This document shows positions 1-64,000 of a stretch of 64,000 bases of DNA, piece after piece (positions within the stretch are counted from its first letter, which is position 1; each line of letters opens with the position of its first letter). Made by a program: the position numbers and the translations under genes. Under the pieces are notes generated by a model. It was given only the letters and a program-made list of their open reading frames with translations. It searched no databases and was not told the origin of the DNA. Location of the stretch: the NCBI GenBank assembly GCA_002897715.1, contig BDUA01000009.1, positions 9,540 through 73,539 on the forward strand, given 5' to 3'. This DNA is from a bacterium BMS3Abin01. Its GTDB lineage: Bacteria > Actinomycetota > Thermoleophilia > BMS3ABIN01.

Positions 1-32
1 GTATATTCGATCTGACTCCCGGACTGGCGCTG

Positions 33-1661
33 GTGTTAAGCCTGGCTGCCATCCTGCTGTTCGTCCTGTTTATCACCCTTCCCTATTCCAATCAGGCTTT
101 TCACATAGACGACGCCGTATTCCTGGACTTCGCCGAAAAGAACCTGGAACAGCCGTTCAGCCAGCATGTGGATGATTACCATATGATGGGTGAGGATTTC
201 GGCGTATGGCGCGACACCCATCCGCCGGTCAATTCGCTCTACATAGCCCTGGTCATGTACCTGACCGGCGGCGATTCGGAACAGCCGCTGCATATCGCCT
301 ACATCATCTTCCCCCTGGTGGCGGGGATATCCATGTATTTTCTTGCCCGGCGCTTCACAGGCTATCCGCTGCCGGCCGCCCTCCTGCTGCTCGCCACCCC
401 GGTGGTGATGGTCATGTCGCATAACCTGATGGCTGATGTACCCATGATGGCTTTCTGGCTGGCGGCTACCGCTCTATATATATACGGGGTGGACAGGGAC
501 GACACCCTGTTGCTTGCCCTGTCCGCCGCCGCCGTCACGGTTGCGATATTCACCGGTTACCAGGCGCTGGCGTTGCTGGTATTGCTGCCGGCATATCCCT
601 TGTCCACCGGCAGGCTCTCCCGGAAGAATTCCCTGCCGTTCCTTCTGCCCGCCGTCGCCTTCGCGCTGTTCAGCTTGATCAACATTTCGCAGTACGGCGA
701 ACTGCCGCGCTTCTCACACGCGGGTGGTACCAGCTTGTCCGCGCAACATGTGCTGGACCGGACTCAGGGCATGCTGCTCCAGACAGGCGGCGTCTCCGTG
801 TTCCCCCTGATCATGATCGCGGTCTTCTCGTTCAACAGGTGGCGCGCCGTCCTGCTGGCCGCAGCCGTGACGGCCGCCACCGCCCTGGGTATCCATCATT
901 ACCGGTCCGATGACTTCACCGGTGCCGCCTCACTTGTCTACATAATCCTGCTGACGGCATCCCTGATGCTGCTGGCGATAGTGGTGTCGGAATCGACAAA
1001 GCAGCTGATAAAGGCGGTCCGGCACCGGACCGTGGATACTGATTTCCTGTTTCTGGCTTTGTGGTTCACGGTCATGCTGGCCGGCACGCTTATCCTGCTT
1101 CCTCACGCGACGGCCAAGTACATGCTGCCGTTCCTTGCCCCGGTGGTGCTGGTTGTCTTCAGGGAACTGGGGTCCCTCCCGGTCACCGCCGGCTGGAAAA
1201 AAACCGCCGCCGTCGCCGCCGTCGTCCTCACTTTCCTGGCCGGCACATCGATCTCCATCGCCGATTATCAGCTGGCCGGCAGCTACCGTGACTTCGCTGC
1301 GGATTTTTCCGGACGTTACCAGACCAGCGGCACCGTCTGGTTCATCGGTGAATGGGGGTTCAGGCACTACATGGAGGCTGAGGGCTACAAATACCTGTCG
1401 TCCGGCAACGAGGAGGTGGCAACCGGTGACATCATCGTGTCCCCCGGAGTCGCCGACTGGCCGCTGGCGGAGACCGTGTCTTCCCGCATGCAACCGGTAG
1501 AGACCATCGAGGCCCATAGCGGTTTCCCCGTACGGATCCTGGGGAGGCAGGCTGACGCCGGCTTTTACGGAACCTACTGGGGAACGATGCCGTTCGCCAT
1601 ATCACGGACTCCGGTGGAGATTTTCCAGGTGTTCGTGGTGGGTCCCCGCCCCGCTTCCTGA
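33..1661 (+). CDS. Polytopic membrane glycosyltransferase, GT-C fold (PMT_2/ArnT-like)
   Basis: 542 aa ORF with many hydrophobic helices. The first extracytoplasmic loop carries FHIDDAVF (acidic DD motif typical of GT-C enzymes), and there is a soluble C-terminal domain. The frame is open back to the window edge, so the 5-prime end may be partial. Confidence 0.55.
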   Translation: MLSLAAILLFVLFITLPYSNQAFHIDDAVFLDFAEKNLEQPFSQHVDDYHMMGEDFGVWRDTHPPVNSLYIALVMYLTGGDSEQPLHIAYIIFPLVAGISMYFLARRFTGYPLPAALLLLATPVVMVMSHNLMADVPMMAFWLAATALYIYGVDRDDTLLLALSAAAVTVAIFTGYQALALLVLLPAYPLSTGRLSRKNSLPFLLPAVAFALFSLINISQYGELPRFSHAGGTSLSAQHVLDRTQGMLLQTGGVSVFPLIMIAVFSFNRWRAVLLAAAVTAATALGIHHYRSDDFTGAASLVYIILLTASLMLLAIVVSESTKQLIKAVRHRTVDTDFLFLALWFTVMLAGTLILLPHATAKYMLPFLAPVVLVVFRELGSLPVTAGWKKTAAVAAVVLTFLAGTSISIADYQLAGSYRDFAADFSGRYQTSGTVWFIGEWGFRHYMEAEGYKYLSSGNEEVATGDIIVSPGVADWPLAETVSSRMQPVETIEAHSGFPVRILGRQADAGFYGTYWGTMPFAISRTPVEIFQVFVVGPRPAS

Positions 1662-1672
1662 GCGGGCAGGTG

Positions 1673-3244
1673 TCAGTTGAACATCATCCGGGCGCTCCGC
1701 AGATAGTTGCGGACCACGCCGATGGAAGTCATTTTCCGCAGGTGCCGGGCGATGATACCGGGTCTCATGTAGAAGCTGCGGTAGGCCAGCCTCGGAGCCC
1801 GGGTCAGCTTCTCGTTGGAAATGTGCTTATGCCGGTAAACCGGCTTGCCCATCACATCATATTCCCGCCAGTCCTCGGTCAACAGGAGCCCCTCCTGGCG
1901 GTACTTCTCAAACTCCTGCGTCCCCGGGAACGGGACCATCACGGCAAAACCGGCGCTGTCCAGTTCAAGCTGCTTTGAGAATTCCACCGTCTCCCTCAAG
2001 GTCTCTTCGGTCTCCTCGACGAAGCCGAACAGGAAATATCCATGGGCCGAAAGCCCGGCCTTCCTGGTATCGCTCACCGCCTGAATGACCCTTTCCTTGC
2101 TGACTTTCTTTATCTCCTTGAGAAGCTCGGCGTTTCCCACCTCGATTCCGTACTGGACCAGGCGGCATCCGGCGTTTTTCATGGCCTCCAGCATCTCCAG
2201 GTCTACTTCATTGGCGCGGCTGCTACAGGTCCAGCCCATATCCAGCCCGCGCTCGCTGATCAGTTCACACATCTCCATCAGGCGGCTGCGCTTGCAGACT
2301 ACCGAGGGGTCGCGGAAGGAGAAGGTCCTGACGCCGAATTCCTCATGCAGCCAGGTCAGCTCGTCCACGATGTTGACGGCGCTGCGCAACCGGTAGCGCT
2401 TTCCCTGTTGCCCTGTCACATCACAGAAACTGCAATCGTAGGGGCAGCCCCTGCCGCTGATCATGCAGGAGAAGTTGCCGCCGGTGCCCCAGACGGGGAA
2501 CGGATTATAAAGAGCGGGTTCCGGCAGCAGATCGTGAGCAGGGAACGGCACCTGATCCAGGGCCATATTCCTGACCCGCAGGGAAGTACTCTCTATCTCT
2601 CCATTGAGGCCTAAAACGATCCCGTCTACGCCGGAGAAACCGGTTTCACCTGCCGCCGCCTCACAGATCTCGACCATGGTATCCTCCCCCTCGCCCACCA
2701 CGGCGATGTCGACGCTCCGGTGGCTGGCTGATTCCCGGGGGAGAGCTGTCACATGGGGACCGCCGACCACGGTGACGATGTCCCGGTTCTGTGTTTTGAT
2801 GATGTCGGCCAGCGCTTCAACGTCAGGCCACTGGGGGGTGAGCGAGGAGATGCCCACGACATCGGGCTGTGACTCCGCTACCTTCCTGGCAATCATCTGC
2901 CCTGATAATCCCAGGGAGTAGGCATCGAGCATCTCTACCTGAAAGCCCTTGTCCCGGATAGCTGCGGCGATATAGGCGAGTCCCAGCGGCTGGGTTGAGA
3001 TCCAGGGTCGCCCGACCTTCTCTTTCCACAGACCCTCGGGAGGAGTGATCAGTAATACTTTTAAATCTCTTTTGCTTTTTGTTTTATCAGCTATTCTCAC
3101 TGCTGCAATATTCGTTAGGGCCGACGGCAAGGGGGCAACGATTGGAGGATATGACTGGATATGTACGAAGCGGCTGGATCCGTACCGGTTAACTGAAGTC
3201 CCCACACCCTGTTTGGTCAGACCGGAAAGCTTCCGGCGAACCAT
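1673..3244 (-). CDS. B12-binding-domain radical SAM protein (class B rSAM)
   Basis: The N-terminal KVLLITPP...GLAYIAA region looks like a cobalamin-binding Rossmann domain. It is followed by the CPYDCSFC (CxxxCxxC) radical SAM cluster motif. The start is uncertain: about 60 aa of AT-rich sequence precede the B12 domain. Confidence 0.85.
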   Translation of the reverse strand: MVRRKLSGLTKQGVGTSVNRYGSSRFVHIQSYPPIVAPLPSALTNIAAVRIADKTKSKRDLKVLLITPPEGLWKEKVGRPWISTQPLGLAYIAAAIRDKGFQVEMLDAYSLGLSGQMIARKVAESQPDVVGISSLTPQWPDVEALADIIKTQNRDIVTVVGGPHVTALPRESASHRSVDIAVVGEGEDTMVEICEAAAGETGFSGVDGIVLGLNGEIESTSLRVRNMALDQVPFPAHDLLPEPALYNPFPVWGTGGNFSCMISGRGCPYDCSFCDVTGQQGKRYRLRSAVNIVDELTWLHEEFGVRTFSFRDPSVVCKRSRLMEMCELISERGLDMGWTCSSRANEVDLEMLEAMKNAGCRLVQYGIEVGNAELLKEIKKVSKERVIQAVSDTRKAGLSAHGYFLFGFVEETEETLRETVEFSKQLELDSAGFAVMVPFPGTQEFEKYRQEGLLLTEDWREYDVMGKPVYRHKHISNEKLTRAPRLAYRSFYMRPGIIARHLRKMTSIGVVRNYLRSARMMFN

Positions 3245-3330
3245 GCTTAATCAGCTGTAATACTATTATTTTACTTGTGGTAATTCAACTTTGCAGTTTA
3301 TCGATAAATACTCCTTCCCGGGCCGGTGAT

Positions 3331-3969
3331 TCAGTCGCCCAGCAGCTTCCGGCATACCGCCAGGGTACTCTTTACGTCGACGGCGAAACCGTCCACACCG
3401 ACCTCGCGGGCGAACTCCGGCGAATGGGAAGCACCGCCGGAGATAACCTTGAGGTTGTCCCTCAGCCCCTCGTCCTCCAGGACCGCCAGTATTTCCAGCA
3501 GCGCCGGCCTGGTGGAGGTGGTAAACGCCGACAGCAGCAGCAGGTCCGCATCCACCTGCTTCACCTTGTCGATGAACTTGGCGGTGGACACGTTAACACC
3601 CAGGTCGTGTACCTCGTATCCCGCCGCCTTCAGCGCCGAGACGATGATATTCTTGCCGATGTTGTGGATATCTCCCTTGACCGTACCCATCACCACCACA
3701 CCACCCTGATCGTGCTGCCGCTCAAACAGATACGGCTCCAGCACCGCCAGCGACCGTTCCACCGCCTCGGCGCTGCGCAGCATCTCGGGGATGAAGTACT
3801 CCCCCGTCTCGTAGCGGCTGCCTACCTCTTCCATGGCCGCCGACAGGTGATCGGTTATCTGTTCGGCCGTGGCGTCACCCTCGGCGATGATCGCCGCCGA
3901 TAGCGCCACGCTGCCGTCTACATCACCTGCCACTATGGCCTGCTTGAATTGTTCCAGGGTCTGTGACAA
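3331..3969 (-). CDS. Corrinoid protein of a methyltransferase system (MtmC/MtbC/MtaC-like)
   Basis: 212 aa with an N-terminal helical cap and a B12-binding domain. It carries the GDIHNIG (DxHxxG) lower-ligand motif and GYEVHDLGVNV. Confidence 0.85.
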   Translation of the reverse strand: MSQTLEQFKQAIVAGDVDGSVALSAAIIAEGDATAEQITDHLSAAMEEVGSRYETGEYFIPEMLRSAEAVERSLAVLEPYLFERQHDQGGVVVMGTVKGDIHNIGKNIIVSALKAAGYEVHDLGVNVSTAKFIDKVKQVDADLLLLSAFTTSTRPALLEILAVLEDEGLRDNLKVISGGASHSPEFAREVGVDGFAVDVKSTLAVCRKLLGD

Positions 3970-4980
3970 TCAATACCTGCCGTATTTTCTTCCATATTCT
4001 ACCAGAGCCGCTACATTTTCTTCCGGAGCCGCCAGGGGGATGGAATCACCGGTGCTGAGGATGAAACGCCCCTCCGCGGCCGCGGCCTCTATGGCAACGC
4101 GAACCGCCTGTTCCACATCAGCAACACTCCCCTTTTCCATGACAGCCACGGCATCGATGTTTCCCTTAAGCACTATCCCCTCGCCTACAACCCGGCGCGC
4201 TCCGGCCAGATCCACCGGCGAATCCAGTTCCAGTACTGCCGCTCCCGTGCGCGCCATCTCCGCCAGGATAGGCATGCTGTTGCGGCAGATATGCAGGATC
4301 ACCGGCACCTCGCCGGCCAGCTCGCCGATGACCTCCGCCTCCGCCGGAAAGGCGAACCGGCGGTAGTGGTCCGGGGAGATCATGCTGGAGGAGGCGAAGG
4401 AGTCCTTGATCACCAGGGCATCCACGCCCGCTTCGATCAACGCCCGGCCCACCGCCAGCGTGGCCGGCTTCGTGGCTGCGATCAGCTCGTGGACGAACTC
4501 CGGGTCGCGGTAGAAATCGGTCATGAAGCCGACCAGCCCCCGCACGGTGGCGGCATACTCGAAGGGTGAACGCACCGAGCCCAGCACCGCGTGGCCGGCG
4601 CCGACGCTGTCCACCAGCCGCCGCACCGGCTCCATCTTGCGCTCGGACCAGGGGTCGGGCTCAGCCAGCTTCTCCAGGTCCCGGCGGTCCCGCACCACCG
4701 TATCCACCACCAGGGGGACATCGTTGCCCTCGACCTCCACGGGGCAACCCAGTACGTTGGGATGGGAGCCCAGCCCCATCTCTGCCAGGGTGCCGTCATA
4801 ACCGTAGCGCTCCAGCGCCCCCTCCAGAGCCGCCGCCAGGCAGCCGCCGTCCATAAAACATTCGTCGTTGGCGCGGCCGATGACCTGGGGCGCGTAGTAT
4901 CCGTCGATTACCGGGATTATGGGGACCGTGTCGGGAATGTCGCCTGCGAGCACCGCCTGGAAACGCTGTTTCGGCGTCAT
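3970..4980 (-). CDS. Uroporphyrinogen-decarboxylase-family methyltransferase (MtaA/CmuA-like corrinoid methyltransferase)
   Basis: URO-D family look (PKQRFQAVLAG...P.IP). Its stop abuts the corrinoid protein start. I prefer the ATG at 4980, which forms an ATGA overlap with the rsfS stop; the ORF track starts at 5013. Confidence 0.8.
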   Translation of the reverse strand: MTPKQRFQAVLAGDIPDTVPIIPVIDGYYAPQVIGRANDECFMDGGCLAAALEGALERYGYDGTLAEMGLGSHPNVLGCPVEVEGNDVPLVVDTVVRDRRDLEKLAEPDPWSERKMEPVRRLVDSVGAGHAVLGSVRSPFEYAATVRGLVGFMTDFYRDPEFVHELIAATKPATLAVGRALIEAGVDALVIKDSFASSSMISPDHYRRFAFPAEAEVIGELAGEVPVILHICRNSMPILAEMARTGAAVLELDSPVDLAGARRVVGEGIVLKGNIDAVAVMEKGSVADVEQAVRVAIEAAAAEGRFILSTGDSIPLAAPEENVAALVEYGRKYGRY

Positions 4981-5324
4981 GGGCTCACGTCCAGCACCGG
5001 AGCTTCCTTCCATAGTACCTCCAGCCGGTAGAAATCACGGGCCCGTGGCGTAAAGATGTGGACTATCACACTCAGATAGTCCATCAGTATCCACTCCCCT
5101 TCAGGCTCACCTTCCACCCGGAGAACGCTCACACCACCCTGCTTCAGCTGGAAGCGGATCTCATCGGCGACTGCCTTCGTCTGCCGCGGGGACCGCCCGG
5201 AGCAGATGAGAAAGAAGTCCGTGTAACTGCAGACCTCCCTCATGTCCAGGAGGGTGATGTCCGCTGCTTTCTTGCCGGCGGCGATGCCGGCGATGTCGCG
5301 GGCTAGCTTCTCGCTGTCAGTAAT
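4977..5324 (-). CDS. rsfS: Ribosomal silencing factor RsfS (iojap family)
   Basis: SYTDFFLICSGRSPRQTKAVADEI and DYLSVIVHIF match RsfS. The conserved N-terminal part (SEKLARDIAGIAAGKKAADITLLD) lies upstream of the first ATG (5243), in an open frame with no ATG/GTG/TTG. GAGAGG is followed by 6 nt and then ATT at 5324. Confidence 0.8.
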   Translation of the reverse strand: MTDSEKLARDIAGIAAGKKAADITLLDMREVCSYTDFFLICSGRSPRQTKAVADEIRFQLKQGGVSVLRVEGEPEGEWILMDYLSVIVHIFTPRARDFYRLEVLWKEAPVLDVSP

Positions 5325-5342
5325 GGAATACCTCTCATAGCT

Positions 5343-6425
5343 CTACTGCTCGCCGGCCGGGACCATGTCCCTGCCGATAATGACGATTATCCGCTGTTTG
5401 TCGAGGGACTCGTCCTTGATGATGGTCCCGGCCTCCAGGGTATCGTGGACCACCCTGCACTCCGCCAGGGCTTCGCTGCCACAGCGGATCTGCGTATGGT
5501 CGTAATTGACCTCGGACGGCGCCGGGTCCTGGGCAATATTATAGCGAAGCGGCGCCAGTTTGGCCGCTGCCGCCTCTACCAGGCCGGTGGTCTCGGTACC
5601 GTTCCTGATCTGGAGATCGAACAGAGCGCCGGCGCTGGACCCTTGCACCAGCGCCGCCACCTGGTCCGGGACCGGTTCGAAATACCAGTCCTCACCGCCC
5701 ACATAACGCACGGGAAGGGGCCACACGCCCGGCTGCCGGCCGGAACCCACCACGGAGGCGATCAGCGCCGCCAGCTCCCCGGGTCCCAGGTTGGAATCCA
5801 TCGTGCCTGCCAACTCCGCCGCCAGCGGATCCATCTCGTCTGCCGGCAGGGAGGCCAGCGCCTGTGACAGGCCCTGGAAGAACAACGCCTGGATGGTGGG
5901 TCCCGCCTGGGCGTCCGTTGCCGACGCTTTAAGCCAGGAGAGTGCCGTGTCCGGAGCCACCAGGTTATCGCCTGCGGTCAGGCTCACCTCGCCGCCAGCC
6001 GTCTCCAGAGGCTGATCCGCCTGGAAATTGATGGTCTCCGCCTTGCCCGCGGCCTTCTCCAGGGTCTGGTCGTTGAACACAGCATACCGCCCGATGGGGA
6101 TCTGCAGCAGCCCCGCCACCGTGTCCGCCAGCGACCCGGGGCCGCTGTCCGCCATGACGGTGTCCAGGCGCTGAAAACCTGCCGACTCGGTGGCGGCGAT
6201 GGTGCGAGCCGGGATGGTATAGATGCTGAAGCCGCCCTCATCCTCAGACACCAGCACCAACACCTGATTCAAGGCGCCGTCCGGGTCTACGCCGGCGAAC
6301 AGGAGAGCACCGCCCTCGTAGGCCTGGTAACCGGCGGCGACATCCTGCGCTCCACGCGAGCGCTCCAGCCAGAAGATGGTAGCGAAAGCGGTTATGGACA
6401 GGGCCAGGCCGGCGAAGATGATCAT
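5343..6425 (-). CDS. LytR-CpsA-Psr (LCP) family cell-envelope phosphotransferase with C-terminal LytR_C domain
   Basis: TM helix (MIIFAGLALSITAF), an LCP-like core and a C-terminal FDLQIRNGTETTGL...IIVIIGRD LytR_C-like domain. The track ORF extends to 6644 but would overlap nadD by more than 100 nt. The basic N-tail may still be real. Confidence 0.7.
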   Translation of the reverse strand: MIIFAGLALSITAFATIFWLERSRGAQDVAAGYQAYEGGALLFAGVDPDGALNQVLVLVSEDEGGFSIYTIPARTIAATESAGFQRLDTVMADSGPGSLADTVAGLLQIPIGRYAVFNDQTLEKAAGKAETINFQADQPLETAGGEVSLTAGDNLVAPDTALSWLKASATDAQAGPTIQALFFQGLSQALASLPADEMDPLAAELAGTMDSNLGPGELAALIASVVGSGRQPGVWPLPVRYVGGEDWYFEPVPDQVAALVQGSSAGALFDLQIRNGTETTGLVEAAAAKLAPLRYNIAQDPAPSEVNYDHTQIRCGSEALAECRVVHDTLEAGTIIKDESLDKQRIIVIIGRDMVPAGEQ

Positions 6426-6528
6426 CCGTGACAGCCTCTGCCGCCTGGCTTGGCGGTGCGCGGCCAGTCGGGAGGCCCGGCTGCCGCCGGTGCGCGAGAC
6501 GCCGGGGCCGCGGCCTGCGTGGTTATAT

Positions 6529-7140
6529 CTACGTCTGACGGTAAAGCCCTTCCTTGTCGATGAACTGCTCAACACCCACCGGCACCAGGTAGCGAATCGA
6601 CATCCGCCGCCGCACCCGCTCCCTGACCAGGCTGGAGGAAACACCGATAGCCGGGATCTCCATCACCTTCACCCGATCCTGCCGGGAGAACCTGCCGGTT
6701 ATCTCCGACAGACGGTCAAGCGGGTAGCCGGGCCGCGTTGCGGCGATGAGGTTCGCCATCCGCAGAAGCTCCTCCGGATCCTTCCAGCCAAGGATCTCCA
6801 GCACGGCGTCGGCGCCGGTTATGAAATAAAGCTCCACGCCGGCTTTCTCCTCCCGTAAATAGCGCACGGTGTCCACCGTGTAACACAACTGCTCCTTGTC
6901 CAGCTCATAACGGGATACCTGGAAGCGGGGATTGACCGCCGTAGCGATAACGGTCATGAGGTAGCGGGCCTCGGGGCTGGTTCCACCCTCTATCTCCTTG
7001 TGAGGGGGCAGGCCGGTGGGCATGAAGATGATCTCATCCAGCCCGTACTGGGAGCGGGCCTCCTCGGCGCAAACCAGATGACCGATATGGATGGGGTTGA
7101 AGGTGCCCCCCATGATTCCCAGTTTGGCTATTTTCACCAT
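6529..7140 (-). CDS. nadD: Nicotinate-nucleotide adenylyltransferase
   Basis: GIMGGTFNPIHIGHL (HxGH nucleotidyltransferase motif) and the ISSS-type C-terminal motif (GVSSSLVRE). Confidence 0.9.
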   Translation of the reverse strand: MVKIAKLGIMGGTFNPIHIGHLVCAEEARSQYGLDEIIFMPTGLPPHKEIEGGTSPEARYLMTVIATAVNPRFQVSRYELDKEQLCYTVDTVRYLREEKAGVELYFITGADAVLEILGWKDPEELLRMANLIAATRPGYPLDRLSEITGRFSRQDRVKVMEIPAIGVSSSLVRERVRRRMSIRYLVPVGVEQFIDKEGLYRQT

Positions 7141-7218
7141 GATTGCACCATGTTTACGGAATCAGGACTTATGAGGGCGCCCCGGTGCGCCGCCCCGGTG
7201 GCGGTGCCAGCTCTCCCC

Positions 7219-8478
7219 TCATGTGCGTATCTGGCCATCACCGCTTATCACATATTTTACCGAAGTCAGCTCTTTCAAACCCAATGGCCCGCGGGCGTGG
7301 AGTTTCTGCGTGCTGATGCCGATCTCCGCGCCCATGCCGAACTCGGTGCCATCGGTGAACCTGGTGGAGGCGTTGATGTATATGCAGGCGGCATCCACCC
7401 CGCTGCTGAACCTCCGAGAGTTTTTCAGGTCGTTGGTCACGATCGCCTCTGAATGGCCGGTGCCATAGCGGGCGATATGCTCGATGGCCTCGTCAATACC
7501 GTCAACCACCCTTACGGCCATCTCCAGGTCGAGGAACTCGGTGGCGTAATGCTCTTCAGTGGCATCCGCCACGCCCTCGGTCCCGGCGCCGACAATCTCC
7601 CGGGTGCGCGGACAGGCATAGATCCTGACGCCACGGAGAATCAGTTCCTTCACCACGCCGGGCAGGTAGTCCGGGGCGATGTCACGGTGAACCAGCAGCG
7701 TCTCGGCGGCATTACAGACACCCGGCCGCTGTACCTTGGCGTTTATGGCTATCTCCTCCGCCATCTTCCTGTCTGCCGACGCGTCGATATATACGTGGCA
7801 GTTACCTCCGGCAGCGTATATCACCGGGATGGTGGAGTTCTTCACCAGGAACTCCTTGAGGGCCTCACCGCCGCGGGGGATGATCAGGTCCACGTATTCA
7901 TTCATCTGCAGCAACTGCTTGAGCGGCGCCCGGTCCCGGGACTCCACCAGCGAGACCGCGTCCCGGGGCAACCCGGAATCGATGAGCGCCCCGACGACCA
8001 CCTCGGTGAGCTGGCGGATCGAACGCAGCGAGGCGCTGCCACCGCGCAGTATGACCGCGTTGCCGGTCTTGAGCCCCAGACCGGCGGCATCGATGGTCAC
8101 ATTGGGGCGGGCTTCGTAGATCACCGCTATCACGCCGAAGGGCACCCGCACCTTGTTTATCTGCAGGCCGTTGGGCAGGCGCCAGCCTTCCACCACCTCC
8201 CCCACCGGATCCGGCAGCGCCGCGATACTCTTCAAGCCGGCGGCCATGTCGCTGATACGGTCCTCGTCCAGCATCAGGCGATCCATCAGCGCGTCGGAAA
8301 GCTTGGCCTTCTTGCCATCCCTGATATCGTCACGGTTCTCGCGCAATATCTCCGGAGCGCGCCGCTCCAGGGCTGCAGCTATCTCCATCAGCGCCCGGTT
8401 CTTTTTAGCGGCAGGCAGCGTCGCCAGCTGGTGGGACGCCTCCCGGGCCTTGGCGCAAAGCTTCTCAATCTTTTTCAT
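7219..8478 (-). CDS. proA: Gamma-glutamyl phosphate reductase
   Basis: 419 aa aldehyde-dehydrogenase-fold protein with typical ProA blocks (NAAETLLVH, HSEAIVT). It overlaps the proB stop. Confidence 0.95.
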   Translation of the reverse strand: MKKIEKLCAKAREASHQLATLPAAKKNRALMEIAAALERRAPEILRENRDDIRDGKKAKLSDALMDRLMLDEDRISDMAAGLKSIAALPDPVGEVVEGWRLPNGLQINKVRVPFGVIAVIYEARPNVTIDAAGLGLKTGNAVILRGGSASLRSIRQLTEVVVGALIDSGLPRDAVSLVESRDRAPLKQLLQMNEYVDLIIPRGGEALKEFLVKNSTIPVIYAAGGNCHVYIDASADRKMAEEIAINAKVQRPGVCNAAETLLVHRDIAPDYLPGVVKELILRGVRIYACPRTREIVGAGTEGVADATEEHYATEFLDLEMAVRVVDGIDEAIEHIARYGTGHSEAIVTNDLKNSRRFSSGVDAACIYINASTRFTDGTEFGMGAEIGISTQKLHARGPLGLKELTSVKYVISGDGQIRT

Positions 8479-9622
8479 CGCTGTAGCTGTCCCTTCCTTC
8501 CCGTTGTTCCATCAGGACGAAATAATCCCGGTGGATGACCTCCTCCTTGCCACAGGGCATAAGCTTCATCACCTGCTGGCTCCGCATCCCCTTGATGCGC
8601 TTGAGTTCCTCGGATGAGTAGTTGGTCTTGCCCTTGCCTATCAGCCGGCGGACACCCTGCTGGTGAACGATATCAACGGCCTCGCCGGCGGCGAAATCGC
8701 CTTCCACACCCACGATGCCGGCGGGCAGCAAGCTCTTGCCACCCCGGGAGAGAGCCTTTGCCGCACCAGCGTCCACGCTGACGGTGCCGCGGCTGGGCAG
8801 CCCGTACTTGAGCCATAGTTTGAAGCTGCTGATGGTAGCCCTGGCCGGCGGGAACCGGGTGCCTACCTTCTCTCCAGCCATGACGGCGGCAATAACACCC
8901 GAGCGGGAGCCGTTGGCTATCACCACCTCGATATCAGCCGATGTCGCCATCTCGGCAGCCACTACCTTGCTTTTCATGCCGCCGGAACCCATGGCGCTGA
9001 CGGCGCCGCCGACCTCTATCTCCTCCAGCGCCGACCAGTCGCTGACCTCTTCGATCAACCTGGCGTGGGGATCGACTGAGGGGTCACTAGTATATAACCC
9101 CTCGGTGTCCGTCAGCAATATCAGCCGGTCCGCCTTCACCAGGATCGCCACCTGCGCCGCCAGGAAGTCGTTGTCACCGTAGCGGATCTCGTCCGTGGAG
9201 GTCGTATCGTTCTCATTGATGACGGGGATAACGCCCCATTCCATCAGCTTCAGCAGGGTGTTTCTGGCGTTGAGATACTGGCTGCGCCCGGCGATGTCGA
9301 AGGATGTGAGCAGGATCTGGGCGGTGATGATATCGTGACCGCGGAACAGTTGGTAATAGCGGTGGTACAGACGCCCCTGACCGATGGCGGAAGTAGCCTG
9401 CAGTTCGACGACGGTCTCATTTAATTTCCCGGCTTTGGGCAGCAGGCCCAGGCCCGAAGAGATGGCGCCGGAAGACACCAGCAGCACCCGGTGGCCCTGT
9501 TTCGCCAGAGCGGCCAGCGCCGAAACACGCTCGGCCATGACATCGTCACGTATGCGTCCCCGATTGTCGGTAAGGGTGTTACTACCGATCTTTACTACCA
9601 GGACAGATGGCTGTGATGCCGT
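8465..9622 (-). CDS. proB: Glutamate 5-kinase with PUA domain
   Basis: Amino-acid kinase fold plus C-terminal PUA. The conserved N-terminal VVKIGSNTLT lies upstream of the first ATG (9538). There is no ATG/GTG/TTG in frame back to the stop at 9716-9718. AAGGAG sits at 9634-9629, so the start is near-cognate (ACG 9622, or CTG 9628/9601); exact start uncertain. Confidence 0.88.
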   Translation of the reverse strand, partial: TASQPSVLVVKIGSNTLTDNRGRIRDDVMAERVSALAALAKQGHRVLLVSSGAISSGLGLLPKAGKLNETVVELQATSAIGQGRLYHRYYQLFRGHDIITAQILLTSFDIAGRSQYLNARNTLLKLMEWGVIPVINENDTTSTDEIRYGDNDFLAAQVAILVKADRLILLTDTEGLYTSDPSVDPHARLIEEVSDWSALEEIEVGGAVSAMGSGGMKSKVVAAEMATSADIEVVIANGSRSGVIAAVMAGEKVGTRFPPARATISSFKLWLKYGLPSRGTVSVDAGAAKALSRGGKSLLPAGIVGVEGDFAAGEAVDIVHQQGVRRLIGKGKTNYSSEELKRIKGMRSQQVMKLMPCGKEEVIHRDYFVLMEQREGRDSYSDEKD

Positions 9623-9633
9623 CTCCAGCTCCT

Positions 9634-10920
9634 TTAATTGAAGGGTGCCGCCGACGGCGCCAGGTCGCCGGTCTCCACCCGCTTGATATCGGCGCCCAGC
9701 ACCTGCAGCTTCTGTTCAAAGTTCTCGTAGCCGCGATCGATATGACCGATGCGGCGCACTTCGCTCTCCCCGGACGCGGCCAGCCCCGCCAGCACCAGCG
9801 CCGCCCCGGCACGCAGGTCAGGCGCCTCCACGATCGCCCCCTCCAGACGGCTCTGGCCGTGAACCACCGCATGATGGCCGCTGGTGCGCACATCCGCCCC
9901 CAGGCGGTTCAACTCGTCCACGAAACCGAAACGGTTCTCGAAGACGTTCTCGGTGACGATGCTGTGGCCCTGGGCCAGGGACAGCAGGACTATCACCGGT
10001 GCCTGCAGGTCCGTGGGAAATCCGGGATAAGGCAGGGTGGCGATGTCGGTGCCGTGGTACGCCTCCGCGGCGCGGCAATGGATGCGGTCATCGCGCTCGT
10101 CGATGGCGGCGCCTATAGCCCGCATCTTGCTTATGAACATCTCCAGGTGCCTGGGGTTGGCTCCCTCTATCTCGATATCGCCACCGGTAACCGCCGCCGC
10201 CAGCATGAAGGTGCCGGCCTCGATGCGGTCGGGAATCACCGTGTGGGTTGCGCCGTGGAGTTCATCCACGCCGTCGATGACGATGGTTTCCGTGCCGGCG
10301 CCGCTGATGCCGGCCCCCATGGAGGTGAGGAACTTGGCAAGGTCGATCATCTCCGGTTCGCGGGCGGCGCTCTCGATAACGGTCCGCCCCCTGGCCAGGC
10401 AGGCGGCCATCATCAGGTTTTCGGTAGCACCGACGCTGGGATAGTCGAGACTGATGACGTCCCCGGTGAGGCCGTTGGTTGCCACGTTGATGAAGCCGTG
10501 ATCCGCATGGATGCGGGCGCCCAGCTTCTCCAGACCGTTGAAATGGAAATCCAGCTTGCGGGGGCCGATGTTACAACCGCCGGGCATGGCCACCCGGGCC
10601 CGGTGCAATCTGGCCAGCAGCGGCCCCATCACCGTGATGGAGGCACGCATCTTGCGCACCAGTTCATAAGGAGTGGTATGGGACAGCTTGCCGGAAGGGT
10701 CGATCTCCACGCGGTCGGGAGTAATGATTACCGTAGCGCCGATGGCTCTGAGCACGTCGGCCATGGTATAGACGTCGTTTATCAGGGGGACATTGTAGAG
10801 GACCGACTTCCCGGTAGTGAGAAGGGAGGCAGCCATGAGCTTCAGGGCGGAGTTTTTGGCCCCGGATACCCTGACCGTGCCGACCAGGGGAACCCCCCCC
10901 GTTATCTGGTACTTGAACAT
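9634..10920 (-). CDS. murA: UDP-N-acetylglucosamine 1-carboxyvinyltransferase
   Basis: 428 aa with typical MurA blocks (VSGAKNSALKLMAA, PGGCNIGPRKLD containing the catalytic Cys). Confidence 0.95.
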   Translation of the reverse strand: MFKYQITGGVPLVGTVRVSGAKNSALKLMAASLLTTGKSVLYNVPLINDVYTMADVLRAIGATVIITPDRVEIDPSGKLSHTTPYELVRKMRASITVMGPLLARLHRARVAMPGGCNIGPRKLDFHFNGLEKLGARIHADHGFINVATNGLTGDVISLDYPSVGATENLMMAACLARGRTVIESAAREPEMIDLAKFLTSMGAGISGAGTETIVIDGVDELHGATHTVIPDRIEAGTFMLAAAVTGGDIEIEGANPRHLEMFISKMRAIGAAIDERDDRIHCRAAEAYHGTDIATLPYPGFPTDLQAPVIVLLSLAQGHSIVTENVFENRFGFVDELNRLGADVRTSGHHAVVHGQSRLEGAIVEAPDLRAGAALVLAGLAASGESEVRRIGHIDRGYENFEQKLQVLGADIKRVETGDLAPSAAPFN

Positions 10921-11039
10921 CAGCTTCTGGATCCTGGATTCCGGAAATTAGATTCAGCCCGTCTACCTGTTAGGGACGCGGGCCTCGAAACCTTTATTAT
11001 CATCCAGCACCTGCCTTCCGGTTCCGAGAGCGGACCCGG

Positions 11040-11486
11040 TTATTCGGCACCGGCTACCTTCAACCGGTTGCGGGCCCGGTGCATCGAACTGTAGGCGCGG
11101 TTGGTATCAACGCTGGAATCGCCGTGCCTGGCCTTCTCCATCCATTCCTCGGCCCGGACCAGAGCTTTACGTGAGCGCTCCACGTCTATCTCTGATGCCC
11201 TTTCAGCGGTATCGACCGTCAGCAGCAGCCGGTCATACTGCACCTTGACGTAACCGTCACCGACGGCGAACCGATCACGGCTACCCTCTTCTCCCATGAC
11301 TATCACCTTGCCGATGACGGTTCTGGAGACGATGGGAGCGTGCCGGGGCAGGATGCCCAGTTCACCTATCTTGCCGGGGACCACGACCATTATGGCGCAA
11401 TCATCGTACTTCAGCCCTTCCGGCGTAACGATCTCGCATTTGAGTTTACATTTTTTTGTAATATCAGGTTCCATCTTTGTCTTCAC
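11040..11486 (-). CDS. atpC: F1 ATP synthase epsilon subunit
   Basis: LKCEIVTPEG...VPGKIGELGILPRHAPIVS; it is the last gene of the atp operon. Confidence 0.9.
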   Translation of the reverse strand: MKTKMEPDITKKCKLKCEIVTPEGLKYDDCAIMVVVPGKIGELGILPRHAPIVSRTVIGKVIVMGEEGSRDRFAVGDGYVKVQYDRLLLTVDTAERASEIDVERSRKALVRAEEWMEKARHGDSSVDTNRAYSSMHRARNRLKVAGAE

Positions 11487-11506
11487 CGGGTGATGCCCCC
11501 CGTGGC

Positions 11507-13009
<1,503 letters not shown>

Positions 13010-13029
13010 TTAAATCTTTGTCAGACCCA

Positions 13030-13920
13030 TCATGACAGGGCCTCCGCTCCCGCCACCACTTCCAGGATCTCCTGGGTGATGGCCGCCTGGCGCGCCCGGT
13101 TCATCCGCAGCGTCAGATGTTCGATCATTTCCTCGGCGTTCTCCGAAGCGCTGCGCATGGCGGTCATGCGGGCGCCATGCTCGCTGGCCGTCGACTCCAG
13201 CAGGGCACGGTAGAGGGCCGTATCCACATAGGTGGGAAGCAGATCGTTGAGGATGGCGGCGGCATTGGGCTCATAGATGAAATCTCCCTCCGTCGCTCCC
13301 TCGGCTTCCGCCACGGCTATGACCTCGGCCACCTCGCCGCCCATGGGCAGGATGACCTGGTCGGTCACAACCTGTTCCATGGGTGTCTTGAAATGGTTGT
13401 AGACCAGATGGACCTTATCCAGTTCGTAACTGGCGTACATATCGACAATGGACTTGGCGATGCCGGCGGCATCGGAATACTTGGGCCGGTCGGTGATGCC
13501 CTGCACGGCCTCCGACAGGCTATGGCCGCGGAAGCGCATGGACGAACACCCCTTCTTGCCGATGACGATCCAGACCACCTCCTTGCCCTCAGCGTGGATA
13601 CTGTCGTGCAGCTCCAGGCCGTGCCTGAGGATATTGGAATTGAAGGCGCCGGCGAGGCCGCGGTCTCCGGTGAGCATGACGATGCCCACCCGCTTCTCCT
13701 CCTCGTGGGTCTCCAGCAGGGCGAACTTCTCACTGGTGTCCGCGTGCCGGGCGACCTCCTGCATCAGCTCGATCATACGCTCGGCGTAGGGCCGCAGCGA
13801 CTCGATGCGTGCCTGCGCGCGCCGGAGGCGGGCGCCGGCCACCATCTCCATGGCCTTGGTGGTCTTGCGTGTATTGCTTACGGAGGCGATTCTCCGTGAT
13901 ATATCCTGTAACTGAGCCAT
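13030..13920 (-). CDS. atpG: F1 ATP synthase gamma subunit
   Basis: Typical N- and C-terminal coiled-coil helices (ITKAMEMVA..., ...ITQEILEVVAGAEAL). Confidence 0.95.
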   Translation of the reverse strand: MAQLQDISRRIASVSNTRKTTKAMEMVAGARLRRAQARIESLRPYAERMIELMQEVARHADTSEKFALLETHEEEKRVGIVMLTGDRGLAGAFNSNILRHGLELHDSIHAEGKEVVWIVIGKKGCSSMRFRGHSLSEAVQGITDRPKYSDAAGIAKSIVDMYASYELDKVHLVYNHFKTPMEQVVTDQVILPMGGEVAEVIAVAEAEGATEGDFIYEPNAAAILNDLLPTYVDTALYRALLESTASEHGARMTAMRSASENAEEMIEHLTLRMNRARQAAITQEILEVVAGAEALS

Positions 13921-13947
13921 ATTATCCTGTGATATGCATGGTCGGGG

Positions 13948-15481
<1,534 letters not shown>

Positions 15482-15510
<29 letters not shown>

Positions 15511-16054
15511 TCCCTAAATTAGCTTGGGTAAGCCTGACGCGCAGCTGCTCCAGCTGTGCCTTCAGGCTTCCATCCACAATTACATCTTCGAACCTGAGCA
15601 CCAGACCGCCGATGATGTCCTTACGGACGGTCTCCTTCATCTCAACCTTCTTGTGGGTTGCCTGCTCGATCCGTTCACGAATTTTTTCCCTGGTCTCATC
15701 CTGCAACTCGATTGCCGTCGTGACCTCCACCTCCATCAGCCCCTTCTCCTGCCGAACCAGGTCCTGGAACCGGTCATTGATGTCGGTGATGAGATCGGCG
15801 TGGAGCTTGTCGATAAGCACGTCGAGGCCGTTGATGAAGATGCGGTCGGCGCCCGCGGTCAGCTCCGTGACGACAGCTTTCTTCGTCCGGGAGTCGATTA
15901 TGGGGTTGTGCATGGCCCCGGTCAGCTCCGGTGATTCCTTCATGGCCTCGGCGAACGCGGACAGGTCGGCACCGGTGGCATCCAGCGTGCCTGCCTCCCT
16001 GGCGGCCTCGAACAGAGCCTGGGCGTAAACATTCGTTATCTGCTCTTTGCCCAA
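15482..16054 (-). CDS. atpH: F1 ATP synthase delta (OSCP) subunit
   Basis: 190 aa, [10 protein letters not shown]-terminus; position between atpF and atpA. Confidence 0.85.
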
Positions 16055-16057
16055 GCC

Positions 16058-16564
16058 TCAATCTCCTTCAGAAGCCAGTTTATCGAAATCGACTTCGGAG
16101 AGAGCCTCATCCACCAGGCGCAGATGATCCTCCTTGTTGATGCTCTTGGAGGTCACCTTGCCGGCAGCCAGGATGGCCAGGTCGGCGACTTCATCCTTGA
16201 GCTCCCGGATCGCCTTCCTGGTCTCACGCTGTATCTGCTTGCGGGCGTCGTCAACCTCTTTCTGGGCCAGATCCCTGGCCTCGTTGACGATATCGTTCTT
16301 GGTGGATTCGCCCACCTTGTGGGCGCGTTCGATTATCTCCTCAGCCTCGCGCTTGGCGTTGGCTATGCTCTCGCGGTACTCCGCCAGCAGCCGTTCGGCC
16401 TCGCGGCGGGTATTCTCAGCCGCCTCGATGCTCTCGGCGATGGCGTTACGCCGGTTGTCGATCATGTTCTGGATGGGACCGAAAGCAAACTTCTTCAATA
16501 CCAGAAGCAGGACCACGAAAGTGATCAGGGTCCATATCATTAATCCAGGTACGATTTCTAACAT
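16058..16564 (-). CDS. atpF: Fo ATP synthase b subunit
   Basis: Single N-terminal TM helix followed by a long charged helix; operon position. Confidence 0.85.
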   Translation of the reverse strand: MLEIVPGLMIWTLITFVVLLLVLKKFAFGPIQNMIDNRRNAIAESIEAAENTRREAERLLAEYRESIANAKREAEEIIERAHKVGESTKNDIVNEARDLAQKEVDDARKQIQRETRKAIRELKDEVADLAILAAGKVTSKSINKEDHLRLVDEALSEVDFDKLASEGD

Positions 16565-16657
16565 ATCGTTTTAGTTGACACCTCCATTAAACGGTCGTCC
16601 CGGCGGGCGTGGGCATGCGACTCACGCCCCACCGGCTTCGGGTCCCCGGGACCGTTC

Positions 16658-16891
<234 letters not shown>

Positions 16892-16966
16892 CTAACCTCC
16901 CTTCTCGTGATCCGTTTTCAGCCCCGGGGGGAACAGGTCCATGCCCGGCGCCCAGTATCTCTTTCG

Positions 16967-17806
16967 TCAGTGTTCCTGATGGATCGCTCCACCGATGTAC
17001 ACGGCCGACAGTATGGCGAAGATGAACGCCTGGATGCCGGCTACGAAAATCTCAAACAGGCTGATGGCGATAACGCCGCCTTCCAGCAGTACGGCCAGAT
17101 ATGCCGTCGCCAGCGACAGCATGAATATCAGGGAATAAAAGACCAGTATCATGATATGGCCGGCCAGCATGTTGGCCCAGAGCCGGACGGACAGTGACAC
17201 CACGCGGAAAACCTCGCTGATGGCATGAAGGACGAACAGGAACGGTTTCATGACGCCCGGCGCCGTCCCCGGCACCCAGTTCTTGTAATACCTGAGAACG
17301 CCGTTGGTCTTCATGCCGGCGATATGGGTAAGGAAAAAGGTCATCAGGGCCAGGGCCACGGTAACATTCAGATTGGAGGTGGCCGCGTAGGTCTTGAACT
17401 CGGGCAGGTGTTTCGCCCAGCTTTCATCCAGCAGTGACAGGGGGATGGGAAGCAGGCCGATGATGTTGTTGAACAGGATAAAGGTGAACAGGGTGGCGAT
17501 GTACGGGAACCAGGTTCTGACCGCGCTGGCCGGCATCACCGAGCCGACCAGGCCGTCGCGGAGGAACTCGTACAGCGCCTCGAAGGCCACCTGTTTGCGA
17601 TCCGGCAGGACCTTGGCCACCCGGGCCAGGCTGATGAACAGGACCGCAATGATGAAAGCAGCCATGAAAAGATATATGACCACGGTGTTGATGGACATGT
17701 CGAACGGTCCCAGGTGGAAACTGAGCTGATGGCCGCCGATGCTGATGGGCCGCAACGCATGTTCAAACTCATCGGCCGGGTTCAGCTGTCCCGCGCTTTC
17801 GCTCAT
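16967..17806 (-). CDS. atpB: Fo ATP synthase a subunit
   Basis: Polytopic protein with the conserved LSVRLWANMLAGH (essential Arg) motif. Confidence 0.9.
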   Translation of the reverse strand: MSESAGQLNPADEFEHALRPISIGGHQLSFHLGPFDMSINTVVIYLFMAAFIIAVLFISLARVAKVLPDRKQVAFEALYEFLRDGLVGSVMPASAVRTWFPYIATLFTFILFNNIIGLLPIPLSLLDESWAKHLPEFKTYAATSNLNVTVALALMTFFLTHIAGMKTNGVLRYYKNWVPGTAPGVMKPFLFVLHAISEVFRVVSLSVRLWANMLAGHIMILVFYSLIFMLSLATAYLAVLLEGGVIAISLFEIFVAGIQAFIFAILSAVYIGGAIHQEH

Positions 17807-18189
17807 GCCTCACCTCCCGCAGCCGGAGGGCGGACCATTCCGCGCCCCTTGATGCCCAAGGCTATCTCCAGCCCGAAGAACAGCGTGTATACGGCCAGAA
17901 AACAGACCGCCGTAAACAGGAAATACTCCGGCAGAGCCACGGCGATGGCCACCAGTCCCAGCCCCATCAGGCCCAGCCTGAGCAGAAAACTTATCACGGC
18001 GACGCCAGCGGCGGCGCTGGTACTGAGACGGGACATGGCCTTGAAGAAGACCAGGGACAGGGCGAAGTTGACGGCGAACAGGCAGGATGCCAGCAGCCAG
18101 GGAACCAGCAGGGGCCGGTAGACCATCCCTACCGCGAGGCCCGCGGCCATGAGTAGACCCGACATTGTCGTCAGCTTCATGTTTAGCAA
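17803..18189 (-). CDS. ATP synthase operon small membrane protein (AtpI-like)
   Basis: 128 aa with four hydrophobic segments. It lies immediately upstream of and overlaps atpB. The call rests on position and hydrophobicity only. Confidence 0.5.
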   Translation of the reverse strand: MLNMKLTTMSGLLMAAGLAVGMVYRPLLVPWLLASCLFAVNFALSLVFFKAMSRLSTSAAAGVAVISFLLRLGLMGLGLVAIAVALPEYFLFTAVCFLAVYTLFFGLEIALGIKGRGMVRPPAAGGEA

Positions 18190-18215
18190 TCTGAGCCTTC
18201 CGCCTCTCTGTCAAA

Positions 18216-18431
18216 TTACTGTACGCGTTTATACACTCCATAGAGGCCCAACGCGAAACCCGCAAAAATGCCCGTAATCAGGAAGAGCGGAGAGGTATGG
18301 ACCAGATAGTCCAGGCCAAACCCGCAAAAGGTACCTAAAAAAACCCCCCCGAGCAGGTAGAAAGTTATCCACTCCCAACCCGAAGAGCTCTGCCCCCACC
18401 CGCCATTCGGTTTTGCCTTGTTCCCGGCCAA
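18216..18431 (-). CDS. AtpZ/ATPase_gene1-family small membrane protein
   Basis: 71 aa with two TM helices (GGVFLGTFCGFGLD...ITGIFAGFALGLYGVY). It is the first gene of the atp cluster. Confidence 0.6.
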   Translation of the reverse strand: MAGNKAKPNGGWGQSSSGWEWITFYLLGGVFLGTFCGFGLDYLVHTSPLFLITGIFAGFALGLYGVYKRVQ

Positions 18432-18499
18432 ATTAAAAACCGCGTCAGTATATCACGGTAAAATTAATGCTACAAGAGCCCCCGGGGGTATTGGTAATA

Positions 18500-19576
18500 C
18501 TACCGTAAATGAGGGCTCCTGCGTGTTCGAATCTTTAATATCTCCAGTAAGTAAATCAGATAGAAGCTCACTGCCATGACCAGGACCGCCAGGATTATGG
18601 TGACAAAACGTGGCGCGAAGCGCATGGACAGGGCCAGGGCGCTGGTCAGACTCACCCAGGCATACAGCACCAGGACCGCTTTGCGCTGGGAGAAACCGAT
18701 ATTGAACAGACGGTGGTGCAGGTGGCCGCGGTCCGGCTGGAATATGGACCGCTTGTTCTTGGCCCTCCGGAGGATGGCAAATGACAGATCGAAGATGGGG
18801 ATGCCCAGGATCAGCAGCGGCAGCACCAGGGTGACGGTCGCCACGCTCTTGAGCACGCCGCCCACAGTCACCGCCGCCAGCACGAACCCCAGGAGCATGG
18901 AGCCCGAATCCCCCATGAATATGGATGCCGGATAGAAATTGTACCGCAGGAAGCCCAGGGTGGTGCCGGCCAGGATGGCAGCCAGGATGGCGGCTTCCGA
19001 CCGGCCCATGGAGATGGCGATGATGGAGAAGGTGATGGCGGCGATAGTACATACTCCTGCCGCCAGGCCGTCCATGCCGTCGATGAAGTTGAAGATGTTG
19101 ACCAGCACCACCACCCACAGCAGCGTCAGCGGTATCGCCAGCTCCGGCCCCAGCTCGATGGTGCCCAGGAGCGGCAAGGTGATGAATTCGATGCGGATAC
19201 CGTAATAGACCAGGCAGCCGGCGGCGATGAACTGCCCGGCGAATTTCACCAGGGGGCCGGTGCCACGAAAGTCATCCACCGCGCCGAACAGGGTGATGAT
19301 GACCGCGCCCAGCAGAACACCCTTCATCTCGCTGGTGAGCGGCAGGAACAGCAGGGCCGGGATGATAAAACCGAAGAAGATGGCCAGGCCACCCAGACGC
19401 GGCACCGGGTCCGTGTGGATCTTGCGGTGGTCGGGCTGGTCCATGGCCCCCATGCGGCGGGCGAGGTTGGTCACCGTCGGCGTGATCAACAGCACGATGA
19501 TGGCCGCCAGCACAAAAGCGAACACCGCTGCCGTTTCATCCCTGAGGAAGAACTCGATGACTGTGGATATCTCCAC
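18500..19576 (-). CDS. Polyprenyl-phosphate N-acetylhexosamine-1-phosphate transferase (glycosyltransferase family 4, WecA/TagO/MraY-like)
   Basis: Polytopic protein with GAVDDF, NFIDGMDGLA and the FMGDSGS motifs of the MraY/WecA superfamily. Confidence 0.85.
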   Translation of the reverse strand: MEISTVIEFFLRDETAAVFAFVLAAIIVLLITPTVTNLARRMGAMDQPDHRKIHTDPVPRLGGLAIFFGFIIPALLFLPLTSEMKGVLLGAVIITLFGAVDDFRGTGPLVKFAGQFIAAGCLVYYGIRIEFITLPLLGTIELGPELAIPLTLLWVVVLVNIFNFIDGMDGLAAGVCTIAAITFSIIAISMGRSEAAILAAILAGTTLGFLRYNFYPASIFMGDSGSMLLGFVLAAVTVGGVLKSVATVTLVLPLLILGIPIFDLSFAILRRAKNKRSIFQPDRGHLHHRLFNIGFSQRKAVLVLYAWVSLTSALALSMRFAPRFVTIILAVLVMAVSFYLIYLLEILKIRTRRSPHLR

Positions 19577-19579
19577 CGC

Positions 19580-20083
19580 TCAGCTCCCGATCCGGTGTAC
19601 CCTGATACCCGCTTCGCCGAGCAGGTCCGACGCCAGTTCGTCAGGATAGCCCTCATCGAAGTAAACCTCGACGATGCCGGCGTTGATGATCATCTTGGCG
19701 CACAGGGAACAGGGTTGGTGGGTGCAGTACAGGGTGGACCCTTCAATCTTGACTCCGTGCAGCGCCGCCTGGACGATGGCGTTCTGCTCAGCGTGCAGGG
19801 CGCGGCAGAGTTCGTGGCGCTCTCCGGAAGGGATCCCCAGCTTCTCGCGCAGGCAGCCCACTTCGATGCAGTGGCTGATATCGCGGGGGGCGCCGTTGTA
19901 CCCGGTGGAGAGGATGCGTTTTTCCTTGACCAGCACCGCCCCTACCTGCCGCCTGAGACAGGTGGAACGGGTGGCTACCTGTGATGCTATCTGAAAGAAG
20001 TACTCTTCCCAGCTGGGACGTGACATGTGTGGGGAAACCGGGACCGCGGCCAGGAACTCGTCCTTCCCCTTTTTGCTGCTCAT
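19580..20083 (-). CDS. Deoxycytidylate (dCMP) deaminase, ComEB-like
   Basis: HAEQNAI and PCSLCAKMI zinc-binding deaminase motifs. I chose the start at MSSKKG; the longer track ORF would overlap glyA. Confidence 0.85.
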
Positions 20084-20156
20084 AAAGCTGTCCCCGTGCG
20101 TAGCTTGACTGGCTCCTAGGTTATCCACCCCGACTCCTGTTTGCAAGAAAAGGCTG

Positions 20157-21440
20157 TCAGAGATACGGATAAAGCGGGAAGCCGGCCAGCAGTTCTTCGG
20201 TCCGCCGGCGCAGCCTGGCGATCTCGTCAGCGGACACATGCGGGTTCAGCGCTCCCAGCAGGATCCCGGCTACCTCGTCCATCTCCGCCTCGCGGAAGCC
20301 CCGGGTGGTAACCGCGGGCGTGCCCAGGCGGATGCCGCTGGTCACGGTCGGCGGCAGTTGATCGAAGGGGACGGCGTTCTTGTTCACAGTGATACCCACC
20401 TGTTCCAGCCGGTCTTCCGCCTCGATGCCGGTGATGCCGATGTCGGTCAGATCCGCCAGGATGAGGTGGTTATCCGTACCGCCGGAGACCAGGGTGATGC
20501 CTCCCTCCTGCAGACGCTGGGCCAGCAGCGCAGCGTTATCGATGGTCTGCTGCTGGCGTTCCCTGAACTCCTCGGTGGCAGCCAGCTTGAAGCAGACCGC
20601 CTTGCCGGCGATGACGTGCACCAGAGGACCTCCCTGAAGCCCCGGGAATATAGCCTTGTCCACCGCCCGCGCATGCTCCTGTCTGCAGATGATGACCCCC
20701 GAACGGGGACCCCCCAGGGTCTTGTGAGTCGTGGTAGTCACGTATTCGCTGACCGCCACCGGGTCGGGATGGAGCCCCGCGGCCACCAGGCCGGCGATGT
20801 GGGCCATGTCCACCATCAGCCTGGCGCCCACACCCCGGGCGATATCCGCGAACCGCTCAAAATCTATGATGCGGGGGTAGGCGCTGGCGCCGGCGACGAT
20901 CATCCTTGGCCGGTGTTCCCGCGCCAGCTTCTCGATCTGGTCGTAGTCCAGTTGCCCGGTCTCGCGGCTGACGCCGTAACCGTGGGCGTGATAGAAGCGT
21001 CCGGAGAAGTTCACCTTGAGGCCGTGGGAGAGGTGGCCGCCGTGGTCCAGCTTCATGGCGAGGATGCTGTCGCCCAGGGAAAGGTCGGCGAAATAGACCG
21101 CCTGGTTGGCACTGGAGCCGCTATGGGGCTGCACGTTGACGTGCTCGGCGCCGAACAGCTGCTTGCACCGCTCGATAGCCAGGTTCTCCACTTCGTCCAC
21201 TACCTCACAGCCGCCGTAATAGCGCGCCCCGGGATAACCCTCGGCATACTTGTTGGTGAGAACCGATGCCACCGCCTCCAGGACGGCGCGGCTGGTGAAG
21301 TTCTCCGAGGCTATGAGCTCGATGGTGCGCCGCTGGCGCTCCAGCTCCCTTCCCACCATCCCGGCGAGGCCGGCATCGGCCTCTTCCAGAGACTTGAGAA
21401 AATCAGGATCTGTCTTCGGTTCTACTCCGGGCTCTGCCAA
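20157..21440 (-). CDS. glyA: Serine hydroxymethyltransferase
   Basis: Typical SHMT blocks including [14 protein letters not shown] (PLP lysine). Confidence 0.97.
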
Positions 21441-21877
21441 TTCTCTTCCAGCTCCGCGATGATGTTAAGGCGGCGTTCATGCCGGCCGCCTTCGAACGGT
21501 GTGGACATCCAGACATCAAGGATATCAAAGATCGACTCCTGCTCCAGCGTGCGCTGTCCCAGACACAGGATGTTGGCGTCGTTATGCCGCCGGCTCATCT
21601 CCGCCTGGCTGATATCACAGGGCGACACGGCCCTGATACCCGCCACCTTGTTGGCGGTTATGCACATGCCCAGCCCCGTACCGCAAAACAGCAGTCCCCG
21701 GTCGGCCCGGCGCGATGATACGGCCCGGGAGACCTGGATGGCGAAATGGGGATAATCAACACTCTGCGATGAGTCCGTACCCAGATCGATGACCTGGTGG
21801 CCATCGTTCCGGAGCCGTTCCATGATAGTCTGTTTCAGCTCATAACCGGCGTGGTCGGCCGCAAGGGCTATCTTCAC
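21422..21877 (-). CDS. rpiB: Ribose-5-phosphate isomerase B
   Basis: [15 protein letters not shown] and [13 protein letters not shown] motifs of RpiB/LacAB. Confidence 0.9.
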
Positions 21878-22374
21878 CTATCCTCCTCGTTCAACAGGCC
21901 TTTCAGTATCCGCGGCAGGGCCGGAGACATCATTTCCAGCACTTGCGTGTAATACCGCTCCGATTGCCCGATGGGGTCGGGCACATCGATTCCCTCCGCG
22001 TCTTCCCTGGAAAGCCGCCGGGGAAACAGCAGAGCCAAGTATATCCTATTTTCAAATTCGGGGAACTGCGCCACCAGTTCGAAACAGTGGCGGCGGGTCA
22101 TGCCCAGGACGAAGTCCGACGCCGCCATTATGGACCGGCTGACCTCCCGTGCCCGGTGGGATGAAAGATCCAGCCCCCAGCGCCGGGCGGCCCGCTGTCC
22201 CTGGCGGGTGGCCGGGTTCCCGTTCAGGGCGAATGTGCCGGCGGAGCTTATCCGGAAGCGATCGCCCAGCCCCTGCTTCTCCACATAATCCTTAAGCAGC
22301 GCCTCCGCCAGCGGGCTGCGGCAGATATTGCCGGTGCAGACGAAGAGGACATCGGTAGGCGGCGAGACGGACAT
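21874..22374 (-). CDS. Low-molecular-weight protein tyrosine/arginine phosphatase
   Basis: P-loop VCTGNICRSPLAE (CX5R-S). Synteny matches ywlE of Firmicutes. Confidence 0.85.
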   Translation of the reverse strand: MSVSPPTDVLFVCTGNICRSPLAEALLKDYVEKQGLGDRFRISSAGTFALNGNPATRQGQRAARRWGLDLSSHRAREVSRSIMAASDFVLGMTRRHCFELVAQFPEFENRIYLALLFPRRLSREDAEGIDVPDPIGQSERYYTQVLEMMSPALPRILKGLLNEEDR

Positions 22375-22377
22375 GCC

Positions 22378-23025
22378 CTACAGCCCCCGTCCTTCGATCA
22401 GGTTCTCCACCCGGCGCCGGTCCATGGCCCCTTCCCTGAGTATGAGGGGACGGCCGCCGGCGGCGGCGGGTCGCAGGTCGACGACCGTCGATGGTTCGGC
22501 GATCCGGCTGCGTCCCGCGTCTATGACAAACTCGCATCGACTGAGTATGGCCTCGGGGACCTCGTAAACGGCGCAGGGCTCGCAATCGCCGGCGGGGTTG
22601 GCGCTGGTCAGCGCCAGAGGCAGCGGCAGGTGGCTAAATTGCCGGCTGAACCGGGGCGGTACCACCCTGGCGCCGATGCTGCCGCCTGCACGTGAGCCCA
22701 GGGCCGCCGCCTCCTCGCTGGTGGCGGGCAGGATGACGGTGACCGGGCCGGGCAGCAGCGCCGCCAGCATACCTGACAATATCTGCGGCAGGCTGGGCAG
22801 CATCGACCTTATCTGCCGGAGGTCGGAGAACATGAGAGCGACCGGTTTTCCCCTCTCCCGCTTCTTGGCGGCATAAAGCCTGTCCATGGCCTCGGGGACG
22901 CCCGGCACACACGCCAGACCATAGACCGTGTCGGTGGGCAGGCAGGCCAGCCCCCCCTCTCTGAGCGCCCGGGCGGCGGCCGACCAGTCCCCCGATCCCA
23001 TTTTCCCCAGTTCATAGACCTTCAT
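22378..23025 (-). CDS. tsaC: L-threonylcarbamoyladenylate synthase (TsaC/YwlC/Sua5 family)
   Basis: LPTDTVYGLA and the KKRERGKP motif of the YrdC/Sua5 domain. Confidence 0.8.
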   Translation of the reverse strand: MKVYELGKMGSGDWSAAARALREGGLACLPTDTVYGLACVPGVPEAMDRLYAAKKRERGKPVALMFSDLRQIRSMLPSLPQILSGMLAALLPGPVTVILPATSEEAAALGSRAGGSIGARVVPPRFSRQFSHLPLPLALTSANPAGDCEPCAVYEVPEAILSRCEFVIDAGRSRIAEPSTVVDLRPAAAGGRPLILREGAMDRRRVENLIEGRGL

Positions 23026-23893
23026 TGCCGTTCCTCCCCGCGACTACTACCCGGTCGTGTCCCGCGTAATCCTTTAATGTCTCCACCGCCGCCAGTCCTG
23101 CTTCAACTCTCATCAGCTCCTGGACACCCGGACCCTGGGCACTGCCTATTTCCACCATCAGCCGGCCGCCGGGCCTGAGGAAGGGCGGTGCCTCCCGCGC
23201 CAGCAACCGGTAGAAGTCCAGACCATCGGCTCCACCGCGCAACGCCGCCTCCGGCTCGTATTCGCGCACGTCCCGGGGCAGTCCGTCCCATTCATCATCA
23301 GCGATATAGGGCGGGTTGCAAAGGATCACGTCGAAAGTCGCCAGCGGGTCCAGGACGGCGAACATGTCCGACTCGATAAAGTCGATGCGGCAAGCTACTC
23401 CGGCCGCGTGCGCGTTCTCCCGTGCCAGTTCCAGCGCCGCGGCGCTACGGTCGACGGCGGTGATAACGGTGTCGGGATAACCGGCGGCTACGGCGATGGC
23501 GATGGCGCCGCTGCCGGTGCCCACATCCAGTACACGGGGCGGGGCGGGCCAGTCCCGGTCCGCGAGCCGGCCCAGGGCGGCCTCCACCAGGTGCTCCGTC
23601 TCCGGACGGGGGATAAGTACATTCCTGTCCACCCTCAGGGTCAGGTCGCGGAAGTAGGCGCGGCCGAGTATATAGGCCACCGGCTCTCCCCTGCCGCGCG
23701 CCCGCACCAGCTCACGGTAGCGGCCGACCTCGGCCTCATTGAGTGGACGGTCATAATTGATATAAAGATCGATGCGGCGCATCCCCAGGGCTTCGGCCAG
23801 CAGCAGCTCCGCGTCCAGCCGCGGGCTGGTGGACCCCCTGGACTTGAGGTAATCGGCGGATTTCTTCAGGAGAGATGAGATATGTAGTGACAA
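23012..23893 (-). CDS. prmC: Release-factor glutamine N5-methyltransferase
   Basis: SAM motif LDVGTGSGAI and catalytic NPPY; downstream of prfA. Confidence 0.9.
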   Translation of the reverse strand: MSLHISSLLKKSADYLKSRGSTSPRLDAELLLAEALGMRRIDLYINYDRPLNEAEVGRYRELVRARGRGEPVAYILGRAYFRDLTLRVDRNVLIPRPETEHLVEAALGRLADRDWPAPPRVLDVGTGSGAIAIAVAAGYPDTVITAVDRSAAALELARENAHAAGVACRIDFIESDMFAVLDPLATFDVILCNPPYIADDEWDGLPRDVREYEPEAALRGGADGLDFYRLLAREAPPFLRPGGRLMVEIGSAQGPGVQELMRVEAGLAAVETLKDYAGHDRVVVAGRNGNEGL

Positions 23894-23916
23894 ACCGGCA
23901 CCTCACCGCCACCGAC

Positions 23917-24996
23917 TCAGACCTCGGCCGTGCGCAGCTGTTCGGCCCGGTCCTGTGCCGCCAGCGCCTCGGTGAACTCATCGATATCACCCTGGAGGAT
24001 GGCATCGATCCGGTGCAGGGTCAGGTTGACCCGATGGTCGGTGACCCGGCCCTGGGGAAAATTATAGGTACGGACCTTCTGGCTGCGGTCCCCGGTGCCC
24101 ACCTGGGAGCGGCGCCGGTCCGCCAGCTCCCGCTGCTGCTCTTCCAGCATCTTTTCGTAGAGACGCGCGCGCAGGATCTTCATGGCCCGCTCCTTGTTCT
24201 GCAACTGCGACTTCTCGTCCTGGCACTGGACCACCAGGCCGGTTGGCTCATGCGTCAGGCGGACCGCTGAATCGGTGGTGTTGACCGACTGCCCGCCGGG
24301 ACCGCTGGAACGGTAGATGTCGACCCGCACGTCGGCGGGGTCGATCTCCACCTCCACTTCTTCAGCCTCGGGCAGTACCGCCACCGTGGCGGTGGAGGTG
24401 TGTATACGGCCGCCGGATTCGGTCACCGGTATGCGCTGTACGCGGTGTACGCCGCTCTCGTACTTGAACACGCTGTAGGCGCCCTTGCCGCTGATCTCCA
24501 TGATCACTTCCTTGAAGCCGCCCCGCTCCGTAGGGCTGCTGGACAGGATCTCGGCTTTCAGCTTCTTGTGCTCCGCGTGCTTTGAATACATACGCAGCAG
24601 CTCCGCGGCGAACAGAGAAGCTTCGTCGCCGCCGGCGCCGGCTCTGATCTCGATGATCACGTCCTTGGCATCGTTGGGGTCCGGCTCCAGCATGGCGGCC
24701 CGTATCTCTTCGGCCAGCCGCTCCATGGCCTGGCGGGAATTGCCGATCTCCTCGTGCAGGAACTCGCGCATCTCCGCTTCGGTCTCACCGTCGCCAGAGA
24801 GGATCTCCTCCGCCTCCGCCTCGCTCGCCTCCGCTTCACGGTACTGCTGCGCCAGCTTGTAGGCCGGCTGAAGGTGGGCGTGTGCCCTGGCCAGCTCCGC
24901 ATAGCGCTGGCGGTCCTGGACCACGGCGGGATCGCTCAGCTCCGTGTTGAGCTGCTCATACTTATCCTCGATCTCTTTTATCAGTCTCTCAATCAT
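23917..24996 (-). CDS. prfA: Peptide chain release factor 1
   Basis: The GGQ motif ([11 protein letters not shown]) establishes a class I release factor with overall RF1-like similarity. The RF1-versus-RF2 call rests on overall similarity and prmC synteny, not on a tripeptide I read directly. Confidence 0.95.
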
Positions 24997-25024
24997 TGTT
25001 TTTCACCGGTGGCACGGCCTGCCG

Positions 25025-25951
25025 TCAGGCCATCACCTCCACATCTCCCTCCCCGGTCCTGTCCAGTTCCACCGGTTCCAGCGCCGCCACGCCCTCCAGG
25101 GCTTTCACGGCGACTTCGATCTGGGAGATATCGGGCTCACGGGTGGTCAGGCGCTGCAGGAGGAGACCCGGATACATGACGACTTTCATGACGGCGCTAT
25201 CCTTGTGCTTTCCAGCATATTTTATCACCTCGTAAGAAAGGCCGACAATCAACGGGATGCCTATAAGGCGTGAGACTATCAGCCAGAACAGCCCCGGCAC
25301 ACCCACCAGCGAGAAGATGATGATGGCCAGCACCATCACGATCAGCAGAAAGCTGGTGCCGCAGCGCGGGTGCAGCGGCGAGAAGCGTATAATCTCCTCC
25401 GGATCGAGCTCCAGCCCCGACTCCAGGGCATGGATGGTCTTGTGCTCAGCGCCATGGTACTCGAACACCCGCCGCAACTGCTTGATGCGGGATACGGCCA
25501 GAATATAAATGACAAGGATGAAGATGCGCAGCACCCCTTCGGCCAGCACGAAGGTGGAAGAGTTGGGGAAACGGTCCTTGACGGAGCCGGCGACCAGTAA
25601 CGGCAGCACCACGAACAGCGCCACAGCGACCACGATGCCGATGACCAGACTGAGGGCCATCTCCCTCTTGGAGACGTCCCGCTCCTCCTCGCCCATGGAT
25701 TCATTGGCCGACATGGCCAGGGTGCGGATGCCCAGAGCGGTCGATTCCCAGAGGGCTATGACCCCCCTGAGCAGCGGCCACCGCAGGAAAAGGTGTCGGT
25801 CGGACAGAGGATTGAGCGGCTCGGCGTGTACACTGATCTCGCCATCGGGACGCCTCACCGCCAGGGCCCAGTGACGCTTGCCCCGCATCATGACCCCCTC
25901 GATGACCGCCTGTCCGCCTATGGACGCTGCCGGTTGCTTATCCTGGCTCAC
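25025..25951 (-). CDS. DUF1385 (YqhQ-like) membrane protein
   Basis: IGGQAVIEGVMMRG N-terminus and the YHGAEHK motif. It occupies the conserved position between rpmE/thyX and prfA. Confidence 0.75.
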   Translation of the reverse strand: MSQDKQPAASIGGQAVIEGVMMRGKRHWALAVRRPDGEISVHAEPLNPLSDRHLFLRWPLLRGVIALWESTALGIRTLAMSANESMGEEERDVSKREMALSLVIGIVVAVALFVVLPLLVAGSVKDRFPNSSTFVLAEGVLRIFILVIYILAVSRIKQLRRVFEYHGAEHKTIHALESGLELDPEEIIRFSPLHPRCGTSFLLIVMVLAIIIFSLVGVPGLFWLIVSRLIGIPLIVGLSYEVIKYAGKHKDSAVMKVVMYPGLLLQRLTTREPDISQIEVAVKALEGVAALEPVELDRTGEGDVEVMA

Positions 25952-25963
25952 TATATTCCCGCG

Positions 25964-26728
25964 TCATCGGACTCCGGTCCACGCCGCCTCCATCTCCGCT
26001 ACCTCGTCCGTCTTATAGATCTTGCCACAGAACATCTTCCGGCCCTCCTGGCATTTTCCATAGAGACAGTCGGGTCCGGACCCCTCGAACAGCAGCGGCG
26101 CCGTCTGCATCAACAGGTACCGCAGCCGCCATGCCAGTTCGTTTATCTCCCACTGGGCACGCCGGCAGCAACGGATGCGCAGGAAGTGCCGGAGTTCACG
26201 GGTGTTCATGGTGACCACGATACGGGTCTCGGCGGCGTTGGGCAGCACGAAGCGCGCATCCTCCTGGGCCGTCTCCCGGCCCAGTCCCCGTTCCTCACCC
26301 AGCTCGACCAGCCGCTCGTAGGCCGACCGGGCCGAAGCCATGGCCGTCTCGAAGACCGCCAGCGCTTCCGGGTCCTCCAATAGCTTGGGCGGGACTATGA
26401 AACCGCCTTCCCCGCCGAAGCGGACGTACCGCTGCGATTGCTGGCTGTAGGAGGCTAGCCGGTGGCGGACCAGCTGGTGAGAACAGGCCCGGGAGATGCC
26501 GTCGATACCGAAGGTAAAAGAAGCGTGCTCCAGGGCGCTCATATGTCCCGAACCGATTAGGACGCCGATCAGCCGCGCCACCTCGTCATCGGGCATGGTC
26601 TCCTGAAGCTGGGCCGCCGTGGAAGACGAATAACACAGCCTGCCGGCAGCGGCAACAGCGCGCTCAGGATCAGGCGTGTGGGAAAGGAGCGTTACCTTTT
26701 GGGTCACAGACACCGGCCGAACCGGCAT
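25964..26728 (-). CDS. thyX: FAD-dependent thymidylate synthase ThyX
   Basis: ThyX signature RHRLASYSQQSQRY (RHRxxSxxxxSxR). The ATG at 26728 overlaps the rpmE stop (TGATG); the longer track ORF overlaps rpmE. Confidence 0.9.
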   Translation of the reverse strand: MPVRPVSVTQKVTLLSHTPDPERAVAAAGRLCYSSSTAAQLQETMPDDEVARLIGVLIGSGHMSALEHASFTFGIDGISRACSHQLVRHRLASYSQQSQRYVRFGGEGGFIVPPKLLEDPEALAVFETAMASARSAYERLVELGEERGLGRETAQEDARFVLPNAAETRIVVTMNTRELRHFLRIRCCRRAQWEINELAWRLRYLLMQTAPLLFEGSGPDCLYGKCQEGRKMFCGKIYKTDEVAEMEAAWTGVR

Positions 26729-26979
26729 CAGGTGGTTTTCTTCTTGCCATATTTCCGCTGGAACCGCTCGACCCGCCCACCGGTATCGACCAGCTTGCGC
26801 TTGCCCGTGTAGAAGGGATGGCACTTGGAGCAGATCTCCACGGTCAGCTCGGGTTTGGTTGAACGGGTGGTGAACTCCTCGCCGCAGGAGCAATGTACCC
26901 TGGTCTCTATATATTCCGGATGTATATCCTTTTTCATCGCTTCCCTTATGCTCTCTGTTGGAACAAGAAATGATAACAC
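26728..26979 (-). CDS. rpmE: 50S ribosomal protein L31 (zinc-binding type A)
   Basis: [13 protein letters not shown]...[11 protein letters not shown]. Confidence 0.95.
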
Positions 26980-27024
26980 ATAAAATTGATTATAATAAGA
27001 AGCGGGTGCGGCTATCGCCGTTCC

Positions 27025-27053
27025 TTGCCTTGAAGACGTTGCCTGCCTAGAAT
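27025..27053 (+). promoter_or_regulatory. Candidate sigma70-type promoter for the tRNA cluster
   Basis: TTGCCT (27025-30), a 17 nt spacer, then TAGAAT (27048-53), about 30 nt upstream of tRNA-Val. Confidence 0.4.
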
Positions 27054-27084
27054 ATCAGGGTAGCCGGGGCGTGGCCAAATATCC

Positions 27085-27161
27085 GGGCGATTAGCTCAGC
27101 TGGTTAGAGCGCCGTCCTCACATGGCGGAGGTCACTGGTTCGAGTCCAGTATCGCCCACCA
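27085..27161 (+). tRNA. tRNA-Val (anticodon CAC), CCA encoded
   Basis: Hand-folded cloverleaf. Acceptor GGGCGAT/ATCGCCC, D arm GCTC/GAGC, anticodon stem CCGTC/GGCGG with loop CTCACAT, T arm ACTGG-TTCGAGT-CCAGT, then ACCA. Confidence 0.93.
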
Positions 27162-27182
27162 CCAACAACGTGACCCGGATGT

Positions 27183-27258
27183 GGGGGATTAGCTCAGTTG
27201 GGAGAGCGCTTGCTTCGCATGCAAGAGGTCACCGGTTCAAGTCCGGTATCCTCCACCA
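27183..27258 (+). tRNA. tRNA-Ala (anticodon CGC), CCA encoded
   Basis: Acceptor GGGGGAT/ATCCTCC with the G3:U70 Ala identity pair. Anticodon stem CTTGC/GCAAG with loop TTCGCAT; T loop TTCAAGT. Confidence 0.93.
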
Positions 27259-27301
27259 ATTTGAATCACCGGGGAATAACAGGAGCACCGTACTGCCGCG
27301 T

Positions 27302-27377
27302 GGGGGATTAGCTCAGTTGGGAGAGCACCTGGTTTGCATCCAGGAGGTCACCGGTTCGAGCCCGGTATCCTCCACCA
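27302..27377 (+). tRNA. tRNA-Ala (anticodon UGC), CCA encoded
   Basis: Same acceptor and D arm as the previous tRNA, including G3:U70. Anticodon stem CCTGG/CCAGG with loop TTTGCAT. Confidence 0.93.
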
Positions 27378-27383
27378 CCCGCA

Positions 27384-27416
27384 CCGGCCGGCCCTCATGA
27401 GGGGGCCGCTTTTTCT
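27384..27416 (+). terminator. Rho-independent terminator after the tRNA cluster
   Basis: GC-rich hairpin CCGGCCGGCCCTC-ATGA-GGGGGCCG followed by CTTTTTCTTT. Confidence 0.6.
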
Positions 27417-27638
27417 TTCCCGGGAAGGAGAAAGCCCCGAATAGTTTCGGGGCCTTCCAAGGGGGGCGTTTAGCCCCATGCACAAAAGTAAAGTATGTTG
27501 GTTAGTATCATAACCTCTGAATAAAATGCCGTCTATAATGCATAATACCTATCTTACGTGATTGATATAAATCATACTGCCCGGATAAGCCCCCCGTCAG
27601 GGTCTGAGCAACCGTATTAGCAGCGTAATGTCGACTTA

Positions 27639-28355
27639 TTAACCGACGAAGTCGACATATCCGGACCTGACGGCGTAAGCCACAGCTTCCAGCTTGCTGT
27701 GTACGCCCAGCTTGCTGAGTATGTTTTGAATATGATTACGCGTGGTGGTGGGGCTGATGTACAGCTGCCGGGATATGACATCGTTGCTCAGCCCCTGGGC
27801 CAGCAGTTGCAGGATCTCCAGTTCGCGTCGTGTTAATCTGGCGGCCGTTTTCCCGGAGGCATCGGTGTCACTGGTAGCGCCCGGCTGGAGGCGCGGCTGC
27901 TCGTAATGCTGTACGGCTGTCTGTACGTGTTTTGCCAGCGACTCCAGCTTGGCGTTGCGCTGCCGGAGCCGGTCCATGGCCACCTTCACCCGGACCGCGG
28001 CGTCCACCCGGGCCACCAGCTCTTCCGTTTCGAAAGGCTTGGCTATATAGTCCTGGGCTCCCAGCCCGAATCCGGCCAATTTGTCATCCAGGGTCGGTTT
28101 CTCGTGGATGAAGATCACCGGGATGTGCTTGAGGTTTCCTTCGCTCTTGACGGCCTTGCAGATGGCCCGGCCGTCGGTTCCGGGCATGTCGACTTCGACG
28201 ATAATAGCATCAGGGCGCTCGTCGCGCGCTATCTGCCCGGCGGCAGAACTGTCCACGACTGTGAGTACTTCATAGCCCGCCCCGGCTAGACACTCCTTGG
28301 CCAGCTGAAGCACATCCGGATCGTCGTCAATTACCAGAACTTTTTCGTTCGGCAT
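27639..28355 (-). CDS. Response regulator, receiver + LuxR/FixJ-type HTH (NarL family)
   Basis: KVLVIDDDPD...VDMPGTDG receiver domain. C-terminal LTRRELEILQLLAQGLSNDVISRQLYISPTTTRNHIQNILSKLGV. Start chosen at MPNEK. No cognate kinase is adjacent. Confidence 0.85.
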   Translation of the reverse strand: MPNEKVLVIDDDPDVLQLAKECLAGAGYEVLTVVDSSAAGQIARDERPDAIIVEVDMPGTDGRAICKAVKSEGNLKHIPVIFIHEKPTLDDKLAGFGLGAQDYIAKPFETEELVARVDAAVRVKVAMDRLRQRNAKLESLAKHVQTAVQHYEQPRLQPGATSDTDASGKTAARLTRRELEILQLLAQGLSNDVISRQLYISPTTTRNHIQNILSKLGVHSKLEAVAYAVRSGYVDFVG

Positions 28356-28548
28356 CTTCGAACTCACTGGTTTTCCGTATCTGCCACCCGCCGCCTCCGG
28401 ACTCAATGTCCGGAGGAGAGCGGATACTGCATCTACTTATGCTTCCTACGCGCTCTCCGCGCTGATCCTACCGGTTTCTCCACTATCAGCGGTAAAACCT
28501 TTATCCAAGTATACAAATATACTCCGATTTTTTCACTTTGCAAAGGGG

Positions 28549-29097
28549 TCAGCCATAGCGTGCCCGGCCTTCCCTGAATATATCACCACCGTGACTATCC
28601 ATGGCGACGATGGCGGGGAAGTCCGAGACCTGGAGACGGAAGATGGCTTCGGTACCCAGTTCGGGGTAAGCAACCATCTCCGTGGAGATGATCCGGCGTG
28701 CCAGCAGGGCGCCGGCACCTCCCAGCGCGGCCAGGTAGACCGCTGAACAGTCATGGAGAGCCGCTGCCACATCTTCACCCCTTTCACCTTTACCCATCAC
28801 CGCCCTTACTCCCAGAGACAGGATGGTCGGTGTGAAACGGTCCATGCGGGCGCTGGTCGTCGGACCCGCTGCTCCGGTAGCCCTGCCGGGCGACGGCGGG
28901 GTGGGACCGGTGTAATAAATGACCTGTCCGTCCAGATCGACGGGCAACTCTTCTCCCTGCTCCACCAACGCTGCCAGCCTCTGGTGGGCTGCGTCCCTGG
29001 CCGTATAGATCGTCCCTGAAACAAGCACCCGGTCACCGGCACGCAGACCCAGGACGTCAGCGGCGGTCAACGGCGGTGTAAGGGTAACAGCCGTCAT
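28549..29097 (-). CDS. Fe-S hydro-lyase beta subunit (class I fumarate hydratase / tartrate dehydratase beta)
   Basis: GDRVLVSGTIYTARDAAHQRL and MGKGERG motifs. The start at MTAVT overlaps the alpha-subunit stop. Confidence 0.85.
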   Translation of the reverse strand: MTAVTLTPPLTAADVLGLRAGDRVLVSGTIYTARDAAHQRLAALVEQGEELPVDLDGQVIYYTGPTPPSPGRATGAAGPTTSARMDRFTPTILSLGVRAVMGKGERGEDVAAALHDCSAVYLAALGGAGALLARRIISTEMVAYPELGTEAIFRLQVSDFPAIVAMDSHGGDIFREGRARYG

Positions 29098-29939
29098 AGC
29101 ACCCCGCCGGCCTGTCTGGCGGCATGGCACTGGATGTTTACCGCTACCGGCAGTGAGGAGATGTGGCAGGGGTAAGACTCGATGGTGACACCCAGGCAGG
29201 TGACTGTGCCACCGTACCCACCCGGCCCGATACCCAGATCGTTGACCCGCTCCAGTATCTCCTGCTCCAGCTCCGCCAGTCCGGCGTCAGCGCCGGCCGC
29301 TCCCGCCGGACGCAGCAGCGCCTGTTTGCTCAGCAGGGCGGCCTGATCCATGGTGCCGCCGACTCCTATGCCGAGGAACAGGGGAGGACAGGCCCTGGCG
29401 CCGTTCATGTCGACCGTCTCCACGACGAAGTCCGCCAGCCCGGCGGCGCCGTCGCCGGGCTTGAGCATGGCTATCCGTCCGGCATTCTCGCTGCCGGCGC
29501 CCTTGGGCAGGACAGTGATATTCACCCGGTCTCCGGCCACAAGCTCGACATGGAGTACGGCCGGCGTGTTGTCGCCGGTGTTGTCTCGTTCAAAACACGG
29601 ATGCGCTACGATCGACGCGCGCAGGTAGCCTTCGCGAAAAGCACGATCTATGCCGATATCCACCGCCTCCCTCAGACTGCCGCCGGTGATGGCCACCTCC
29701 TGGCCCACGGCGGCGAAGACTACCGCCATACCCGTATCCTGACAGAGGGGAACCCGGTCGCTGGCGGCGATGCCGGCGTTCTCGATGAGCGATGCCAGTA
29801 CTTCGCGCCCCAGGGGGGACTGTTCCCGGGTGAGGGCGTCCTCAAAAGCCGTCGTGACTTCATCGGGAAGGAAAAAATTGGCGTCCTGGTAAAGCTTTGC
29901 CACCAGGTCGGTTATCTGACCGGCGGTGACCTCCCTCAT
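29094..29939 (-). CDS. Fe-S hydro-lyase alpha subunit (class I fumarate hydratase / tartrate dehydratase alpha)
   Basis: The hallmark PLCQDTGMAVVF motif and cluster Cys residues. Confidence 0.85.
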   Translation of the reverse strand: MREVTAGQITDLVAKLYQDANFFLPDEVTTAFEDALTREQSPLGREVLASLIENAGIAASDRVPLCQDTGMAVVFAAVGQEVAITGGSLREAVDIGIDRAFREGYLRASIVAHPCFERDNTGDNTPAVLHVELVAGDRVNITVLPKGAGSENAGRIAMLKPGDGAAGLADFVVETVDMNGARACPPLFLGIGVGGTMDQAALLSKQALLRPAGAAGADAGLAELEQEILERVNDLGIGPGGYGGTVTCLGVTIESYPCHISSLPVAVNIQCHAARQAGGVL

Positions 29940-31219
29940 GGGGCCTCCCTCGTTTTCCCCGCCTTCCCACCCGAGCCGCCCAGCATCTCCCGGGTGGAGG
30001 CAGCTACTTCCGCCGCTGTCCGCGGCTCGCGGGCTACGCCGCTCTCCACGGCGGCGGCGGCCACGGCGCCGGCCACGGCCGGCGCGACCCGCAGGTCAAA
30101 GGCCCGGGGGATGATATTTTCCGCCGAAAGCTCGTCCCCCACCAGGCCGGCCAGAGCCCGGGCGGCGGCGGCCTTCATGTTCTCGTTGATGTTGGCGGCG
30201 CGCACATCCAGCGCCCCCCTGAATATGCCGGGGAAGCCAAGCACGTTATTGACCTGGTTGGGAAAGTCACTGCGGCCGGTGGCCACCACCGCCGCGCCCG
30301 CCGCGCGGGCCTGGTCCGGCAGGATCTCCGGATCCGGATTGGCCATGGCCAGGACGATGGGCCGCTGTTCCATGGATGACACCATCTGCGGCGATACCGC
30401 CCCTTTGACGGAGACGCCGATAAACAGGTTGGCGCCCTCCATGGCGGCTGCCAGGCCACCCTCTCTGGCGCCGCGGTTGGTCCATCCGGCCACTTCCTGC
30501 TTGACCTGTGACAGATCCCGGCGATGTTCGCCGATAACGCCGCCGCTGTCACAGAGGATGAGGTCCTCCACGCCTTCATCACGCAACATGCGGGCGATGG
30601 CCAGGCCGGCGGCGCCGGCGCCGTTTATCACTACTTTCAGGTCGGCGATGGCCCGCTCGGTCACCCGGCAGGCATTGATGGCGGCCGCCATCACCACTAC
30701 GGCTGTCCCGTGCTGGTCATCATGGAACACGGGGATGTCGCATTCCTCGATCAGGCGCCGCTCTATCTCGAAACAGCTGGGCGCGGCTATATCCTCCAGG
30801 TTGATACCCCCGAAGCTGGGCTCCAGCAGCCGGACGGTGCGGACTATATCGTCCACATCGCGGCTCTCCACGCAGAGGGGAAAGGCATCCACCCCGCCGA
30901 AAGCCTTAAACAGAACCGATTTGCCCTCCATCACCGGCAGCGAGGCACGGGCGCCGATATTGCCCAGCCCCAACACTGCCGAGCCGTCGGTCACCACGGC
31001 CACCATGTTCCAGCGGCCCGTATAGGTATCGATAAGCTCAGCGTCCCGCGCTATCTCGCGGCAGGGCTCGGCGACCCCCGGGGTATAAGCGATGGCCAGG
31101 GCGTGATCGTCGGCTACAGACACCTTGCTATCGATGGAAAGCTTGCCGCGCCACTGCCTGTGCAGGCGCAAAGCCTCATGTTGCAGAGATGTGGGATCGT
31201 GATTCTCGTCCATGGGCAT
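29936..31219 (-). CDS. NAD(P)-dependent malic enzyme (short prokaryotic type)
   Basis: LAIAYTPGVAEPC, VVTDGSAVLGLGNIG and the NGAGAAG dinucleotide fold. Confidence 0.9.
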   Translation of the reverse strand: MPMDENHDPTSLQHEALRLHRQWRGKLSIDSKVSVADDHALAIAYTPGVAEPCREIARDAELIDTYTGRWNMVAVVTDGSAVLGLGNIGARASLPVMEGKSVLFKAFGGVDAFPLCVESRDVDDIVRTVRLLEPSFGGINLEDIAAPSCFEIERRLIEECDIPVFHDDQHGTAVVVMAAAINACRVTERAIADLKVVINGAGAAGLAIARMLRDEGVEDLILCDSGGVIGEHRRDLSQVKQEVAGWTNRGAREGGLAAAMEGANLFIGVSVKGAVSPQMVSSMEQRPIVLAMANPDPEILPDQARAAGAAVVATGRSDFPNQVNNVLGFPGIFRGALDVRAANINENMKAAAARALAGLVGDELSAENIIPRAFDLRVAPAVAGAVAAAAVESGVAREPRTAAEVAASTREMLGGSGGKAGKTREAP

Positions 31220-31332
31220 ATTATATAGATTTAAGACCGGGCATTCCCCGGCGCTCCCTCTACCCGCTGGTCACCAACTGTCCACGCGGCTTTATTATCC
31301 GCCACCGTTGCATTAGAGTTCATCCCCAGGAC

Positions 31333-32199
31333 ATGAACGAGACTACTGAAAACAGGAAGAGCAACGGCAAACGTCTCCGCATCGGCGGCATGGCCCTGGA
31401 GAACGGCGTGCTGTTCCAGACAGACCGGGTGTGGACCATGGGCATCCGCGGTGACGACGGGGAGATCCGCGTCGTCTCCGGCAGGAAGACCGGCCTGGAC
31501 CGGTCCTCACCGGCCAGGAGGGTACCGCTGCTCAGAGGCATGGTTTCCATGGCGGAGACGTTATTGCTGCTGCCGCGGGTACGGGCCGGCGGTGGAAGGT
31601 TACCGCTACCGGTGCGGTCGCCCGAGGTACTGGCCTCGACCCTGGTCAGCATCGCCGGCACCATGATCCTGAAAAATCCGAAAAGGCGTCTGTCCCCCCT
31701 GATGGAAGAGCTGCTGGCCTCGACCCTGGCCCTGGTTCCCTCACTGATGGCGCTGAGAAAAAGCAGCGCCACTCAATACCATGCCGCAGAGCACAAGTCC
31801 ATCAACGCCTACGAGCTCCACGGCGAATTCAGTCAGGAAGAGGCACGCGGCGCCCGCGCCGAACACCCGCGTTGCGGCTCCAATATCGTCGGACCGGCGC
31901 TGGCATTGATGGCGCTGGGGAACCTGCTGGCCCGGCGCGCCCTGGGCCGGCCCAATCACGCCGCCCGCCTGGGCGTCAGCTTCCTCAGCCTGTCCGGCGC
32001 CATCGAGATGGTGCAATGGGCATCCCGTCACCCGGGCAGCATCTGGGCCAAAGCCTTCACTTATCCCGGTGGCAACCTGCAGCAGGCTGTCACCACCGCC
32101 GAGCCGACCGACGCACAGCTGGACGTGGGGCTGACAGCCCTGCGGGAGCTGTTACGCCTGGAGAGAACAACCGGCGCTTCCCCCGTCCCCCCAACGTAG
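31333..32199 (+). CDS. DUF1385 (YqhQ-like) membrane protein, second paralog
   Basis: LRIGGMALENGVLFQT N-terminus and the YHAAEHKSINAYE motif, parallel to the 25025-25951 protein. Start chosen at MNETT; the track ORF starts at 31189. Confidence 0.65.
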   Translation: MNETTENRKSNGKRLRIGGMALENGVLFQTDRVWTMGIRGDDGEIRVVSGRKTGLDRSSPARRVPLLRGMVSMAETLLLLPRVRAGGGRLPLPVRSPEVLASTLVSIAGTMILKNPKRRLSPLMEELLASTLALVPSLMALRKSSATQYHAAEHKSINAYELHGEFSQEEARGARAEHPRCGSNIVGPALALMALGNLLARRALGRPNHAARLGVSFLSLSGAIEMVQWASRHPGSIWAKAFTYPGGNLQQAVTTAEPTDAQLDVGLTALRELLRLERTTGASPVPPT

Positions 32200-32320
32200 G
32201 GACGGCCCACCTACCGCCGTCATATCGCCCCTGGTGATAAAAAGCCGCAAAAACGGGTAATTTATTTAACTACACCCTCAGTCCCTGCAACGAGTTTCGT
32301 AAATTGTGAGGTGGTGGCAC

Positions 32321-33457
32321 ATGTTGTCTCGTGAAGTTGTCTCTTCCCTGCAGGACTTCAGCAACGATCGGGATATGCCGGTCGTCAGTCTCTATCTCGA
32401 TATCGACGGGGCCCGCTACCCCTCACGCGTTCAATACGAGACCGAGCTGAATGTCATGCTCAAGAACGCCCGCAAGCCAGGCTACGTACCGATGGAGCTG
32501 ACCCGGGAGCAGACCAACTCGCTGGACGGGGAGCTGGATGCCATCGGACAGTACATCTCCATGGATTTCCGCCGCAGCGGCGCCCGGGGGCTGGCCCTGT
32601 TCTCATGTCAGACCGCCGGCCTGTGGCGCGTCATCCCCCTCGCCGTACCGGTGGAGAACCGCCTGCTCATCGACCGTCAGCCACGCATCGCCCCCCTGAG
32701 CGAGATCATCGACCGCCACGGGCACATCTGCGTCCTGATCACCAACAAGGAGACCGCGCGCATCTTCCAGGTCTTCGCCGGCAGCATCACCGAATACACG
32801 GAGATACTCGATTCGGTACCTCAGCATCACGACCAGGGCGGCTGGGAGCAGGCCAAACTGCAGCGCTGGCATGAGCTGGAGGTGCGCGAGCACCTGAAGC
32901 GGGCTTCCGACGCCACGCTGGACATCTTCAAGCAGGAAAATTTCCATCGCCTCATGGTCGGCATCGCCGATGAGTTGTGGCCGGAACTGGAGCGGGTACT
33001 GCATCCCTACCTGCGGGAACGGCTGGCGGAGCGGTTCTCCATCGATATCAACGCCAGTGCCGATGATATCCTGAAAAAGGTAAGCGCCCTGGACCAGGAA
33101 CGCATCCAGCGCGAAGAGCAGGAGCTGCTCGATTCCCTGGGTCCGGAGATGACCGCCGGCAAGAACTTCGTGGGAGGGCTGGACGACACCCTGGCGGTGC
33201 TTAACCAGCGCCGTGCCGATATGCTGATAGTCGAGTCCGGCTACGCGGAGCCGGGCAGGCGTTGCCACGCCTGCCATACCCTTTCCTTCTCTGAAGAGAC
33301 CTGTCCGTCATGCGACATGGATGCGACCCTCTCTCCCGATATCGTCGACGACGCCCGGGAGACGGCCATCCGCCAGGGGGCAACGGTCAAGACCGTTGAA
33401 CCGGGACACCCGGCCATGCAGCAGGCCGGCCGCATAGCCGCCCGCCTCAGATACTAG
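32321..33457 (+). CDS. eRF1/Pelota-like protein (bacterial baeRF-type / host-attachment-like family) with C-terminal zinc ribbon
   Basis: N-terminal VVSLYLDIDG, central LITNKETARIF...HHDQGGWEQAKLQRWHE loop, and a C-terminal domain with CHAC...CPSC. GAGGTG precedes the ATG at 32321. The family call is from memory of motif patterns only. Confidence 0.55.
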   Translation: MLSREVVSSLQDFSNDRDMPVVSLYLDIDGARYPSRVQYETELNVMLKNARKPGYVPMELTREQTNSLDGELDAIGQYISMDFRRSGARGLALFSCQTAGLWRVIPLAVPVENRLLIDRQPRIAPLSEIIDRHGHICVLITNKETARIFQVFAGSITEYTEILDSVPQHHDQGGWEQAKLQRWHELEVREHLKRASDATLDIFKQENFHRLMVGIADELWPELERVLHPYLRERLAERFSIDINASADDILKKVSALDQERIQREEQELLDSLGPEMTAGKNFVGGLDDTLAVLNQRRADMLIVESGYAEPGRRCHACHTLSFSEETCPSCDMDATLSPDIVDDARETAIRQGATVKTVEPGHPAMQQAGRIAARLRY

Positions 33458-33610
33458 GCTCCCTGCGGCGGCAGACACCCGCCCGGAGCATAGGGAAGTT
33501 ACCGTTCCGGCGAAAAAGCAGACAAAACCATAATATTCTGATAGATTCTCATTCATTAATTGACTGTTTCCCACGGAAACACAGACCCCGCTATCAACAG
33601 GAGGCCGAGA

Positions 33611-35299
33611 ATGGGAAGAAGATCGAGAATACTTTTCCTGTCATTTACCATCGTCGCCCTGGTGGTGACACTCATTCTGGTAGCAGGCTGCGGTACTGAG
33701 GAGTCTGCCGACCTCGACCCCACGAAGATAGCGGAGTATAACAAGCCGGGGACGGTGCTGGTGGAGACGGTCTGGACCGCCGACGTGTCTTTTCCGGAAC
33801 TGGCGATCGATTATGACGCTCTTGAGACCGCTTTCATCAACGCCGTGCGCGACGGAACCGTCTCTCCTGACGCTACAACCGAGGAAATAGCTACCGTGCT
33901 CATCACCGAACTGGCAACCTTCCCCGAACTCTACCTCTACGCTACCACGGAAGACAGGGTCACCACCATGGAGGCCTCGGTCTACGGCTCCGGGTTCATA
34001 GTCAGCGATGATGGCTACGTGGTCACCAACGCCCACATCGTCAAGAAGTCGGATGAGGCGCTGGCGGCAACCATGGCAGAGGAGAATGCCGGCGAGCTGC
34101 TGCAGGAGGACCTGGCTAAATTCGAGGAGGAGCTGGGTATCGACCTGCCGGCCGAGTACGAGGATTATTTCCTCGCGGCGGCGGCGGACATCTATGCCAC
34201 ATACTATACGGTAAGCTCACCGGCTTCGGACACCAGCATGTACATGGTGTCCGTCGGTGACGAGAGTATCTCCGACGCCATACCGGCCGAGGTCGTCGAG
34301 GTGGGCGACCCCATGGACATCCAGGAGGAGACCGGCAAGGATGTGGCCGTACTCAAGGTGAACAAGACCAACCTGCCCACGGTGGCCATGGGCGATGACA
34401 AGGAACTGATGGACGGTGACCAGGTGCTGGCCCTGGGGTATCCCGGAACCGCCACCTTCGATTATGTGCTGGATATCAACGCGGAACTGTCCCCCACCCT
34501 GACGCAGGGAACGGTCAGCGCCAAGAAGACCGTCAGCGGCGGCTGGGAGGTCATCCAGTCCGACGCCTACACCACCAATGGCAGCAGCGGCAGCCCGCTG
34601 CTGAACATGAAGGGCGAGGCCATCGGCGTCAACACCTTCGGCGCCGGCGACGTTAACGAGTCTACGGGCGAATTCGAGGCGAGCCCCGGCTTTAACTTCG
34701 CGATTCCGGCGACGGTGATAAACGAGTTCCTCAACCAGGCCAACGTCGAGCCCGCAATCGGCTCGCTGACGGATACCTACCGCGAAGCCATCGACCTCTA
34801 TATGGACAAGCACTACAGCGCCGCCAAGGAGAAGTTCCAGGAGATCCACGACGCCAACTCCGACTTCCCCTATGTGCAGGATTACATCGAGCAGAGCTCG
34901 GCCAAGGTCAGCGCCGGCGAGGACGTCTCGACCTTCCCCGCCTGGATCATCATCGTCATCATCGTCGCCGGGGTGATCTTGACAGGCGTCATCGTCCTGG
35001 TGGTGATACTGGTCACGCGCAAGGGCGGCAAGAAGGGGGGAACGCCGCCGGGAGCACCGGTGGCGGCCACGGCGGTGCCGGCAGCGGCTCCATCAGCACC
35101 GGCTCCTGAGGCTGGGCCACCCGCGGCGGAAACCGGCGGCGATGCCGCCACTACGGAGATGCCGAAGCCGGAGGCCCCCGCCACGGAGGACAGCGGTGCG
35201 GCGGACGCCGGCGGTGCCAGGTTCTGCAGCAAGTGCGGCAACGAGTTGGACCCGGGTTCCGCGTTCTGCTCCAAGTGCGGCCGGCAGGTGAACGGCTAG
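33611..35299 (+). CDS. Membrane-tethered trypsin-like (S1C) serine protease with lipobox signal, C-terminal TM helix and cytoplasmic zinc-ribbon tail
   Basis: AGGAGG lies before the ATG at 33611. Signal peptide ends in LVAGCG. Catalytic triad contexts are VVTNAHIV, KDVAVLKV and TTNGSSGSPLLN. TM helix is WIIIVIIVAGVILTGVIVLVVILV. A Pro/Ala-rich linker leads to FCSKCGNEL...FCSKCG. Confidence 0.8.
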   Translation: MGRRSRILFLSFTIVALVVTLILVAGCGTEESADLDPTKIAEYNKPGTVLVETVWTADVSFPELAIDYDALETAFINAVRDGTVSPDATTEEIATVLITELATFPELYLYATTEDRVTTMEASVYGSGFIVSDDGYVVTNAHIVKKSDEALAATMAEENAGELLQEDLAKFEEELGIDLPAEYEDYFLAAAADIYATYYTVSSPASDTSMYMVSVGDESISDAIPAEVVEVGDPMDIQEETGKDVAVLKVNKTNLPTVAMGDDKELMDGDQVLALGYPGTATFDYVLDINAELSPTLTQGTVSAKKTVSGGWEVIQSDAYTTNGSSGSPLLNMKGEAIGVNTFGAGDVNESTGEFEASPGFNFAIPATVINEFLNQANVEPAIGSLTDTYREAIDLYMDKHYSAAKEKFQEIHDANSDFPYVQDYIEQSSAKVSAGEDVSTFPAWIIIVIIVAGVILTGVIVLVVILVTRKGGKKGGTPPGAPVAATAVPAAAPSAPAPEAGPPAAETGGDAATTEMPKPEAPATEDSGAADAGGARFCSKCGNELDPGSAFCSKCGRQVNG

Positions 35300-35463
35300 C
35301 CCGGCGGGACACATCGTCGCCCGATGTTAATAAACCTGCTTCCGGCGGGTATATATAGGAAGTCGATGAAGCATACTCCGGGGCGCCTGGTCGTTACAGC
35401 CGTAGTCCGGAAACGTGATACCACAAAGATGTGTCAAATAATTCGGACGGGAGTCGGATAAAT

Positions 35464-38094
<2,631 letters not shown>

Positions 38095-38352
38095 ATGTAG
38101 ACCCGGAAAACCCCCGCTCCCCCGCGTATATCGAGACATTCTTGCCGCTGTTTCCAGTCCCTGTTATGGCAGCTATCAGAATATGCGAACCATGCCGAAC
38201 CTGTTATCACAATTTGTTTTCCGGCCGATGGCTCACAACCCCTCTATTCAAATGAAAAACACGTTTTTTCTATCCATATGGATATGGACCGAAAGCGGGC
38301 AAATGCAGGATAATTTCCTCGCAATTTCCGGTATTTTCCGGCATGGAACAAC

Positions 38353-38381
38353 TTGCAACCGTATTTGGTAGGTGCTATAGT
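38353..38381 (+). promoter_or_regulatory. Candidate sigma70 promoter upstream of the 3D-domain gene
   Basis: TTGCAA (38353-58), a 17 nt spacer, then TATAGT (38376-81). It leaves a leader of about 160 nt containing GCGC-repeat hairpins and U-runs. Confidence 0.4.
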
Positions 38382-38547
38382 CCCACTTCGGCCCGGGTCC
38401 AGAACCCGAGAGTTATGAAAAGTGGGTTAAATAGTGCGCTTTGCGCCTTTTTCTGGACAGCGCGGCCCTTTTTTGCGGGTTTTTTTGAGATTTTGTGGGG
38501 AATGCCTGCAAACGAGCGTTTCTACCAGCTAGCATTGGAGGAAAGTT

Positions 38548-39570
38548 ATCTTAACTGTTCTTCGCAGACAGAAAGATAATCCAAAAAGAATAATCCTGTC
38601 GGCACTGTTCTTTACCCTCCTCATCATTACTTCCGCCTCGGCCACTTCTTCCGGTGAGCTGGGATCTCTGGAAGCCCAGTCCCAGGAACTGGAAAGCAGC
38701 TACAACCAGGCTCTTGCGGAAGTAGTCGCTGCCAACAGCGCCGTCTCCAACAAGAACGCCGAGATCACCGCCACCGCACAGCGCCGGGACGAAGTCCAGG
38801 CTTCCGTCATCGCCGAGCAGCAGCGCATGGTGGAGGTTCAGGCCCAGCTGGACGATCGCCAGAAGATCCTGGAAAAGAGGCTTCTCAGTACTTATAAAAG
38901 CGACGATTCGGGCTTTATCGAGGTCGTGATGGGCTCGGACGATTTCTCTGATTTTCTAACCCGGGTGGACATGGTTAACGCCATCGCCGACGAGGACCGG
39001 GAACTTATCGAGTCGATCCGGGCTTCCAGGCAGACGGTTGAAGATGATCTTGCCAGCCTCCAGGGCAAGGAGGAAGAACTGGCCGGTCTGCTGTCGCAAC
39101 TGAACGACTCCCAGCAGGCGCTGCTTGCCGCCCAGGAAGAACAGCAGACGGTGCTTGCCTCGATCCAGAGCCAGCGCGACCTGACGGACAGCCAGATCGC
39201 CCAGATCCAGGCTCAGGCCGCCAGTATCGAGGCGACCATGAGCTCTATCCAGGGCCAGGCTGCCTCCCCGGCAGGGGAAAGCGGAGACTACAACAGCGCG
39301 CCGGCGGCGGGAGGATCCAGCCTGACGGTGACCGCTACTGCTTACTGTCTTGCGGGAACGACGGCTACCGGCATGCCTGTGGGCCGCGGCATCATCGCCG
39401 TGGACCCGGGAGTCATCCCCCTGGGCAGCCGCGTCCACGTCTCCGGCTACGGCAATGCCATAGCGGCGGACACGGGCGGCGCGGTTCATGGCAACAAGAT
39501 CGATGTATGGCTGCCCTGTGGCGAGGCCAACGCCTGGGGAGTGAGAACGGTTACTATCACCCTGTATTGA
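38548..39570 (+). CDS. Secreted coiled-coil protein with C-terminal 3D domain (cell-wall-binding/lytic, YabE/Rpf-accessory-like)
   Basis: C-terminal VTATAYCLAGTTATGMPVGRGIIAVDP..IPLGSRVHVSGYG..AADTGGAV.GNKIDVW is a 3D-domain pattern. The signal peptide (KRIILSALFFTLLIITSASA) is encoded upstream of the first ATG (38827). GGAGG, 6 nt and then ATC at 38548 is the only plausible start. Confidence 0.75.
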   Translation: MLTVLRRQKDNPKRIILSALFFTLLIITSASATSSGELGSLEAQSQELESSYNQALAEVVAANSAVSNKNAEITATAQRRDEVQASVIAEQQRMVEVQAQLDDRQKILEKRLLSTYKSDDSGFIEVVMGSDDFSDFLTRVDMVNAIADEDRELIESIRASRQTVEDDLASLQGKEEELAGLLSQLNDSQQALLAAQEEQQTVLASIQSQRDLTDSQIAQIQAQAASIEATMSSIQGQAASPAGESGDYNSAPAAGGSSLTVTATAYCLAGTTATGMPVGRGIIAVDPGVIPLGSRVHVSGYGNAIAADTGGAVHGNKIDVWLPCGEANAWGVRTVTITLY

Positions 39571-39612
39571 TATATACCGGCGGCCGCCCAGGCCGCAACC
39601 ATGACCTTTGAA

Positions 39613-39640
39613 GCCCCGGAGTCCCGGGGCTTTTTTATTT
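39613..39640 (+). terminator. Rho-independent terminator of the 3D-domain gene
   Basis: GCCCCGG-AGTC-CCGGGGC (7 bp stem) followed by TTTTTTATTT. Confidence 0.8.
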
Positions 39641-39689
39641 GATTTACCGGTCATGGATGGATTAATATATGAACATCCGTTCAGATATT
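39639..39689 (+). promoter_or_regulatory. arsR-czcD promoter with overlapping SmtB/CzrA-type 12-2-12 operator
   Basis: TTGATT (39639-44), a 17-18 nt spacer, then TTAATA/TAATAT. The inverted repeat AATATATGAACA-TC-CGTTCAGATATT (39664-39689) has 2 mismatches between the 12-nt arms. Confidence 0.55.
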
Positions 39690-40076
39690 CATGGATACCC
39701 GGCGGGTTCCTGTCATCTATATCGAACCGGGGCGGTGGCGCAGATTCAGGAAAGACTGCTCAGCAGCGGGGACGCTCGCGATCTGGCCGACCTGTTCCAG
39801 GTGATGGCCGATCCCACCCGCCTGCGTATCATCTCCTTGCTGGCCGAGACGGAGCTCTGCGTCTGTGATATCGCCGCCGCCCTGGAGATGACGCCATCGG
39901 CGGTTTCCCACCAGTTGCGGGTACTGCGCATGGCGCAGCTGGTGAAGTTCCGCAAGGAGGGCCGCATGGCTTACTACTCCCTGGATGACGACCATGTGCT
40001 CAAGCTGTACACCCAGAGCCTGGATCACCTGGGACACATGCCTGGCGGTGCCATCGGTCCTTTAGGGAAAAGCTAA
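39669..40076 (+). CDS. ArsR/SmtB-family metalloregulator with alpha5 (DxHx10Hx2H) site
   Basis: LADLFQVMADPTRLRIISLL and the ELCVCDIAAALEMTPSAVSHQLRVLR wHTH. C-terminal DDHVLKLYTQSLDHLGH fits DxHx10Hx2H. The real start may be GTG 39735, because ATG 39669 sits inside the operator/promoter. Confidence 0.85.
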   Translation: MNIRSDIHGYPAGSCHLYRTGAVAQIQERLLSSGDARDLADLFQVMADPTRLRIISLLAETELCVCDIAAALEMTPSAVSHQLRVLRMAQLVKFRKEGRMAYYSLDDDHVLKLYTQSLDHLGHMPGGAIGPLGKS

Positions 40077-40158
40077 TGGCCGTGGGTGCCGGCCAGGCGG
40101 CCGCTGTTGGTAAGAAAGCCGGGCATCCAGAGCCGGTAGCAACGGCCGGAGCGTCTAT

Positions 40159-41103
40159 ATGAGCGGTCACGACCACAACCACGGCGTCAGTGCGGAAAGT
40201 TTCTCCGAGGGCACAGCATACGCCCTCATGATGGGCATCGCCCTCAACCTGGTCATCGTGGTCGTGGAGATCGTTGCCGGCTATATCGCCGGCAGCCTGG
40301 GACTGCTCAGTGACGCCGTACACAACTTCACCGACATGGCGGCCCTGGGGCTTTCCTGGTTTGCTTTCGAGCAGGCCAGGAAGCCCGCTACCGCGGCCAA
40401 GACCTTCGGCTACCACCGGACGGGGATCCTTACCGCCCTCATCAACGCCACCGTCCTGGTGGTGATAACCGTCTGGATCTTCTATGAAGCCTACCATCGA
40501 CTGCTGGACCCGCAGCCCGTGGGTGGTCTCCTGGTGCTGGTCACCGCCACCGTCGCCCTCCTGGCCAACCTGTTGATCGTCTTCTTTCTGCGAAAACGGG
40601 CCGGCGGCGACATCAATATCCGCAGCGCCGTACTGCACCTGCTGGGAGATGCCGCCGCCTCCGCCGCGGTTGTCATCTCCGGCATCGTTATCATCGCCAC
40701 CGGCTGGTATCCCGTCGACCCCCTGGTGAGCGTGCTCCTGGGGCTGGCCATCCTCTGGGGGGCCTGGCGCATCATCAAGGAGACGGTGGAGATCTTTCTG
40801 GAAGAGTCGCCCCGCGCCATTGATGTGGACAGGGTGGTGGAAGAGTTAATGGAGGAGGACGGCGTGAAGGATATCCACGATATCCATGTCTGGACTATAG
40901 GTTCGGGGATCTATGCCCTCAGTTGCCACGTGCTGGTGGATGATGTGAAGGTAAGCGATAGCAGCCGTATAGCCCGGTATCTGAAGAAGATGCTGGCGCG
41001 CGATTTCGACATACATCACTCGACACTGGAGATGGAAACCGTGCCCTGTGACGTCAACGGCCCCTATTGTGACATTCAGCACCAGCATAACCGCCCAGAC
41101 TAG
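40159..41103 (+). CDS. Cation diffusion facilitator (CzcD/ZitB-like) metal efflux transporter
   Basis: Six TM helices, HxxxD-type sites (SDAVHNFTD, LHLLGDAAAS), a C-terminal cytoplasmic domain and a His-rich N-terminus. Confidence 0.9.
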   Translation: MSGHDHNHGVSAESFSEGTAYALMMGIALNLVIVVVEIVAGYIAGSLGLLSDAVHNFTDMAALGLSWFAFEQARKPATAAKTFGYHRTGILTALINATVLVVITVWIFYEAYHRLLDPQPVGGLLVLVTATVALLANLLIVFFLRKRAGGDINIRSAVLHLLGDAAASAAVVISGIVIIATGWYPVDPLVSVLLGLAILWGAWRIIKETVEIFLEESPRAIDVDRVVEELMEEDGVKDIHDIHVWTIGSGIYALSCHVLVDDVKVSDSSRIARYLKKMLARDFDIHHSTLEMETVPCDVNGPYCDIQHQHNRPD

Positions 41104-41158
41104 AAGAAAGGTTGCTAGAATAGGTTGGTAAGAAACGGACTACCAAGGAAGGTTTAAA

Positions 41159-41695
41159 TTGGCTAAGAAAAAAGGATCATCCGGCAAGCAGCGGAACCAG
41201 GTGAAATCCAGAGGCGGCCGGCCCGCGGGAAAGAAGAGGCCCGGCAATAACAGCACGGCCATGACCACCATAATCATCGGTGTGGCCCTGGCGCTGGGCA
41301 TTGTCGGTGGCATCGTGGTATGGAGCCTGACAAACAGCAGCGACGGCCTGGCCTTGCCCGACTTCGCCTACGCGGCGAGCGCTCCCAAGCAGGCGCCCCA
41401 GGGCTACCAGGCGGCTCTGGACATCCCCGAATACCTGGAACAGATCCCCTGTTACTGCGGTTGCGGCCAGTATGACGGGCACAAGAACAACCTGGACTGC
41501 TTCATCGAGTCACGCCAGGGCGACAAGGTGGAGTGGGATGACCACGCCGCCGGCTGAGACATATGAGTGAATATTGCTCTGGACGTGCTCCAGATGAAAA
41601 ACAAGGGAATGGATATCAAGGACATCCGGGCGAACATCGACGGGCAGTACGCCCCCAAGGGCTATACGCCCACGCCCACACCGCCGGTCGAGTAA
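41159..41695 (+). CDS. PCYCGC-motif membrane-anchored protein, candidate selenoprotein with two in-frame TGA codons (UxxU)
   Basis: TTG start 6 nt after AAGGAAGG, a basic tail plus TM helix, then IPCYCGCGQYDGHKNNLDCF. The frame continues through TGA 41555-57 and TGA 41564-66 for 42 more sense codons to TAA 41693-95. If the TGAs terminate, the CDS is 41159-41557. Confidence 0.6.
41578..41594 (+). promoter_or_regulatory. Candidate bacterial SECIS-like hairpin
   Basis: U-CUGGA-CGUGC-UCCAG-A hairpin starting 11 nt after the second TGA and 20 nt after the first. The apical loop contains GU. Confidence 0.35.
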
Positions 41696-41746
41696 GCTGT
41701 AAGCCAGGGATGTGACTTCTGCGGTGCCGGCGGCGGACGGATATCG

Positions 41747-43837
<2,091 letters not shown>

Positions 43838-44452
43838 TCAAGTTGTTGTCGGGGCCTTTGTTTTCCATGATTTACGGAGGATTATATCCGATGCCGGTTT
43901 CCATATCCGCTGGTTATTGCCGATTCAAGTGCAACCGGTATGGACAGGTGATAATAGAAGACAATAGCTGAATCAATCAGGACCTCTTTGAAACACCCCT
44001 TTTTTTACTTGCAGATTATGAGTGTGAATGATACCGTTCGTACCTATGGATATGGCTTTATACATTATGATTGGTGTAAAATAAGGTTTCATCAGATATA
44101 GTCTTACTTTTCTTGGGCTTTTTTTAACCCAAGGATGTACGAACGGTGTAAACAGGATATGTTGACTGCTTCCGGTAATATATATCGTTTCCGGCGCGAT
44201 TGGCTCCTATATGCGGCTGAGTCTGACTGAAGCAGCCAAGAGACGATAATCACCCTAATCTGACCGGATAATCGCAAGTCGATATCCATAGCCAAACCTT
44301 AATTGATGGAGGTGGCCCGTTTGTTATCAGGACCATGCCAGTCACTTGGTTTCATATGACATCGAAACCGGGACCGGAATCATACCCGCAACCATACAGG
44401 ACAAAGAATTATCAAACATTAGTTTGACTATAATAATCCAAAGGAGAAATCT

Positions 44453-45292
44453 ATGAGCGAAAAAAGGATCTCGCGCAGTGACCTGCTCAAAGCCGGTGGC
44501 GCTGTAGCTCTGGGAACCGCCACGGCAGGCATGATGCCTAAAGCCTTGAGGGGAAGCGTAGCCATGGCGCAGGAGCAGTTCGATCGCGAAGGCCCGCGCA
44601 ACGTCATGGTCATCGACCTGCGCAAGTGTATCGGTTGCCGCGGCTGTACGGTTACCTGCAAGTCGGAGAACAATGTGCCGCTGGACGTATGGAACACCGT
44701 GGTCAAACAGGAGGAACTGGAAAACGGCGCGTTTGCCAAGAAGGTCTTCCTTCCCCGCATGTGTAACCATTGTGAAGGTACTATCCAGCAGTCGCACGGA
44801 GCAACCTACCCGCCCTGTGTCAACGCCTGTCCCCGGAAAGATCTGGGAACCGCCGAATGGAATGGAATCGAGTACTACGTCGGCGCCACCTACAAACGGC
44901 CTGACGGCGCCATCCTCTACAACAGCGCTGAATGCGTTGCCTGCTATGCATGTGTGAAAGCATGCCCTTACGGCGCCCGCCATGTGGATAATTTCGTAAC
45001 GCCGGGGGGTCCGAACCCGTATAACCAGTACGGCATCGGCAAGTGCATCTTCTGCGTGCAACGCATTGACAACGGTGTTGTGCCGGCCTGTGTAAATACC
45101 TGCGAGGGCAGGGCAAGGGTGTTTGGAGACCGGAAAGATCCCGACAGTGAAGTATCCCAGCTAATCAACAGCTTCGACACAGTCCATCTCCTGCCGGAGG
45201 AAAACACGATGCCTCAGGTTTATTACATAGATCCGGATAATGTGTTAAGCACATTCCAGAAAGGTGAGCCGTTCAGAGACAAGGTAGACTAG
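44453..45292 (+). CDS. 4Fe-4S ferredoxin-type electron-transfer subunit (PsrB/NrfC/DmsB-like) with N-terminal Tat-like signal
   Basis: Four Cys clusters (CIGCRGCTVTC, CNHC..x14..CVNACP, CVACYACVKACP, CIFCVQRIDNGVVPACVNTC). The N-terminal signal-like region RISRSDLLKAGG has only one Arg in the twin-Arg position. Confidence 0.85.
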   Translation: MSEKRISRSDLLKAGGAVALGTATAGMMPKALRGSVAMAQEQFDREGPRNVMVIDLRKCIGCRGCTVTCKSENNVPLDVWNTVVKQEELENGAFAKKVFLPRMCNHCEGTIQQSHGATYPPCVNACPRKDLGTAEWNGIEYYVGATYKRPDGAILYNSAECVACYACVKACPYGARHVDNFVTPGGPNPYNQYGIGKCIFCVQRIDNGVVPACVNTCEGRARVFGDRKDPDSEVSQLINSFDTVHLLPEENTMPQVYYIDPDNVLSTFQKGEPFRDKVD

Positions 45293-45343
45293 CCGGATTA
45301 CCCTCGCAACAAGCAATTATTGAGCGAAAAGGAGAGATAAAGA

Positions 45344-47869
45344 ATGATTAGAACAACACGCCGGAACTTTTTGAAGCTGGGCATGGCCAGCGGCGCTCTT
45401 CTGGCTGCGGGAGAAGTCATCGGTTGCGGCCAGGAGTCCCTGACCGGGACCGTATCGCTGGAGCCGGGAGGCAAGGATTTTTCCCCGAAGACCGGGGCTG
45501 AACGGACCGCCATCCCCACCGCCTGCTGGAACTGTGTCACCCGTTGCGCAGCCATTGGTTTCGTCGAAGATGGCCGGCTGGTAAAGATGGAGTCCAATCC
45601 CGATTCCATCAGGACCGAGGGCAAGATGTGCGCCAAGGGACAAGCGGGTCCCAACCACGTGTACGACCCCGACAGGGTGCTCTACCCCATGAAGCGGGTC
45701 GGACCCCGCGGCGGCGGGCAGTGGCAGAGGCTCTCCTGGGATGCAGCACTCACGGAGATAGTGGATCATATCAAGCCGCTGCGCGATGCGGGAACGCCGG
45801 AAAAATTCATGTTCCACTACGGCAGGATGAAGGCCAGCTCCAGCAAGCTAGTAAAAAGCAGCTTCCTGCATACATTCGGCACCGAGACCATCGGCAACCA
45901 CACCTCTATCTGCGAGGGCGGTAAGTGGGTGGCCCAGGAGCTTACCTGGGGCAAACATTATGACAGCTGGGACTTCGATAATACCGGTTTCGTGCTCAAC
46001 TTCGGCAGCAATGTGTTTGAGGCTCATACCAATCATATCCCCACGTCTCCAAGGCTGATCAGAGCCATGACCGACCGGGGTGTAAGGCTGATCACCTTTG
46101 ACGTAAAGCTCTCCAATACGGCCGCCAAATCCAGCGAATGGATACCCATTAAACCGGGAACCGACGGTGCGGTGATGCTGGCCATGTGCAACCATATCAT
46201 TAGCAATAACCTGCATGACCGGGATTTCCTCGACTACGTCAAGGCAACGGGCGACCCCGATGCATCAACGGAAGAAAAGGAAGATTCCCTGCGCAACCAT
46301 CTGGACCGGTTCACCCCCGAGTGGGCGGAGGGCATCAGCGGCATCAGCGCAGATAAGATAAAAGCCGTAGCGGAAGATTTCGCCACTACCAAGCCGGCCT
46401 GCCTGATAACCTACCGGGGGGCTGTAGCCCACTATTGCGGCGCCGAGAACGAGCGTAGCGCCATGATGCTGGCCTCGCTTACCGGTAACATCGATAACCC
46501 CGGCGGCAGGTGCAAGGCAGTGGGCGCCTCCTGGGAATACCCCAAGAGCCCCGACCCGCCGGAGAAGAAGGGCCTGAAGATCCTAAACGGCTTCCCGGGA
46601 CAGGTGGCCTTCCCCAATCACCATGTAAGCAACCAGATACTGAAGATGATAAAAGACGGCAGCGCCGGCAGGCCCGAGGTATATATGTGGTACTGCCATA
46701 CGCCAGTATTCGCCAACGGCGAAGTACAGGAGAACATCGACGTCCTTAAAGATGAGAGCATGCTCCCGTACTCCATTTGCATCAATCCCTTTTATGATGA
46801 ATCGGCAGCGCTGGCGGATCTCATTCTTCCGGACGCCACCTATCTGGAGAGATGGGACAGCGAGGACATGGTCTCTCCAACCCAGGTAGCGGAATACTAC
46901 ATCCGCCAGCCGCTGGTAGAACCGCTTTGCGGTATCAAGTCCTTCGCCGATGTGTGCTTCGATCTGGCGGACAGGATGGGCATGCCGCTGTTCGAGTCCG
47001 AAGGGATCAACTCCATGGAGGACTTTGTCCGCTATGCCTGCGAAAACACCACGGGGGTACCGGGCTTCGATTACATGAAGCAAAACGGTGTCTGGCACGA
47101 TCCGGAGGCCGAGCCCAAGTACTACTCCTACAAGAAGGATATGGGCACGGATGAGGATCTCATCGCCGGCAGCTACACCCTCGATCCGGGGGGAACCGGC
47201 GTTTGGTGGAAACAGCCCAAGGAGGACGCCAGGTACGGCGACGACAAGCATGACTATAAAACCTACAAGGCCCAGAAGCTGGCGGACGGCACCAATGTCT
47301 CCGGTTTTAAACCAGACAAGATCAATAAATCCGGTTTCATGGAACTGTATTCGGAGCTCCTTGCCGGCAAGGACTATTCAGCCTTGCCTAGCTATTACCC
47401 GATACCGGAGCATCAGAATATGTCTGCGGGCCAGCTTGTCCTGACAACCTATAAGGTTGCCGTGCAGACCCATTCCCGCAATGCGAACTGCAAGTGGCTG
47501 AGCGAACTGTTCCATGAAAACCCCGGATGGATCCATCCGGATACGGCCGCGTCACTTGGTATCGGTGATGGAGACACCGTCAGTGTTACCTCCTCGGTGG
47601 GTTCTTTCAAGACGAAGGCCCGCGTGACCAAGGGCATTATCCCCGGCGCTATTGCGGTCTCCCACCATCTGGGACACTGGCAGTACGGCCGCTACGCATC
47701 GGGCAACCCTTCCCCGGATCCGCAACCGGCCGAATGCAGACCGGAGGCCGAGCAACATTGGTGGAACACTTACGGCGTGCGTCCCAACTGGGCCATACCG
47801 AACTCTCCCGATCCCATCAGCGGCCAGCAACGCTGGATGGATACGGTAGTAACGGTTACAAAGATCTGA
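45344..47869 (+). CDS. Tat-exported molybdopterin (bis-PGD) oxidoreductase catalytic subunit, Psr/Phs/Arr/Ttr-like; substrate unknown
   Basis: Twin-arginine signal TRRNFLKLG and a canonical FS0 motif CWNCVTRC-x27-C. Also HTSICEGG and PIKPGTDGAVMLAM blocks. 841 aa. Confidence 0.9.
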   Translation: MIRTTRRNFLKLGMASGALLAAGEVIGCGQESLTGTVSLEPGGKDFSPKTGAERTAIPTACWNCVTRCAAIGFVEDGRLVKMESNPDSIRTEGKMCAKGQAGPNHVYDPDRVLYPMKRVGPRGGGQWQRLSWDAALTEIVDHIKPLRDAGTPEKFMFHYGRMKASSSKLVKSSFLHTFGTETIGNHTSICEGGKWVAQELTWGKHYDSWDFDNTGFVLNFGSNVFEAHTNHIPTSPRLIRAMTDRGVRLITFDVKLSNTAAKSSEWIPIKPGTDGAVMLAMCNHIISNNLHDRDFLDYVKATGDPDASTEEKEDSLRNHLDRFTPEWAEGISGISADKIKAVAEDFATTKPACLITYRGAVAHYCGAENERSAMMLASLTGNIDNPGGRCKAVGASWEYPKSPDPPEKKGLKILNGFPGQVAFPNHHVSNQILKMIKDGSAGRPEVYMWYCHTPVFANGEVQENIDVLKDESMLPYSICINPFYDESAALADLILPDATYLERWDSEDMVSPTQVAEYYIRQPLVEPLCGIKSFADVCFDLADRMGMPLFESEGINSMEDFVRYACENTTGVPGFDYMKQNGVWHDPEAEPKYYSYKKDMGTDEDLIAGSYTLDPGGTGVWWKQPKEDARYGDDKHDYKTYKAQKLADGTNVSGFKPDKINKSGFMELYSELLAGKDYSALPSYYPIPEHQNMSAGQLVLTTYKVAVQTHSRNANCKWLSELFHENPGWIHPDTAASLGIGDGDTVSVTSSVGSFKTKARVTKGIIPGAIAVSHHLGHWQYGRYASGNPSPDPQPAECRPEAEQHWWNTYGVRPNWAIPNSPDPISGQQRWMDTVVTVTKI

Positions 47870-47985
47870 TTGGGAAAGGCGGCAAAACCCCCGGAGATTC
47901 CGGGGGTTTTGCCGCTGATTGCATTCTCGGAGCAATACCGGACGACGTACTATTCGCCTTCGAATCACGAGGGAGAGAGAAGATT

Positions 47986-48663
47986 ATGAGAGGTGAGCTC
48001 GTGGAGGAAGCTGATAAGAACAGCAAGGCTGAGAACTCGTTGGGACTGATCAACATCTATAGCTTCTTGGCAACTATCTATAACGAGGAAATAACTGCAC
48101 CTGTCCTGCGGCAGATCAGGAATCCCCGGTTTCTTGAGGCTTTATCCAGCGTAGGTGTTCAGTTGGATGATGACATGTTCAAGGGATCGGAAGACCGGCT
48201 GGTCGAGGACCTTGCAGTTGAGTACGCCAGGCTGTTCCTGGGTCCCGGAAAACATATCCCCCCTTATGAATCTGTTCATCATGAAAGGACCGACGGTGAT
48301 TGGGGCAGTTTGTGGGGTGCGGATACAGTCGCAGTCAAGAAATTCATTGAATCGACCGGGCTTGAATATCGATCAGAATACGACGGTTTGCCCGATCACA
48401 TAGGAGTAGAGTTGGAATTCATGAAGGAAGTTACCAGGCGCGAGGCTCAGGCCTGGGAAGAGAAAGATGAGGATGGCGCGGATTGCTGCCTTAAGATCAA
48501 GAAGAAGTTTATTGAGGAACATCTCGCCCGGTGGATTCCGGTTTTTTGCGATAAAGTAATCGCCGCAGCGAATCTTTCTTTCTACCGGGAAATCGCTGCG
48601 ATAACAAAAAGCTTTATTGAGTTTGAGAGAAAAGAAACAGACAGGTACTTATCGCGAGTGTAA
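47986..48663 (+). CDS. TorD/DmsD/NarJ-family redox enzyme maturation chaperone
   Basis: EYARLFLGPGKHIPPYESVH motif; downstream of the catalytic subunit. Start chosen at MRGELV after GGGAGAGAGA. Visibly more AT-rich than neighbouring genes. Confidence 0.8.
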   Translation: MRGELVEEADKNSKAENSLGLINIYSFLATIYNEEITAPVLRQIRNPRFLEALSSVGVQLDDDMFKGSEDRLVEDLAVEYARLFLGPGKHIPPYESVHHERTDGDWGSLWGADTVAVKKFIESTGLEYRSEYDGLPDHIGVELEFMKEVTRREAQAWEEKDEDGADCCLKIKKKFIEEHLARWIPVFCDKVIAAANLSFYREIAAITKSFIEFERKETDRYLSRV

Positions 48664-48689
48664 GAGAATAAATACCGCGCACGAGACCG

Positions 48690-49187
48690 TCAGCGTCCGC
48701 ATTCCCTTCCCCTGCCCGCCAGCAGTTCCAGGGCGTGGCCCAGGGCGGGCTCGATGACGGCGAAGGACTCCTCGCAGGCCTTGGGGCTGCCGGGAAAGTT
48801 GATGATAAGTGTGCGGCCGCGGGTACCGGCAACGGCGCGGGAGAGCATGGCCCGGGGTGTGATGGCCAGCGACCGGGTTCGCATGGTCTCGGTAAAGCCG
48901 GGGGCCTGGCGCTCGATGACATCGAGAGTAGCCTCGGGGGTGATATCCCTGGGCCCCAGGCCGGTGCCGCCATTGGTGATGATAAGGTCCGCGCCATGGC
49001 CGCAGAGTTGTATCAGCGTCTCGGTAATCTTTTCCTGCTCGTCAGGAACAATGGTTCGCGAAACCGTGCCGGCGCCAAAACCCATCAGTAGCCGCTCCAG
49101 AAGGTCGCCGCTGTCGTCGGCTCTCTCGCCGGCGGCACCCTTGTCGCTTATGGTAACGACAGCCGCTGTGAATCTCATCCGTATCAC
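48690..49187 (-). CDS. moaB: Molybdenum cofactor biosynthesis protein B / MogA-like (MoCF_biosynth domain)
   Basis: AAVVTISDKGAAGERADDSG and ITNGGTGLGPRDITPEAT motifs. Confidence 0.85.
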   Translation of the reverse strand: MIRMRFTAAVVTISDKGAAGERADDSGDLLERLLMGFGAGTVSRTIVPDEQEKITETLIQLCGHGADLIITNGGTGLGPRDITPEATLDVIERQAPGFTETMRTRSLAITPRAMLSRAVAGTRGRTLIINFPGSPKACEESFAVIEPALGHALELLAGRGRECGR

Positions 49188-49311
49188 TCTCCTGTACGAT
49201 TATTCAATGATAGACAAAAAGCAGATCCCTCGCTGCGCTCGGGATGACAGGGCGCGGCGAAATGCCAGTGATGCTTCAACGGACGTCGTTTCCAGGCCCC
49301 GTCCTGTCCAT

Positions 49312-49803
49312 CTATTTCACTGCGGACGGATAATCGCCGGCCATGACGATATGGTCTTCCGCCCTCACCGTGCCGCCCTCCAGCACGCGCACGAATATCC
49401 CCTCCCTCGGCATGACACAGTCGCCGGCCTGGCGGTAGATGGCGCAGCGGTCGTGGCACTCCTTGCCGATCTGGGTTACCTCCGCCAGCGCCGGTCCCAG
49501 CCTGAGCCGCGTACCCACGGGCAGATGCGGCAGGTCGATGCCCTCGGTGGTAAGGTTCTCGGCGAAATCGCCCGGGCCCACATCGAGGCCCTTGTCGACC
49601 ATCTTGCCGATACTCTCTATGGCCAGCAGGCTCACCTGCCGGTGCCACTTGCCGGCGTGGCCATCGCCGACGATACCGTGTTCCGGCCTGAGCTCTCCCT
49701 CCTCCACCGGCTTCTTGCGTTCTCCCTTGCTGCTAGAGGTATTGACCGAGATGATACGAGCGGCCTTGTTCCCTGTATCTGTTCCTTCTTTGTTCATAGT
49801 CAC
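49312..49803 (-). CDS. MOSC domain protein
   Basis: ISVNTSSSKGERKKPV...GIVGDGHAG..HRQVSLLAIES pattern of MOSC beta-barrel proteins. ATGA overlap with the moaC stop. Confidence 0.75.
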   Translation of the reverse strand: MTMNKEGTDTGNKAARIISVNTSSSKGERKKPVEEGELRPEHGIVGDGHAGKWHRQVSLLAIESIGKMVDKGLDVGPGDFAENLTTEGIDLPHLPVGTRLRLGPALAEVTQIGKECHDRCAIYRQAGDCVMPREGIFVRVLEGGTVRAEDHIVMAGDYPSAVK

Positions 49804-50348
49804 TCCTCTGTTGCGCTGTCGTCGCCGGAAACCAGTCCGGGTTCCTCCTCGTCCGGCCTCTGCCAGTCTGATTTGCCGCCACGCTTGTCCAGTACCATGA
49901 TGTCAGTGATGACCATGCCCCGGTCCACCGCCTTACACATGTCGTAGACGGTGAGGGCGGCCACGGAGGCTGCGGTAAGCGCTTCCATCTCCACTCCGGT
50001 GCGGGCGGACACGCAGGCTGAAGCTACGATATCCACCGTTGACTCATCCCGGTCCAGATGAAACTCGATCGCCACATGATCCAGGGGCAACGGATGGCAC
50101 ATGGGGATGAGCCGCGGCGTCTCCTTGGCCGCCATGATGCCGGCCACCCGCGCCACGGATAGCACATCTCCTTTAGGCAGGGCCTGCTCCTCGAGCAGGC
50201 GCATGGTCTCTGGCGCCATGCGTACCCGCGCCGCTGCCCGCGCCAGGCGCGCCGTCACCGGCTTTTCGCCCACGTCCACCATGCGCGCGGCCCCCTTCTC
50301 ATCGATATGGGAAAACGCCGCTTCCCTGTCGACTTCATTCCGGCGCAT
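49800..50348 (-). CDS. moaC: Cyclic pyranopterin monophosphate synthase
   Basis: MVDVGEKPVT, LIPMCHPLPL and the TGVEMEALTAASVAALTVYDMCKA blocks. It has an acidic C-terminal extension. Confidence 0.9.
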   Translation of the reverse strand: MRRNEVDREAAFSHIDEKGAARMVDVGEKPVTARLARAAARVRMAPETMRLLEEQALPKGDVLSVARVAGIMAAKETPRLIPMCHPLPLDHVAIEFHLDRDESTVDIVASACVSARTGVEMEALTAASVAALTVYDMCKAVDRGMVITDIMVLDKRGGKSDWQRPDEEEPGLVSGDDSATEE

Positions 50349-50418
50349 AACTGCCCCCTCTCGTCTGTCCCTGTTGTATCTTCATAGTCGAAAAAGACAT
50401 ATTGATTGCCCTGCGGTA

Positions 50419-51462
50419 TCAGCCGCCCAACTGGGCCATTGTCCTGGCGCCCGGGTCCTCGGCCAGACGATTGAACCTCTTGCTATTGATGGAATACCGG
50501 ATGACGCGCCTGAGGATATCCGGGTCGCCGCCGATAAAGGGCCGTACATCCACTTCCTTGTCGGAAAAAAGACAGTTGCGCAGCCTGCCGTCAGCGGTCA
50601 GCCTCAGGCGATTGCAGCGTGAGCAGAAATGGTCGCTCATGGAGCTGATGAAACCGACGGTCCCAAGCATCCCGTCAAGGCGGAAGTAGCGCGCCGGCCC
50701 CCCGCCTGCGGGTGAATGGGCGGGCTCCAGCTTACCGAAGCGTCCGATCAGGTCCATCAGCCTCCTCCGCGAGACGAAGCGCCAGTCACCGCCGCGGCGG
50801 CGGCCGATGGGCATGAACTCGATGAAGCGCACATGCACCGGCCGCTCCCGAGCGAGACGCACGAAAGCTTCCACGTCGTCCTCTATGCCTTCCAGCATTA
50901 CGGCGTTAACCTTGACCGGCGCCAGTCCGGCGTCGAGCGCCCGCTCAAGGCCGGCCAGCACCGGCCTCAGCTCCCGCCCGCTGGTGATGCGCCGGAAGCG
51001 TTGCGGGTTGAGGCTATCGATGCTGATGTTGATGCGCGAAAGCCCCGCCTGCCGCAGCTGCTCCTCGTGCCCGGCGAGCAGCGAACCGTTGGTGGTAAGG
51101 GAAAGGTCCTCGACCCCCGGCAGGGCCGCCAGCCGCGCCAGCAGCCCGGTACAGCCCTTGCGCACAAGCGGCTCGCCGCCGGTGACGCGCACACGGCTGA
51201 CTCCCATGGTGGTGGCCACGAACACGAACCTCTCGATCTCCTCGAAGGAAAGGATCTGCTCATGGAGTTTGGCGTGAACACCCTCCGGTGGCATGCAGTA
51301 GATGCAGCGGAAGTTACAGCGGTCGGTGATGGAAACACGCAGGTAGTCGATGACCGGGGCCGGGGTCCGGTTGACATCAAGGCCTTTCCCCGGGGAGGCC
51401 TCCCAGGCAATCCCAGGCATTGCACTCCTGCTGTGACCATCGTTGCCGGTAGTGATCTTCAT
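50419..51462 (-). CDS. moaA: GTP 3',8-cyclase (radical SAM)
   Basis: LRVSITDRCNFRCIYCMP cluster motif, TGGEPL, and a C-terminal second-cluster CSRCNRLRLTADG. ATGA overlap with the mobA-mobB stop. Confidence 0.9.
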   Translation of the reverse strand: MKITTGNDGHSRSAMPGIAWEASPGKGLDVNRTPAPVIDYLRVSITDRCNFRCIYCMPPEGVHAKLHEQILSFEEIERFVFVATTMGVSRVRVTGGEPLVRKGCTGLLARLAALPGVEDLSLTTNGSLLAGHEEQLRQAGLSRINISIDSLNPQRFRRITSGRELRPVLAGLERALDAGLAPVKVNAVMLEGIEDDVEAFVRLARERPVHVRFIEFMPIGRRRGGDWRFVSRRRLMDLIGRFGKLEPAHSPAGGGPARYFRLDGMLGTVGFISSMSDHFCSRCNRLRLTADGRLRNCLFSDKEVDVRPFIGGDPDILRRVIRYSINSKRFNRLAEDPGARTMAQLGG

Positions 51463-52637
51463 GATGCGCCCTCCGCCTCGCCTTCTGCTCCTGACGCGCC
51501 TCCCGGCCTTGATGCGCCCAAACGATAGCGCTCGAGCAGGAAGCTCGTGAGCCCGTCGATGTCATCCATCCCGAAAACGGGTACCGACGCAGCCGCATTG
51601 GGACGGTCGGAGACTACAGCTATGAGCTCATCTTCGCTCAATACAAGTTCATGACTCCGCTCACTGCGAGATACTTCGATCCTGTCCGCCTCGGCGCTCT
51701 TGTAACCTTCGGCGACGATGATGTCCACCGGGGATTCCACTTGCCGCCGCAGCTCCGCCAGCGACTTTTCCCGTTCCAGCCGTTTTAAATCCGCGCAGGC
51801 GCCGGGCGACGAGATGACGACCTGACGGGCGCCGGCGCGGGCAATACGCCATGTATCGGTTCCCTCGTGATCCATGGAGAAGCTGTGTACATCATGCTTG
51901 ATGAAGGCCACTTCCAACCCCGCTTCCCTGAGTCGCGGCACCAGCTTCTCAATAAGCGTCGTCTTGCCCGAATTCTTCTTGCTCACGAAACAGACGAGCG
52001 GCGGCCGCAGGTGCGCGGGAGCCGCGGCTGTTGGCCCCCGTGCCGCCAGCAGCTCTTCCGCCCGCTCCAGATCCCCGGGGGTGTTAATATTGAAAAAAGC
52101 GATTGCGGGATCGCAGACAGCCTTTAGCTCCGCTTCGTCCACGTATCTAACATCCAGATCGCCCAGCGACCGCCGCAGGGAGAACCGGCCTTGGCTGATA
52201 TTCTCCTCAAGAGCGTCCAGGCAAGACCTGGAGTAAACTGCGCAGAGCGGCTCGGGGCCGTCCACACCTATGGGCACAACGGCGTCATGGCCGTCAACCA
52301 GCCCCGCCATCAGCTCCACCAGTTCCTGCGCGACGAAGGGCAAGTCACAGGAGATTGCCAGGCAATTCTTCCTGGGGGAAGCCGCCAGAGCCGAATAGAT
52401 ACCGACGATCGACGCCCGGAATGTGAACTGGTCGGCGCAGTGAGGCAGACCGAAGCACCGGTATGTCGCGGCTTCGCCACCGACGATGAAAGCTTCCTCC
52501 TCCTGCGGCGACAACGCCTCTATTACGCGGAGGATCAGGGGCTTTCCCGCCAGTTCCTCCATGGCCTTGTTCCGCCCCATGCGGCTGCTCTCGCCGCCGG
52601 CAAGGATGGCGATGGATATCTTTCGCGCGTCAACCAT
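51459..52637 (-). CDS. Fused MobA (molybdenum cofactor guanylyltransferase) - MobB (MGD biosynthesis adapter)
   Basis: N-terminal AILAGGESSRMGRNKA (MobA). C-terminal SKKNSGKTTLIEKL...IKHDVHSFSMDHEGTDT (MobB P-loop). Start chosen at MVDARK, 8 nt overlap with the ABC ATPase stop. Confidence 0.85.
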   Translation of the reverse strand: MVDARKISIAILAGGESSRMGRNKAMEELAGKPLILRVIEALSPQEEEAFIVGGEAATYRCFGLPHCADQFTFRASIVGIYSALAASPRKNCLAISCDLPFVAQELVELMAGLVDGHDAVVPIGVDGPEPLCAVYSRSCLDALEENISQGRFSLRRSLGDLDVRYVDEAELKAVCDPAIAFFNINTPGDLERAEELLAARGPTAAAPAHLRPPLVCFVSKKNSGKTTLIEKLVPRLREAGLEVAFIKHDVHSFSMDHEGTDTWRIARAGARQVVISSPGACADLKRLEREKSLAELRRQVESPVDIIVAEGYKSAEADRIEVSRSERSHELVLSEDELIAVVSDRPNAAASVPVFGMDDIDGLTSFLLERYRLGASRPGGASGAEGEAEGAS

Positions 52638-53793
52638 GGGAAACCGTAGCTCCCGGCAATTCCGCCGGCGCGACCGCGCTGCCGGTGTCCGCCGCCTCCA
52701 GGAAGCTCCCTTTACCTGCCCGTACAAGACGCACGGCCGCCGGTGAAATCCGAGCCTCAACCTTTACGCCAGGGGCCAGCCCCAGCCGCACAGCCTCGGG
52801 CCTGGTAATCACGGCAACAAGCTTGAAGCCGCAGTCGATGGTTACTTTATGAGCCGGGCTGGCGTAGGCGATCGATTCCACCACGGCGGTGAAACGGTTC
52901 ACCCTGCCAGCAGTGTCCCACCGCGGGAAGGGATGAAGGGTAATATCCTCGCCTCTTATGCACGCCGCCACCAGGCCAGCGGCCGCTGTTGCGGAGCGGA
53001 GGCTGTGCCCTTTCGCAGCCTCGAGCTTCACCACGGCGCCACCGTCAATGATACCGGTGGCGCGGCCGGCGAGAAGATTCTCAAATCCAAGCAAGCGAGC
53101 CGAAAAAATATCAGCAGGCGCATTAATGATCTCGGCAACAGGTCCGACCTGGCAAAACTTGCCTTCGTTCATGACCGCCAGGCGGTCTGCGACAACCGCT
53201 GCGTCGGCGAGGGAATGGGTTACATAGGCCACCGTCGTCTTGAGCGCCTCAATGGTATGACGCAGGTCCAGCTGGAACTCCTCGCGGACGAGAGGGTCGA
53301 GGCCGGCCGCCGGTTCGTCAAGGAAGAGAACATCCGGCTCCACTGCCACGGCACGCGCCAGGGCCACCCGCTGGGCCTGGCCGCCGGAGAGCTTGCGCGC
53401 GTTACGTTGTGCCAGCTCCGTCAAACTGAAGTCTTCCAGCACCTGCTCGAGGCGGCGTGACATTTCACACCGTGGCAGGCGCCTAAGTCGGAGTCCATAG
53501 GCAACGTTGTCGGCGACACTGCCTTTGAAAAGGAAGGGACGCTGGAAGACACCTGCCATGCGGCGCCTGGCCCATATGCTGCCCTTGTCAACACGCTTGC
53601 CGTTGAAGCGGATCTCGCCGCCGTCGGAGTCCTCCACCAGGTTCAACAAGCGCAGCAGTGTGGACTTGCCGGCCCCATTGGCTCCCATGATGCAAAACGT
53701 CTCCCCCCGACGGAGTGCCAATCTGCCGACATCCAGCACCACCCGGCCATCGTAGCGGCGTTTAAGCCCCGATGCCACCAACACGGCACTCAT
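52630..53793 (-). CDS. ABC transporter ATP-binding protein with C-terminal TOBE/Mop-like domain (molybdate/tungstate type, ModC/TupC-like)
   Basis: Walker A GANGAGKST, signature LSGGQAQRV, Walker B LFLDEP. An extra C-terminal beta-rich domain of about 130 aa. Confidence 0.85.
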   Translation of the reverse strand: MSAVLVASGLKRRYDGRVVLDVGRLALRRGETFCIMGANGAGKSTLLRLLNLVEDSDGGEIRFNGKRVDKGSIWARRRMAGVFQRPFLFKGSVADNVAYGLRLRRLPRCEMSRRLEQVLEDFSLTELAQRNARKLSGGQAQRVALARAVAVEPDVLFLDEPAAGLDPLVREEFQLDLRHTIEALKTTVAYVTHSLADAAVVADRLAVMNEGKFCQVGPVAEIINAPADIFSARLLGFENLLAGRATGIIDGGAVVKLEAAKGHSLRSATAAAGLVAACIRGEDITLHPFPRWDTAGRVNRFTAVVESIAYASPAHKVTIDCGFKLVAVITRPEAVRLGLAPGVKVEARISPAAVRLVRAGKGSFLEAADTGSAVAPAELPGATVSHG

Positions 53794-54479
53794 GCTGCTG
53801 TCTCCTTAACCTGCAGCCGCGACATGAAGGCATTGGCGGCCAGAGCTATCCCCAATAAAATAACGCCCAAGGCCAGTCCGACCGAATAATTGCCCTTACG
53901 CACTTCTTCCATGATGGCCGTGGTCATTACCTGTGTGTTCCCCTTTATATTGCCACCTACCATCATTACCGCCCCCACCTCGGCGATGACCCGTCCCATA
54001 CCTGCGACCAGTGCCATTACCAGAACCAATCGCGCCTCCCGCAGAGCCAGCACCGCGATCTGCATCCGCCCCGCCCCCAGGGAACGCGCCTGCAGCAACA
54101 GTTCCTTCGAGACGCCACTTATGCCGGCAACGGTGATACCCAGTATCAACGGTACAGCCATGATAAGTTGCGCCGTCATCATGGCCTGCTTGGTATACAA
54201 GAGCTGGAAAGAACCCAACGGACCGGTGCGGGAGAGAAGCAGGAAGACCAGCAGGCCCACTACCACCGGTGGCAGGGCCATGCCGGTGTTTACCACAGAA
54301 ATGGCGGCGCTGCGCCCGGGAAACCGGGCCAGGCCCACCAGCAGGCCGAGGGGGATGCCGATCAAAGCCGCCGAGAGTACAGCCACGCCCGACACTTCCA
54401 GTGAACGCAGGATGATTATCCAGACACCGGAGTCGGTCGTTAGCATCTCTACAGCCTGTTTTATCGCTTCCCAGATCAT
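53790..54479 (-). CDS. ABC transporter permease, tungstate/molybdate type (TupB-like)
   Basis: MIWEAIKQAVEMLTTD...SLEVSG N-terminus and the EAA-loop region (ARSLGAGRMQIAVLALREA). GAGGAG precedes ATG 54479. The track ORF (to 54569) runs into the riboswitch. Confidence 0.8.
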   Translation of the reverse strand: MIWEAIKQAVEMLTTDSGVWIIILRSLEVSGVAVLSAALIGIPLGLLVGLARFPGRSAAISVVNTGMALPPVVVGLLVFLLLSRTGPLGSFQLLYTKQAMMTAQLIMAVPLILGITVAGISGVSKELLLQARSLGAGRMQIAVLALREARLVLVMALVAGMGRVIAEVGAVMMVGGNIKGNTQVMTTAIMEEVRKGNYSVGLALGVILLGIALAANAFMSRLQVKETAA

Positions 54480-54544
54480 AAAAAACTCTCCTCGCTGTTG
54501 CGAAAAGAGTAACGGCTGCCAGGGCGCCACCCGGCGCTCCGCCT

Positions 54545-54660
54545 CAATGCGTTTCTCCTTTCCAAACACGGGAGGCCTGCCGGTTTCCCAACAAACCCTG
54601 TCGGCGTCTTGTCCTAGCCTTTTCCTGCCGACCTTAGACCCAGACGCTCGGAGAATTACT
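54545..54660 (-). promoter_or_regulatory. Moco (moaA-motif) riboswitch candidate
   Basis: The minus strand reads CUCCGAGC (54653-54646)...GCGUCU/AGACGC and GGUUU/AAACC stems...GGCCUCCC...UGGAAAGGAG (to 54555). These match my memory of the conserved Moco-motif blocks. It lies in the leader of a transporter + Moco biosynthesis operon. Confidence 0.65.
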
Positions 54661-54673
54661 ATGTGTTTAAACT

Positions 54674-54702
54674 ACCATAATCCCTTTTACAAAATCTGTC
54701 AA
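54674..54702 (-). promoter_or_regulatory. Candidate sigma70 promoter of the riboswitch-controlled operon
   Basis: Minus strand: TTGACA (54702-54697), a 17 nt spacer, then TATGGT (54679-54674). This is about 20 nt upstream of the CUCCGAG block. Confidence 0.5.
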
Positions 54703-54882
54703 GGGTAAATTGTGCTGAAATGATTATTATATGTGTTATTTTCAGTACAAGTTTGCAAGCAACTGCATTTACCGGCAACCAAGGGTGTTTTCCTTTGTAT
54801 TAAAGGTCCCGTTGCTATATTATCTATTATATGTATTCACCCGCTGGGGACCAGACCCGGCAACGGAAGCCCTGGGGCTTGC

Positions 54883-55827
54883 ATGCATACCGAGCCTGAC
54901 CCTTCACTAAACCGTCATAGTGTCCGCCTGCTGATATCGTTGGCGTTGCTTGTAATGACTTTGTTTCCACTTGCCGGCTGTTCCAGTCAAGAGGATGAAG
55001 CGCCGCCCATTGAAACCGCGACCGTTTCGGACGAAACCATACGTGTCTCCATTGCCGGTATTATAACCCCCAAGGAGACCTACTCCCAGTACTCCGAACT
55101 ACTGGACTATATTTCCAGAAGAACGGGCCACCCCACGGTGCTGGAACAGACCGGAACCTATATGGGGGTGAACGACAGCCTGGCGCGGGAAGAGATTGAC
55201 GTGGCGTTCATGTGCTCCGGCGGCTACGAAGAAGCTTCGCACCACATCGGCATCAAACCGCTGGTGGCGCCGGTCATCAACGGCGAGGCGGTTTATCACG
55301 CCTATATCATCGTCCGCAGCAATAGCGGCATCACCAGCTTCGACCAGTTGCGCGGCCGTCGTTTCGCCTTCACCGATCCCCTGTCTCTCACCGGCACCAT
55401 ATACCCGTCTTCCCGGGCTATCGAGAGCGGTAACAGCCCGGATGAGTTTTTCAGCGATTTTATCTTCACCTACAACCACGACAATTCCATCAAGGCCCTC
55501 CAGGAAAACGTGGTGGACGGCGCCTCCGTCGACAGCATCATCTTTGATTCCCTCAAGGCCAATCATCCTGAAAGCGTCGAAGGGTTGAGCATCATCGAAA
55601 CCTCGAAGCCGTTCGGTTCACCGCCCATCGTCACGCGCCGCGGCATGGCGGAGGAAGAGCGCCGACAACTGTTGGATGTGCTGACCGGCATGGATGAGGA
55701 TCCGTGGGGGAAAGAGATCCTCACGGCCATGGGCATCGACCGCTTCATTGCAGTTGATAATTCTCATTATGATGCCGTCCGGAAGCTGGAGGGTAAACTC
55801 AGCAGCGGTCCCGGCGGCTCGGGATGA
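54883..55827 (+). CDS. PhnD-like (phosphonate-type) periplasmic substrate-binding lipoprotein
   Basis: Lipobox LFPLAGCSS and the YHAYIIVRSNSGITSFDQLRGRRFAFTDPLSLTG pattern of the Phosphonate-bd family. Start chosen at MHTEPD. Confidence 0.8.
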   Translation: MHTEPDPSLNRHSVRLLISLALLVMTLFPLAGCSSQEDEAPPIETATVSDETIRVSIAGIITPKETYSQYSELLDYISRRTGHPTVLEQTGTYMGVNDSLAREEIDVAFMCSGGYEEASHHIGIKPLVAPVINGEAVYHAYIIVRSNSGITSFDQLRGRRFAFTDPLSLTGTIYPSSRAIESGNSPDEFFSDFIFTYNHDNSIKALQENVVDGASVDSIIFDSLKANHPESVEGLSIIETSKPFGSPPIVTRRGMAEEERRQLLDVLTGMDEDPWGKEILTAMGIDRFIAVDNSHYDAVRKLEGKLSSGPGGSG

Positions 55828-55828
55828 T

Positions 55829-57334
55829 ATGAAAGGGTTTCTGGGGAGAATCACTGACATGAGCCTGGGCAGGAAGGTGGCGGGCGTGCTGGCCCTGGCT
55901 ATCATCCTCTCGGGCGTCACCGTTTCGGCCTTCGGCACATATCGCATGCGCAACCTGCTGATTGAGCAGAAGCTCGATTCCTCGCTCCAGATATCACGTT
56001 CCCTGGCGTCATCGGCACTCCCCGATATCCTCAACAACGATTTCGTGGCGTTACAGGACAGCACGGACCAGATCCTGGCTTACGACAGCGAACACGAGAT
56101 CGTCTTTGTCGGTATCTTCGACAGTGAAGGCAAGCCCCTGGTGCGGTCATCGCGTAGCGGCGATAATCTGGCCCCGCCCGAAGGCGAGAATGTCAGACGG
56201 GTAACCGTACCCATCACCTTCAATGACAGGAACTTCGGGCACGTGGATCTCTATTTTTCCCTCGACCGCATCGAGAGTGAGGTACTGGGCACCATAGTTT
56301 CCCTCGGGAGCATCCTGGCATTCGTAGTTATCGTTGCAGCCGTGCTTATGGCGCTCCTGGCCTATTCGGTAGTAGTGAAACCTGTAGTGCGTCTGGGCAG
56401 AAGCGCCCGCGAGATCTCGGAGGGGAACCTGGACCTGGAGATCCCCGTCAACTCCGGCGATGAGATCGGCCGGCTCTCGGAGGATTTCAATATCATGGCT
56501 CGCAACCTCAGGCAGCATCACCAGGAGCTTGCATCCGCATATTCCAAACTGGAAAGGAACTACGAGGCGACCCGCGACGCCTACCGGCGCCTGCAGGAAC
56601 TGGACCAGATGAAGTCCAAGTTCATTACCGTGGTCTCGCACGAGCTGCGCACGCCCCTGGCGTTGATCCGCGGCTACGTGGAGACCATAGAAGCGGGAAC
56701 CATGGGACCGCTGACCGTAAAACAGAAGGATAAACTGGGCATCGTTCTCGACAGTGTGGACCGTCTTGCCGGCATCGTGGACAAGTCGCTCGACTTCTCA
56801 TTGATTGAACAGGGCAAACTGATCACGGAGAGAGAGCCGCTGCAGCTTGCCGATATTCTCAACCAGGTGGCGGATGAGTTCTCCCTTGAGCTGCCGCGCC
56901 GGGGGCTGCGCTTTGAAGAGGACATCCCTTCCCGTCTGCCCCTGGTGAGCGGCGACCGCATCAGATTACATCAGGTCTTCCATAACCTGATCTCCAACGC
57001 CATGGATTTCACGCCGGAAGGCGGTGCGTTGGGGATGAGGGCTCACTGTGATCACGACAGGGAGAACATCCTCGTGGAGGTGTGGGATGCGGGTACCGGG
57101 ATACCGGAAGAAGAACTGGAGAACCTCTTTTCGCCCTTCTATCAGGTTGATAGCCCCGTAACCCGGAAGCGCCCGGGTGTTGGACTGGGGCTGGCCATCG
57201 CCAAGGGTATCACGGAAGAGCACGGCGGCAGCTTGTGGGTTGAGAGCAAGCCGGGACAGGGTACGGTCTTTTCCTTATCCCTGCCGACAATGAACGGAAA
57301 TAACGGCTATCGTAATATTGAGGAGGATGCATGA
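55829..57334 (+). CDS. Sensor histidine kinase (2 TM, periplasmic domain, HAMP, HisKA, HATPase_c)
   Basis: HAMP (VKPVVRLGRSAREISEGNLD...DEIGRLSEDFNIMARNL), H-box SHELRTPL and G-boxes (DAGTGIP, GVGLGLAI). It starts 1 nt after the SBP stop. Confidence 0.9.
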   Translation: MKGFLGRITDMSLGRKVAGVLALAIILSGVTVSAFGTYRMRNLLIEQKLDSSLQISRSLASSALPDILNNDFVALQDSTDQILAYDSEHEIVFVGIFDSEGKPLVRSSRSGDNLAPPEGENVRRVTVPITFNDRNFGHVDLYFSLDRIESEVLGTIVSLGSILAFVVIVAAVLMALLAYSVVVKPVVRLGRSAREISEGNLDLEIPVNSGDEIGRLSEDFNIMARNLRQHHQELASAYSKLERNYEATRDAYRRLQELDQMKSKFITVVSHELRTPLALIRGYVETIEAGTMGPLTVKQKDKLGIVLDSVDRLAGIVDKSLDFSLIEQGKLITEREPLQLADILNQVADEFSLELPRRGLRFEEDIPSRLPLVSGDRIRLHQVFHNLISNAMDFTPEGGALGMRAHCDHDRENILVEVWDAGTGIPEEELENLFSPFYQVDSPVTRKRPGVGLGLAIAKGITEEHGGSLWVESKPGQGTVFSLSLPTMNGNNGYRNIEEDA

Positions 57335-58062
57335 TGGCAAGAAAAGTCCTGGTCGTCGACGACGAGCCGGGAATCTGTGATCTGGTTTGCCTCAACCTGG
57401 AAAGCGAAGGATACGAAGTTACCTGTGCCAACAGCGGGCATGAGGCCATGGAAAAAATAAAAAGGGAACACCCCGACCTGATAGTGCTCGATATCATGAT
57501 GCCCGAGATCGACGGCTGGGAGGTGCTGTCCCACCTCAAGGCCGATCCGGCCACCAGCGGCATCCCGGTGATACTTTTATCCGCCAAAAGCGAAGAGGTA
57601 TCCAAACTGCTCGGCTTCAAGCTGGGAGCGGATGACTACGTTACCAAGCCTTTCAGCGTCAAGGAACTGACGGCCAGGATAGGTATCGCTATCACGCGCG
57701 ACAGGGAAAACCACAAGGCCGCCGCCGGGCCGGAGCAACGCATCGCGGCCTACAGGGATAACGAGCTTTATTTCCTGAACCCTGAGGACATCCTCTTCGC
57801 CGTCGCGGACAGGAATTATACCTATCTCTGCACCGGCGGCGAACGTTTCGTCATCCGTCGCAACCTCAGTGCCGTCGAACAGAAGCTGCCGGAGAACTTC
57901 AACCGGATCCACAAGAGCTATATAGTCAACATCGACCGTATAAGCAAGCTCTTCTCCCCGGCACGTGGCCGATACCTGGTAGAACTCGACGACCCCGATA
58001 GTTCCCGGATTCCCGTAAGCCGCGGCAAGGCGGCGGCACTGCGCCAGCGCTTGAAGCAATAA
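57331..58062 (+). CDS. Response regulator, receiver + LytTR DNA-binding domain
   Basis: KVLVVDDEP...LDIMMPEIDG receiver domain. C-terminal IHKSYIVNIDRI...IPVSRGK LytTR pattern. ATGA overlap with the kinase stop. Confidence 0.9.
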   Translation: MMARKVLVVDDEPGICDLVCLNLESEGYEVTCANSGHEAMEKIKREHPDLIVLDIMMPEIDGWEVLSHLKADPATSGIPVILLSAKSEEVSKLLGFKLGADDYVTKPFSVKELTARIGIAITRDRENHKAAAGPEQRIAAYRDNELYFLNPEDILFAVADRNYTYLCTGGERFVIRRNLSAVEQKLPENFNRIHKSYIVNIDRISKLFSPARGRYLVELDDPDSSRIPVSRGKAAALRQRLKQ

Positions 58063-58446
58063 GCGGGGGCTGTAGCGCCCCTACCCATTTATCCCCCGGC
58101 TTTTCCCCGTCGCGCCCCTGTGCTGACTTAATCCAGCATCCAACAGTGGGGCGCTTTATTACTTACCCGTCCAGCATCTTTCCTAATGATGCAGTAATGT
58201 GTAAATTACGTTACCAATTGTGCCCTCCCTTTCATGTCCTGTTGATTTCAGGGTATTCCCCTATGTACGTATTGTGTATAATACTTTACATTTTGTGAAC
58301 TATTATTAGCTAATGCTCATAATATACTTAGAAAACACCTTTTATACAACAATACACAGCGATGTCCGCACGGTAAGGATGTGAAAAGAGCAAAGCGTTC
58401 GACCACAAGGAGAAGCCGGTTCAGCCAGTAGGCCCTTATAACCTGG

Positions 58447-59391
58447 ATGGGCCGGAACAATACCAAAGGATCAAACCGGGAGGTGAAGGAATTGGATTTC
58501 AAGAAAATCGCAGCAGTTATAGCTATCGCGTCGGCGCTAACACTGGTTGTCGGATTCAGTGCGTTATATGCCTCTTCGGCGCCGCCGGATAACCCGCACT
58601 ACAGCTACACGGAATGTGTATCCTGCCATTCAGATCAGATCGACTACCATAGTGATGCCGCTTCACACGCTTATTCCGAATGCATCAGCTGTCATGGCGA
58701 CAGGACTGACGAGGTCTCGCAATACGATGCCGCGCACAGTCAGTATTTCGATGGTCCCCACAAGCTGCACTTGACCTCAGACTTACTGTCTTTCAACTGC
58801 ACTGAGTGCCATGTCTCCGTGGATATCCGCGAACAGGACGGTGCATCGGTCAGGCGGCAGGTATCGATGGTTTGTGCTGACTGCCACAGCCCCTTCCCCA
58901 GCAAGATGGACTCAAGCTGGGCGTCTGAGGACTGCACCGGTTGTCATAGTGACTGGGAGACAAAACACGCGGGAACACCCTACCTGAACAACAGCAATAT
59001 CAATCCGGGTGATTGTTACGGTTGCCACGGCGGCAGAGCATTCTACTTCTCCGGTGCCGCGGCGCTGACGCTTTCACGAGGCGCAGTCTACTGGGCCAGC
59101 ATGGCTGACTACGAGGCCGCGCTCCTGTCCGTCGATTTCAGCATCACTAACGCGGGTCCGGGTACGGCCAACGATGCAGCCATCACTTATGTGAGCGCCG
59201 GCAACGGCGTCAGTGCCGTCACTGGTCTGCCCCTGGCCCTGGGCTCCATCCCCCAGGATAGCTCATCCGACTTCACGCTGGTGTACAGCGTACCCACAGG
59301 CGCCGGTTCATTCATGACGACCCTGTACGCCCAGGCTATCAATGACGACGGGGAGACCCAGTACTGGCCGTCTCCGCCGCCGGGCAGTTGA
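58447..59391 (+). CDS. Membrane-anchored hexaheme c-type cytochrome with C-terminal beta-sandwich-like domain
   Basis: Six CxxCH motifs (CVSCH, CISCH, CTECH, CADCH, CTGCH, CYGCH) follow one N-terminal TM helix. An alternative TTG start at 58492 lies 6 nt after GGGAGGTG. Confidence 0.85.
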   Translation: MGRNNTKGSNREVKELDFKKIAAVIAIASALTLVVGFSALYASSAPPDNPHYSYTECVSCHSDQIDYHSDAASHAYSECISCHGDRTDEVSQYDAAHSQYFDGPHKLHLTSDLLSFNCTECHVSVDIREQDGASVRRQVSMVCADCHSPFPSKMDSSWASEDCTGCHSDWETKHAGTPYLNNSNINPGDCYGCHGGRAFYFSGAAALTLSRGAVYWASMADYEAALLSVDFSITNAGPGTANDAAITYVSAGNGVSAVTGLPLALGSIPQDSSSDFTLVYSVPTGAGSFMTTLYAQAINDDGETQYWPSPPPGS

Positions 59392-59446
59392 TGACATTGA
59401 CACAGTCGACGGAAGCACGGACGAATCAGCAATCAGGGGGGATGAC

Positions 59447-59608
59447 ATGAACAGGAACAAGCAAAAAAGCACAAGCGGCAACGGGGTGAATGCGCACCTG
59501 GAATATCAGGCGCCCAGGCTGACTCGCTGCGGCAACGTCAGGGAAGTCACCTTCGAGTGTTCCAACTGGCAGTGCAGCGTCACCGTACCGCCGCCGCCAG
59601 AGTCGTAA
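59447..59608 (+). CDS. 53-aa small ORF with lasso-RiPP-type leader motif (YxxPxLx3Gx5Tx) and Cys/Pro-rich C-terminus
   Basis: MNRNKQKSTSGNGVNAHLEYQAPRLTRCGNVREVTFECSNWQCSVTVPPPPES. A G-rich SD precedes the ATG. It is co-oriented between the cytochrome and the oxidoreductase genes. Coding status is unproven. Confidence 0.45.
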   Translation: MNRNKQKSTSGNGVNAHLEYQAPRLTRCGNVREVTFECSNWQCSVTVPPPPES

Positions 59609-59673
59609 GCAAATATCAACCACGGCAGTCGCGATGAGGCCGTGAGACGAAGTATGAGAAAGAGGTGAGCTAA

Positions 59674-62268
59674 ATGACAAAAGAGAAAGGTAAAGCCGGG
59701 GTTCTCGGCATCAATCCGAGCATTTCCCGCCGCTCCTTCATCAAGTGGGGCGGAACGGTAAGCGGCGCGGCCGTTGCCAGTTCCCTGTTACCGGGAGGCC
59801 TGTTAAAACAGGTCTTCGATACCGAGCAGGCCAAAGCAGCAGGCGGCACCTGGACTTATACCGCCTGCAACATGTGTGGCGGCCAGAGCGGTATCAAGGT
59901 GAATGTGGAAGGCGGCACCGTCAAGAAGATCGAGCCCAGCGGATTCAATCCCGCCGGCGTCACCAACATCTGCACCGACAACGCCAACGACCCCTCGGAT
60001 TTCCTCCATACGGACTGGGGCGGCTGCATGTGTCCCAAGGGCAACGCGGGGGTCAAGTCGCTCTATGACCCCGACAGGCTGATGACCCCCATGAAGCGCC
60101 GTGCGACTTCACCGCGAGGCGCGGGAGCCATCTGGGACCCCATCAGTTGGGATGACGCACTCAACGAGGTCAAGAGCAGGCTGGAGGAGATCGCGTCAGC
60201 AACGGGCGGCTATACCGGAGCCCATCAGGTCCTGTGGTTTGGTGAGGATCACTCCTTCACCCATCCTCAGAAGGACTTCTGCAAGATGTACGGCACGCCC
60301 AACTACATGAATCACTCCAACCTCTGCGACACGGGCCGCAAGCGGATCTTCAGCGTGCCCATGGGTGACGAACGTCCCATTCCCGACTACGCGCATGCCA
60401 AGTACGCGCTGGTCTTCGGCTGGAACTTCCTGGCGGCAACCAAGTGGTCGCACCTGCCCCGTATCGCACGGCAGTTCTTCGACAACGGTGGCCGCATGGT
60501 TCTCGTCGATCCCGTCTTCAGCAACACGGCGGCGGCGGCAAGGCGCAACGGTGGTGAGTGGGTACCCATCAAGCCGGGTACGGACGGCGCCCTCGCATTA
60601 GCCATGGCCTACGTGATCATCAACGAGAGCAGGTATGACGCTGCTTTCGTGGGCAGTAATGTGATCGGCTTCTCCGAGTACAGCGACTACGTGAACGGGC
60701 TCGGCAGCGACAGCACCGCCAAGACGCCCGCATGGGCGGAAGCCAAGACCGGCATACCTGCCGCCGATATCGAGCGCCTGGCGCGCGAGGTATCCGACCC
60801 TGGTAACCATCCGGCCATCATCGACTGCTGGTCCGGACCGGGGCAGCATACCAACGCTGTCCAGGGCGGCCGCGCCATCTCGGCACTTATGGCGCTAACC
60901 GGCCAGATTGGTGGTGCCGGCAACATGGTGTTCGCTCACAAGAAAGGCAACAAGCACCGCACTATCGTCAAGTCCCTGTCCTCGCTCTCGAGGCCACGGG
61001 TCGACGGAAAGGGCTACCCTGTTTCACAAAACGGATACCCCTTGGCGCACGGTTCGGGCATCTACGTGCGGGCGCGGGACGTCATGTATGATTCCGACCT
61101 GTCCGCGGCGGCATACTGGGCCAAGTACCCTTACCTGGGCGCCTCGGAAGCCGAGGCGGATGAAAACCGGCCCAAGGCGGCGGTATTCGTCTTCCAGAAC
61201 TGGGTGATGTCTGTGCCCAACACTCAGAAGAACATCGATGCCCTCAACAAGCTGGACTTCATCGTGACCATAGACACACACCTGAGCGAGACCGCCCAGA
61301 TGTCCGACATCATCCTGCCGGGCTCCAACTACCTGGAGCGCTACGACTTCACCGGCAACTGGGTGACTTTCTACAGCACCAGCCTGCGGCAACCGGTGGT
61401 CAACTCCTGGATCGGCAACCCCTACGGTTATGAGGCAGGGACGATCATGGAACTGGGACGCAGGATGGGTCTCAGCGGCGACCCGGGCAGCACACCGCCC
61501 GGTGACTTCAATATGACCTACGAACAGTACCTGGGGCAGGAACTACTGCTTCAATCCACCATCAAGGCCTCCCTCTACCCCTCGGGGGACCCCAGCAACC
61601 TGGCGGATTGTGACGCAGCCCTCAATGCCATGAAGGCGCTGCCCGGTGCCGTGTGGCCTTCGGCGGCCGAGCTTCAGGCTAATGTCGCCACCTGGGGCAC
61701 CCAGTACGGCAACATCAGCAAGCTCAAACGCAAGAGTGACAGCAGACAGATAATAGTACTCAATTCCTACTCGGGCACGGACGACGGTTCCGGTAACGCC
61801 GACGAGATAATCGGCTACCACTCCCTGGAGACCGCCGGTTACGACGCTCTGCCGGTATACGCCGACCCGGTGGACACGCCAGCCAACACGCCTGGGTATC
61901 CGCTCCACCTGGTCAACTGGAAGCAGTCGGAGCATACCCATTCGCGGACGCACAACAACATCTGGCTGATGGAGATGAAGGGAACCAACCCGGTCTACAT
62001 CAACACGGCCACGGCTTCCGGGCTGGGTATAGTCGACGGCGATGCCATCACGGTGGAATCACCATACGCAACCGTCAACGGCACTGCTTTCGTTACCGAA
62101 GGCATCCAGCCCGATACTGTCGGTATGCTGCATGGCTTCGGACACACGGCGCTGGGCACCATCGCTCAGGGTAAGGGCACATCTGACGGAGCGCTTCCTC
62201 CCGGCAAGGCGGAAGCGATATCCGGCCAGGCCTGCCACAAGGAAGTCGCCGTGAAAGTCTACAAGTGA
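59674..62268 (+). CDS. Tat-exported molybdopterin (bis-PGD) oxidoreductase catalytic subunit, paralog of 45344-47869; substrate unknown
   Basis: Twin-arginine signal SRRSFIKWGG and N-terminal cluster region CNMCGGQS...NIC...GGCMCPKG. Also HSNLCDTG and PIKPGTDGALALAM blocks. 864 aa. Confidence 0.9.
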   Translation: MTKEKGKAGVLGINPSISRRSFIKWGGTVSGAAVASSLLPGGLLKQVFDTEQAKAAGGTWTYTACNMCGGQSGIKVNVEGGTVKKIEPSGFNPAGVTNICTDNANDPSDFLHTDWGGCMCPKGNAGVKSLYDPDRLMTPMKRRATSPRGAGAIWDPISWDDALNEVKSRLEEIASATGGYTGAHQVLWFGEDHSFTHPQKDFCKMYGTPNYMNHSNLCDTGRKRIFSVPMGDERPIPDYAHAKYALVFGWNFLAATKWSHLPRIARQFFDNGGRMVLVDPVFSNTAAAARRNGGEWVPIKPGTDGALALAMAYVIINESRYDAAFVGSNVIGFSEYSDYVNGLGSDSTAKTPAWAEAKTGIPAADIERLAREVSDPGNHPAIIDCWSGPGQHTNAVQGGRAISALMALTGQIGGAGNMVFAHKKGNKHRTIVKSLSSLSRPRVDGKGYPVSQNGYPLAHGSGIYVRARDVMYDSDLSAAAYWAKYPYLGASEAEADENRPKAAVFVFQNWVMSVPNTQKNIDALNKLDFIVTIDTHLSETAQMSDIILPGSNYLERYDFTGNWVTFYSTSLRQPVVNSWIGNPYGYEAGTIMELGRRMGLSGDPGSTPPGDFNMTYEQYLGQELLLQSTIKASLYPSGDPSNLADCDAALNAMKALPGAVWPSAAELQANVATWGTQYGNISKLKRKSDSRQIIVLNSYSGTDDGSGNADEIIGYHSLETAGYDALPVYADPVDTPANTPGYPLHLVNWKQSEHTHSRTHNNIWLMEMKGTNPVYINTATASGLGIVDGDAITVESPYATVNGTAFVTEGIQPDTVGMLHGFGHTALGTIAQGKGTSDGALPPGKAEAISGQACHKEVAVKVYK

Positions 62269-62287
62269 GAAAGGACGGTGATAAAGA

Positions 62288-62839
62288 ATGGCCGCAAATC
62301 CAAACCAGCTCGGCTTCGAGTTGAACATGATCAAATGCATCGGCTGCAGGGCCTGCGAGGGCGCCTGTAAGCAGCAGAACAATGTGGAAGCGGGAGCCCG
62401 GTGGCGCCGCGTGACGACCTTCCGTGGAGGGACGTATCCGGATCCGTTCACCAACTTCTTGTCGCTGTCCTGTAACCACTGCGAGAAGCCCGCCTGCGCG
62501 GAGGCTTGTCCGGTGGACGCGATAACCAAGAGGGCGAGTGACGGCATCGTTATCCTGGATAGTAACATCTGCAACGGTTGTAAACGCTGCATGGAGGCCT
62601 GCCCCTATGGCGCTCCCCAGTATAACCCGGTCACCAAGAAGGTAGAGAAGTGCCACATGTGTTACGAACGCATCGACAATGGATTGCCGCCGGCCTGTGT
62701 GGAGACATGTATGGCCAGGGTGCTGAAGCACGGGGTGTTATCGACACTCACAGGCGATAACGGCAAGAGCGTCGCTAATTTCGCCAGCCCCAAGTATACG
62801 CACCCGTCCATCCGCATCACGCCGCCGGACCGGCAATAG
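62288..62839 (+). CDS. 4Fe-4S ferredoxin-type electron-transfer subunit (DmsB/PsrB-like), no signal peptide
   Basis: Four cluster motifs: CIGCRACEGAC, CNHCEKPACAEACP, CNGCKRCMEACP, CHMCYERIDNGLPPACVETC. Confidence 0.9.
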   Translation: MAANPNQLGFELNMIKCIGCRACEGACKQQNNVEAGARWRRVTTFRGGTYPDPFTNFLSLSCNHCEKPACAEACPVDAITKRASDGIVILDSNICNGCKRCMEACPYGAPQYNPVTKKVEKCHMCYERIDNGLPPACVETCMARVLKHGVLSTLTGDNGKSVANFASPKYTHPSIRITPPDRQ

Positions 62840-62859
62840 AGATAAGGAGGAGAATAAAT

Positions 62860-63531
62860 ATGGGGATCATAGACGACGAGACAATGGATACACGGACGCA
62901 GACGCGGATCGTCGTCTATGATCTCCTGCGCCGTGTGTTCCTGCACGAGCCAACGGTGGAATTCTCCAGGCGCCTGGATGAAAGTAACCTGCTTGAGGAG
63001 CTATTCGAATTGCCGGGCATCAAAAAGATGCATTCCTGTATCCAGCCTATCCTCAAATCAGGAGACATCGATGACGCCCAACAGGACTTCTACCAGCTGT
63101 TCCTGGGGCCCAGGCGCCTGAAGGCCCCTCCATGGGAATCAGTCTACCGCTCCCAGTTGAGACTGGTGAACCAGGAATCAACCGCGGAGGTGCGCTGCCT
63201 GTACGCGCAATACGGTTTCCAGACAGAGGAGGGACAACTCGAGGACCATTTCGGCACGGAATGCGACTTCCTCCACAGGCTCTGCATGATGATCAAGGGC
63301 TCCAGCACTGAACAGATTGCGGACCTGATGAAGGTACAGAAACATTTCGTCAGTGAGCATCTGGTCAAATGGGTGCCGGGCTTCGCCATGGATATCAGGC
63401 ACAATGCCCGGACCCCTTTCTTCCGGGGAATGGGCGAGTTCATCGATTACTGGATCTGGACCGAGCACTATTACCTTAACGAGGTTGTTCATGGTGCCGG
63501 TGACTCCACACAACAAAAGGGCAGGTGTTGA
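62860..63531 (+). CDS. TorD/DmsD-family redox enzyme maturation chaperone
   Basis: DFYQLFLGPRRLKAPPWESVY motif; operon position after the A and B subunits. Confidence 0.8.
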   Translation: MGIIDDETMDTRTQTRIVVYDLLRRVFLHEPTVEFSRRLDESNLLEELFELPGIKKMHSCIQPILKSGDIDDAQQDFYQLFLGPRRLKAPPWESVYRSQLRLVNQESTAEVRCLYAQYGFQTEEGQLEDHFGTECDFLHRLCMMIKGSSTEQIADLMKVQKHFVSEHLVKWVPGFAMDIRHNARTPFFRGMGEFIDYWIWTEHYYLNEVVHGAGDSTQQKGRC

Positions 63532-63535
63532 CAAG

Positions 63536-63784
63536 ATGTTTGGTCTAGGTTGGCAGGAGCTTGTGATTGTCCTGGGTATCGCTCTACTCATTTTCGGCAC
63601 TAAACGTCTACCTGAAGTGAGCCGCTCCTTGGGCGGAGCGATCAAAGAGTTCAAGGCGGGCGCTCTCGAACGAGCGAATGGCAGTGCAACCGTCGAGAGT
63701 GAAGCGAAGCTCGAAGAAGCTTCCGGCGCCACTGACGAGAGCCAGAGCTGTCAAGCGGCTGAGAAAGGTGTTTTTCGAAGCTGA
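63536..63784 (+). CDS. tatA: Twin-arginine translocase subunit TatA/E
   Basis: MFGLGWQELVIVLGIALLIFGTKRLPEVSRSLGGAIKEFK (TM helix + amphipathic helix). The track ORF starts earlier in the same frame. Confidence 0.9.
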   Translation: MFGLGWQELVIVLGIALLIFGTKRLPEVSRSLGGAIKEFKAGALERANGSATVESEAKLEEASGATDESQSCQAAEKGVFRS

Positions 63785-63832
63785 TAAACCGTCGCATCAA
63801 GTCATACAACATGGCCTTGCAAGGAGGAAAGA

Positions 63833-64000
63833 ATGTGTGAAACCAACCAGGAGACCATACCCATCAAAGACGCCATAGGCACCATCCTCGGTCACGATAT
63901 TACCGAGGTGAACACCAGCACGGGATTCAAGGGTTGCCGCTTCCGGCGCGGCCACGTCATACGGGAAGAGGATGTCCCCCGGTTCCTCGAGCTGGGAAAG
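63833..64000 (+). CDS. Molybdopterin-binding (MoeA/MoCF-type) protein, 3-prime partial at window end
   Basis: AAGGAGG lies before the ATG. N-terminus IPIKDAIGTILGHDITEV...FKGCRFRRGHVIREEDVPRFLELGK resembles the N-terminus of clostridial molybdopterin-binding proteins (from memory). Only 56 codons are visible. Confidence 0.5.
   Translation, partial: MCETNQETIPIKDAIGTILGHDITEVNTSTGFKGCRFRRGHVIREEDVPRFLELGK

Follow-up and report, generated by a model that had tools for sequence, protein, structure and literature searches.

A PCYCGC-family gene with two in-frame UGA codons, predicted to encode a UxxU double-selenocysteine protein, beside an ArsR–CDF metal module

The window, by which we mean the whole 64,000-nucleotide stretch of DNA that was analysed, carries on its forward strand a PCYCGC-family gene (41159–41695; PF13798 match) of 178 codons followed by TAA, two of which are UGA codons predicted to specify selenocysteine (Sec). 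The start codon is TTG at 41159, a position at which homologs likewise begin with ATG or TTG, and direct reading of the sequence places a Shine-Dalgarno-like AAGGAAGG (41145–41152, +) 6 nt 5′ of it. The conventional ORF call, 41159–41557, yields a 132-residue protein and stops at the first TGA (UGA-1, 41555–41557, +), after which the same frame reads GAC ATA, a second TGA (UGA-2, 41564–41566, +), 42 sense codons (VNIALDV...PTPTPPVE; 41567–41692, +), and TAA at 41693–41695. The coordinates and joined translation in the earlier note thus stand exactly, with the 178-residue product as written there. In that product, the PCYCGC motif spans P97–C102 (41447–41464, +), the two UGAs fall at residues 133 and 136 as predicted Sec133 and Sec136, and a single hydrophobic segment, A34–L57 (41258–41329, +), follows a Lys/Arg-rich N terminus and reads from the translation as a signal anchor, which agrees with the transmembrane helix proposed in that note. 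By the positive-inside rule, a basic N terminus with one hydrophobic segment would place the domain outside the membrane. The window protein has no lipobox, and Bacillota family members have a lipobox Cys instead (homolog alignment; PMC13068155).

Two genes lie upstream on the same strand, and here too the neighbors that had been named from the sequence alone were confirmed by profile matches. The first gene of the probable operon (39669–40076, +) encodes an ArsR/SmtB-family metalloregulator (NCBIfam NF033788, 104.8 bits against a cutoff of 55), and the next (40159–41103, +) encodes a cation diffusion facilitator (CDF) metal efflux transporter (TIGR01297, 264.9 bits against a cutoff of 82; ZitB-like, 226.9 bits). 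A terminator-like hairpin sits at 39610–39633, just 5′ of the ArsR gene, and none was found between the ArsR, CDF, and PCYCGC genes. The order ArsR-CDF-PCYCGC is seen in eight of the nine loci with sufficient flanking sequence; L001, L002, L086, L088, L089, L091, and L092 share it with the window.

The frame beyond the TGAs was compared with the family profile. Against PF13798 (cutoff 25 bits), the 132-residue call scores 59.1 bits and covers profile positions 43–107 of 153, whereas the read-through product with Cys placed at both TGAs scores 108.7 bits and covers positions 43–151 of 153. From this rise in score and the completion of the domain, we conclude that the open frame past the TGAs is more than chance; by Pfam coverage, the C-terminal 42 codons supply the second half of the PCYCGC domain. 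The earlier note had expected Cys opposite both TGA positions in PF13798 homologs, and the alignment places a CxxC there: among 71 full-length homologs, the UGA-2 column is an invariant Cys, the second of the CxxC, and the UGA-1 column, where CxxC forms have their first Cys and the known UxxC forms their Sec, is Cys in 90% or more. Over 72 aligned sequences, P97, C98, C100, G101, H108, C114, H129, and C136 are invariant, and Y99, C102, and C133 are conserved at 90% or more. The window protein thus shows the PF13798 residue pattern (PCYCGC, D-C, two His, CxxC), with UGA at columns 133 and 136. Many database entries break off at this same place. Among 40 homologs examined, 33 are 97–133 residues long and end at the same column, in '...D.H..G', and the remaining 7 are full-length and continue C-x-x-C-x-x-IA; 28 of 38 cluster representatives (E ≤ 1e-10) also stop at the Sec column.

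The arrangement TGA-x-x-TGA, with an open and conserved tail behind it that ends in PTPTP, recurs at 12 distinct loci (the window, L001–L006, L085, L086, L088, L091, and L092), which come from independent assemblies and samples (NCBI metagenome-assembled genomes, ENA, JGI, and Logan) and differ down to 47% protein identity. The host of this UxxU clade is the actinobacterial order BMS3ABIN01 of the Thermoleophilia, an uncultured order whose members are predicted sulfate reducers. Two in-clade loci (L089/L090 and L099) read TGA-x-x-TGT. Across the clade loci, the stops at the two columns are TGA in 26 of 26 cases and never TAA or TAG. Among all the homologous loci compared, column 2 holds no codon other than TGA, TGT, and TGC, and no CxxU form was seen. 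The two codons between the TGAs stay in frame and are conserved as D-I, D-L, or H-L in the UxxU loci. Among clade members, mean pN is 0.24 and pS 0.50 in the tail, much as in the upstream domain (0.20 and 0.49), and the tail evolves like coding sequence under purifying selection. The metagenome scan supplied 80 loci ranked by tblastn score, a ranking that favors uninterrupted Cys forms, so how often each form turns up among them is no estimate of its frequency.

These comparisons bear directly on whether the gene is a pseudogene or the product of an assembly or sequencing error, in which case the TGAs would have come from TGC or TGT and the protein would be dead or truly CxxC. The source is a metagenome-assembled genome and TGA lies one base from TGC and from TGT, as such an error would have it, but the same pair of TGAs is present at all 12 independently sampled loci in spite of their divergence, pN in the tail is well below pS, and the 26 closest database relatives are all cut at this very column. 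We regard decay or error as exceedingly improbable.

The family itself is not new to selenium biology, contrary to the impression in the earlier note that it had not been described as containing selenoproteins. PF13798/OS_HP4, the 'CYCXC family protein', is already catalogued in a 2026 review as a predicted selenoprotein of the UxxC type with one Sec (PMC13188914), and NCBIfam model NF041379 bears the name 'CYCXC family (seleno)protein'. The link between OS_HP4 and PF13798 rests on this review and one from 2022; the main text of the 2007 Olavius paper lists OS_HP1-3 only, and OS_HP4 does not appear in it. The window protein scores 82.3 bits against NF041379 (the OS_HP4_CYCXC equivalog model), below its 90-bit cutoff, and ten other family proteins (five UxxC, two other UxxU, and three Cys) score 59–77 bits, so that none of the 11 proteins scored reaches the cutoff. 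Judged by these sequence scores, NF041379 is a narrower subfamily, to which the window protein is related at the family level and not as an equivalog. With the CYCXC/OS_HP4 proteins, the window form shares the PF13798 domain, the PCYCGC...DC...H...CxxC pattern, Sec at the first CxxC position, and a SECIS hairpin directly downstream within the coding region. It differs in having two predicted Sec residues instead of one, in its actinobacterial host, and in its ArsR and CDF neighbors, where the UxxC forms adjoin cupredoxin and cytochrome c genes.

The SECIS-type hairpin of the window gene occupies 41578–41594 (+), with the stem UCUGGA/UCCAGA (41578–41583 and 41589–41594) and the loop CGUGC (41584–41588). 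The stem is 6–7 bp, and UGA-1 and UGA-2 lie 26 and 17 nt from the loop, respectively. For both UGAs, the hairpin falls within the published bSECIS limits, which are a loop of 3–9 nt, a stem of 4–16 bp, a UGA-to-loop distance of 16–37 nt, and, at loop position 1 or 2, a G with G or U after it (PMC13188914). Folding of 41540–41640 as a single sequence was uninformative (z-score +1.05); it took the comparison of many loci to reveal the hairpin. The same filter is passed by 9.5% of arbitrary UGA triplets in the window, and of 28 genuine TGA stops, 2 also have a passing hairpin downstream; for this reason, the hairpin taken alone is weak evidence for Sec. Rfam searched at a permissive threshold gave no relevant match, with no SECIS model matching, and neither a bulged U nor an extended lower stem is seen in the window hairpin.

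Across loci, the position of the hairpin is fixed in every Sec form, and no consistent hairpin was found in 36 CxxC loci, where the mean best ΔG is −4.0 kcal/mol, compared with −7.6 and −8.0 kcal/mol in the two groups of Sec forms. In the UxxU clade, 92.3% of stem cells are paired, as against 22–45% when the register is slid, and two stem pairs show double compensatory changes (U-A in 7 and A-U in 6 sequences; A-U in 8 and C-G in 5), which fell on different branches, because L085 carries one change and not the other. The covariation score is 0.322 versus 0.099 after shuffling, a value matched by 0 of 500 shuffles, and is to be read as the record of few independent events among 14 related clade sequences. 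In the UxxC group, 95.2% of stem cells are paired and one pair is compensatory; RNAalifold recovers both the UxxU and the UxxC hairpins unprompted. A second SECIS between the two UGAs was considered and rejected: the small AU-rich pairings there are out of register among loci, and RNAalifold finds merely a weak 4-bp GU-rich helix.

The hairpins of the two Sec-form groups differ in where they sit. Counted from UGA-1, the loop starts at nt 25 in 9 UxxC loci and at nt 30 in all loci of the UxxU clade, and the stem base is 14 nt from UGA-1 in UxxC forms but 20 nt in the window, so that the two UGAs of the window, at 26 and 17 nt from the loop, bracket the 21-nt spacing of the one-Sec forms. In the two UxxC loci inside the clade, the hairpin is shifted just as in the UxxU loci; the shift thus characterizes the clade and does not strictly go with a second UGA. 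With the E. coli fdhF-type SECIS and the bSECISearch consensus, the window element has in common an intra-ORF stem-loop, a small apical loop, a G followed by U or G, and a spacing within 16–37 nt; it differs from the fdhF type in being proposed to serve two codons and in the 20 nt that separate UGA-1 from the stem base. The minimal E. coli element, as reportedly defined by Liu and colleagues in Nucleic Acids Res in 1998, is a 17-nt upper stem-loop lying 11 nt after the UGA, and the window hairpin is 17 nt long and begins 11 nt after UGA-2. The UxxU form, the SECIS 5 nt further downstream, the actinobacterial host, and the ArsR-CDF context appear to be new for this family.

Could the locus instead be a split gene, with a 132-residue product that ends at UGA-1 and a 42-residue tail that re-initiates at GTG, the two pieces joining noncovalently? 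A GTG directly follows UGA-2 in 11 of the 12 UxxU loci, gene callers report a separate 42-residue ORF in L001 and L085, and purifying selection on the tail would fit this arrangement as well. The GTG is accounted for in another way, however, because Val, Ile, Leu, or Met is conserved in the column after UGA-2, Cys forms included, and L002 has GTA, which is no start codon, at this place. UxxC relatives with the same architecture have no start codon right after their single TGA. A split would also remove two of the most conserved Cys of the domain and would leave unexplained both the covarying hairpin, which is found only in TGA-bearing genes, and the fact that the stops are always TGA with two conserved, in-frame codons between them. 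On balance, we consider a split gene very unlikely.

A further alternative is that a suppressor or near-cognate tRNA for Trp, Cys, Arg, or Gly reads the UGAs without selenium, or that only UGA-1 is Sec while UGA-2 is read through or terminates, to give a mixed product. The nucleotide context leaves some room for this: at all loci, the next base is G or C after UGA-1 and G after UGA-2, and a UGA with G or C behind it is a relatively weak context for RF2. One SECIS would also be expected to decode two close UGAs inefficiently. Against this alternative, the two positions are the Cys/Sec columns of a catalogued selenoprotein family, the confinement of column 2 to TGA, TGT, and TGC is the classical Sec/Cys exchange, the hairpin that passes the bSECIS criteria is missing from the Cys forms, and termination at UGA-2 would leave a selected tail untranslated. 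TGA is, in addition, the genuine stop of most window genes. It terminates 31 of the 53 large ORFs, which upholds the view that TGA is an ordinary stop elsewhere in the window and on which we rejected a reassigned genetic code. We hold decoding without selenium, or with Sec at UGA-1 only, to be unlikely.

Other selenium-related features were sought as well. The genes selA, selB, and selD and a tRNA-Sec were not found within the 64-kb window or the related loci fetched, where a motif search for Sec machinery returned one match, which was spurious. A scan of the window for in-frame TGAs that might mark a second selenoprotein gene was overwhelmed by false positives, the sequence being 60% GC, and one candidate, a minus-strand frame at 53.4–53.8 kb, was rejected as an ordinary ABC permease and ATPase pair. 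The two molybdopterin oxidoreductases of the window are intact and contain no in-frame TGA. A literature search on Sec in Thermoleophilia or BMS3Abin01 brought nothing useful.

The reading proposed in the earlier note, that this PCYCGC gene is read through two TGAs as a UxxU selenoprotein, is supported by all comparative tests run, namely the Cys alignment, the 12 loci, purifying selection on the tail, and a covarying hairpin confined to TGA-bearing forms. We conclude that 41159–41695 is very probably one PCYCGC-family gene with both UGAs decoded as Sec. Sec insertion at each UGA and the service of both codons by a single hairpin are what the sequence comparisons suggest. In the mechanism we propose, SelB with Sec-tRNA(Sec) would bind the G/U-containing apical loop and supply the first Sec to UGA-1, which stands 26 nt 5′ of the loop; a fresh SelB complex on the same hairpin would then put Sec at UGA-2, three codons on and 17 nt 5′ of the loop. 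The gene would be co-transcribed with the ArsR-type metal sensor and the CDF metal exporter, and its product would have a cytoplasmic Lys/Arg-rich N terminus, one transmembrane anchor, and an extracytoplasmic domain rich in Cys and His.

The setting of the predicted selenol pair can be judged from a Cys homolog. We examined an AlphaFold2 model of P0035, a Cys homolog 40% identical to the window protein, in which the domain has a pLDDT of about 98 and the CxxC stands at the start of helix 106–120. PDB fold and sequence searches gave no significant match. The top Foldseek match was the periplasmic domain of CcmH (PDB 2hl7 and 2kw0), with a target-normalised TM-score of 0.57 that is insignificant (E 0.58, probability 0.54, 12% identity). 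CcmH, a non-thioredoxin CxxC thiol-disulfide oxidoreductase of cytochrome c maturation, is like the PCYCGC protein small, helical, membrane-anchored, and extracytoplasmic with a CxxC beside a helix, but has no PCYCGC motif; as a pointer to shared function, this modelled resemblance is a lead only. If the model carries over, the selenol pair, at the N terminus of a helix, would most likely act outside the membrane, either as a pair of ligands for a soft metal or as a diselenide/selenol couple with redox activity, together with four other Cys and two His. From genomic context, the chances that its function is metal handling rather than pure thiol-disulfide redox seem to us about even.

Sec pairs of this kind occur elsewhere. 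Selenoprotein L of aquatic animals, reportedly described by Shchedrina and colleagues in PNAS in 2007, is said to be a UxxU protein whose two Sec residues form a diselenide; it is eukaryotic, with a thioredoxin-like fold and a SECIS in the 3′-UTR, and although both proteins have UxxU, there is no homology between them. Other UxxU selenoprotein families, such as NF041115, Prx-like, and FmdB, likewise carry a Sec pair in place of CxxC, with UGAs 9 nt apart, but their folds and families are unrelated to PCYCGC. At least one of the UxxU families is metal-related, and many such proteins have ties to heavy-metal resistance, in which Sec may act as a ligand for the metal (PMC13188914). For the present locus, the full picture, in which one SECIS shifted 5 nt downstream of the one-Sec position decodes two UGAs 9 nt apart and the resulting selenol pair forms a bis-selenolate site or diselenide outside the membrane alongside a CDF exporter in an anaerobic actinobacterial lineage, has in our estimation an equal chance of being right or wrong.

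The database proteins inspected for this clade are all truncated at 97–133 residues and lack a third of the domain together with two residues of its most conserved class. The same site occurs as CxxC without a hairpin, as UxxC with one, and as UxxU with one shifted by 5 nt, and this natural three-state comparison makes the question of whether one SECIS can serve two UGAs directly testable. If the full picture given above is right, the gene would be a natural case of SECIS geometry tuned to tandem Sec insertion, as well as an uncatalogued UxxU member of the PCYCGC family. The operon contexts, CDF efflux in the one case and cupredoxin and cytochrome c genes in the other, supply concrete hypotheses for the function of the family, and a Sec pair in an exported domain whose gene follows those of an ArsR sensor and a CDF exporter may point to an extracellular use of selenium in dealing with soft metals.

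The PCYCGC gene begins with TTG at 41159 (+), six bases downstream of a Shine-Dalgarno-like motif, AAGGAAGG. Its frame runs to a TGA at 41555-57 (UGA-1), through GAC ATA to a second TGA at 41564-66 (UGA-2), and on through 42 sense codons to TAA at 41693-95, exactly as the earlier note had placed it, giving a joined product of 178 residues. The 132-aa protein called up to UGA-1 has an exact database match, annotated as hypothetical in 'bacterium BMS3Abin01'. Against Pfam PF13798 (PCYCGC) it scores 59.1 bits, over profile positions 43-107 of 153, whereas the read-through product with Cys at both TGAs scores 108.7 bits and covers the profile up to position 151. Thus, the missing third of the domain is encoded downstream of the apparent stop, and the suggestion that the domain continues past both TGAs holds. 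TGA terminates 31 of the 53 large ORFs in the window; it is an ordinary stop here, as had been proposed, and a reassigned genetic code is excluded.

Among 40 inspected homologs, 33 are 97-133 aa long and end at a common column ('...D.H..G'), and the remaining seven are full-length, with C-x-x-C-x-x-I-A following that column, the CxxC-..IA block that the earlier note had described. Of the 1.84 billion cluster representatives searched, 38 had E<=1e-10, and 28 of these terminate at the TGA-1 column. When the read-through product was aligned with 71 full-length homologs, the TGA-2 column was invariant Cys and the TGA-1 column at least 90% Cys, so the anticipated match of Cys to both TGA positions is borne out.

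The DNA of relatives comprised 2 loci from a genome collection, 80 from metagenomes, and 15 obtained via exact-protein look-ups. Twelve distinct loci have TGA-x-x-TGA with an open, conserved tail behind it that ends in PTPTP, as expected: the window, L001-L006, L085, L086, L088, L091, and L092 (the predicted two-selenocysteine, or UxxU, form). Two further members of this clade, L089/L090 and L099, have TGA-x-x-TGT. Outside the clade, the UxxC form, with TGA in the first column and TGC or TGT in the second, is present in about ten loci, and CxxC in some 37. None of the fetched loci has the CxxU form, and the stops at the TGA-1 and TGA-2 columns are TGA without exception. In 55 pairwise comparisons, the tail has a mean pN of 0.24 and pS of 0.50, like the 24 codons before TGA-1 (0.20 and 0.49), and we conclude that the tail evolves as protein in the PCYCGC frame. 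With 12 independent loci and a tail under selection, a pseudogene or assembly error behind both TGAs is excluded.

Folding of the window sequence alone showed nothing, and it was cross-locus comparison that brought out a SECIS-type hairpin at 41578-41594 (+), UCUGGA-CGUGC-UCCAGA. With nt 1 set at the U of the first UGA or first Cys codon, the stem of nine UxxC loci, which come from scattered lineages, occupies nt 18-24/30-36 (7 bp in most) and encloses a CGGGA or CGUGA loop at nt 25-29. All UxxU-clade loci have a 6-7 bp stem with a CGUGC or CGUGA loop at nt 30-34, and in 36 CxxC loci no hairpin was found at a consistent place. The mean best hairpin energies are -4.0 (CxxC), -7.6 (UxxC), and -8.0 kcal/mol (UxxU), and RNAalifold recovered both the UxxC and the UxxU hairpin unguided. 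In a 13-sequence clade alignment, 92.3% of cells are paired, versus 22-45% after displacement of the 3′ arm by 1-3 columns. Two clade pairs show two-sided changes (U-A in 7 and A-U in 6; A-U in 8 and C-G in 5), and the covariation score of 0.322 was matched by 0 of 500 shuffles. Because L085 has one of these compensatory changes without the other, they arose on different branches. Some of them bring amino-acid changes (D to A with L to S; M to W), so that an RNA constraint is discernible over and above that on the protein. Among the UxxC sequences, pairing reaches 95.2% and there is one compensatory pair.

A bacterial SECIS model (PMC13188914) has an apical loop of 3-9 nt, a stem of 4-16 bp, a G within the first two loop positions, usually then G or U, and a UGA-to-loop distance of 16-37 nt. 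The single window hairpin agrees with this model in every respect for both UGA-1 (26 nt) and UGA-2 (17 nt). The filter is also passed by hairpins that follow 9.5% of the UGA triplets in the window as a whole and 2 of 28 genuine TGA stops, and the weight of this hairpin therefore lies in conservation, covariation, and absence from Cys forms rather than in its presence. The hairpin also contradicts a split gene in which translation restarts at the GTG following UGA-2, as do the GTA that replaces this GTG in L002, the exclusive use of TGA in both columns, and the conserved in-frame dipeptide between them. Read-through without selenocysteine (Sec) is a less probable alternative, as it leaves unexplained the hairpin and the strict Cys/Sec codon pattern. 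Taken with the Cys alignment, the 12 TGA-x-x-TGA loci, and selection on the tail, the hairpin supports the double-Sec reading put forward in the earlier note.

In one-Sec forms the UGA-to-loop spacing is 21 nt. The hairpin of the two-Sec clade lies 5 nt further downstream, which puts the two UGAs at 26 and 17 nt, flanking 21. The window hairpin is 17 nt long and starts 11 nt after UGA-2, and in this it resembles the minimal E. coli fdhF element, for which Liu et al. in 1998 reportedly described a 17-nt hairpin and an 11-nt geometry. No other conserved hairpin turned up between the two UGAs, and in the simplest model one SECIS hairpin would be used twice in succession, for UGA-1 and then for UGA-2. 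The hairpin is shifted in the same way in both in-clade UxxC loci, which makes the shift a feature of the clade. These loci, L089/L090 (~4498-4515) and L099 (~529-546), belong to different subclades (ALDVLRM and ALAVSQW) and read GAC ATC TGT GTC versus GAC ATA TGA GTG in UxxU loci; the three shared differences hint at recombination or selection on the codons flanking UGA-2.

BMS3Abin01 is the namesake of an uncultured order and family of predicted sulfate reducers in the Thermoleophilia (Actinomycetota), and the MAGs that yielded related loci bear the label Thermoleophilia or Actinomycetes. In a rough neighbour-joining domain tree, a sketch from ~110 aligned residues, the UxxU loci form one monophyletic group, with L089 (UxxC) branching inside it; L099, absent from the tree, was assigned to the clade by sequence similarity. 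Other UxxC forms are dispersed among CxxC lineages. The scattered UxxC loci (L008, L024, L055, L056, L074, L075, L077, L083, and L093) share a hairpin position and the near-identical sequence CAUCACG-CGGGA-CGUGAUG. Scatter and shared hairpin together suggest an old Sec state often lost to Cys, or horizontal transfer of the Sec form.

The ArsR-CDF neighbourhood described earlier is present, with arsR (39669-40076) and a cation diffusion facilitator (CDF) exporter gene (40159-41103) on the same strand (+) as the PCYCGC gene, a terminator-like hairpin ahead of arsR, and none between the three genes. The order recurs in L001, L002, L086, L088, L089, L091, and L092, some of which have two CDF genes. 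The UxxU locus L085 (9493-10020) is without a CDF gene, so the association is not universal within the clade; in its place a 175-aa ORF with no Pfam match overlaps the PCYCGC gene start. In L004, ARAGORN calls a tRNA-Thr (anticodon TGT; 4551-4622, -) antisense within the PCYCGC coding region, probably a false positive, since it is unseen in other loci. In the UxxC loci L093-95 and the closest Cys form (L096/97), the PCYCGC gene lies upstream of a cupredoxin/COX2-like gene, followed by a membrane protein gene (~470 aa, faint Fer4_5 match) and a COX2-cytochrome c fusion gene, which points to a function there in the maturation or supply of copper or haem proteins. A Parageobacillus member adjoins an Fe(III)-binding protein, and the genes surrounding a Virgibacillus member give no telling context.

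Elsewhere in the window, a molybdenum/tungsten cofactor riboswitch (54539-54665, -; Rfam RF01055, 73.5 bits) precedes ABC transporter permease (53790-54569, -) and ATPase (52630-53793, -) genes, probably a riboswitch-controlled molybdate or tungstate uptake system. Molybdoenzyme genes are plentiful (44453-52760 and 59674-62268), comprising two PhsA/PsrA-like molybdopterin oxidoreductase catalytic subunits (45344-47869, with a TGA stop, and 59674-62268), a TtrB/DsrO-like 4Fe-4S subunit (44453-45292), moaA (50419-51462, -), and a mobA/mobB fusion (51459-52760, -); all are free of in-frame TGA codons. A very strong hairpin at 47867-47960 (+), with a 15-16 bp stem and about -30 kcal/mol, begins ~8 nt past the TGA stop of the 45344-47869 gene, with its loop ~23 nt downstream, and could be either a terminator or a repeat element; the next 885 nt contain no large ORF. 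Three tRNA genes (Val-CAC, Ala-CGC, Ala-TGC) cluster at 27085-27377 (+).

The window protein has one hydrophobic segment behind a basic N-terminus, and Bacillota members of the family are lipoproteins, so the domain most likely lies outside the membrane. In an AlphaFold2 model of P0035, a Cys-form homolog (pLDDT ~98 in the domain), the CxxC begins a long helix, the usual place of redox-active and of metal-binding CxxC motifs. No solved structure matched significantly; the best match was the periplasmic CcmH thiol oxidoreductase domain (E 0.58, not significant).

The view that this family had not been described as selenoproteins is contradicted by NCBIfam NF041379, named 'OS_HP4_CYCXC, CYCXC family (seleno)protein', by a 2026 review (PMC13188914) in which PF13798/OS_HP4 has UxxC and one Sec, and by a 2022 review that lists OS_HP4 with UxxC. 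In this review literature UxxU is given for three other families (Prx-like, NF041115 metal-binding, and FmdB), with PF13798 not among them. The read-through product scores 82.3 bits against NF041379, below its 90-bit cutoff, and ten other members (UxxC, UxxU, and Cys forms) score 59-77 bits, so NF041379 covers a narrower subfamily. Full-text literature searches on PCYCGC, CYCXC, and PF13798 turned up no description of a two-Sec form. What appears to be new is thus the second Sec, the family and its first Sec site having been known before. This is not a new selenoprotein family; the sequence comparisons support a predicted, uncatalogued two-Sec form of a known one, with an instructive SECIS arrangement. 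At a best guess, the protein would bind soft metals or carry out selenol/thiol redox chemistry outside the membrane together with the exporter, with metal handling and pure redox about equally probable.

Follow-up and report, generated by a model that had tools for sequence, protein, structure and literature searches.

Respiratory molybdenum enzymes of the Psr, Phs, and Ttr types, like many Arr enzymes, are served by an NrfD/PsrC quinol subunit. In TorCAD/DorCAD, NapAB(C), and PcrABCD, this subunit is replaced by a multiheme cytochrome c that is encoded together with a TorD-like chaperone, and the anchorless ArrAB of Shewanella ANA-3 is likewise fed by a multiheme cytochrome, the tetraheme CymA. 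ArrAB(C) of Chrysiogenes arsenatis combines a Tat-exported, Cys-ligated catalytic subunit, a hitchhiker FeS subunit, and a TorD-type chaperone with ArrXSR, a three-component module of solute-binding protein (SBP), kinase, and regulator; such XSR modules are known only adjoining aio, arx, and arr (PMC5908839). The locus studied here lies in a 64,000-nucleotide stretch of an actinobacterial contig (the window) and resembles each of these systems in part. We think it rather likely that its operon encodes an extracytoplasmic respiratory oxidoreductase that is fed by a cytochrome, regulated by an ArrXSR-type sensor, and directed at an arsenate-like oxyanion.

Six open reading frames on the plus strand (positions 58447 to 63784) encode, in order, a hexaheme cytochrome, a 53-amino-acid (aa) peptide, catalytic subunit A, FeS subunit B, a TorD chaperone, and TatA, with gaps of 55, 65, 19, 20, and 37 nt between consecutive genes. 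The preliminary description had called this a co-oriented, tightly packed operon, and all six frames indeed share one strand with no gap above 65 nt. No promoter-like or terminator-like sites were seen on the plus strand inside the operon, and an Rfam search of its 385-nt upstream leader found no riboswitch. The sole Rfam match was a Moco/Wco riboswitch at 54539 to 54665 on the minus strand, where it precedes a transporter operon. Position 63784, taken earlier as the operon end, proved not to be one: the operon extends into a gene with a MoCF_biosynth domain (349 aa; 63833 to 64000, plus strand, and on past the window end), which is followed beyond the window by a 232-aa gene for FmdE with a Zn ribbon. 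As FmdE and MoCF come after TorD in at least 12 loci of the clade to which the enzyme belongs, both genes are members of the conserved locus. The TorD/NarJ-family maturation chaperone (62860 to 63531, plus strand; PF02613, 2.2e-29) scores 102.7 bits against a cutoff of 22.2, and its gene adjoins those of its Tat-dependent Mo enzyme, in keeping with the chaperone role assigned to it at the outset. Besides this TatA (63569 to 63784, plus strand; PF02416, 1.8e-11), the 86%-complete assembly yielded no second copy and no TatC.

Subunit A (864 aa; 59674 to 62268, plus strand) has the Molybdopterin, Molydop_binding, and Fe4S4 domains of a catalytic Mo/W-bisPGD subunit and a Tat signal at residues 17 to 35 (motif SRRSF). 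Subunit B (62288 to 62839, plus strand) is a four-cluster ferredoxin (Fer4_11, 1.8e-30; 174.8 bits against the DmsB-type model TIGR02951, cutoff 214) with no signal peptide, and the hitchhiker arrangement proposed for the pair is supported. A putative Mo/W ligand, Cys218 (60325 to 60327), aligns with the ligand Cys of PsrA and ArrA; among solved structures, PsrA is the best match (2VPW, 187 bits), with ArrA at 127 bits (6CZ7). The best curated model is likewise PhsA (NF012032), for which A scores 301 bits against an NCBIfam cutoff of 694, compared with 235 for the DmsA family (cutoff 778), 147 for ArrA (cutoff 1600, strict for Arr only, as a genuine ArxA scores just 431 bits), and 92 for TtrA (cutoff 1750). 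Other A subunits of the clade score 395 to 418 bits against the PhsA model, and no clade member reaches the equivalog cutoff for PhsA, ArrA, TtrA, or DmsA. An enzyme first characterized as Psr/Arr/Ttr-like but unassigned therefore does fall outside every curated characterized family tested. It shares with PsrABC/PhsABC the Cys ligand and the periplasmic AB architecture as well as these best matches, but identity is only about 25 to 30%, the type of regulator is different, and the operon has no NrfD-type PsrC/PhsC subunit.

The active site gives a similarly mixed picture with respect to Arr. The ArrA pattern H189/S190/C193/K198 (ANA-3 numbering) is kept in the clade as H-S-x-x-C-x4-K, and H214, C218, and K223 of A, within NHSNLCDTGRK, correspond to H189, C193, and K198 of ArrA/ArxA. 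RGRY, the arsenate-binding motif of ArrA, and its ArxA counterpart GRGWG (PMC13685797) are, however, both absent at ANA-3 positions 163 to 168 from A, which reads WFGEDH, and the clade as a whole has an acidic WF[GS]EDH at this site. The clade also differs from Arr in having Ser/Thr at the third Cys position of FS0; the atypical motif of A is C65-x2-C68-x3-S72...C120 (59866 to 59889), with Ser in place of the third Cys. Judged from these motifs and scores, the presence of WF[GS]EDH instead of RGRY or GRGWG, and of PhsA instead of ArrA as the best curated model, speaks against an arsenate substrate.

In two trees, A falls within a cytochrome-type subclade (99/97 support) of a large uncharacterized clade that is itself monophyletic (100/100), and it groups with the A subunits of two related loci, L013 and L078 (100/100). 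Salmonella PhsA lies outside both the clade and its sister group (95/89), and in the small tree a group that includes ArxA branches as the sister of the clade; the characterized references in these trees were few, comprising PhsA, DmsA, one ArxA, and an Azoarcus enzyme. All scorable members of the cytochrome-type subclade have the order multiheme cytochrome-A-B-TorD(-FmdE-MoCF), and the sister subclades use B-NrfD-A or A-B, such that the clade joins a shared catalytic core to three alternative electron-entry modules. About 40 of 80 metagenomic relatives encode a homologous tri- or pentaheme cytochrome directly upstream of A-B-TorD, and this arrangement occurs in relatives from other phyla. Because these cytochrome-type loci cluster with the window in a single well-supported subclade, the gene order is the norm of an uncharacterized clade, and the locus is neither the orphan nor the nonstandard system that it had been thought to be.

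These placements bear on an alternative in which the enzyme reduces a sulfur compound (thiosulfate, polysulfide, or tetrathionate) and is fed by a low-potential c-type cytochrome, as in sulfate reducers, with the sensor reading a sulfur oxyanion. A sulfur substrate is plausible because sulfate/sulfite reduction is predicted for the organism, and the very low potential of thiosulfate would be well matched by a cytochrome donor. PhsA and PsrA are the nearest curated and solved relatives, the clade is usually auto-annotated as thiosulfate/polysulfide reductase (the JGI name for the relatives), and the B-NrfD-A order of the sister subclades resembles ttrBCA. TtrS and ThsS sense sulfur oxyanions, and the PhnD-like sensor of the window would have the same role. 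Yet A is only 25 to 26% identical to Salmonella PhsA, which both trees place outside the clade, and its scores with the sulfur-enzyme models remain far under their cutoffs; the sensor, discussed below, adds further objections.

The cytochrome (58447 to 59391, plus strand; Cytochrom_c3_2 and C7 matches) is membrane anchored. Its N-terminal hydrophobic segment of 22 residues forms a signal-anchor helix (residues 18 to 41 in the AF2 model; 58498 to 58569), and the first of six CxxCH motifs (residues 57 to 194; 58615 to 59028) begins at residue 57, 13 residues beyond the segment, so that the account of a single-transmembrane (TM), six-CxxCH protein was correct. The C-terminal domain (CTD; residues ~203 to 314, 59053 to 59388) is a lineage-specific beta-sandwich modeled at pLDDT 94 to 98, the heme domain being of low confidence in the same model; in a Foldseek search, the CTD matched only generic Ig-like beta-sandwiches (TRAP subunits and adaptin ears). 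Hemes 2 to 6 are homologous to the pentaheme cytochrome of locus L083, and hemes 2 to 4 to the triheme cytochromes upstream of clade A subunits. The diderm homologues are small, soluble, tri- or pentaheme proteins with short cleavable signals, and the monoderm actinobacterial form has gained the signal-anchor helix, an extra membrane-proximal heme, and the lineage CTD.

Neither the operon nor the remaining 1.8 kb of contig past the window end has an NrfD/DmsC gene; the latter stretch holds the MoCF_biosynth gene, the FmdE gene, and, on the minus strand, a TupA-like gene. An anchor gene just beyond the window is thereby ruled out, and the lack of a PsrC/NrfD/DmsC partner noted in the preliminary description extends to the end of the contig. 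NrfD proteins are encoded only at other loci (on contig C21, adjoining another Mo enzyme, and on C40), and a search of the whole assembly found no DmsC. Coupling of the enzyme to a multiheme cytochrome c in place of such a partner is supported. Electrons would most likely pass from menaquinol to one of the NapC/NirT-type cytochromes encoded on contigs C6 and C21 and from there to the operon cytochrome; the CcsA maturation system is also encoded in the genome. Direct oxidation of menaquinol by the operon cytochrome would be a less likely route. Taken furthest, the idea would have the hexaheme protein act as menaquinol dehydrogenase in its own right, which would make it the sole membrane link and a new kind of NapC/NrfH-like module. 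The long signal-anchor helix with an additional heme motif 13 residues on, found in actinobacterial orthologues only, matches the geometry of NapC/NrfH, and a weak NrfH match (E 0.0028) spans the TM helix and four hemes. However, the protein has no PF03264 match, scores 17.7 bits for NrfH (TIGR03153) against a cutoff of 134.2, and lacks the F-C-x-S-C-H that marks all three of the genome's NapC/NirT-like cytochromes, to which its TM-heme-1 region shows no similarity by BLAST; moreover, its diderm homologues, being soluble, must obtain electrons from another protein. Since the cytochrome falls outside the NapC/NirT/NrfH group, direct quinol oxidation is at most a candidate role for it. In this respect, the locus departs from the Arr/CymA pairing, as its cytochrome is operon encoded and not NapC/CymA-like, and from systems in which the cytochrome is a NapC/NirT member, such as TorC and NapC. 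The cytochromes of TorCAD/DorCAD, NapAB(C), and PcrABCD are not homologous to that of the window, and the catalytic families are unrelated (Ser-/Asp-ligated or Nap-type).

The beta-rich C terminus and the small peptide had been regarded as parts specific to this operon, but both belong to a repeated lineage cassette. The CTD occurs in at least 17 copies in this genome and the peptide (59447 to 59608, plus strand; conserved at orthologous loci) in 7, the peptide family comprises 64 loci in about 17 MAGs, and the CTD-peptide cassette is present in 13 of 13 genomes of the family and in 0 of 67 outside it. These copies were found by six-frame and HMM searches, as word-indexed protein searches with the peptide or the CTD returned only the query or orthologues. 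The peptide, with a codon-position entropy of 0.37/0.24/0.97, is predicted by AF2 to be unstructured and consists of a leader (Y-x-x-P-x-L...N-L-K-x-I-T-F) and a core (E-C-x-x-W-Q-C-S-V-x-V-P-P-P-P) that is nearly invariant, recurs in 6 to 12 copies per genome, and nearly always sits just behind a CTD-ending gene. By these patterns, the CTD and the peptide form a separate lineage-wide cassette rather than respiratory parts, and the peptide is probably a RiPP precursor, not a respiratory subunit. Its leader fits the lasso pattern Y-x-x-P-x-L-x3-G-x5-T-x (Y20...T35-F36), and Lasso_leader_L3 (NF033521; cutoff 19) scores 18.6 bits for the window peptide and 19.3 for an orthologue. The core ECSNWQCSVTVPPPPES lacks the lasso Asp/Glu at positions 7 to 9, where it has C, S, and V, and a PF00733 search of the 86%-complete genome found no lasso cyclase; the only PF00733 proteins, two AsnB homologues on contig C16, were rejected on account of their MCGI amidotransferase N terminus and polysaccharide-type cluster. 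A PqqD chaperone is encoded on contig C14 with a B2 protease, an HprK-like kinase, and a 12-TM protein; contig C18 carries an SCM-like cassette with an rSAM gene, and HprK-like genes come after the peptide in about 10 loci. The parallel with lasso/SCM-type RiPP systems (PqqD RRE, B2 protease, HprK-like kinase, and rSAM/SPASM) is relevant to the small open reading frame only.

Three contiguous or overlapping plus-strand genes lie 385 nt upstream of the operon and encode an ArrX/AioX-type periplasmic sensor SBP (54883 to 55827; PF12974, 4e-58; a lipoprotein with an LAGC lipobox), a histidine kinase (55829 to 57334; HAMP, HisKA, and HATPase_c) that starts 1 nt past the SBP stop, and a response regulator (57331 to 58062; Response_reg and LytTR) that overlaps the kinase stop. 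In four genomes (L013, L014, L026/L061, and L078), the same trio immediately precedes the cytochrome operon. The best solved relative of the SBP is ArrX of C. arsenatis (6X6B; 206 bits, 36% identity), followed by AioX (97 bits), PtxB (65 bits), and PhnD (~39 bits), TtrS/ThsS-type sensors being outside this comparison. The binding pocket defined in AioX (PMC5908839) consists of Y88, C106, Y131, S161, S163, H192, and D210; the window SBP has Y, C, Y, S, T, H, and D, that is, six of seven match exactly and the remaining one (S163 to T) is a conservative substitution. With Thr allowed for Ser163, the signature recurs in 11 of 13 SBPs adjoining clade loci, in all three subclades, and the window SBP is the only one of ArrX/AioX type in the genome. 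Pocket residues alone do not set the ligand specificity of XSR modules (PMC5908839). The sensor region of the kinase resembles that of the kinase adjoining a B-NrfD-A clade member (L085); a likeness to ArxS was set aside, the alignment being limited to the generic catalytic core. The regulator differs from that of ArrXSR by its LytTR output domain. On sequence grounds, the three genes encode a predicted arsenic-oxyanion sensor of the ArrXSR/AioXSR type. With regard to the proposed sulfur-compound reductase, the SBP is much nearer to ArrX than to the other solved proteins and has the AioX-subfamily Cys106, and none of ArrX, AioX, and ArxX bound thiosulfate or tetrathionate in vitro (PMC5908839); we therefore consider a sulfur substrate unlikely.

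Given the adjoining ArrXSR-type sensor, expression would most likely be induced by arsenate or a similar oxyanion, which would also be the likeliest terminal electron acceptor; ars genes flank 3 of about 83 clade loci, which is not clearly above chance. In the respiratory system that we favor, TorD would help load the cofactor into subunit A, the folded A would be exported by Tat with the signal-less B carried along, and AB would exchange electrons outside the membrane with the operon's own multiheme cytochrome, which would stand in for the NrfD/PsrC quinol subunit, and expression would be controlled by the adjoining sensor. The enzyme might instead work in the oxidative direction, as an anaerobic dehydrogenase of arsenite, antimonite, or another reduced oxyanion that passes electrons to a cytochrome c chain. 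Aio and Arx deliver their electrons to cytochromes or quinones, and Mo enzymes without an anchor but with a soluble cytochrome partner are often dehydrogenases (Aio and Ddh); the acidic WF[GS]EDH would be a better fit for neutral As(OH)3 than for an anion, and the sister group in the small tree contains ArxA. On the other hand, the SBP is closest to arsenate-binding ArrX and not to arsenite-binding AioX or ArxX, the hosts are strict-anaerobe-type lineages with no obvious high-potential acceptor chain encoded beside the operon, and low potentials are usual for c3/c7-type cytochromes, which together make this direction improbable. The NaoABC antimonite oxidase (PMC11521347) was ruled out as a relative, being Nap-like and unrelated.

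The clade occurs widely among Nitrospirota, Chloroflexota, Armatimonadota, and Actinomycetota of groundwater and sediments. We tentatively put forward, as a possibility short of an even chance, that in all three of its forms it represents a further unrecognized family of As/Sb oxyanion-respiring Mo/W enzymes, missed by arrA/arxA/aioA marker surveys, with its own WF[GS]EDH active-site motif and a three-Cys-plus-Ser/Thr FS0 cluster as hallmarks, and, separately, that the cassette of one actinobacterial family serves as a new envelope-protein system, pairing a RiPP-like peptide with the CTD that its secreted proteins share. Should the enzymes of this clade prove to respire arsenate or a related metalloid oxyanion, surveys of arrA, arxA, and aioA would underestimate the arsenic-mobilizing potential of aquifers and sediments, because relatives of the enzyme are abundant in metagenomes from both. 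Arsenic aside, thiosulfate/polysulfide reductase is the wrong label for a large enzyme branch, and a diderm periplasmic system has been refitted to a monoderm envelope by means of an anchor helix, an extra heme, and a lineage-specific CTD. The CTD-peptide cassette, for its part, is an undescribed and highly repeated trait of a whole bacterial family.

We infer the metal, catalytic direction, substrate, and electron-entry step of a cytochrome-coupled periplasmic Mo/W enzyme, encoded on contig C9 (window, positions 9540 to 73539) of a 1.5-Mb MAG that is 86% complete. The six genes of the preliminary description were confirmed, and each is encoded on the plus strand: a cytochrome of 314 aa bearing six CxxCH motifs (58447-59391), a 53-aa open reading frame (59447-59608), an 864-aa molybdopterin subunit (A) with a twin-arginine signal (59674-62268), a four-cluster ferredoxin subunit (B) without a signal (62288-62839), a TorD/NarJ-family chaperone (62860-63531), and TatA (63569-63784). 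The intergenic gaps are 55, 65, 19, 20, and 37 nt, and no promoter-like or terminator-like sites were found on the plus strand inside the operon. The remaining 1.8 kb of the contig past the window contains a MoCF_biosynth-domain gene, a gene for FmdE with a zinc ribbon, and, on the opposite strand, a gene for a TupA-like binding protein, and no membrane anchor. Therefore, the anchor is indeed absent as far as the contig reaches, and the operon extends beyond 63784, where it had been thought to end. The TupA-like, FmdE, and MoCF genes nearby are a hint of possible tungsten use by the enzyme. At 54539-54665 on the minus strand, a Moco/Wco riboswitch (RF01055; 73.5 bits, gathering threshold 36) precedes a TupBC-like transporter and cofactor-synthesis operon that diverges from the sensor genes described below.

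Elsewhere in the genome, NrfD-type genes occur on contigs C21, adjoining another Mo enzyme, and C40; DmsC was not found. The genome also encodes a cytochrome c maturation system of the CcsA type. The operon's TatA is the only one detected, and TatC was not found in this 86%-complete assembly. In relatives (loci L062 and L069), the gene order at the main tat locus is CTD-only protein, peptide, tatA, tatA, tatC, where CTD denotes the C-terminal beta-sandwich domain of the operon's cytochrome and peptide the product of the 53-aa frame.

Subunit A scored below every curated NCBIfam equivalog cutoff (PhsA, 301 bits against 694; DmsA/YnfE family, 235 against 778; ArrA, 147 against 1600; TtrA, 92 against 1750). 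Among solved structures, it comes closest to PsrA of Thermus (187 bits) and ArrA of Shewanella (127 bits), and its Cys218 aligns with the Mo ligand of both. Orthologs with 67 to 73% identity were found in 3 of 19 genomes searched in the same GTDB family and in one Thermoleophilia-labeled MAG, and hundreds of proteins with 42 to 48% identity, some named “thiosulfate/polysulfide reductase” by JGI, belong to uncultured Nitrospirota, Armatimonadota, Chloroflexota, and others. Trees built with a small reference set placed A within an uncharacterized, monophyletic clade (support, 100/100) and Salmonella PhsA outside it. The window's A groups with its orthologs (100/100) inside a cytochrome-type subclade (99/97). 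The sister of the clade (95/89), provisional given the few characterized references, contains a genuine ArxA, an enzyme of Azoarcus KH32C, and paralogs from the window's own genome. Across 80 metagenomic loci and three assembly loci, about 40 have a tri- or pentaheme cytochrome immediately 5' of A-B-TorD, in many cases with FmdE, MoCF_biosynth, and a PhnD-like SBP next in line; about 18 have the order B-NrfD-A; and the remainder have A-B without cytochrome or NrfD. These three architectures match the three subclades in the trees. On the basis of tree placement and shared architectures, the anchor-less, cytochrome-first order is thus the norm of this clade rather than an orphan arrangement, as had been supposed.

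The small cytochromes of diderm lineages have short cleavable signal peptides and are homologous to hemes 2 to 4 (triheme) or 2 to 6 (pentaheme) of the window's cytochrome, whereas the actinobacterial proteins have an added 22-residue hydrophobic helix (helix 18-41 in the AF2 model), an extra CxxCH motif 13 residues past it, and a C-terminal domain. This helix-then-heme geometry resembles that of NapC/NrfH, and direct quinol oxidation by the hexaheme cytochrome is a possible route, although we consider it less likely than the relay described next. Membership in the NapC/NrfH family fails: the cytochrome has no PF03264 match, scores 17.7 bits for NrfH against a cutoff of 134, and lacks the F-C-x-S-C-H signature. 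Hence, we favor a relay, on balance the probable route, in which a NapC/NirT-type quinol dehydrogenase encoded on C6 or C21 would pass electrons to the cytochrome. No BLAST similarity was found between the window's cytochrome and the NapC/NirT-like cytochromes of those two contigs. One locus (C21:3290-10276) encodes a 12-heme cytochrome, an FeS protein, NrfD, a Mo enzyme, TorD, and a 7-heme NapC/NirT-like cytochrome, and is a possible electron source for anchor-less enzymes.

Directly upstream of the operon, contiguous or overlapping plus-strand genes encode a lipoprotein SBP (54883-55827), a HAMP kinase (55829-57334), and a LytTR regulator (57331-58062), together an XSR sensor module. The closest solved relative of the SBP is ArrX of Chrysiogenes arsenatis (206 bits, 36% identity), an arsenate-binding sensor protein (PMC5908839), ahead of AioX (97 bits), PtxB (65 bits), and PhnD (about 39 bits). 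At the seven pocket positions defined for AioX, ArxX, and ArrX (PMC5908839), it carries Y, C, Y, S, T, H, and D, including a Cys106 that PhnD lacks. XSR modules have been described solely as neighbors of the aio, arx, and arr operons, and each X protein was shown to bind its enzyme's substrate (PMC5908839). No second SBP of the ArrX/AioX type is present in the genome; the module adjoins the operon in four genomes, and the pocket signature (accepting Thr for Ser163) occurs in 11 of 13 SBPs adjoining clade loci, across all three subclades. Plasmid matches to the SBP, a positive control for the tools, pointed to two loci of known types: a textbook arxB'ABCD-arxXSR locus of Sulfuricella and an ars-flanked XSR plus B-NrfD-A locus in Azoarcus KH32C. 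Genes for ArsR, ArsD, ArsA, and Acr3 flank three clade loci, a frequency not clearly above chance. Given the similarity to ArrX, the pocket residues, and the linkage of XSR to operon and clade, the leading candidate for the substrate is arsenate or a chemically similar oxyanion. Against this reading, PhsA is the best-scoring curated model for A, and an acidic motif, WF[GS]EDH, is found clade-wide where ArrA has arginines, at the position of the RGRY (ArrA) and GRGWG (ArxA) substrate motifs, whose roles have been described (PMC13685797). The clade also retains H-S-x-x-C-x4-K and shares, in all three subclades, the FeS-cluster (FS0) motif C-N-M-C-G-G-[QT]-[ST]-G (window, 59866-59889). Here Ser or Thr stands at the position of the third Cys of other families, which suggests a [3Fe-4S] or Ser-ligated cluster as a trait of the clade.

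Two other Mo enzymes deserve mention. The window's second one (45344-47866, plus strand; B-A-TorD without an anchor) has a canonical FS0 and Y-G-R-M-K at the Arr/Arx substrate position, groups in the tree with ArxA and with the plasmid-borne B-NrfD-A enzyme of Azoarcus KH32C, which has ars and XSR genes on its flanks, and may be Arx/Arr-like. The latter locus (L172; plasmid pAZKH, 53000-70000) comprises arsA-acr3, a divergent sigma-54 regulator, a kinase, and an AioX-type SBP, followed by FeS, NrfD, Mo enzyme, and TorD genes. Its enzyme, in which the third FS0 position is Asp and a motif (Y-G-R-N-R-T-G) resembles the “Arx-like” one of Methanoperedens, is annotated, arsenic linked, and apparently uncharacterized.

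The beta-rich domain and small peptide had been listed as parts of the respiratory operon, and yet both belong to a family-wide cassette. A degenerate-pattern scan located the peptide at 64 loci, spread over about 17 Actinomycetota MAGs, mostly after a gene encoding a protein with a C-terminal domain homologous to cytochrome residues ~200 to 314. At their N termini, these proteins carry unrelated secreted domains (rhodanese, YVTN propeller, FG-GAP, EB_dh, monoheme cytochrome), and some proteins of 153 aa, encoded beside tatA-tatC, have none. The window's genome has at least 17 CTD and 7 peptide copies, with cassettes at 59053-59608 of the window and at C11:39922-40430, C47:3965-4488, C49:73514-73787, C42:6-116, and C41:22815-22931. 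All 13 genomes searched in the window's family contained the peptide (6 to 12 copies each), as against 0 of 67 genomes drawn from nine further families of the class. A copy at C49:30075-30305, like those at loci L058, L065, L079, L053, L023, and L025, has no preceding CTD gene; this form is convergent to hemC-hemA-precorrin-2 dehydrogenase and to the ccsA/resB genes of cytochrome c biogenesis and is kept in several genomes.

Pfam and NCBIfam contain no family for either part. The CTD is modeled by AF2 as a beta-sandwich (pLDDT, 94 to 98) with only generic Ig-like structural neighbors. The peptide, typically ~45 to 55 aa and predicted to be unstructured, is subject to strong purifying selection at the protein level (codon-position entropy, 0.37/0.24/0.97; invariant residues use several synonymous codons). 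Its leader is of the lasso type (Y-x-x-P-x-L...T-x; 18.6 to 19.3 bits against a cutoff of 19), and its core, E-C-x-x-W-Q-C-S-V-x-V-P-P-P-P, is nearly invariant. Searching 1.84 billion proteins with a profile returned 48 representative clusters (E ≤ 0.001), mostly 34- to 85-aa peptides; the 24 short clusters inspected share the leader and mostly have a W-x-C-S-type core. HprK-like genes lie 3' of the peptide in about ten loci. There are two candidate maturation clusters, both on the minus strand: C14:9469-13172 (HprK-like kinase, lasso-type PqqD chaperone, lasso B2 protease at 44 bits against a cutoff of 33, and a 12-TM protein of 635 aa without a family) and C18:14193-17517 (an SCM-like cassette of HprK-like, PqqD, rSAM/SPASM, and S26 peptidase genes, flanked by CTD proteins). 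The simplest reading of the peptide is a RiPP-type precursor; its pairing with the CTD could mean that it binds the domain or that the two are co-processed. For a lasso ring, the core would require an Asp/Glu that it lacks, and no lasso cyclase was found in the assembly.

As CTD and peptide are repeated throughout the lineage, neither argues for a special mechanism of respiration. Rather, the two parts identify the cytochrome as an envelope protein that this lineage has adopted. Of the first interpretation, the anchor-less, cytochrome-coupled character holds, while the orphan and non-standard status does not. The cassette is an unexpected lineage-specific addition to a cytochrome-coupled Mo/W enzyme.

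Follow-up and report, generated by a model that had tools for sequence, protein, structure and literature searches.

We found that the 53-codon open reading frame (ORF) at positions 59447–59608 of the window (the whole 64,000-nucleotide stretch of DNA analysed here) belongs to a multi-copy peptide family specific to one bacterial family of Thermoleophilia. Our favoured reading, held tentatively and at a little under an even chance, is that the peptide is a lasso-like precursor that is processed in trans and without a cyclase. We prefer this reading because the four candidate RRE/B2-recognition residues are invariant at the right spacing, because a lasso-type B1/B2 pair with no precursor of its own has been kept in the same lineage, and because HPr-kinase-like genes are conserved beside peptide genes. 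It also draws on the predicted disorder of the peptide alone, a state equally expected of a strand-donating peptide, and on published precedents from linear polyphosphorylated peptides (LPPs, PMC13381572) and lasso-associated kinases (PMC8498205).

The gene lies on the plus strand, as do all features of the window described below, and encodes MNRNKQKSTSGNGVNAHLEYQAPRLTRCGNVREVTFECSNWQCSVTVPPPPES. A Shine-Dalgarno-like AGGGGGGA, read off the sequence at 59435–59442, stands 5 nt ahead of the ATG. The translation can be divided into a variable, basic N-terminus (residues 1–19, 59447–59503), which is poorly conserved in two alignments and received low AlphaFold2 pLDDT values; a leader-like block, Y20–F36, YQAPRLTRCGNVREVTF (59504–59554); and a core-like block, E37–S53, ECSNWQCSVTVPPPPES (59555–59605), with a C38/C43 pair, an invariant W41-Q42-C43-S44, a Pro-rich tail and a Ser at its end. 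AlphaFold2 modelled the peptide alone as coil with no secondary structure (pTM 0.21). The peptide has neither a signal sequence nor a membrane segment, though its presumed partner proteins are exported.

Upstream, across a gap of 55 nt, lies a gene for a membrane-anchored multihaem cytochrome c (58447–59391; Pfam Cytochrom_c3_2 and Cytochrome_C7), whose last ~105 residues (59056–59388) form a predicted beta-sandwich that has no Pfam family and that is shared with other proteins; we refer to it as the C-terminal domain (CTD). Downstream, across 65 nt, lies a gene for a Tat-exported PhsA/PsrA-like molybdopterin oxidoreductase (Mo-enzyme, 59674–62268), followed by genes for an FeS subunit, a TorD-like chaperone and TatA. 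We found no promoter-like or terminator-like site on the plus strand between the cytochrome, peptide and Mo-enzyme genes, and the small hairpin 3' of the peptide ORF, inspected as a possible terminator or structured RNA, was no more stable than shuffled sequence (z = −0.5). A LytTR regulator gene further upstream had been offered as a hint of a peptide-signal circuit; nothing ties it to the peptide.

The original prediction had also described the ORF as a possible orphan precursor, and this description did not hold. A word-indexed protein search with the 53-residue peptide matched the peptide itself alone, and it was six-frame genome searches together with an exhaustive profile search that revealed the family. 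The six-frame search covered 61 genomes: this one, 23 relatives from the same family, and 37 from eight other families of Thermoleophilia. It gave nine matches in this genome, in which the family has seven or eight copies. By tblastn and ORF extraction, paralogues were located at C11:40299–40433, C47:3962–4096, C49:30075–30305, C49:73511–73723, C42:18–113 and C41:22797–22931 (the C handles denote contigs), and a divergent one at C55:15109–15258, near a gene for a Tat-signal protein. A typical member has 38–50 residues, e.g. MATSKSDHREPYAKPELVKKENLKEITFECPNWQCSVTVPPPPA. Every one of the 23 relatives, which are uncultured subsurface and marine-sediment Thermoleophilia, carries the family, with at least 4–12 matches each among the matches listed, and none of the 37 genomes of the eight other families gave a peptide match better than E 0.01. 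Overall, the family has hundreds of members.

Wider searches drew a similar picture. A pattern scan of 185,579 species genomes returned 63 loci, hosted by metagenome bins from subsurface or marine sediment that are labelled Thermoleophilia, Gaiellales, Actinomycetes, Actinomycetota or unclassified; the sole exception is a short contig in a 'Dehalococcoidia' bin, and the same sample also yielded a Thermoleophilia bin. Marine metagenomes of PRJDB5792 contain the window's own sequence. When 1.84 billion representative proteins were searched with a profile of the family, 46 matches emerged, and the convincing ones are all small proteins. Distant relatives retain the leader block and W-x-C-S and differ in their tails, which are often rich in His, Asp and Gly; one located relative with such a tail adjoins a multicopper oxidase gene. 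We saw no maturase near any of the four distant or divergent relatives whose contexts were examined.

Selection on the reading frame was assessed in 29 copies over the 30 codons that begin at the Tyr codon. Mean pS was 0.58 and mean pN was 0.15, giving a pN/pS of 0.26 that indicates purifying selection, and third codon positions varied approximately threefold more than positions 1 and 2. This coding signature rules out both a chance ORF and a non-coding repeat element. Together with the Shine-Dalgarno-like sequence, the homologues, and the gene callers that annotate the ORF in the public assemblies carrying it, it confirms that the ORF is a real gene.

We then considered which residues are conserved. 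Fourteen positions were invariant or nearly so in two alignments (Y20, P23, L25, T35, F36, E37, C38, W41, Q42, C43, S44, V45, V47 and P48); among the leader positions, Y20, P23, T35 and F36 are invariant across the family alignments and L25 is nearly so. Lasso leaders are defined by residues at positions −17, −14, −12 and −2. Counted from the F36/E37 boundary, the Y, P, L and T of the family fall on exactly these positions. They are also consistent with the published RRE-binding motif, [Y/W]xxPx[L/V/I/F/A] (PMC13381572). The YxxPxLx3Gx5Tx signature with its penultimate Thr, which had been read in the middle of the window copy, is present to the letter (Y20, P23, L25, G29 and T35), and the assignment to a lasso or RRE-binding leader type appears to hold as well. 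NCBIfam model NF033521 (lasso_leader_L3) matched residues 20–35 of the window peptide with E 0.0013 and 18.6 bits, just short of its cut-off of 19. When all six frames of the 1.5-Mb genome were searched with this model, no match ranked above the window peptide (E 0.005). Typical paralogues gave weak matches to the NCBIfam lasso-leader models or none and stayed under the thresholds; allowing E values up to 1, 4 of 22 aligned members matched NF033521 and 9 of 22 matched NF033528, all weakly. Only the window copy nearly passes NF033521 because typical paralogues have Asp or Glu at the position of the lasso Gly(−8), as do 70 of the 88 copies; Gly is found in eight, the window copy among them.

The core is almost fixed across the family, as ECPxWQCSV(T/V)VPPPP. 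Position 39 is Ser in the window copy and Pro in most paralogues, and the C-terminal residue is Ser in the window copy and in its orthologues from genus g4 and Ala or Pro in most paralogues. The 'core' is more conserved than the 'leader', opposite to most multi-copy RiPP precursor families. We count this against a precursor, as we do the Asp or Glu at Gly(−8) and a 92% complete relative (G021) that has the peptides and no detected B2.

The leader motif, the B1/B2 genes described below and a genome that is only 86% complete would all suit a canonical lasso precursor whose cyclase is encoded in the unassembled 14%. The core argues otherwise. Lasso cores start with a small residue and carry an acceptor Asp or Glu at position 7, 8 or 9, but here, as in the family consensus ECPxWQCSV, residue 1 is Glu and residues 7–9 are Cys, Ser and Val, none of which could accept a macrolactam ring. 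No lasso cyclase was found in the genome with NF033535 or NF033561, nor was NTP_transf_5 (PF14907); these absences are provisional because of the 86% completeness. The genome has three PF00733 matches, two of them full-length and both on C16. These two asparagine synthase homologues pass TIGR01536 (399 and 535 bits) and fail both NF033535 (271 and 225 bits against 525) and NF033561, and they sit among radical SAM genes; we rejected them as lasso cyclases, as they appear to be true AsnB types. Furthermore, no cyclase candidate was seen among the genes neighbouring B2 in 12 loci of relatives, which were inspected without a cyclase model. Given this core and the lack of a detected cyclase, we concur with the original prediction that a classical lasso macrolactam is not to be expected, and we regard a canonical lasso precursor as extremely improbable.

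It had also been noted that no maturase is encoded nearby. This stands for the contig of the window, on which genome-wide searches gave no PqqD, B2 or cyclase-type match, and does not stand for the genome. Contig C14 bears an operon that encodes, in order, an HPr-kinase-like protein (362 aa), a PqqD protein (105 aa), a B2 protease (147 aa), a DUF2079 membrane protein and a methyltransferase; its neighbours include glycosyltransferase genes and a radical SAM gene. Lasso pathways pair a B1 RRE (PqqD) with a B2 transglutaminase-like leader protease. The B2 protease passes NF033537 (44.4 bits, cut-off 33) and shows a Cys motif, GKCLLRS, and a His motif, GHSWL, both read off the translation. The PqqD protein matched PF05402 with 65 bits; among NCBIfam models, the lasso B1 model NF033536 fitted it best, with 60 bits and so short of the cut-off of 80. 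HprK-related kinases A and B are relatives of the kinase, which, like two further HprK-related genes on C47 and C18, matches TIGR04352, TIGR04355 and TIGR04249, in every case below the cut-off. The same operon order recurs in a relative from another genus (locus L050). When the operon was traced by its B2, a single B2 was detected in 20 of the 23 family genomes, and B2 was also found in 3 of the 37 outside the family; the three family genomes in which it was not detected are 69, 78 and 92% complete.

Neither in this genome nor in 12 loci of relatives did we find a precursor-like ORF or a family member beside B2. Within this genome, the members of the peptide family are the sole credible small genes with the Y..P.L...T. 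pattern. In none of the genomes examined does a copy adjoin this operon. Enzymes and peptides are therefore paired by their shared distribution in one clade, which counts as no more than one evolutionary event and weakens the pairing. Other candidate genes lie closer to the peptides. A second type of kinase gene (C47:893–1936) adjoins one CTD-gene/peptide pair in this genome and is conserved between such pairs in at least five loci of relatives from three other genera. A short PqqD-like gene (C11:36096–36359) lies 1.4 kb upstream of another CTD-gene/peptide pair.

Next, we compared the gene contexts of the copies. The window's own arrangement is conserved: full-length orthologues of the cytochrome were found in G020 (genus g7) and in G005 and G014 (genus g4), and each is followed by a peptide gene (...AYAKPELAMHDNLKDITFECQAWQCSVVVPPPPEH, ...EYAPPAVTQLGNIAEVTRECSNWQCSVTVPPAPGS and ...DYAPPAVARLGNIAEVTRECSNWQCSVVVPPAPPS, respectively). 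Loss of the frame at syntenic loci had been named as grounds to refute the original prediction; this check came out on the side of the gene, for the frame is kept between cytochrome and Mo-enzyme in three further genomes from two other genera. In G005, as in the window, the gene next after that of the peptide encodes the Mo-enzyme. Retention of this position in four genomes of three genera, in a gene predicted to be co-transcribed between the cytochrome and the catalytic subunit, would fit a small subunit dedicated to a cytochrome/Mo-oxidoreductase complex, or a cofactor peptide of that complex, redox or metal. So would the Cys and Trp residues and the distant relatives with His/Asp-rich tails, one of them by a multicopper oxidase. 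However, the Mo-enzyme neighbour is restricted to these four orthologous loci among ~88 peptide genes, paralogues with near-identical cores stand alone by haem-biosynthesis genes or lie behind genes whose products are not redox proteins, beta-propeller proteins among them, and no known subunit family in Pfam or NCBIfam was matched, Pfam giving nothing useful for the peptide. On account of the paralogue contexts we reject a dedicated respiratory subunit, once put forward for this ORF, as very unlikely; most paralogues follow non-respiratory genes, and the Mo-enzyme is context and not a general partner of the family.

The common denominator is the CTD of the upstream protein, and because of these contexts we link the peptide to this tail domain and not to the Mo-enzyme. 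This genome has 18 copies of the CTD, at the C-termini of predicted secreted proteins that include beta-propeller proteins and large surface proteins. The domain is present in all 23 family genomes (11–40 copies per genome) and in none of the 37 genomes outside. AlphaFold2 predicted a beta-sandwich with a mean pLDDT of 95.2. It had no match in Pfam, and a Foldseek search of the model against the PDB returned generic beta-sandwiches alone, all with E > 0.001, and no specific neighbour. A peptide gene lies directly behind a CTD gene in ~61 of the ~83 assessable copies, i.e. the peptide genes with enough upstream sequence, a count in which some duplicate loci remain; the median distance from the stop codon of the CTD gene to the Tyr codon of the peptide is 80 nt. 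Most copies that are not so coupled belong to a stand-alone subtype, Y-E/Q/N-K-P-V-L, which adjoins haem-biosynthesis genes (hemC-like by eye) in several relatives.

The same coupling raises the possibility, realistic though on balance unlikely, that the peptide is an unprocessed small protein which partners the CTD proteins, either in the cytoplasm or once exported, and might serve them as an escort, assembly factor or anchor. Its likeness to a lasso leader would then have arisen incidentally from a strand-forming binding motif, and PqqD and B2 would serve another process, for example a glycan pathway; their operon holds DUF2079 and methyltransferase genes with glycosyltransferase genes alongside, and has no precursor. 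It fits, too, that the whole peptide is nearly fixed, its C-terminal half most of all, that CTD, peptide and arrangement are restricted alike to this one bacterial family, and that distant relatives adjoin genes for other exported enzymes, such as the multicopper oxidase, with no maturase nearby. Nevertheless, an unprocessed partner of exported proteins sits poorly with a peptide that lacks any export or membrane segment and is predicted to be disordered, and it would have to be coincidence that four invariant residues stand at exactly the spacing of a lasso leader. Moreover, no more than about one CTD gene in three comes with a peptide gene (in this genome, 8 peptides against 18 CTDs). Mean distance was 0.24 among peptides and 0.60 among their partner CTDs, and covariation between the two was weak (Mantel r 0.17; 8 of 2000 permutations were as high). 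High conservation of the peptide with weak covariation is more readily explained by an interaction or enzymes common to all copies than by co-evolution pair by pair.

Taking the precursor reading further, we propose that the discrete PqqD-type RRE encoded on C14 might bind the Y-x-x-P-x-L stretch of the peptide and pass it on to be cut after T35-F36 by the B2 cysteine protease from the adjacent gene. One or more HPr-kinase-like enzymes, the C14 operon kinase and/or the C47 type, could then add phosphate to a core Ser, for which the candidates are S44, which is invariant, S39, and the Ser that this type of locus keeps at the C-terminus. The product would be linear, ~16–17 residues long, and probably bridged between C38 and C43, with a Pro-rich tail, and no macrolactam is expected because there is neither a detected cyclase nor an acceptor Asp or Glu at core positions 7–9. 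Since most copies are predicted to be co-transcribed behind CTD genes, we infer that the peptide works with CTD proteins, for example as a ligand or as a partner in their processing or anchoring. A role as a free antibiotic or as a subunit of the Mo-enzyme is unlikely. A bolder version, which we consider doubtful, would join peptide, CTD and the trans-encoded PqqD, B2 and kinase into one undescribed system in which the peptide, processed under the guidance of its lasso-type leader, would be produced in step with each secreted protein and bound or attached to the CTD of that protein.

Cyclase-free relatives of the lasso pathway have been recognized only recently, and their biological role is unknown (PMC13381572). 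A near-invariant, multi-copy peptide with most copies behind CTD-protein genes, and with single-copy recognition, protease and kinase genes encoded apart from it, offers a handle on this role. If the link to the CTD is true, it would speak for a structural or sorting function of such peptides and not an antibiotic one, and would explain PqqD/B2/kinase operons in glycan loci that have no precursor. If, beyond this, all components form one system, it would represent a new means of surface-protein decoration, sorting or anchoring in Thermoleophilia and the first physiological role for a cyclase-free lasso-like pathway. In either case, all these precursors would escape genome mining that is based on gene clusters.

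By analogy, the closest described relatives of the window peptide appear to be the LPPs, linear polyphosphorylated peptides of Bacillota made by a cyclase-free lasso-like pathway (Popov et al., Nat Commun 2026, PMC13381572). LPP precursors carry a YxxP leader (YxxPxVLxHQxIxFETxxS); a discrete RRE takes part in the pathway, and a Ser close to the site of cleavage receives phosphates from an HprK-like kinase (PMC13381572). Common to the two systems would be the absence of a cyclase, a PqqD-type RRE that is a discrete protein, a kinase of the HprK-like type, glycan genes nearby, and a YxxP-type N-terminal block, here YxKPxLVKH(D/E)NLKDITFEC. Aligned by eye, Y, P, L/V, V/L, H and L/I correspond, and F-E comes three residues later here.

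Such likeness raises the question of whether the peptide is an LPP in the strict sense, with an SpI-like cut after F-E-C and phosphorylation of S39, both performed by the products of a C18 cluster that encodes an S24/S26-like peptidase, a PqqD protein, a kinase-like protein and a radical SAM enzyme. The family consensus Y-x-K-P-x-L-V-K-H-D/E-N-L does resemble YxxPxVLxHQxI, and the window's F-E-C-S-N-W recalls F-E-T-(A-Q)-S-N-W of LPPs (both by eye; PMC13381572); further, the C18 peptidase is the only S24/S26-like peptidase that adjoins a PqqD, with a kinase-like gene there as well. By contrast, the C18 cluster has its own 51-residue precursor in addition to the radical SAM enzyme, the spacing from Tyr to F-E is longer than in LPPs, the residue equivalent to the LPP phospho-Ser is present in the window copy (S39) and is Pro in most paralogues, and no NTP_transf_5 gene was detected in the genome. 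A strict LPP is therefore improbable. Other differences separate the present family from LPPs as well: the candidate protease is a lasso B2 cysteine protease and not an SpI/SipW-type serine peptidase, the precursor genes, present in 4–12 or more copies, are dispersed and remote from those of the enzymes, the core hardly varies where that of LPPs is variable, the peptide genes are coupled to CTD-protein genes, and the hosts belong to Actinomycetota (Thermoleophilia) and not to Bacillota. The LPP pathway also includes an MsbA-like exporter and an NTP transferase (PF14907), the latter of which was not found in this 86% complete genome.

With kinase-class (paeninodin-type) lasso peptides, the proposed pathway would share a B1 RRE, a B2 protease and an HPr-kinase homologue, together with a leader of the Y/W-x-x-P type that has Thr at −2. 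In lasso precursors, the C-terminal Ser is where HPr-kinase homologues place phosphate (PMC8498205), and a terminal Ser is found in the window copy and the genus g4 orthologues. Unlike in that class, there is here neither a detected macrolactam cyclase nor a ring-acceptor Asp or Glu, the precursor lies outside the cluster, and most paralogues end in Ala or Pro.

Prochlorosins have many dispersed precursor genes and one enzyme, with hypervariable cores and Nif11-type leaders. The present family is similar in having many paralogous precursors away from a single-copy maturation locus, and differs in its almost fixed core and lasso-type leader. SynChlorMet/GeoRSP cassettes (ScmC kinase-like protein, PqqD, radical SAM/SPASM) also combine a kinase-like protein and PqqD with small Cys-containing peptides. 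A cassette of this type is present in this genome on C18; it has an adjacent precursor and a radical SAM enzyme, whereas the family studied here has neither nearby. We found no description of the peptide family, the CTD or their arrangement in Pfam, NCBIfam or the literature searched, and nothing specific in the literature on Thermoleophilia lasso peptides and the HprK-related kinase. Collectively, a B2 with no cyclase, dispersed and near-fixed precursors, and coupling to the genes of a new CTD set this family apart from both lasso peptides and LPPs.

The cytochrome c gene upstream of the lasso-type-leader peptide gene ends in a C-terminal domain (CTD), a beta-sandwich of ~105 residues (window 59056-59388) that has no Pfam family. 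Seventeen other genes of the same genome carry the CTD, for example at C11:39922-40248, C47:4165-4464, and C18:18289-18612, and many copies have one Cys close to each end of the domain. The CTD was found in all 23 genomes inside the Thermoleophilia family, versus none of 37 outside it. Within the family, it occurs on predicted secreted proteins in 11-40 copies per genome. On two contigs of BMS3Abin01, only ~100-200 nt separate a family copy of the peptide from the contig end (C42:18-113 and C49:73511-73723); assembly probably breaks at the repeated peptide/CTD modules, so that counts of copies from draft genomes are lower bounds.

CTD genes and peptides also occur together at a locus (C47:893-5679) that encodes a second type of HPr-kinase-like protein. 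Its conserved content, shared with five loci in relatives (L033, L034, L039, L042, and L047), comprises a ParA/MinD-like ATPase, a ~180-residue lipoprotein, the second-type kinase, and two to three CTD-gene/peptide pairs. More distant relatives of the peptide (C55:15109-15258 and L120:9001-9168) retain the leader block and the C-S but have His/Gly/Asp-rich tails (GHGGHGHHGD, DDDDDHDHGG), and may be metal-binding variants. The L120 copy adjoins a multicopper oxidase gene, and a Tat-signal protein is encoded near the C55 copy.

The candidate trans-acting processing genes (PqqD, the cysteine protease B2, and an HPr-kinase-like protein) lie with their neighbors at C14:5311-13172. This operon runs on into two more genes, one for a DUF2079 membrane protein and one for a methyltransferase, with two glycosyltransferase genes and one radical SAM/SPASM gene as its flanking neighbors. 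Locus L050 of a relative repeats this layout, which suggests that the peptide machinery is linked to a glycan pathway.

Outside the window, the genome also holds a separate RiPP-like cluster (C18:14193-17517, minus strand), encoding an ScmC/HprK-like protein, PqqD, a radical SAM/SPASM enzyme, a 51-residue precursor that begins MIMKKEYQAPSLKSVKINEPLAYACN, and an S24/S26-type peptidase. Elsewhere, a pair of Asn-synthase-type amidotransferases (C16:16285-24311) is accompanied, as judged by eye, by two putative B12-binding radical SAM enzymes and one putative SPASM radical SAM enzyme. In one amidotransferase, the N-terminal catalytic Cys is replaced by Ser; at a score under the cut-off, the top NCBIfam match of this variant is the XrtA/PEP-CTERM amidotransferase.
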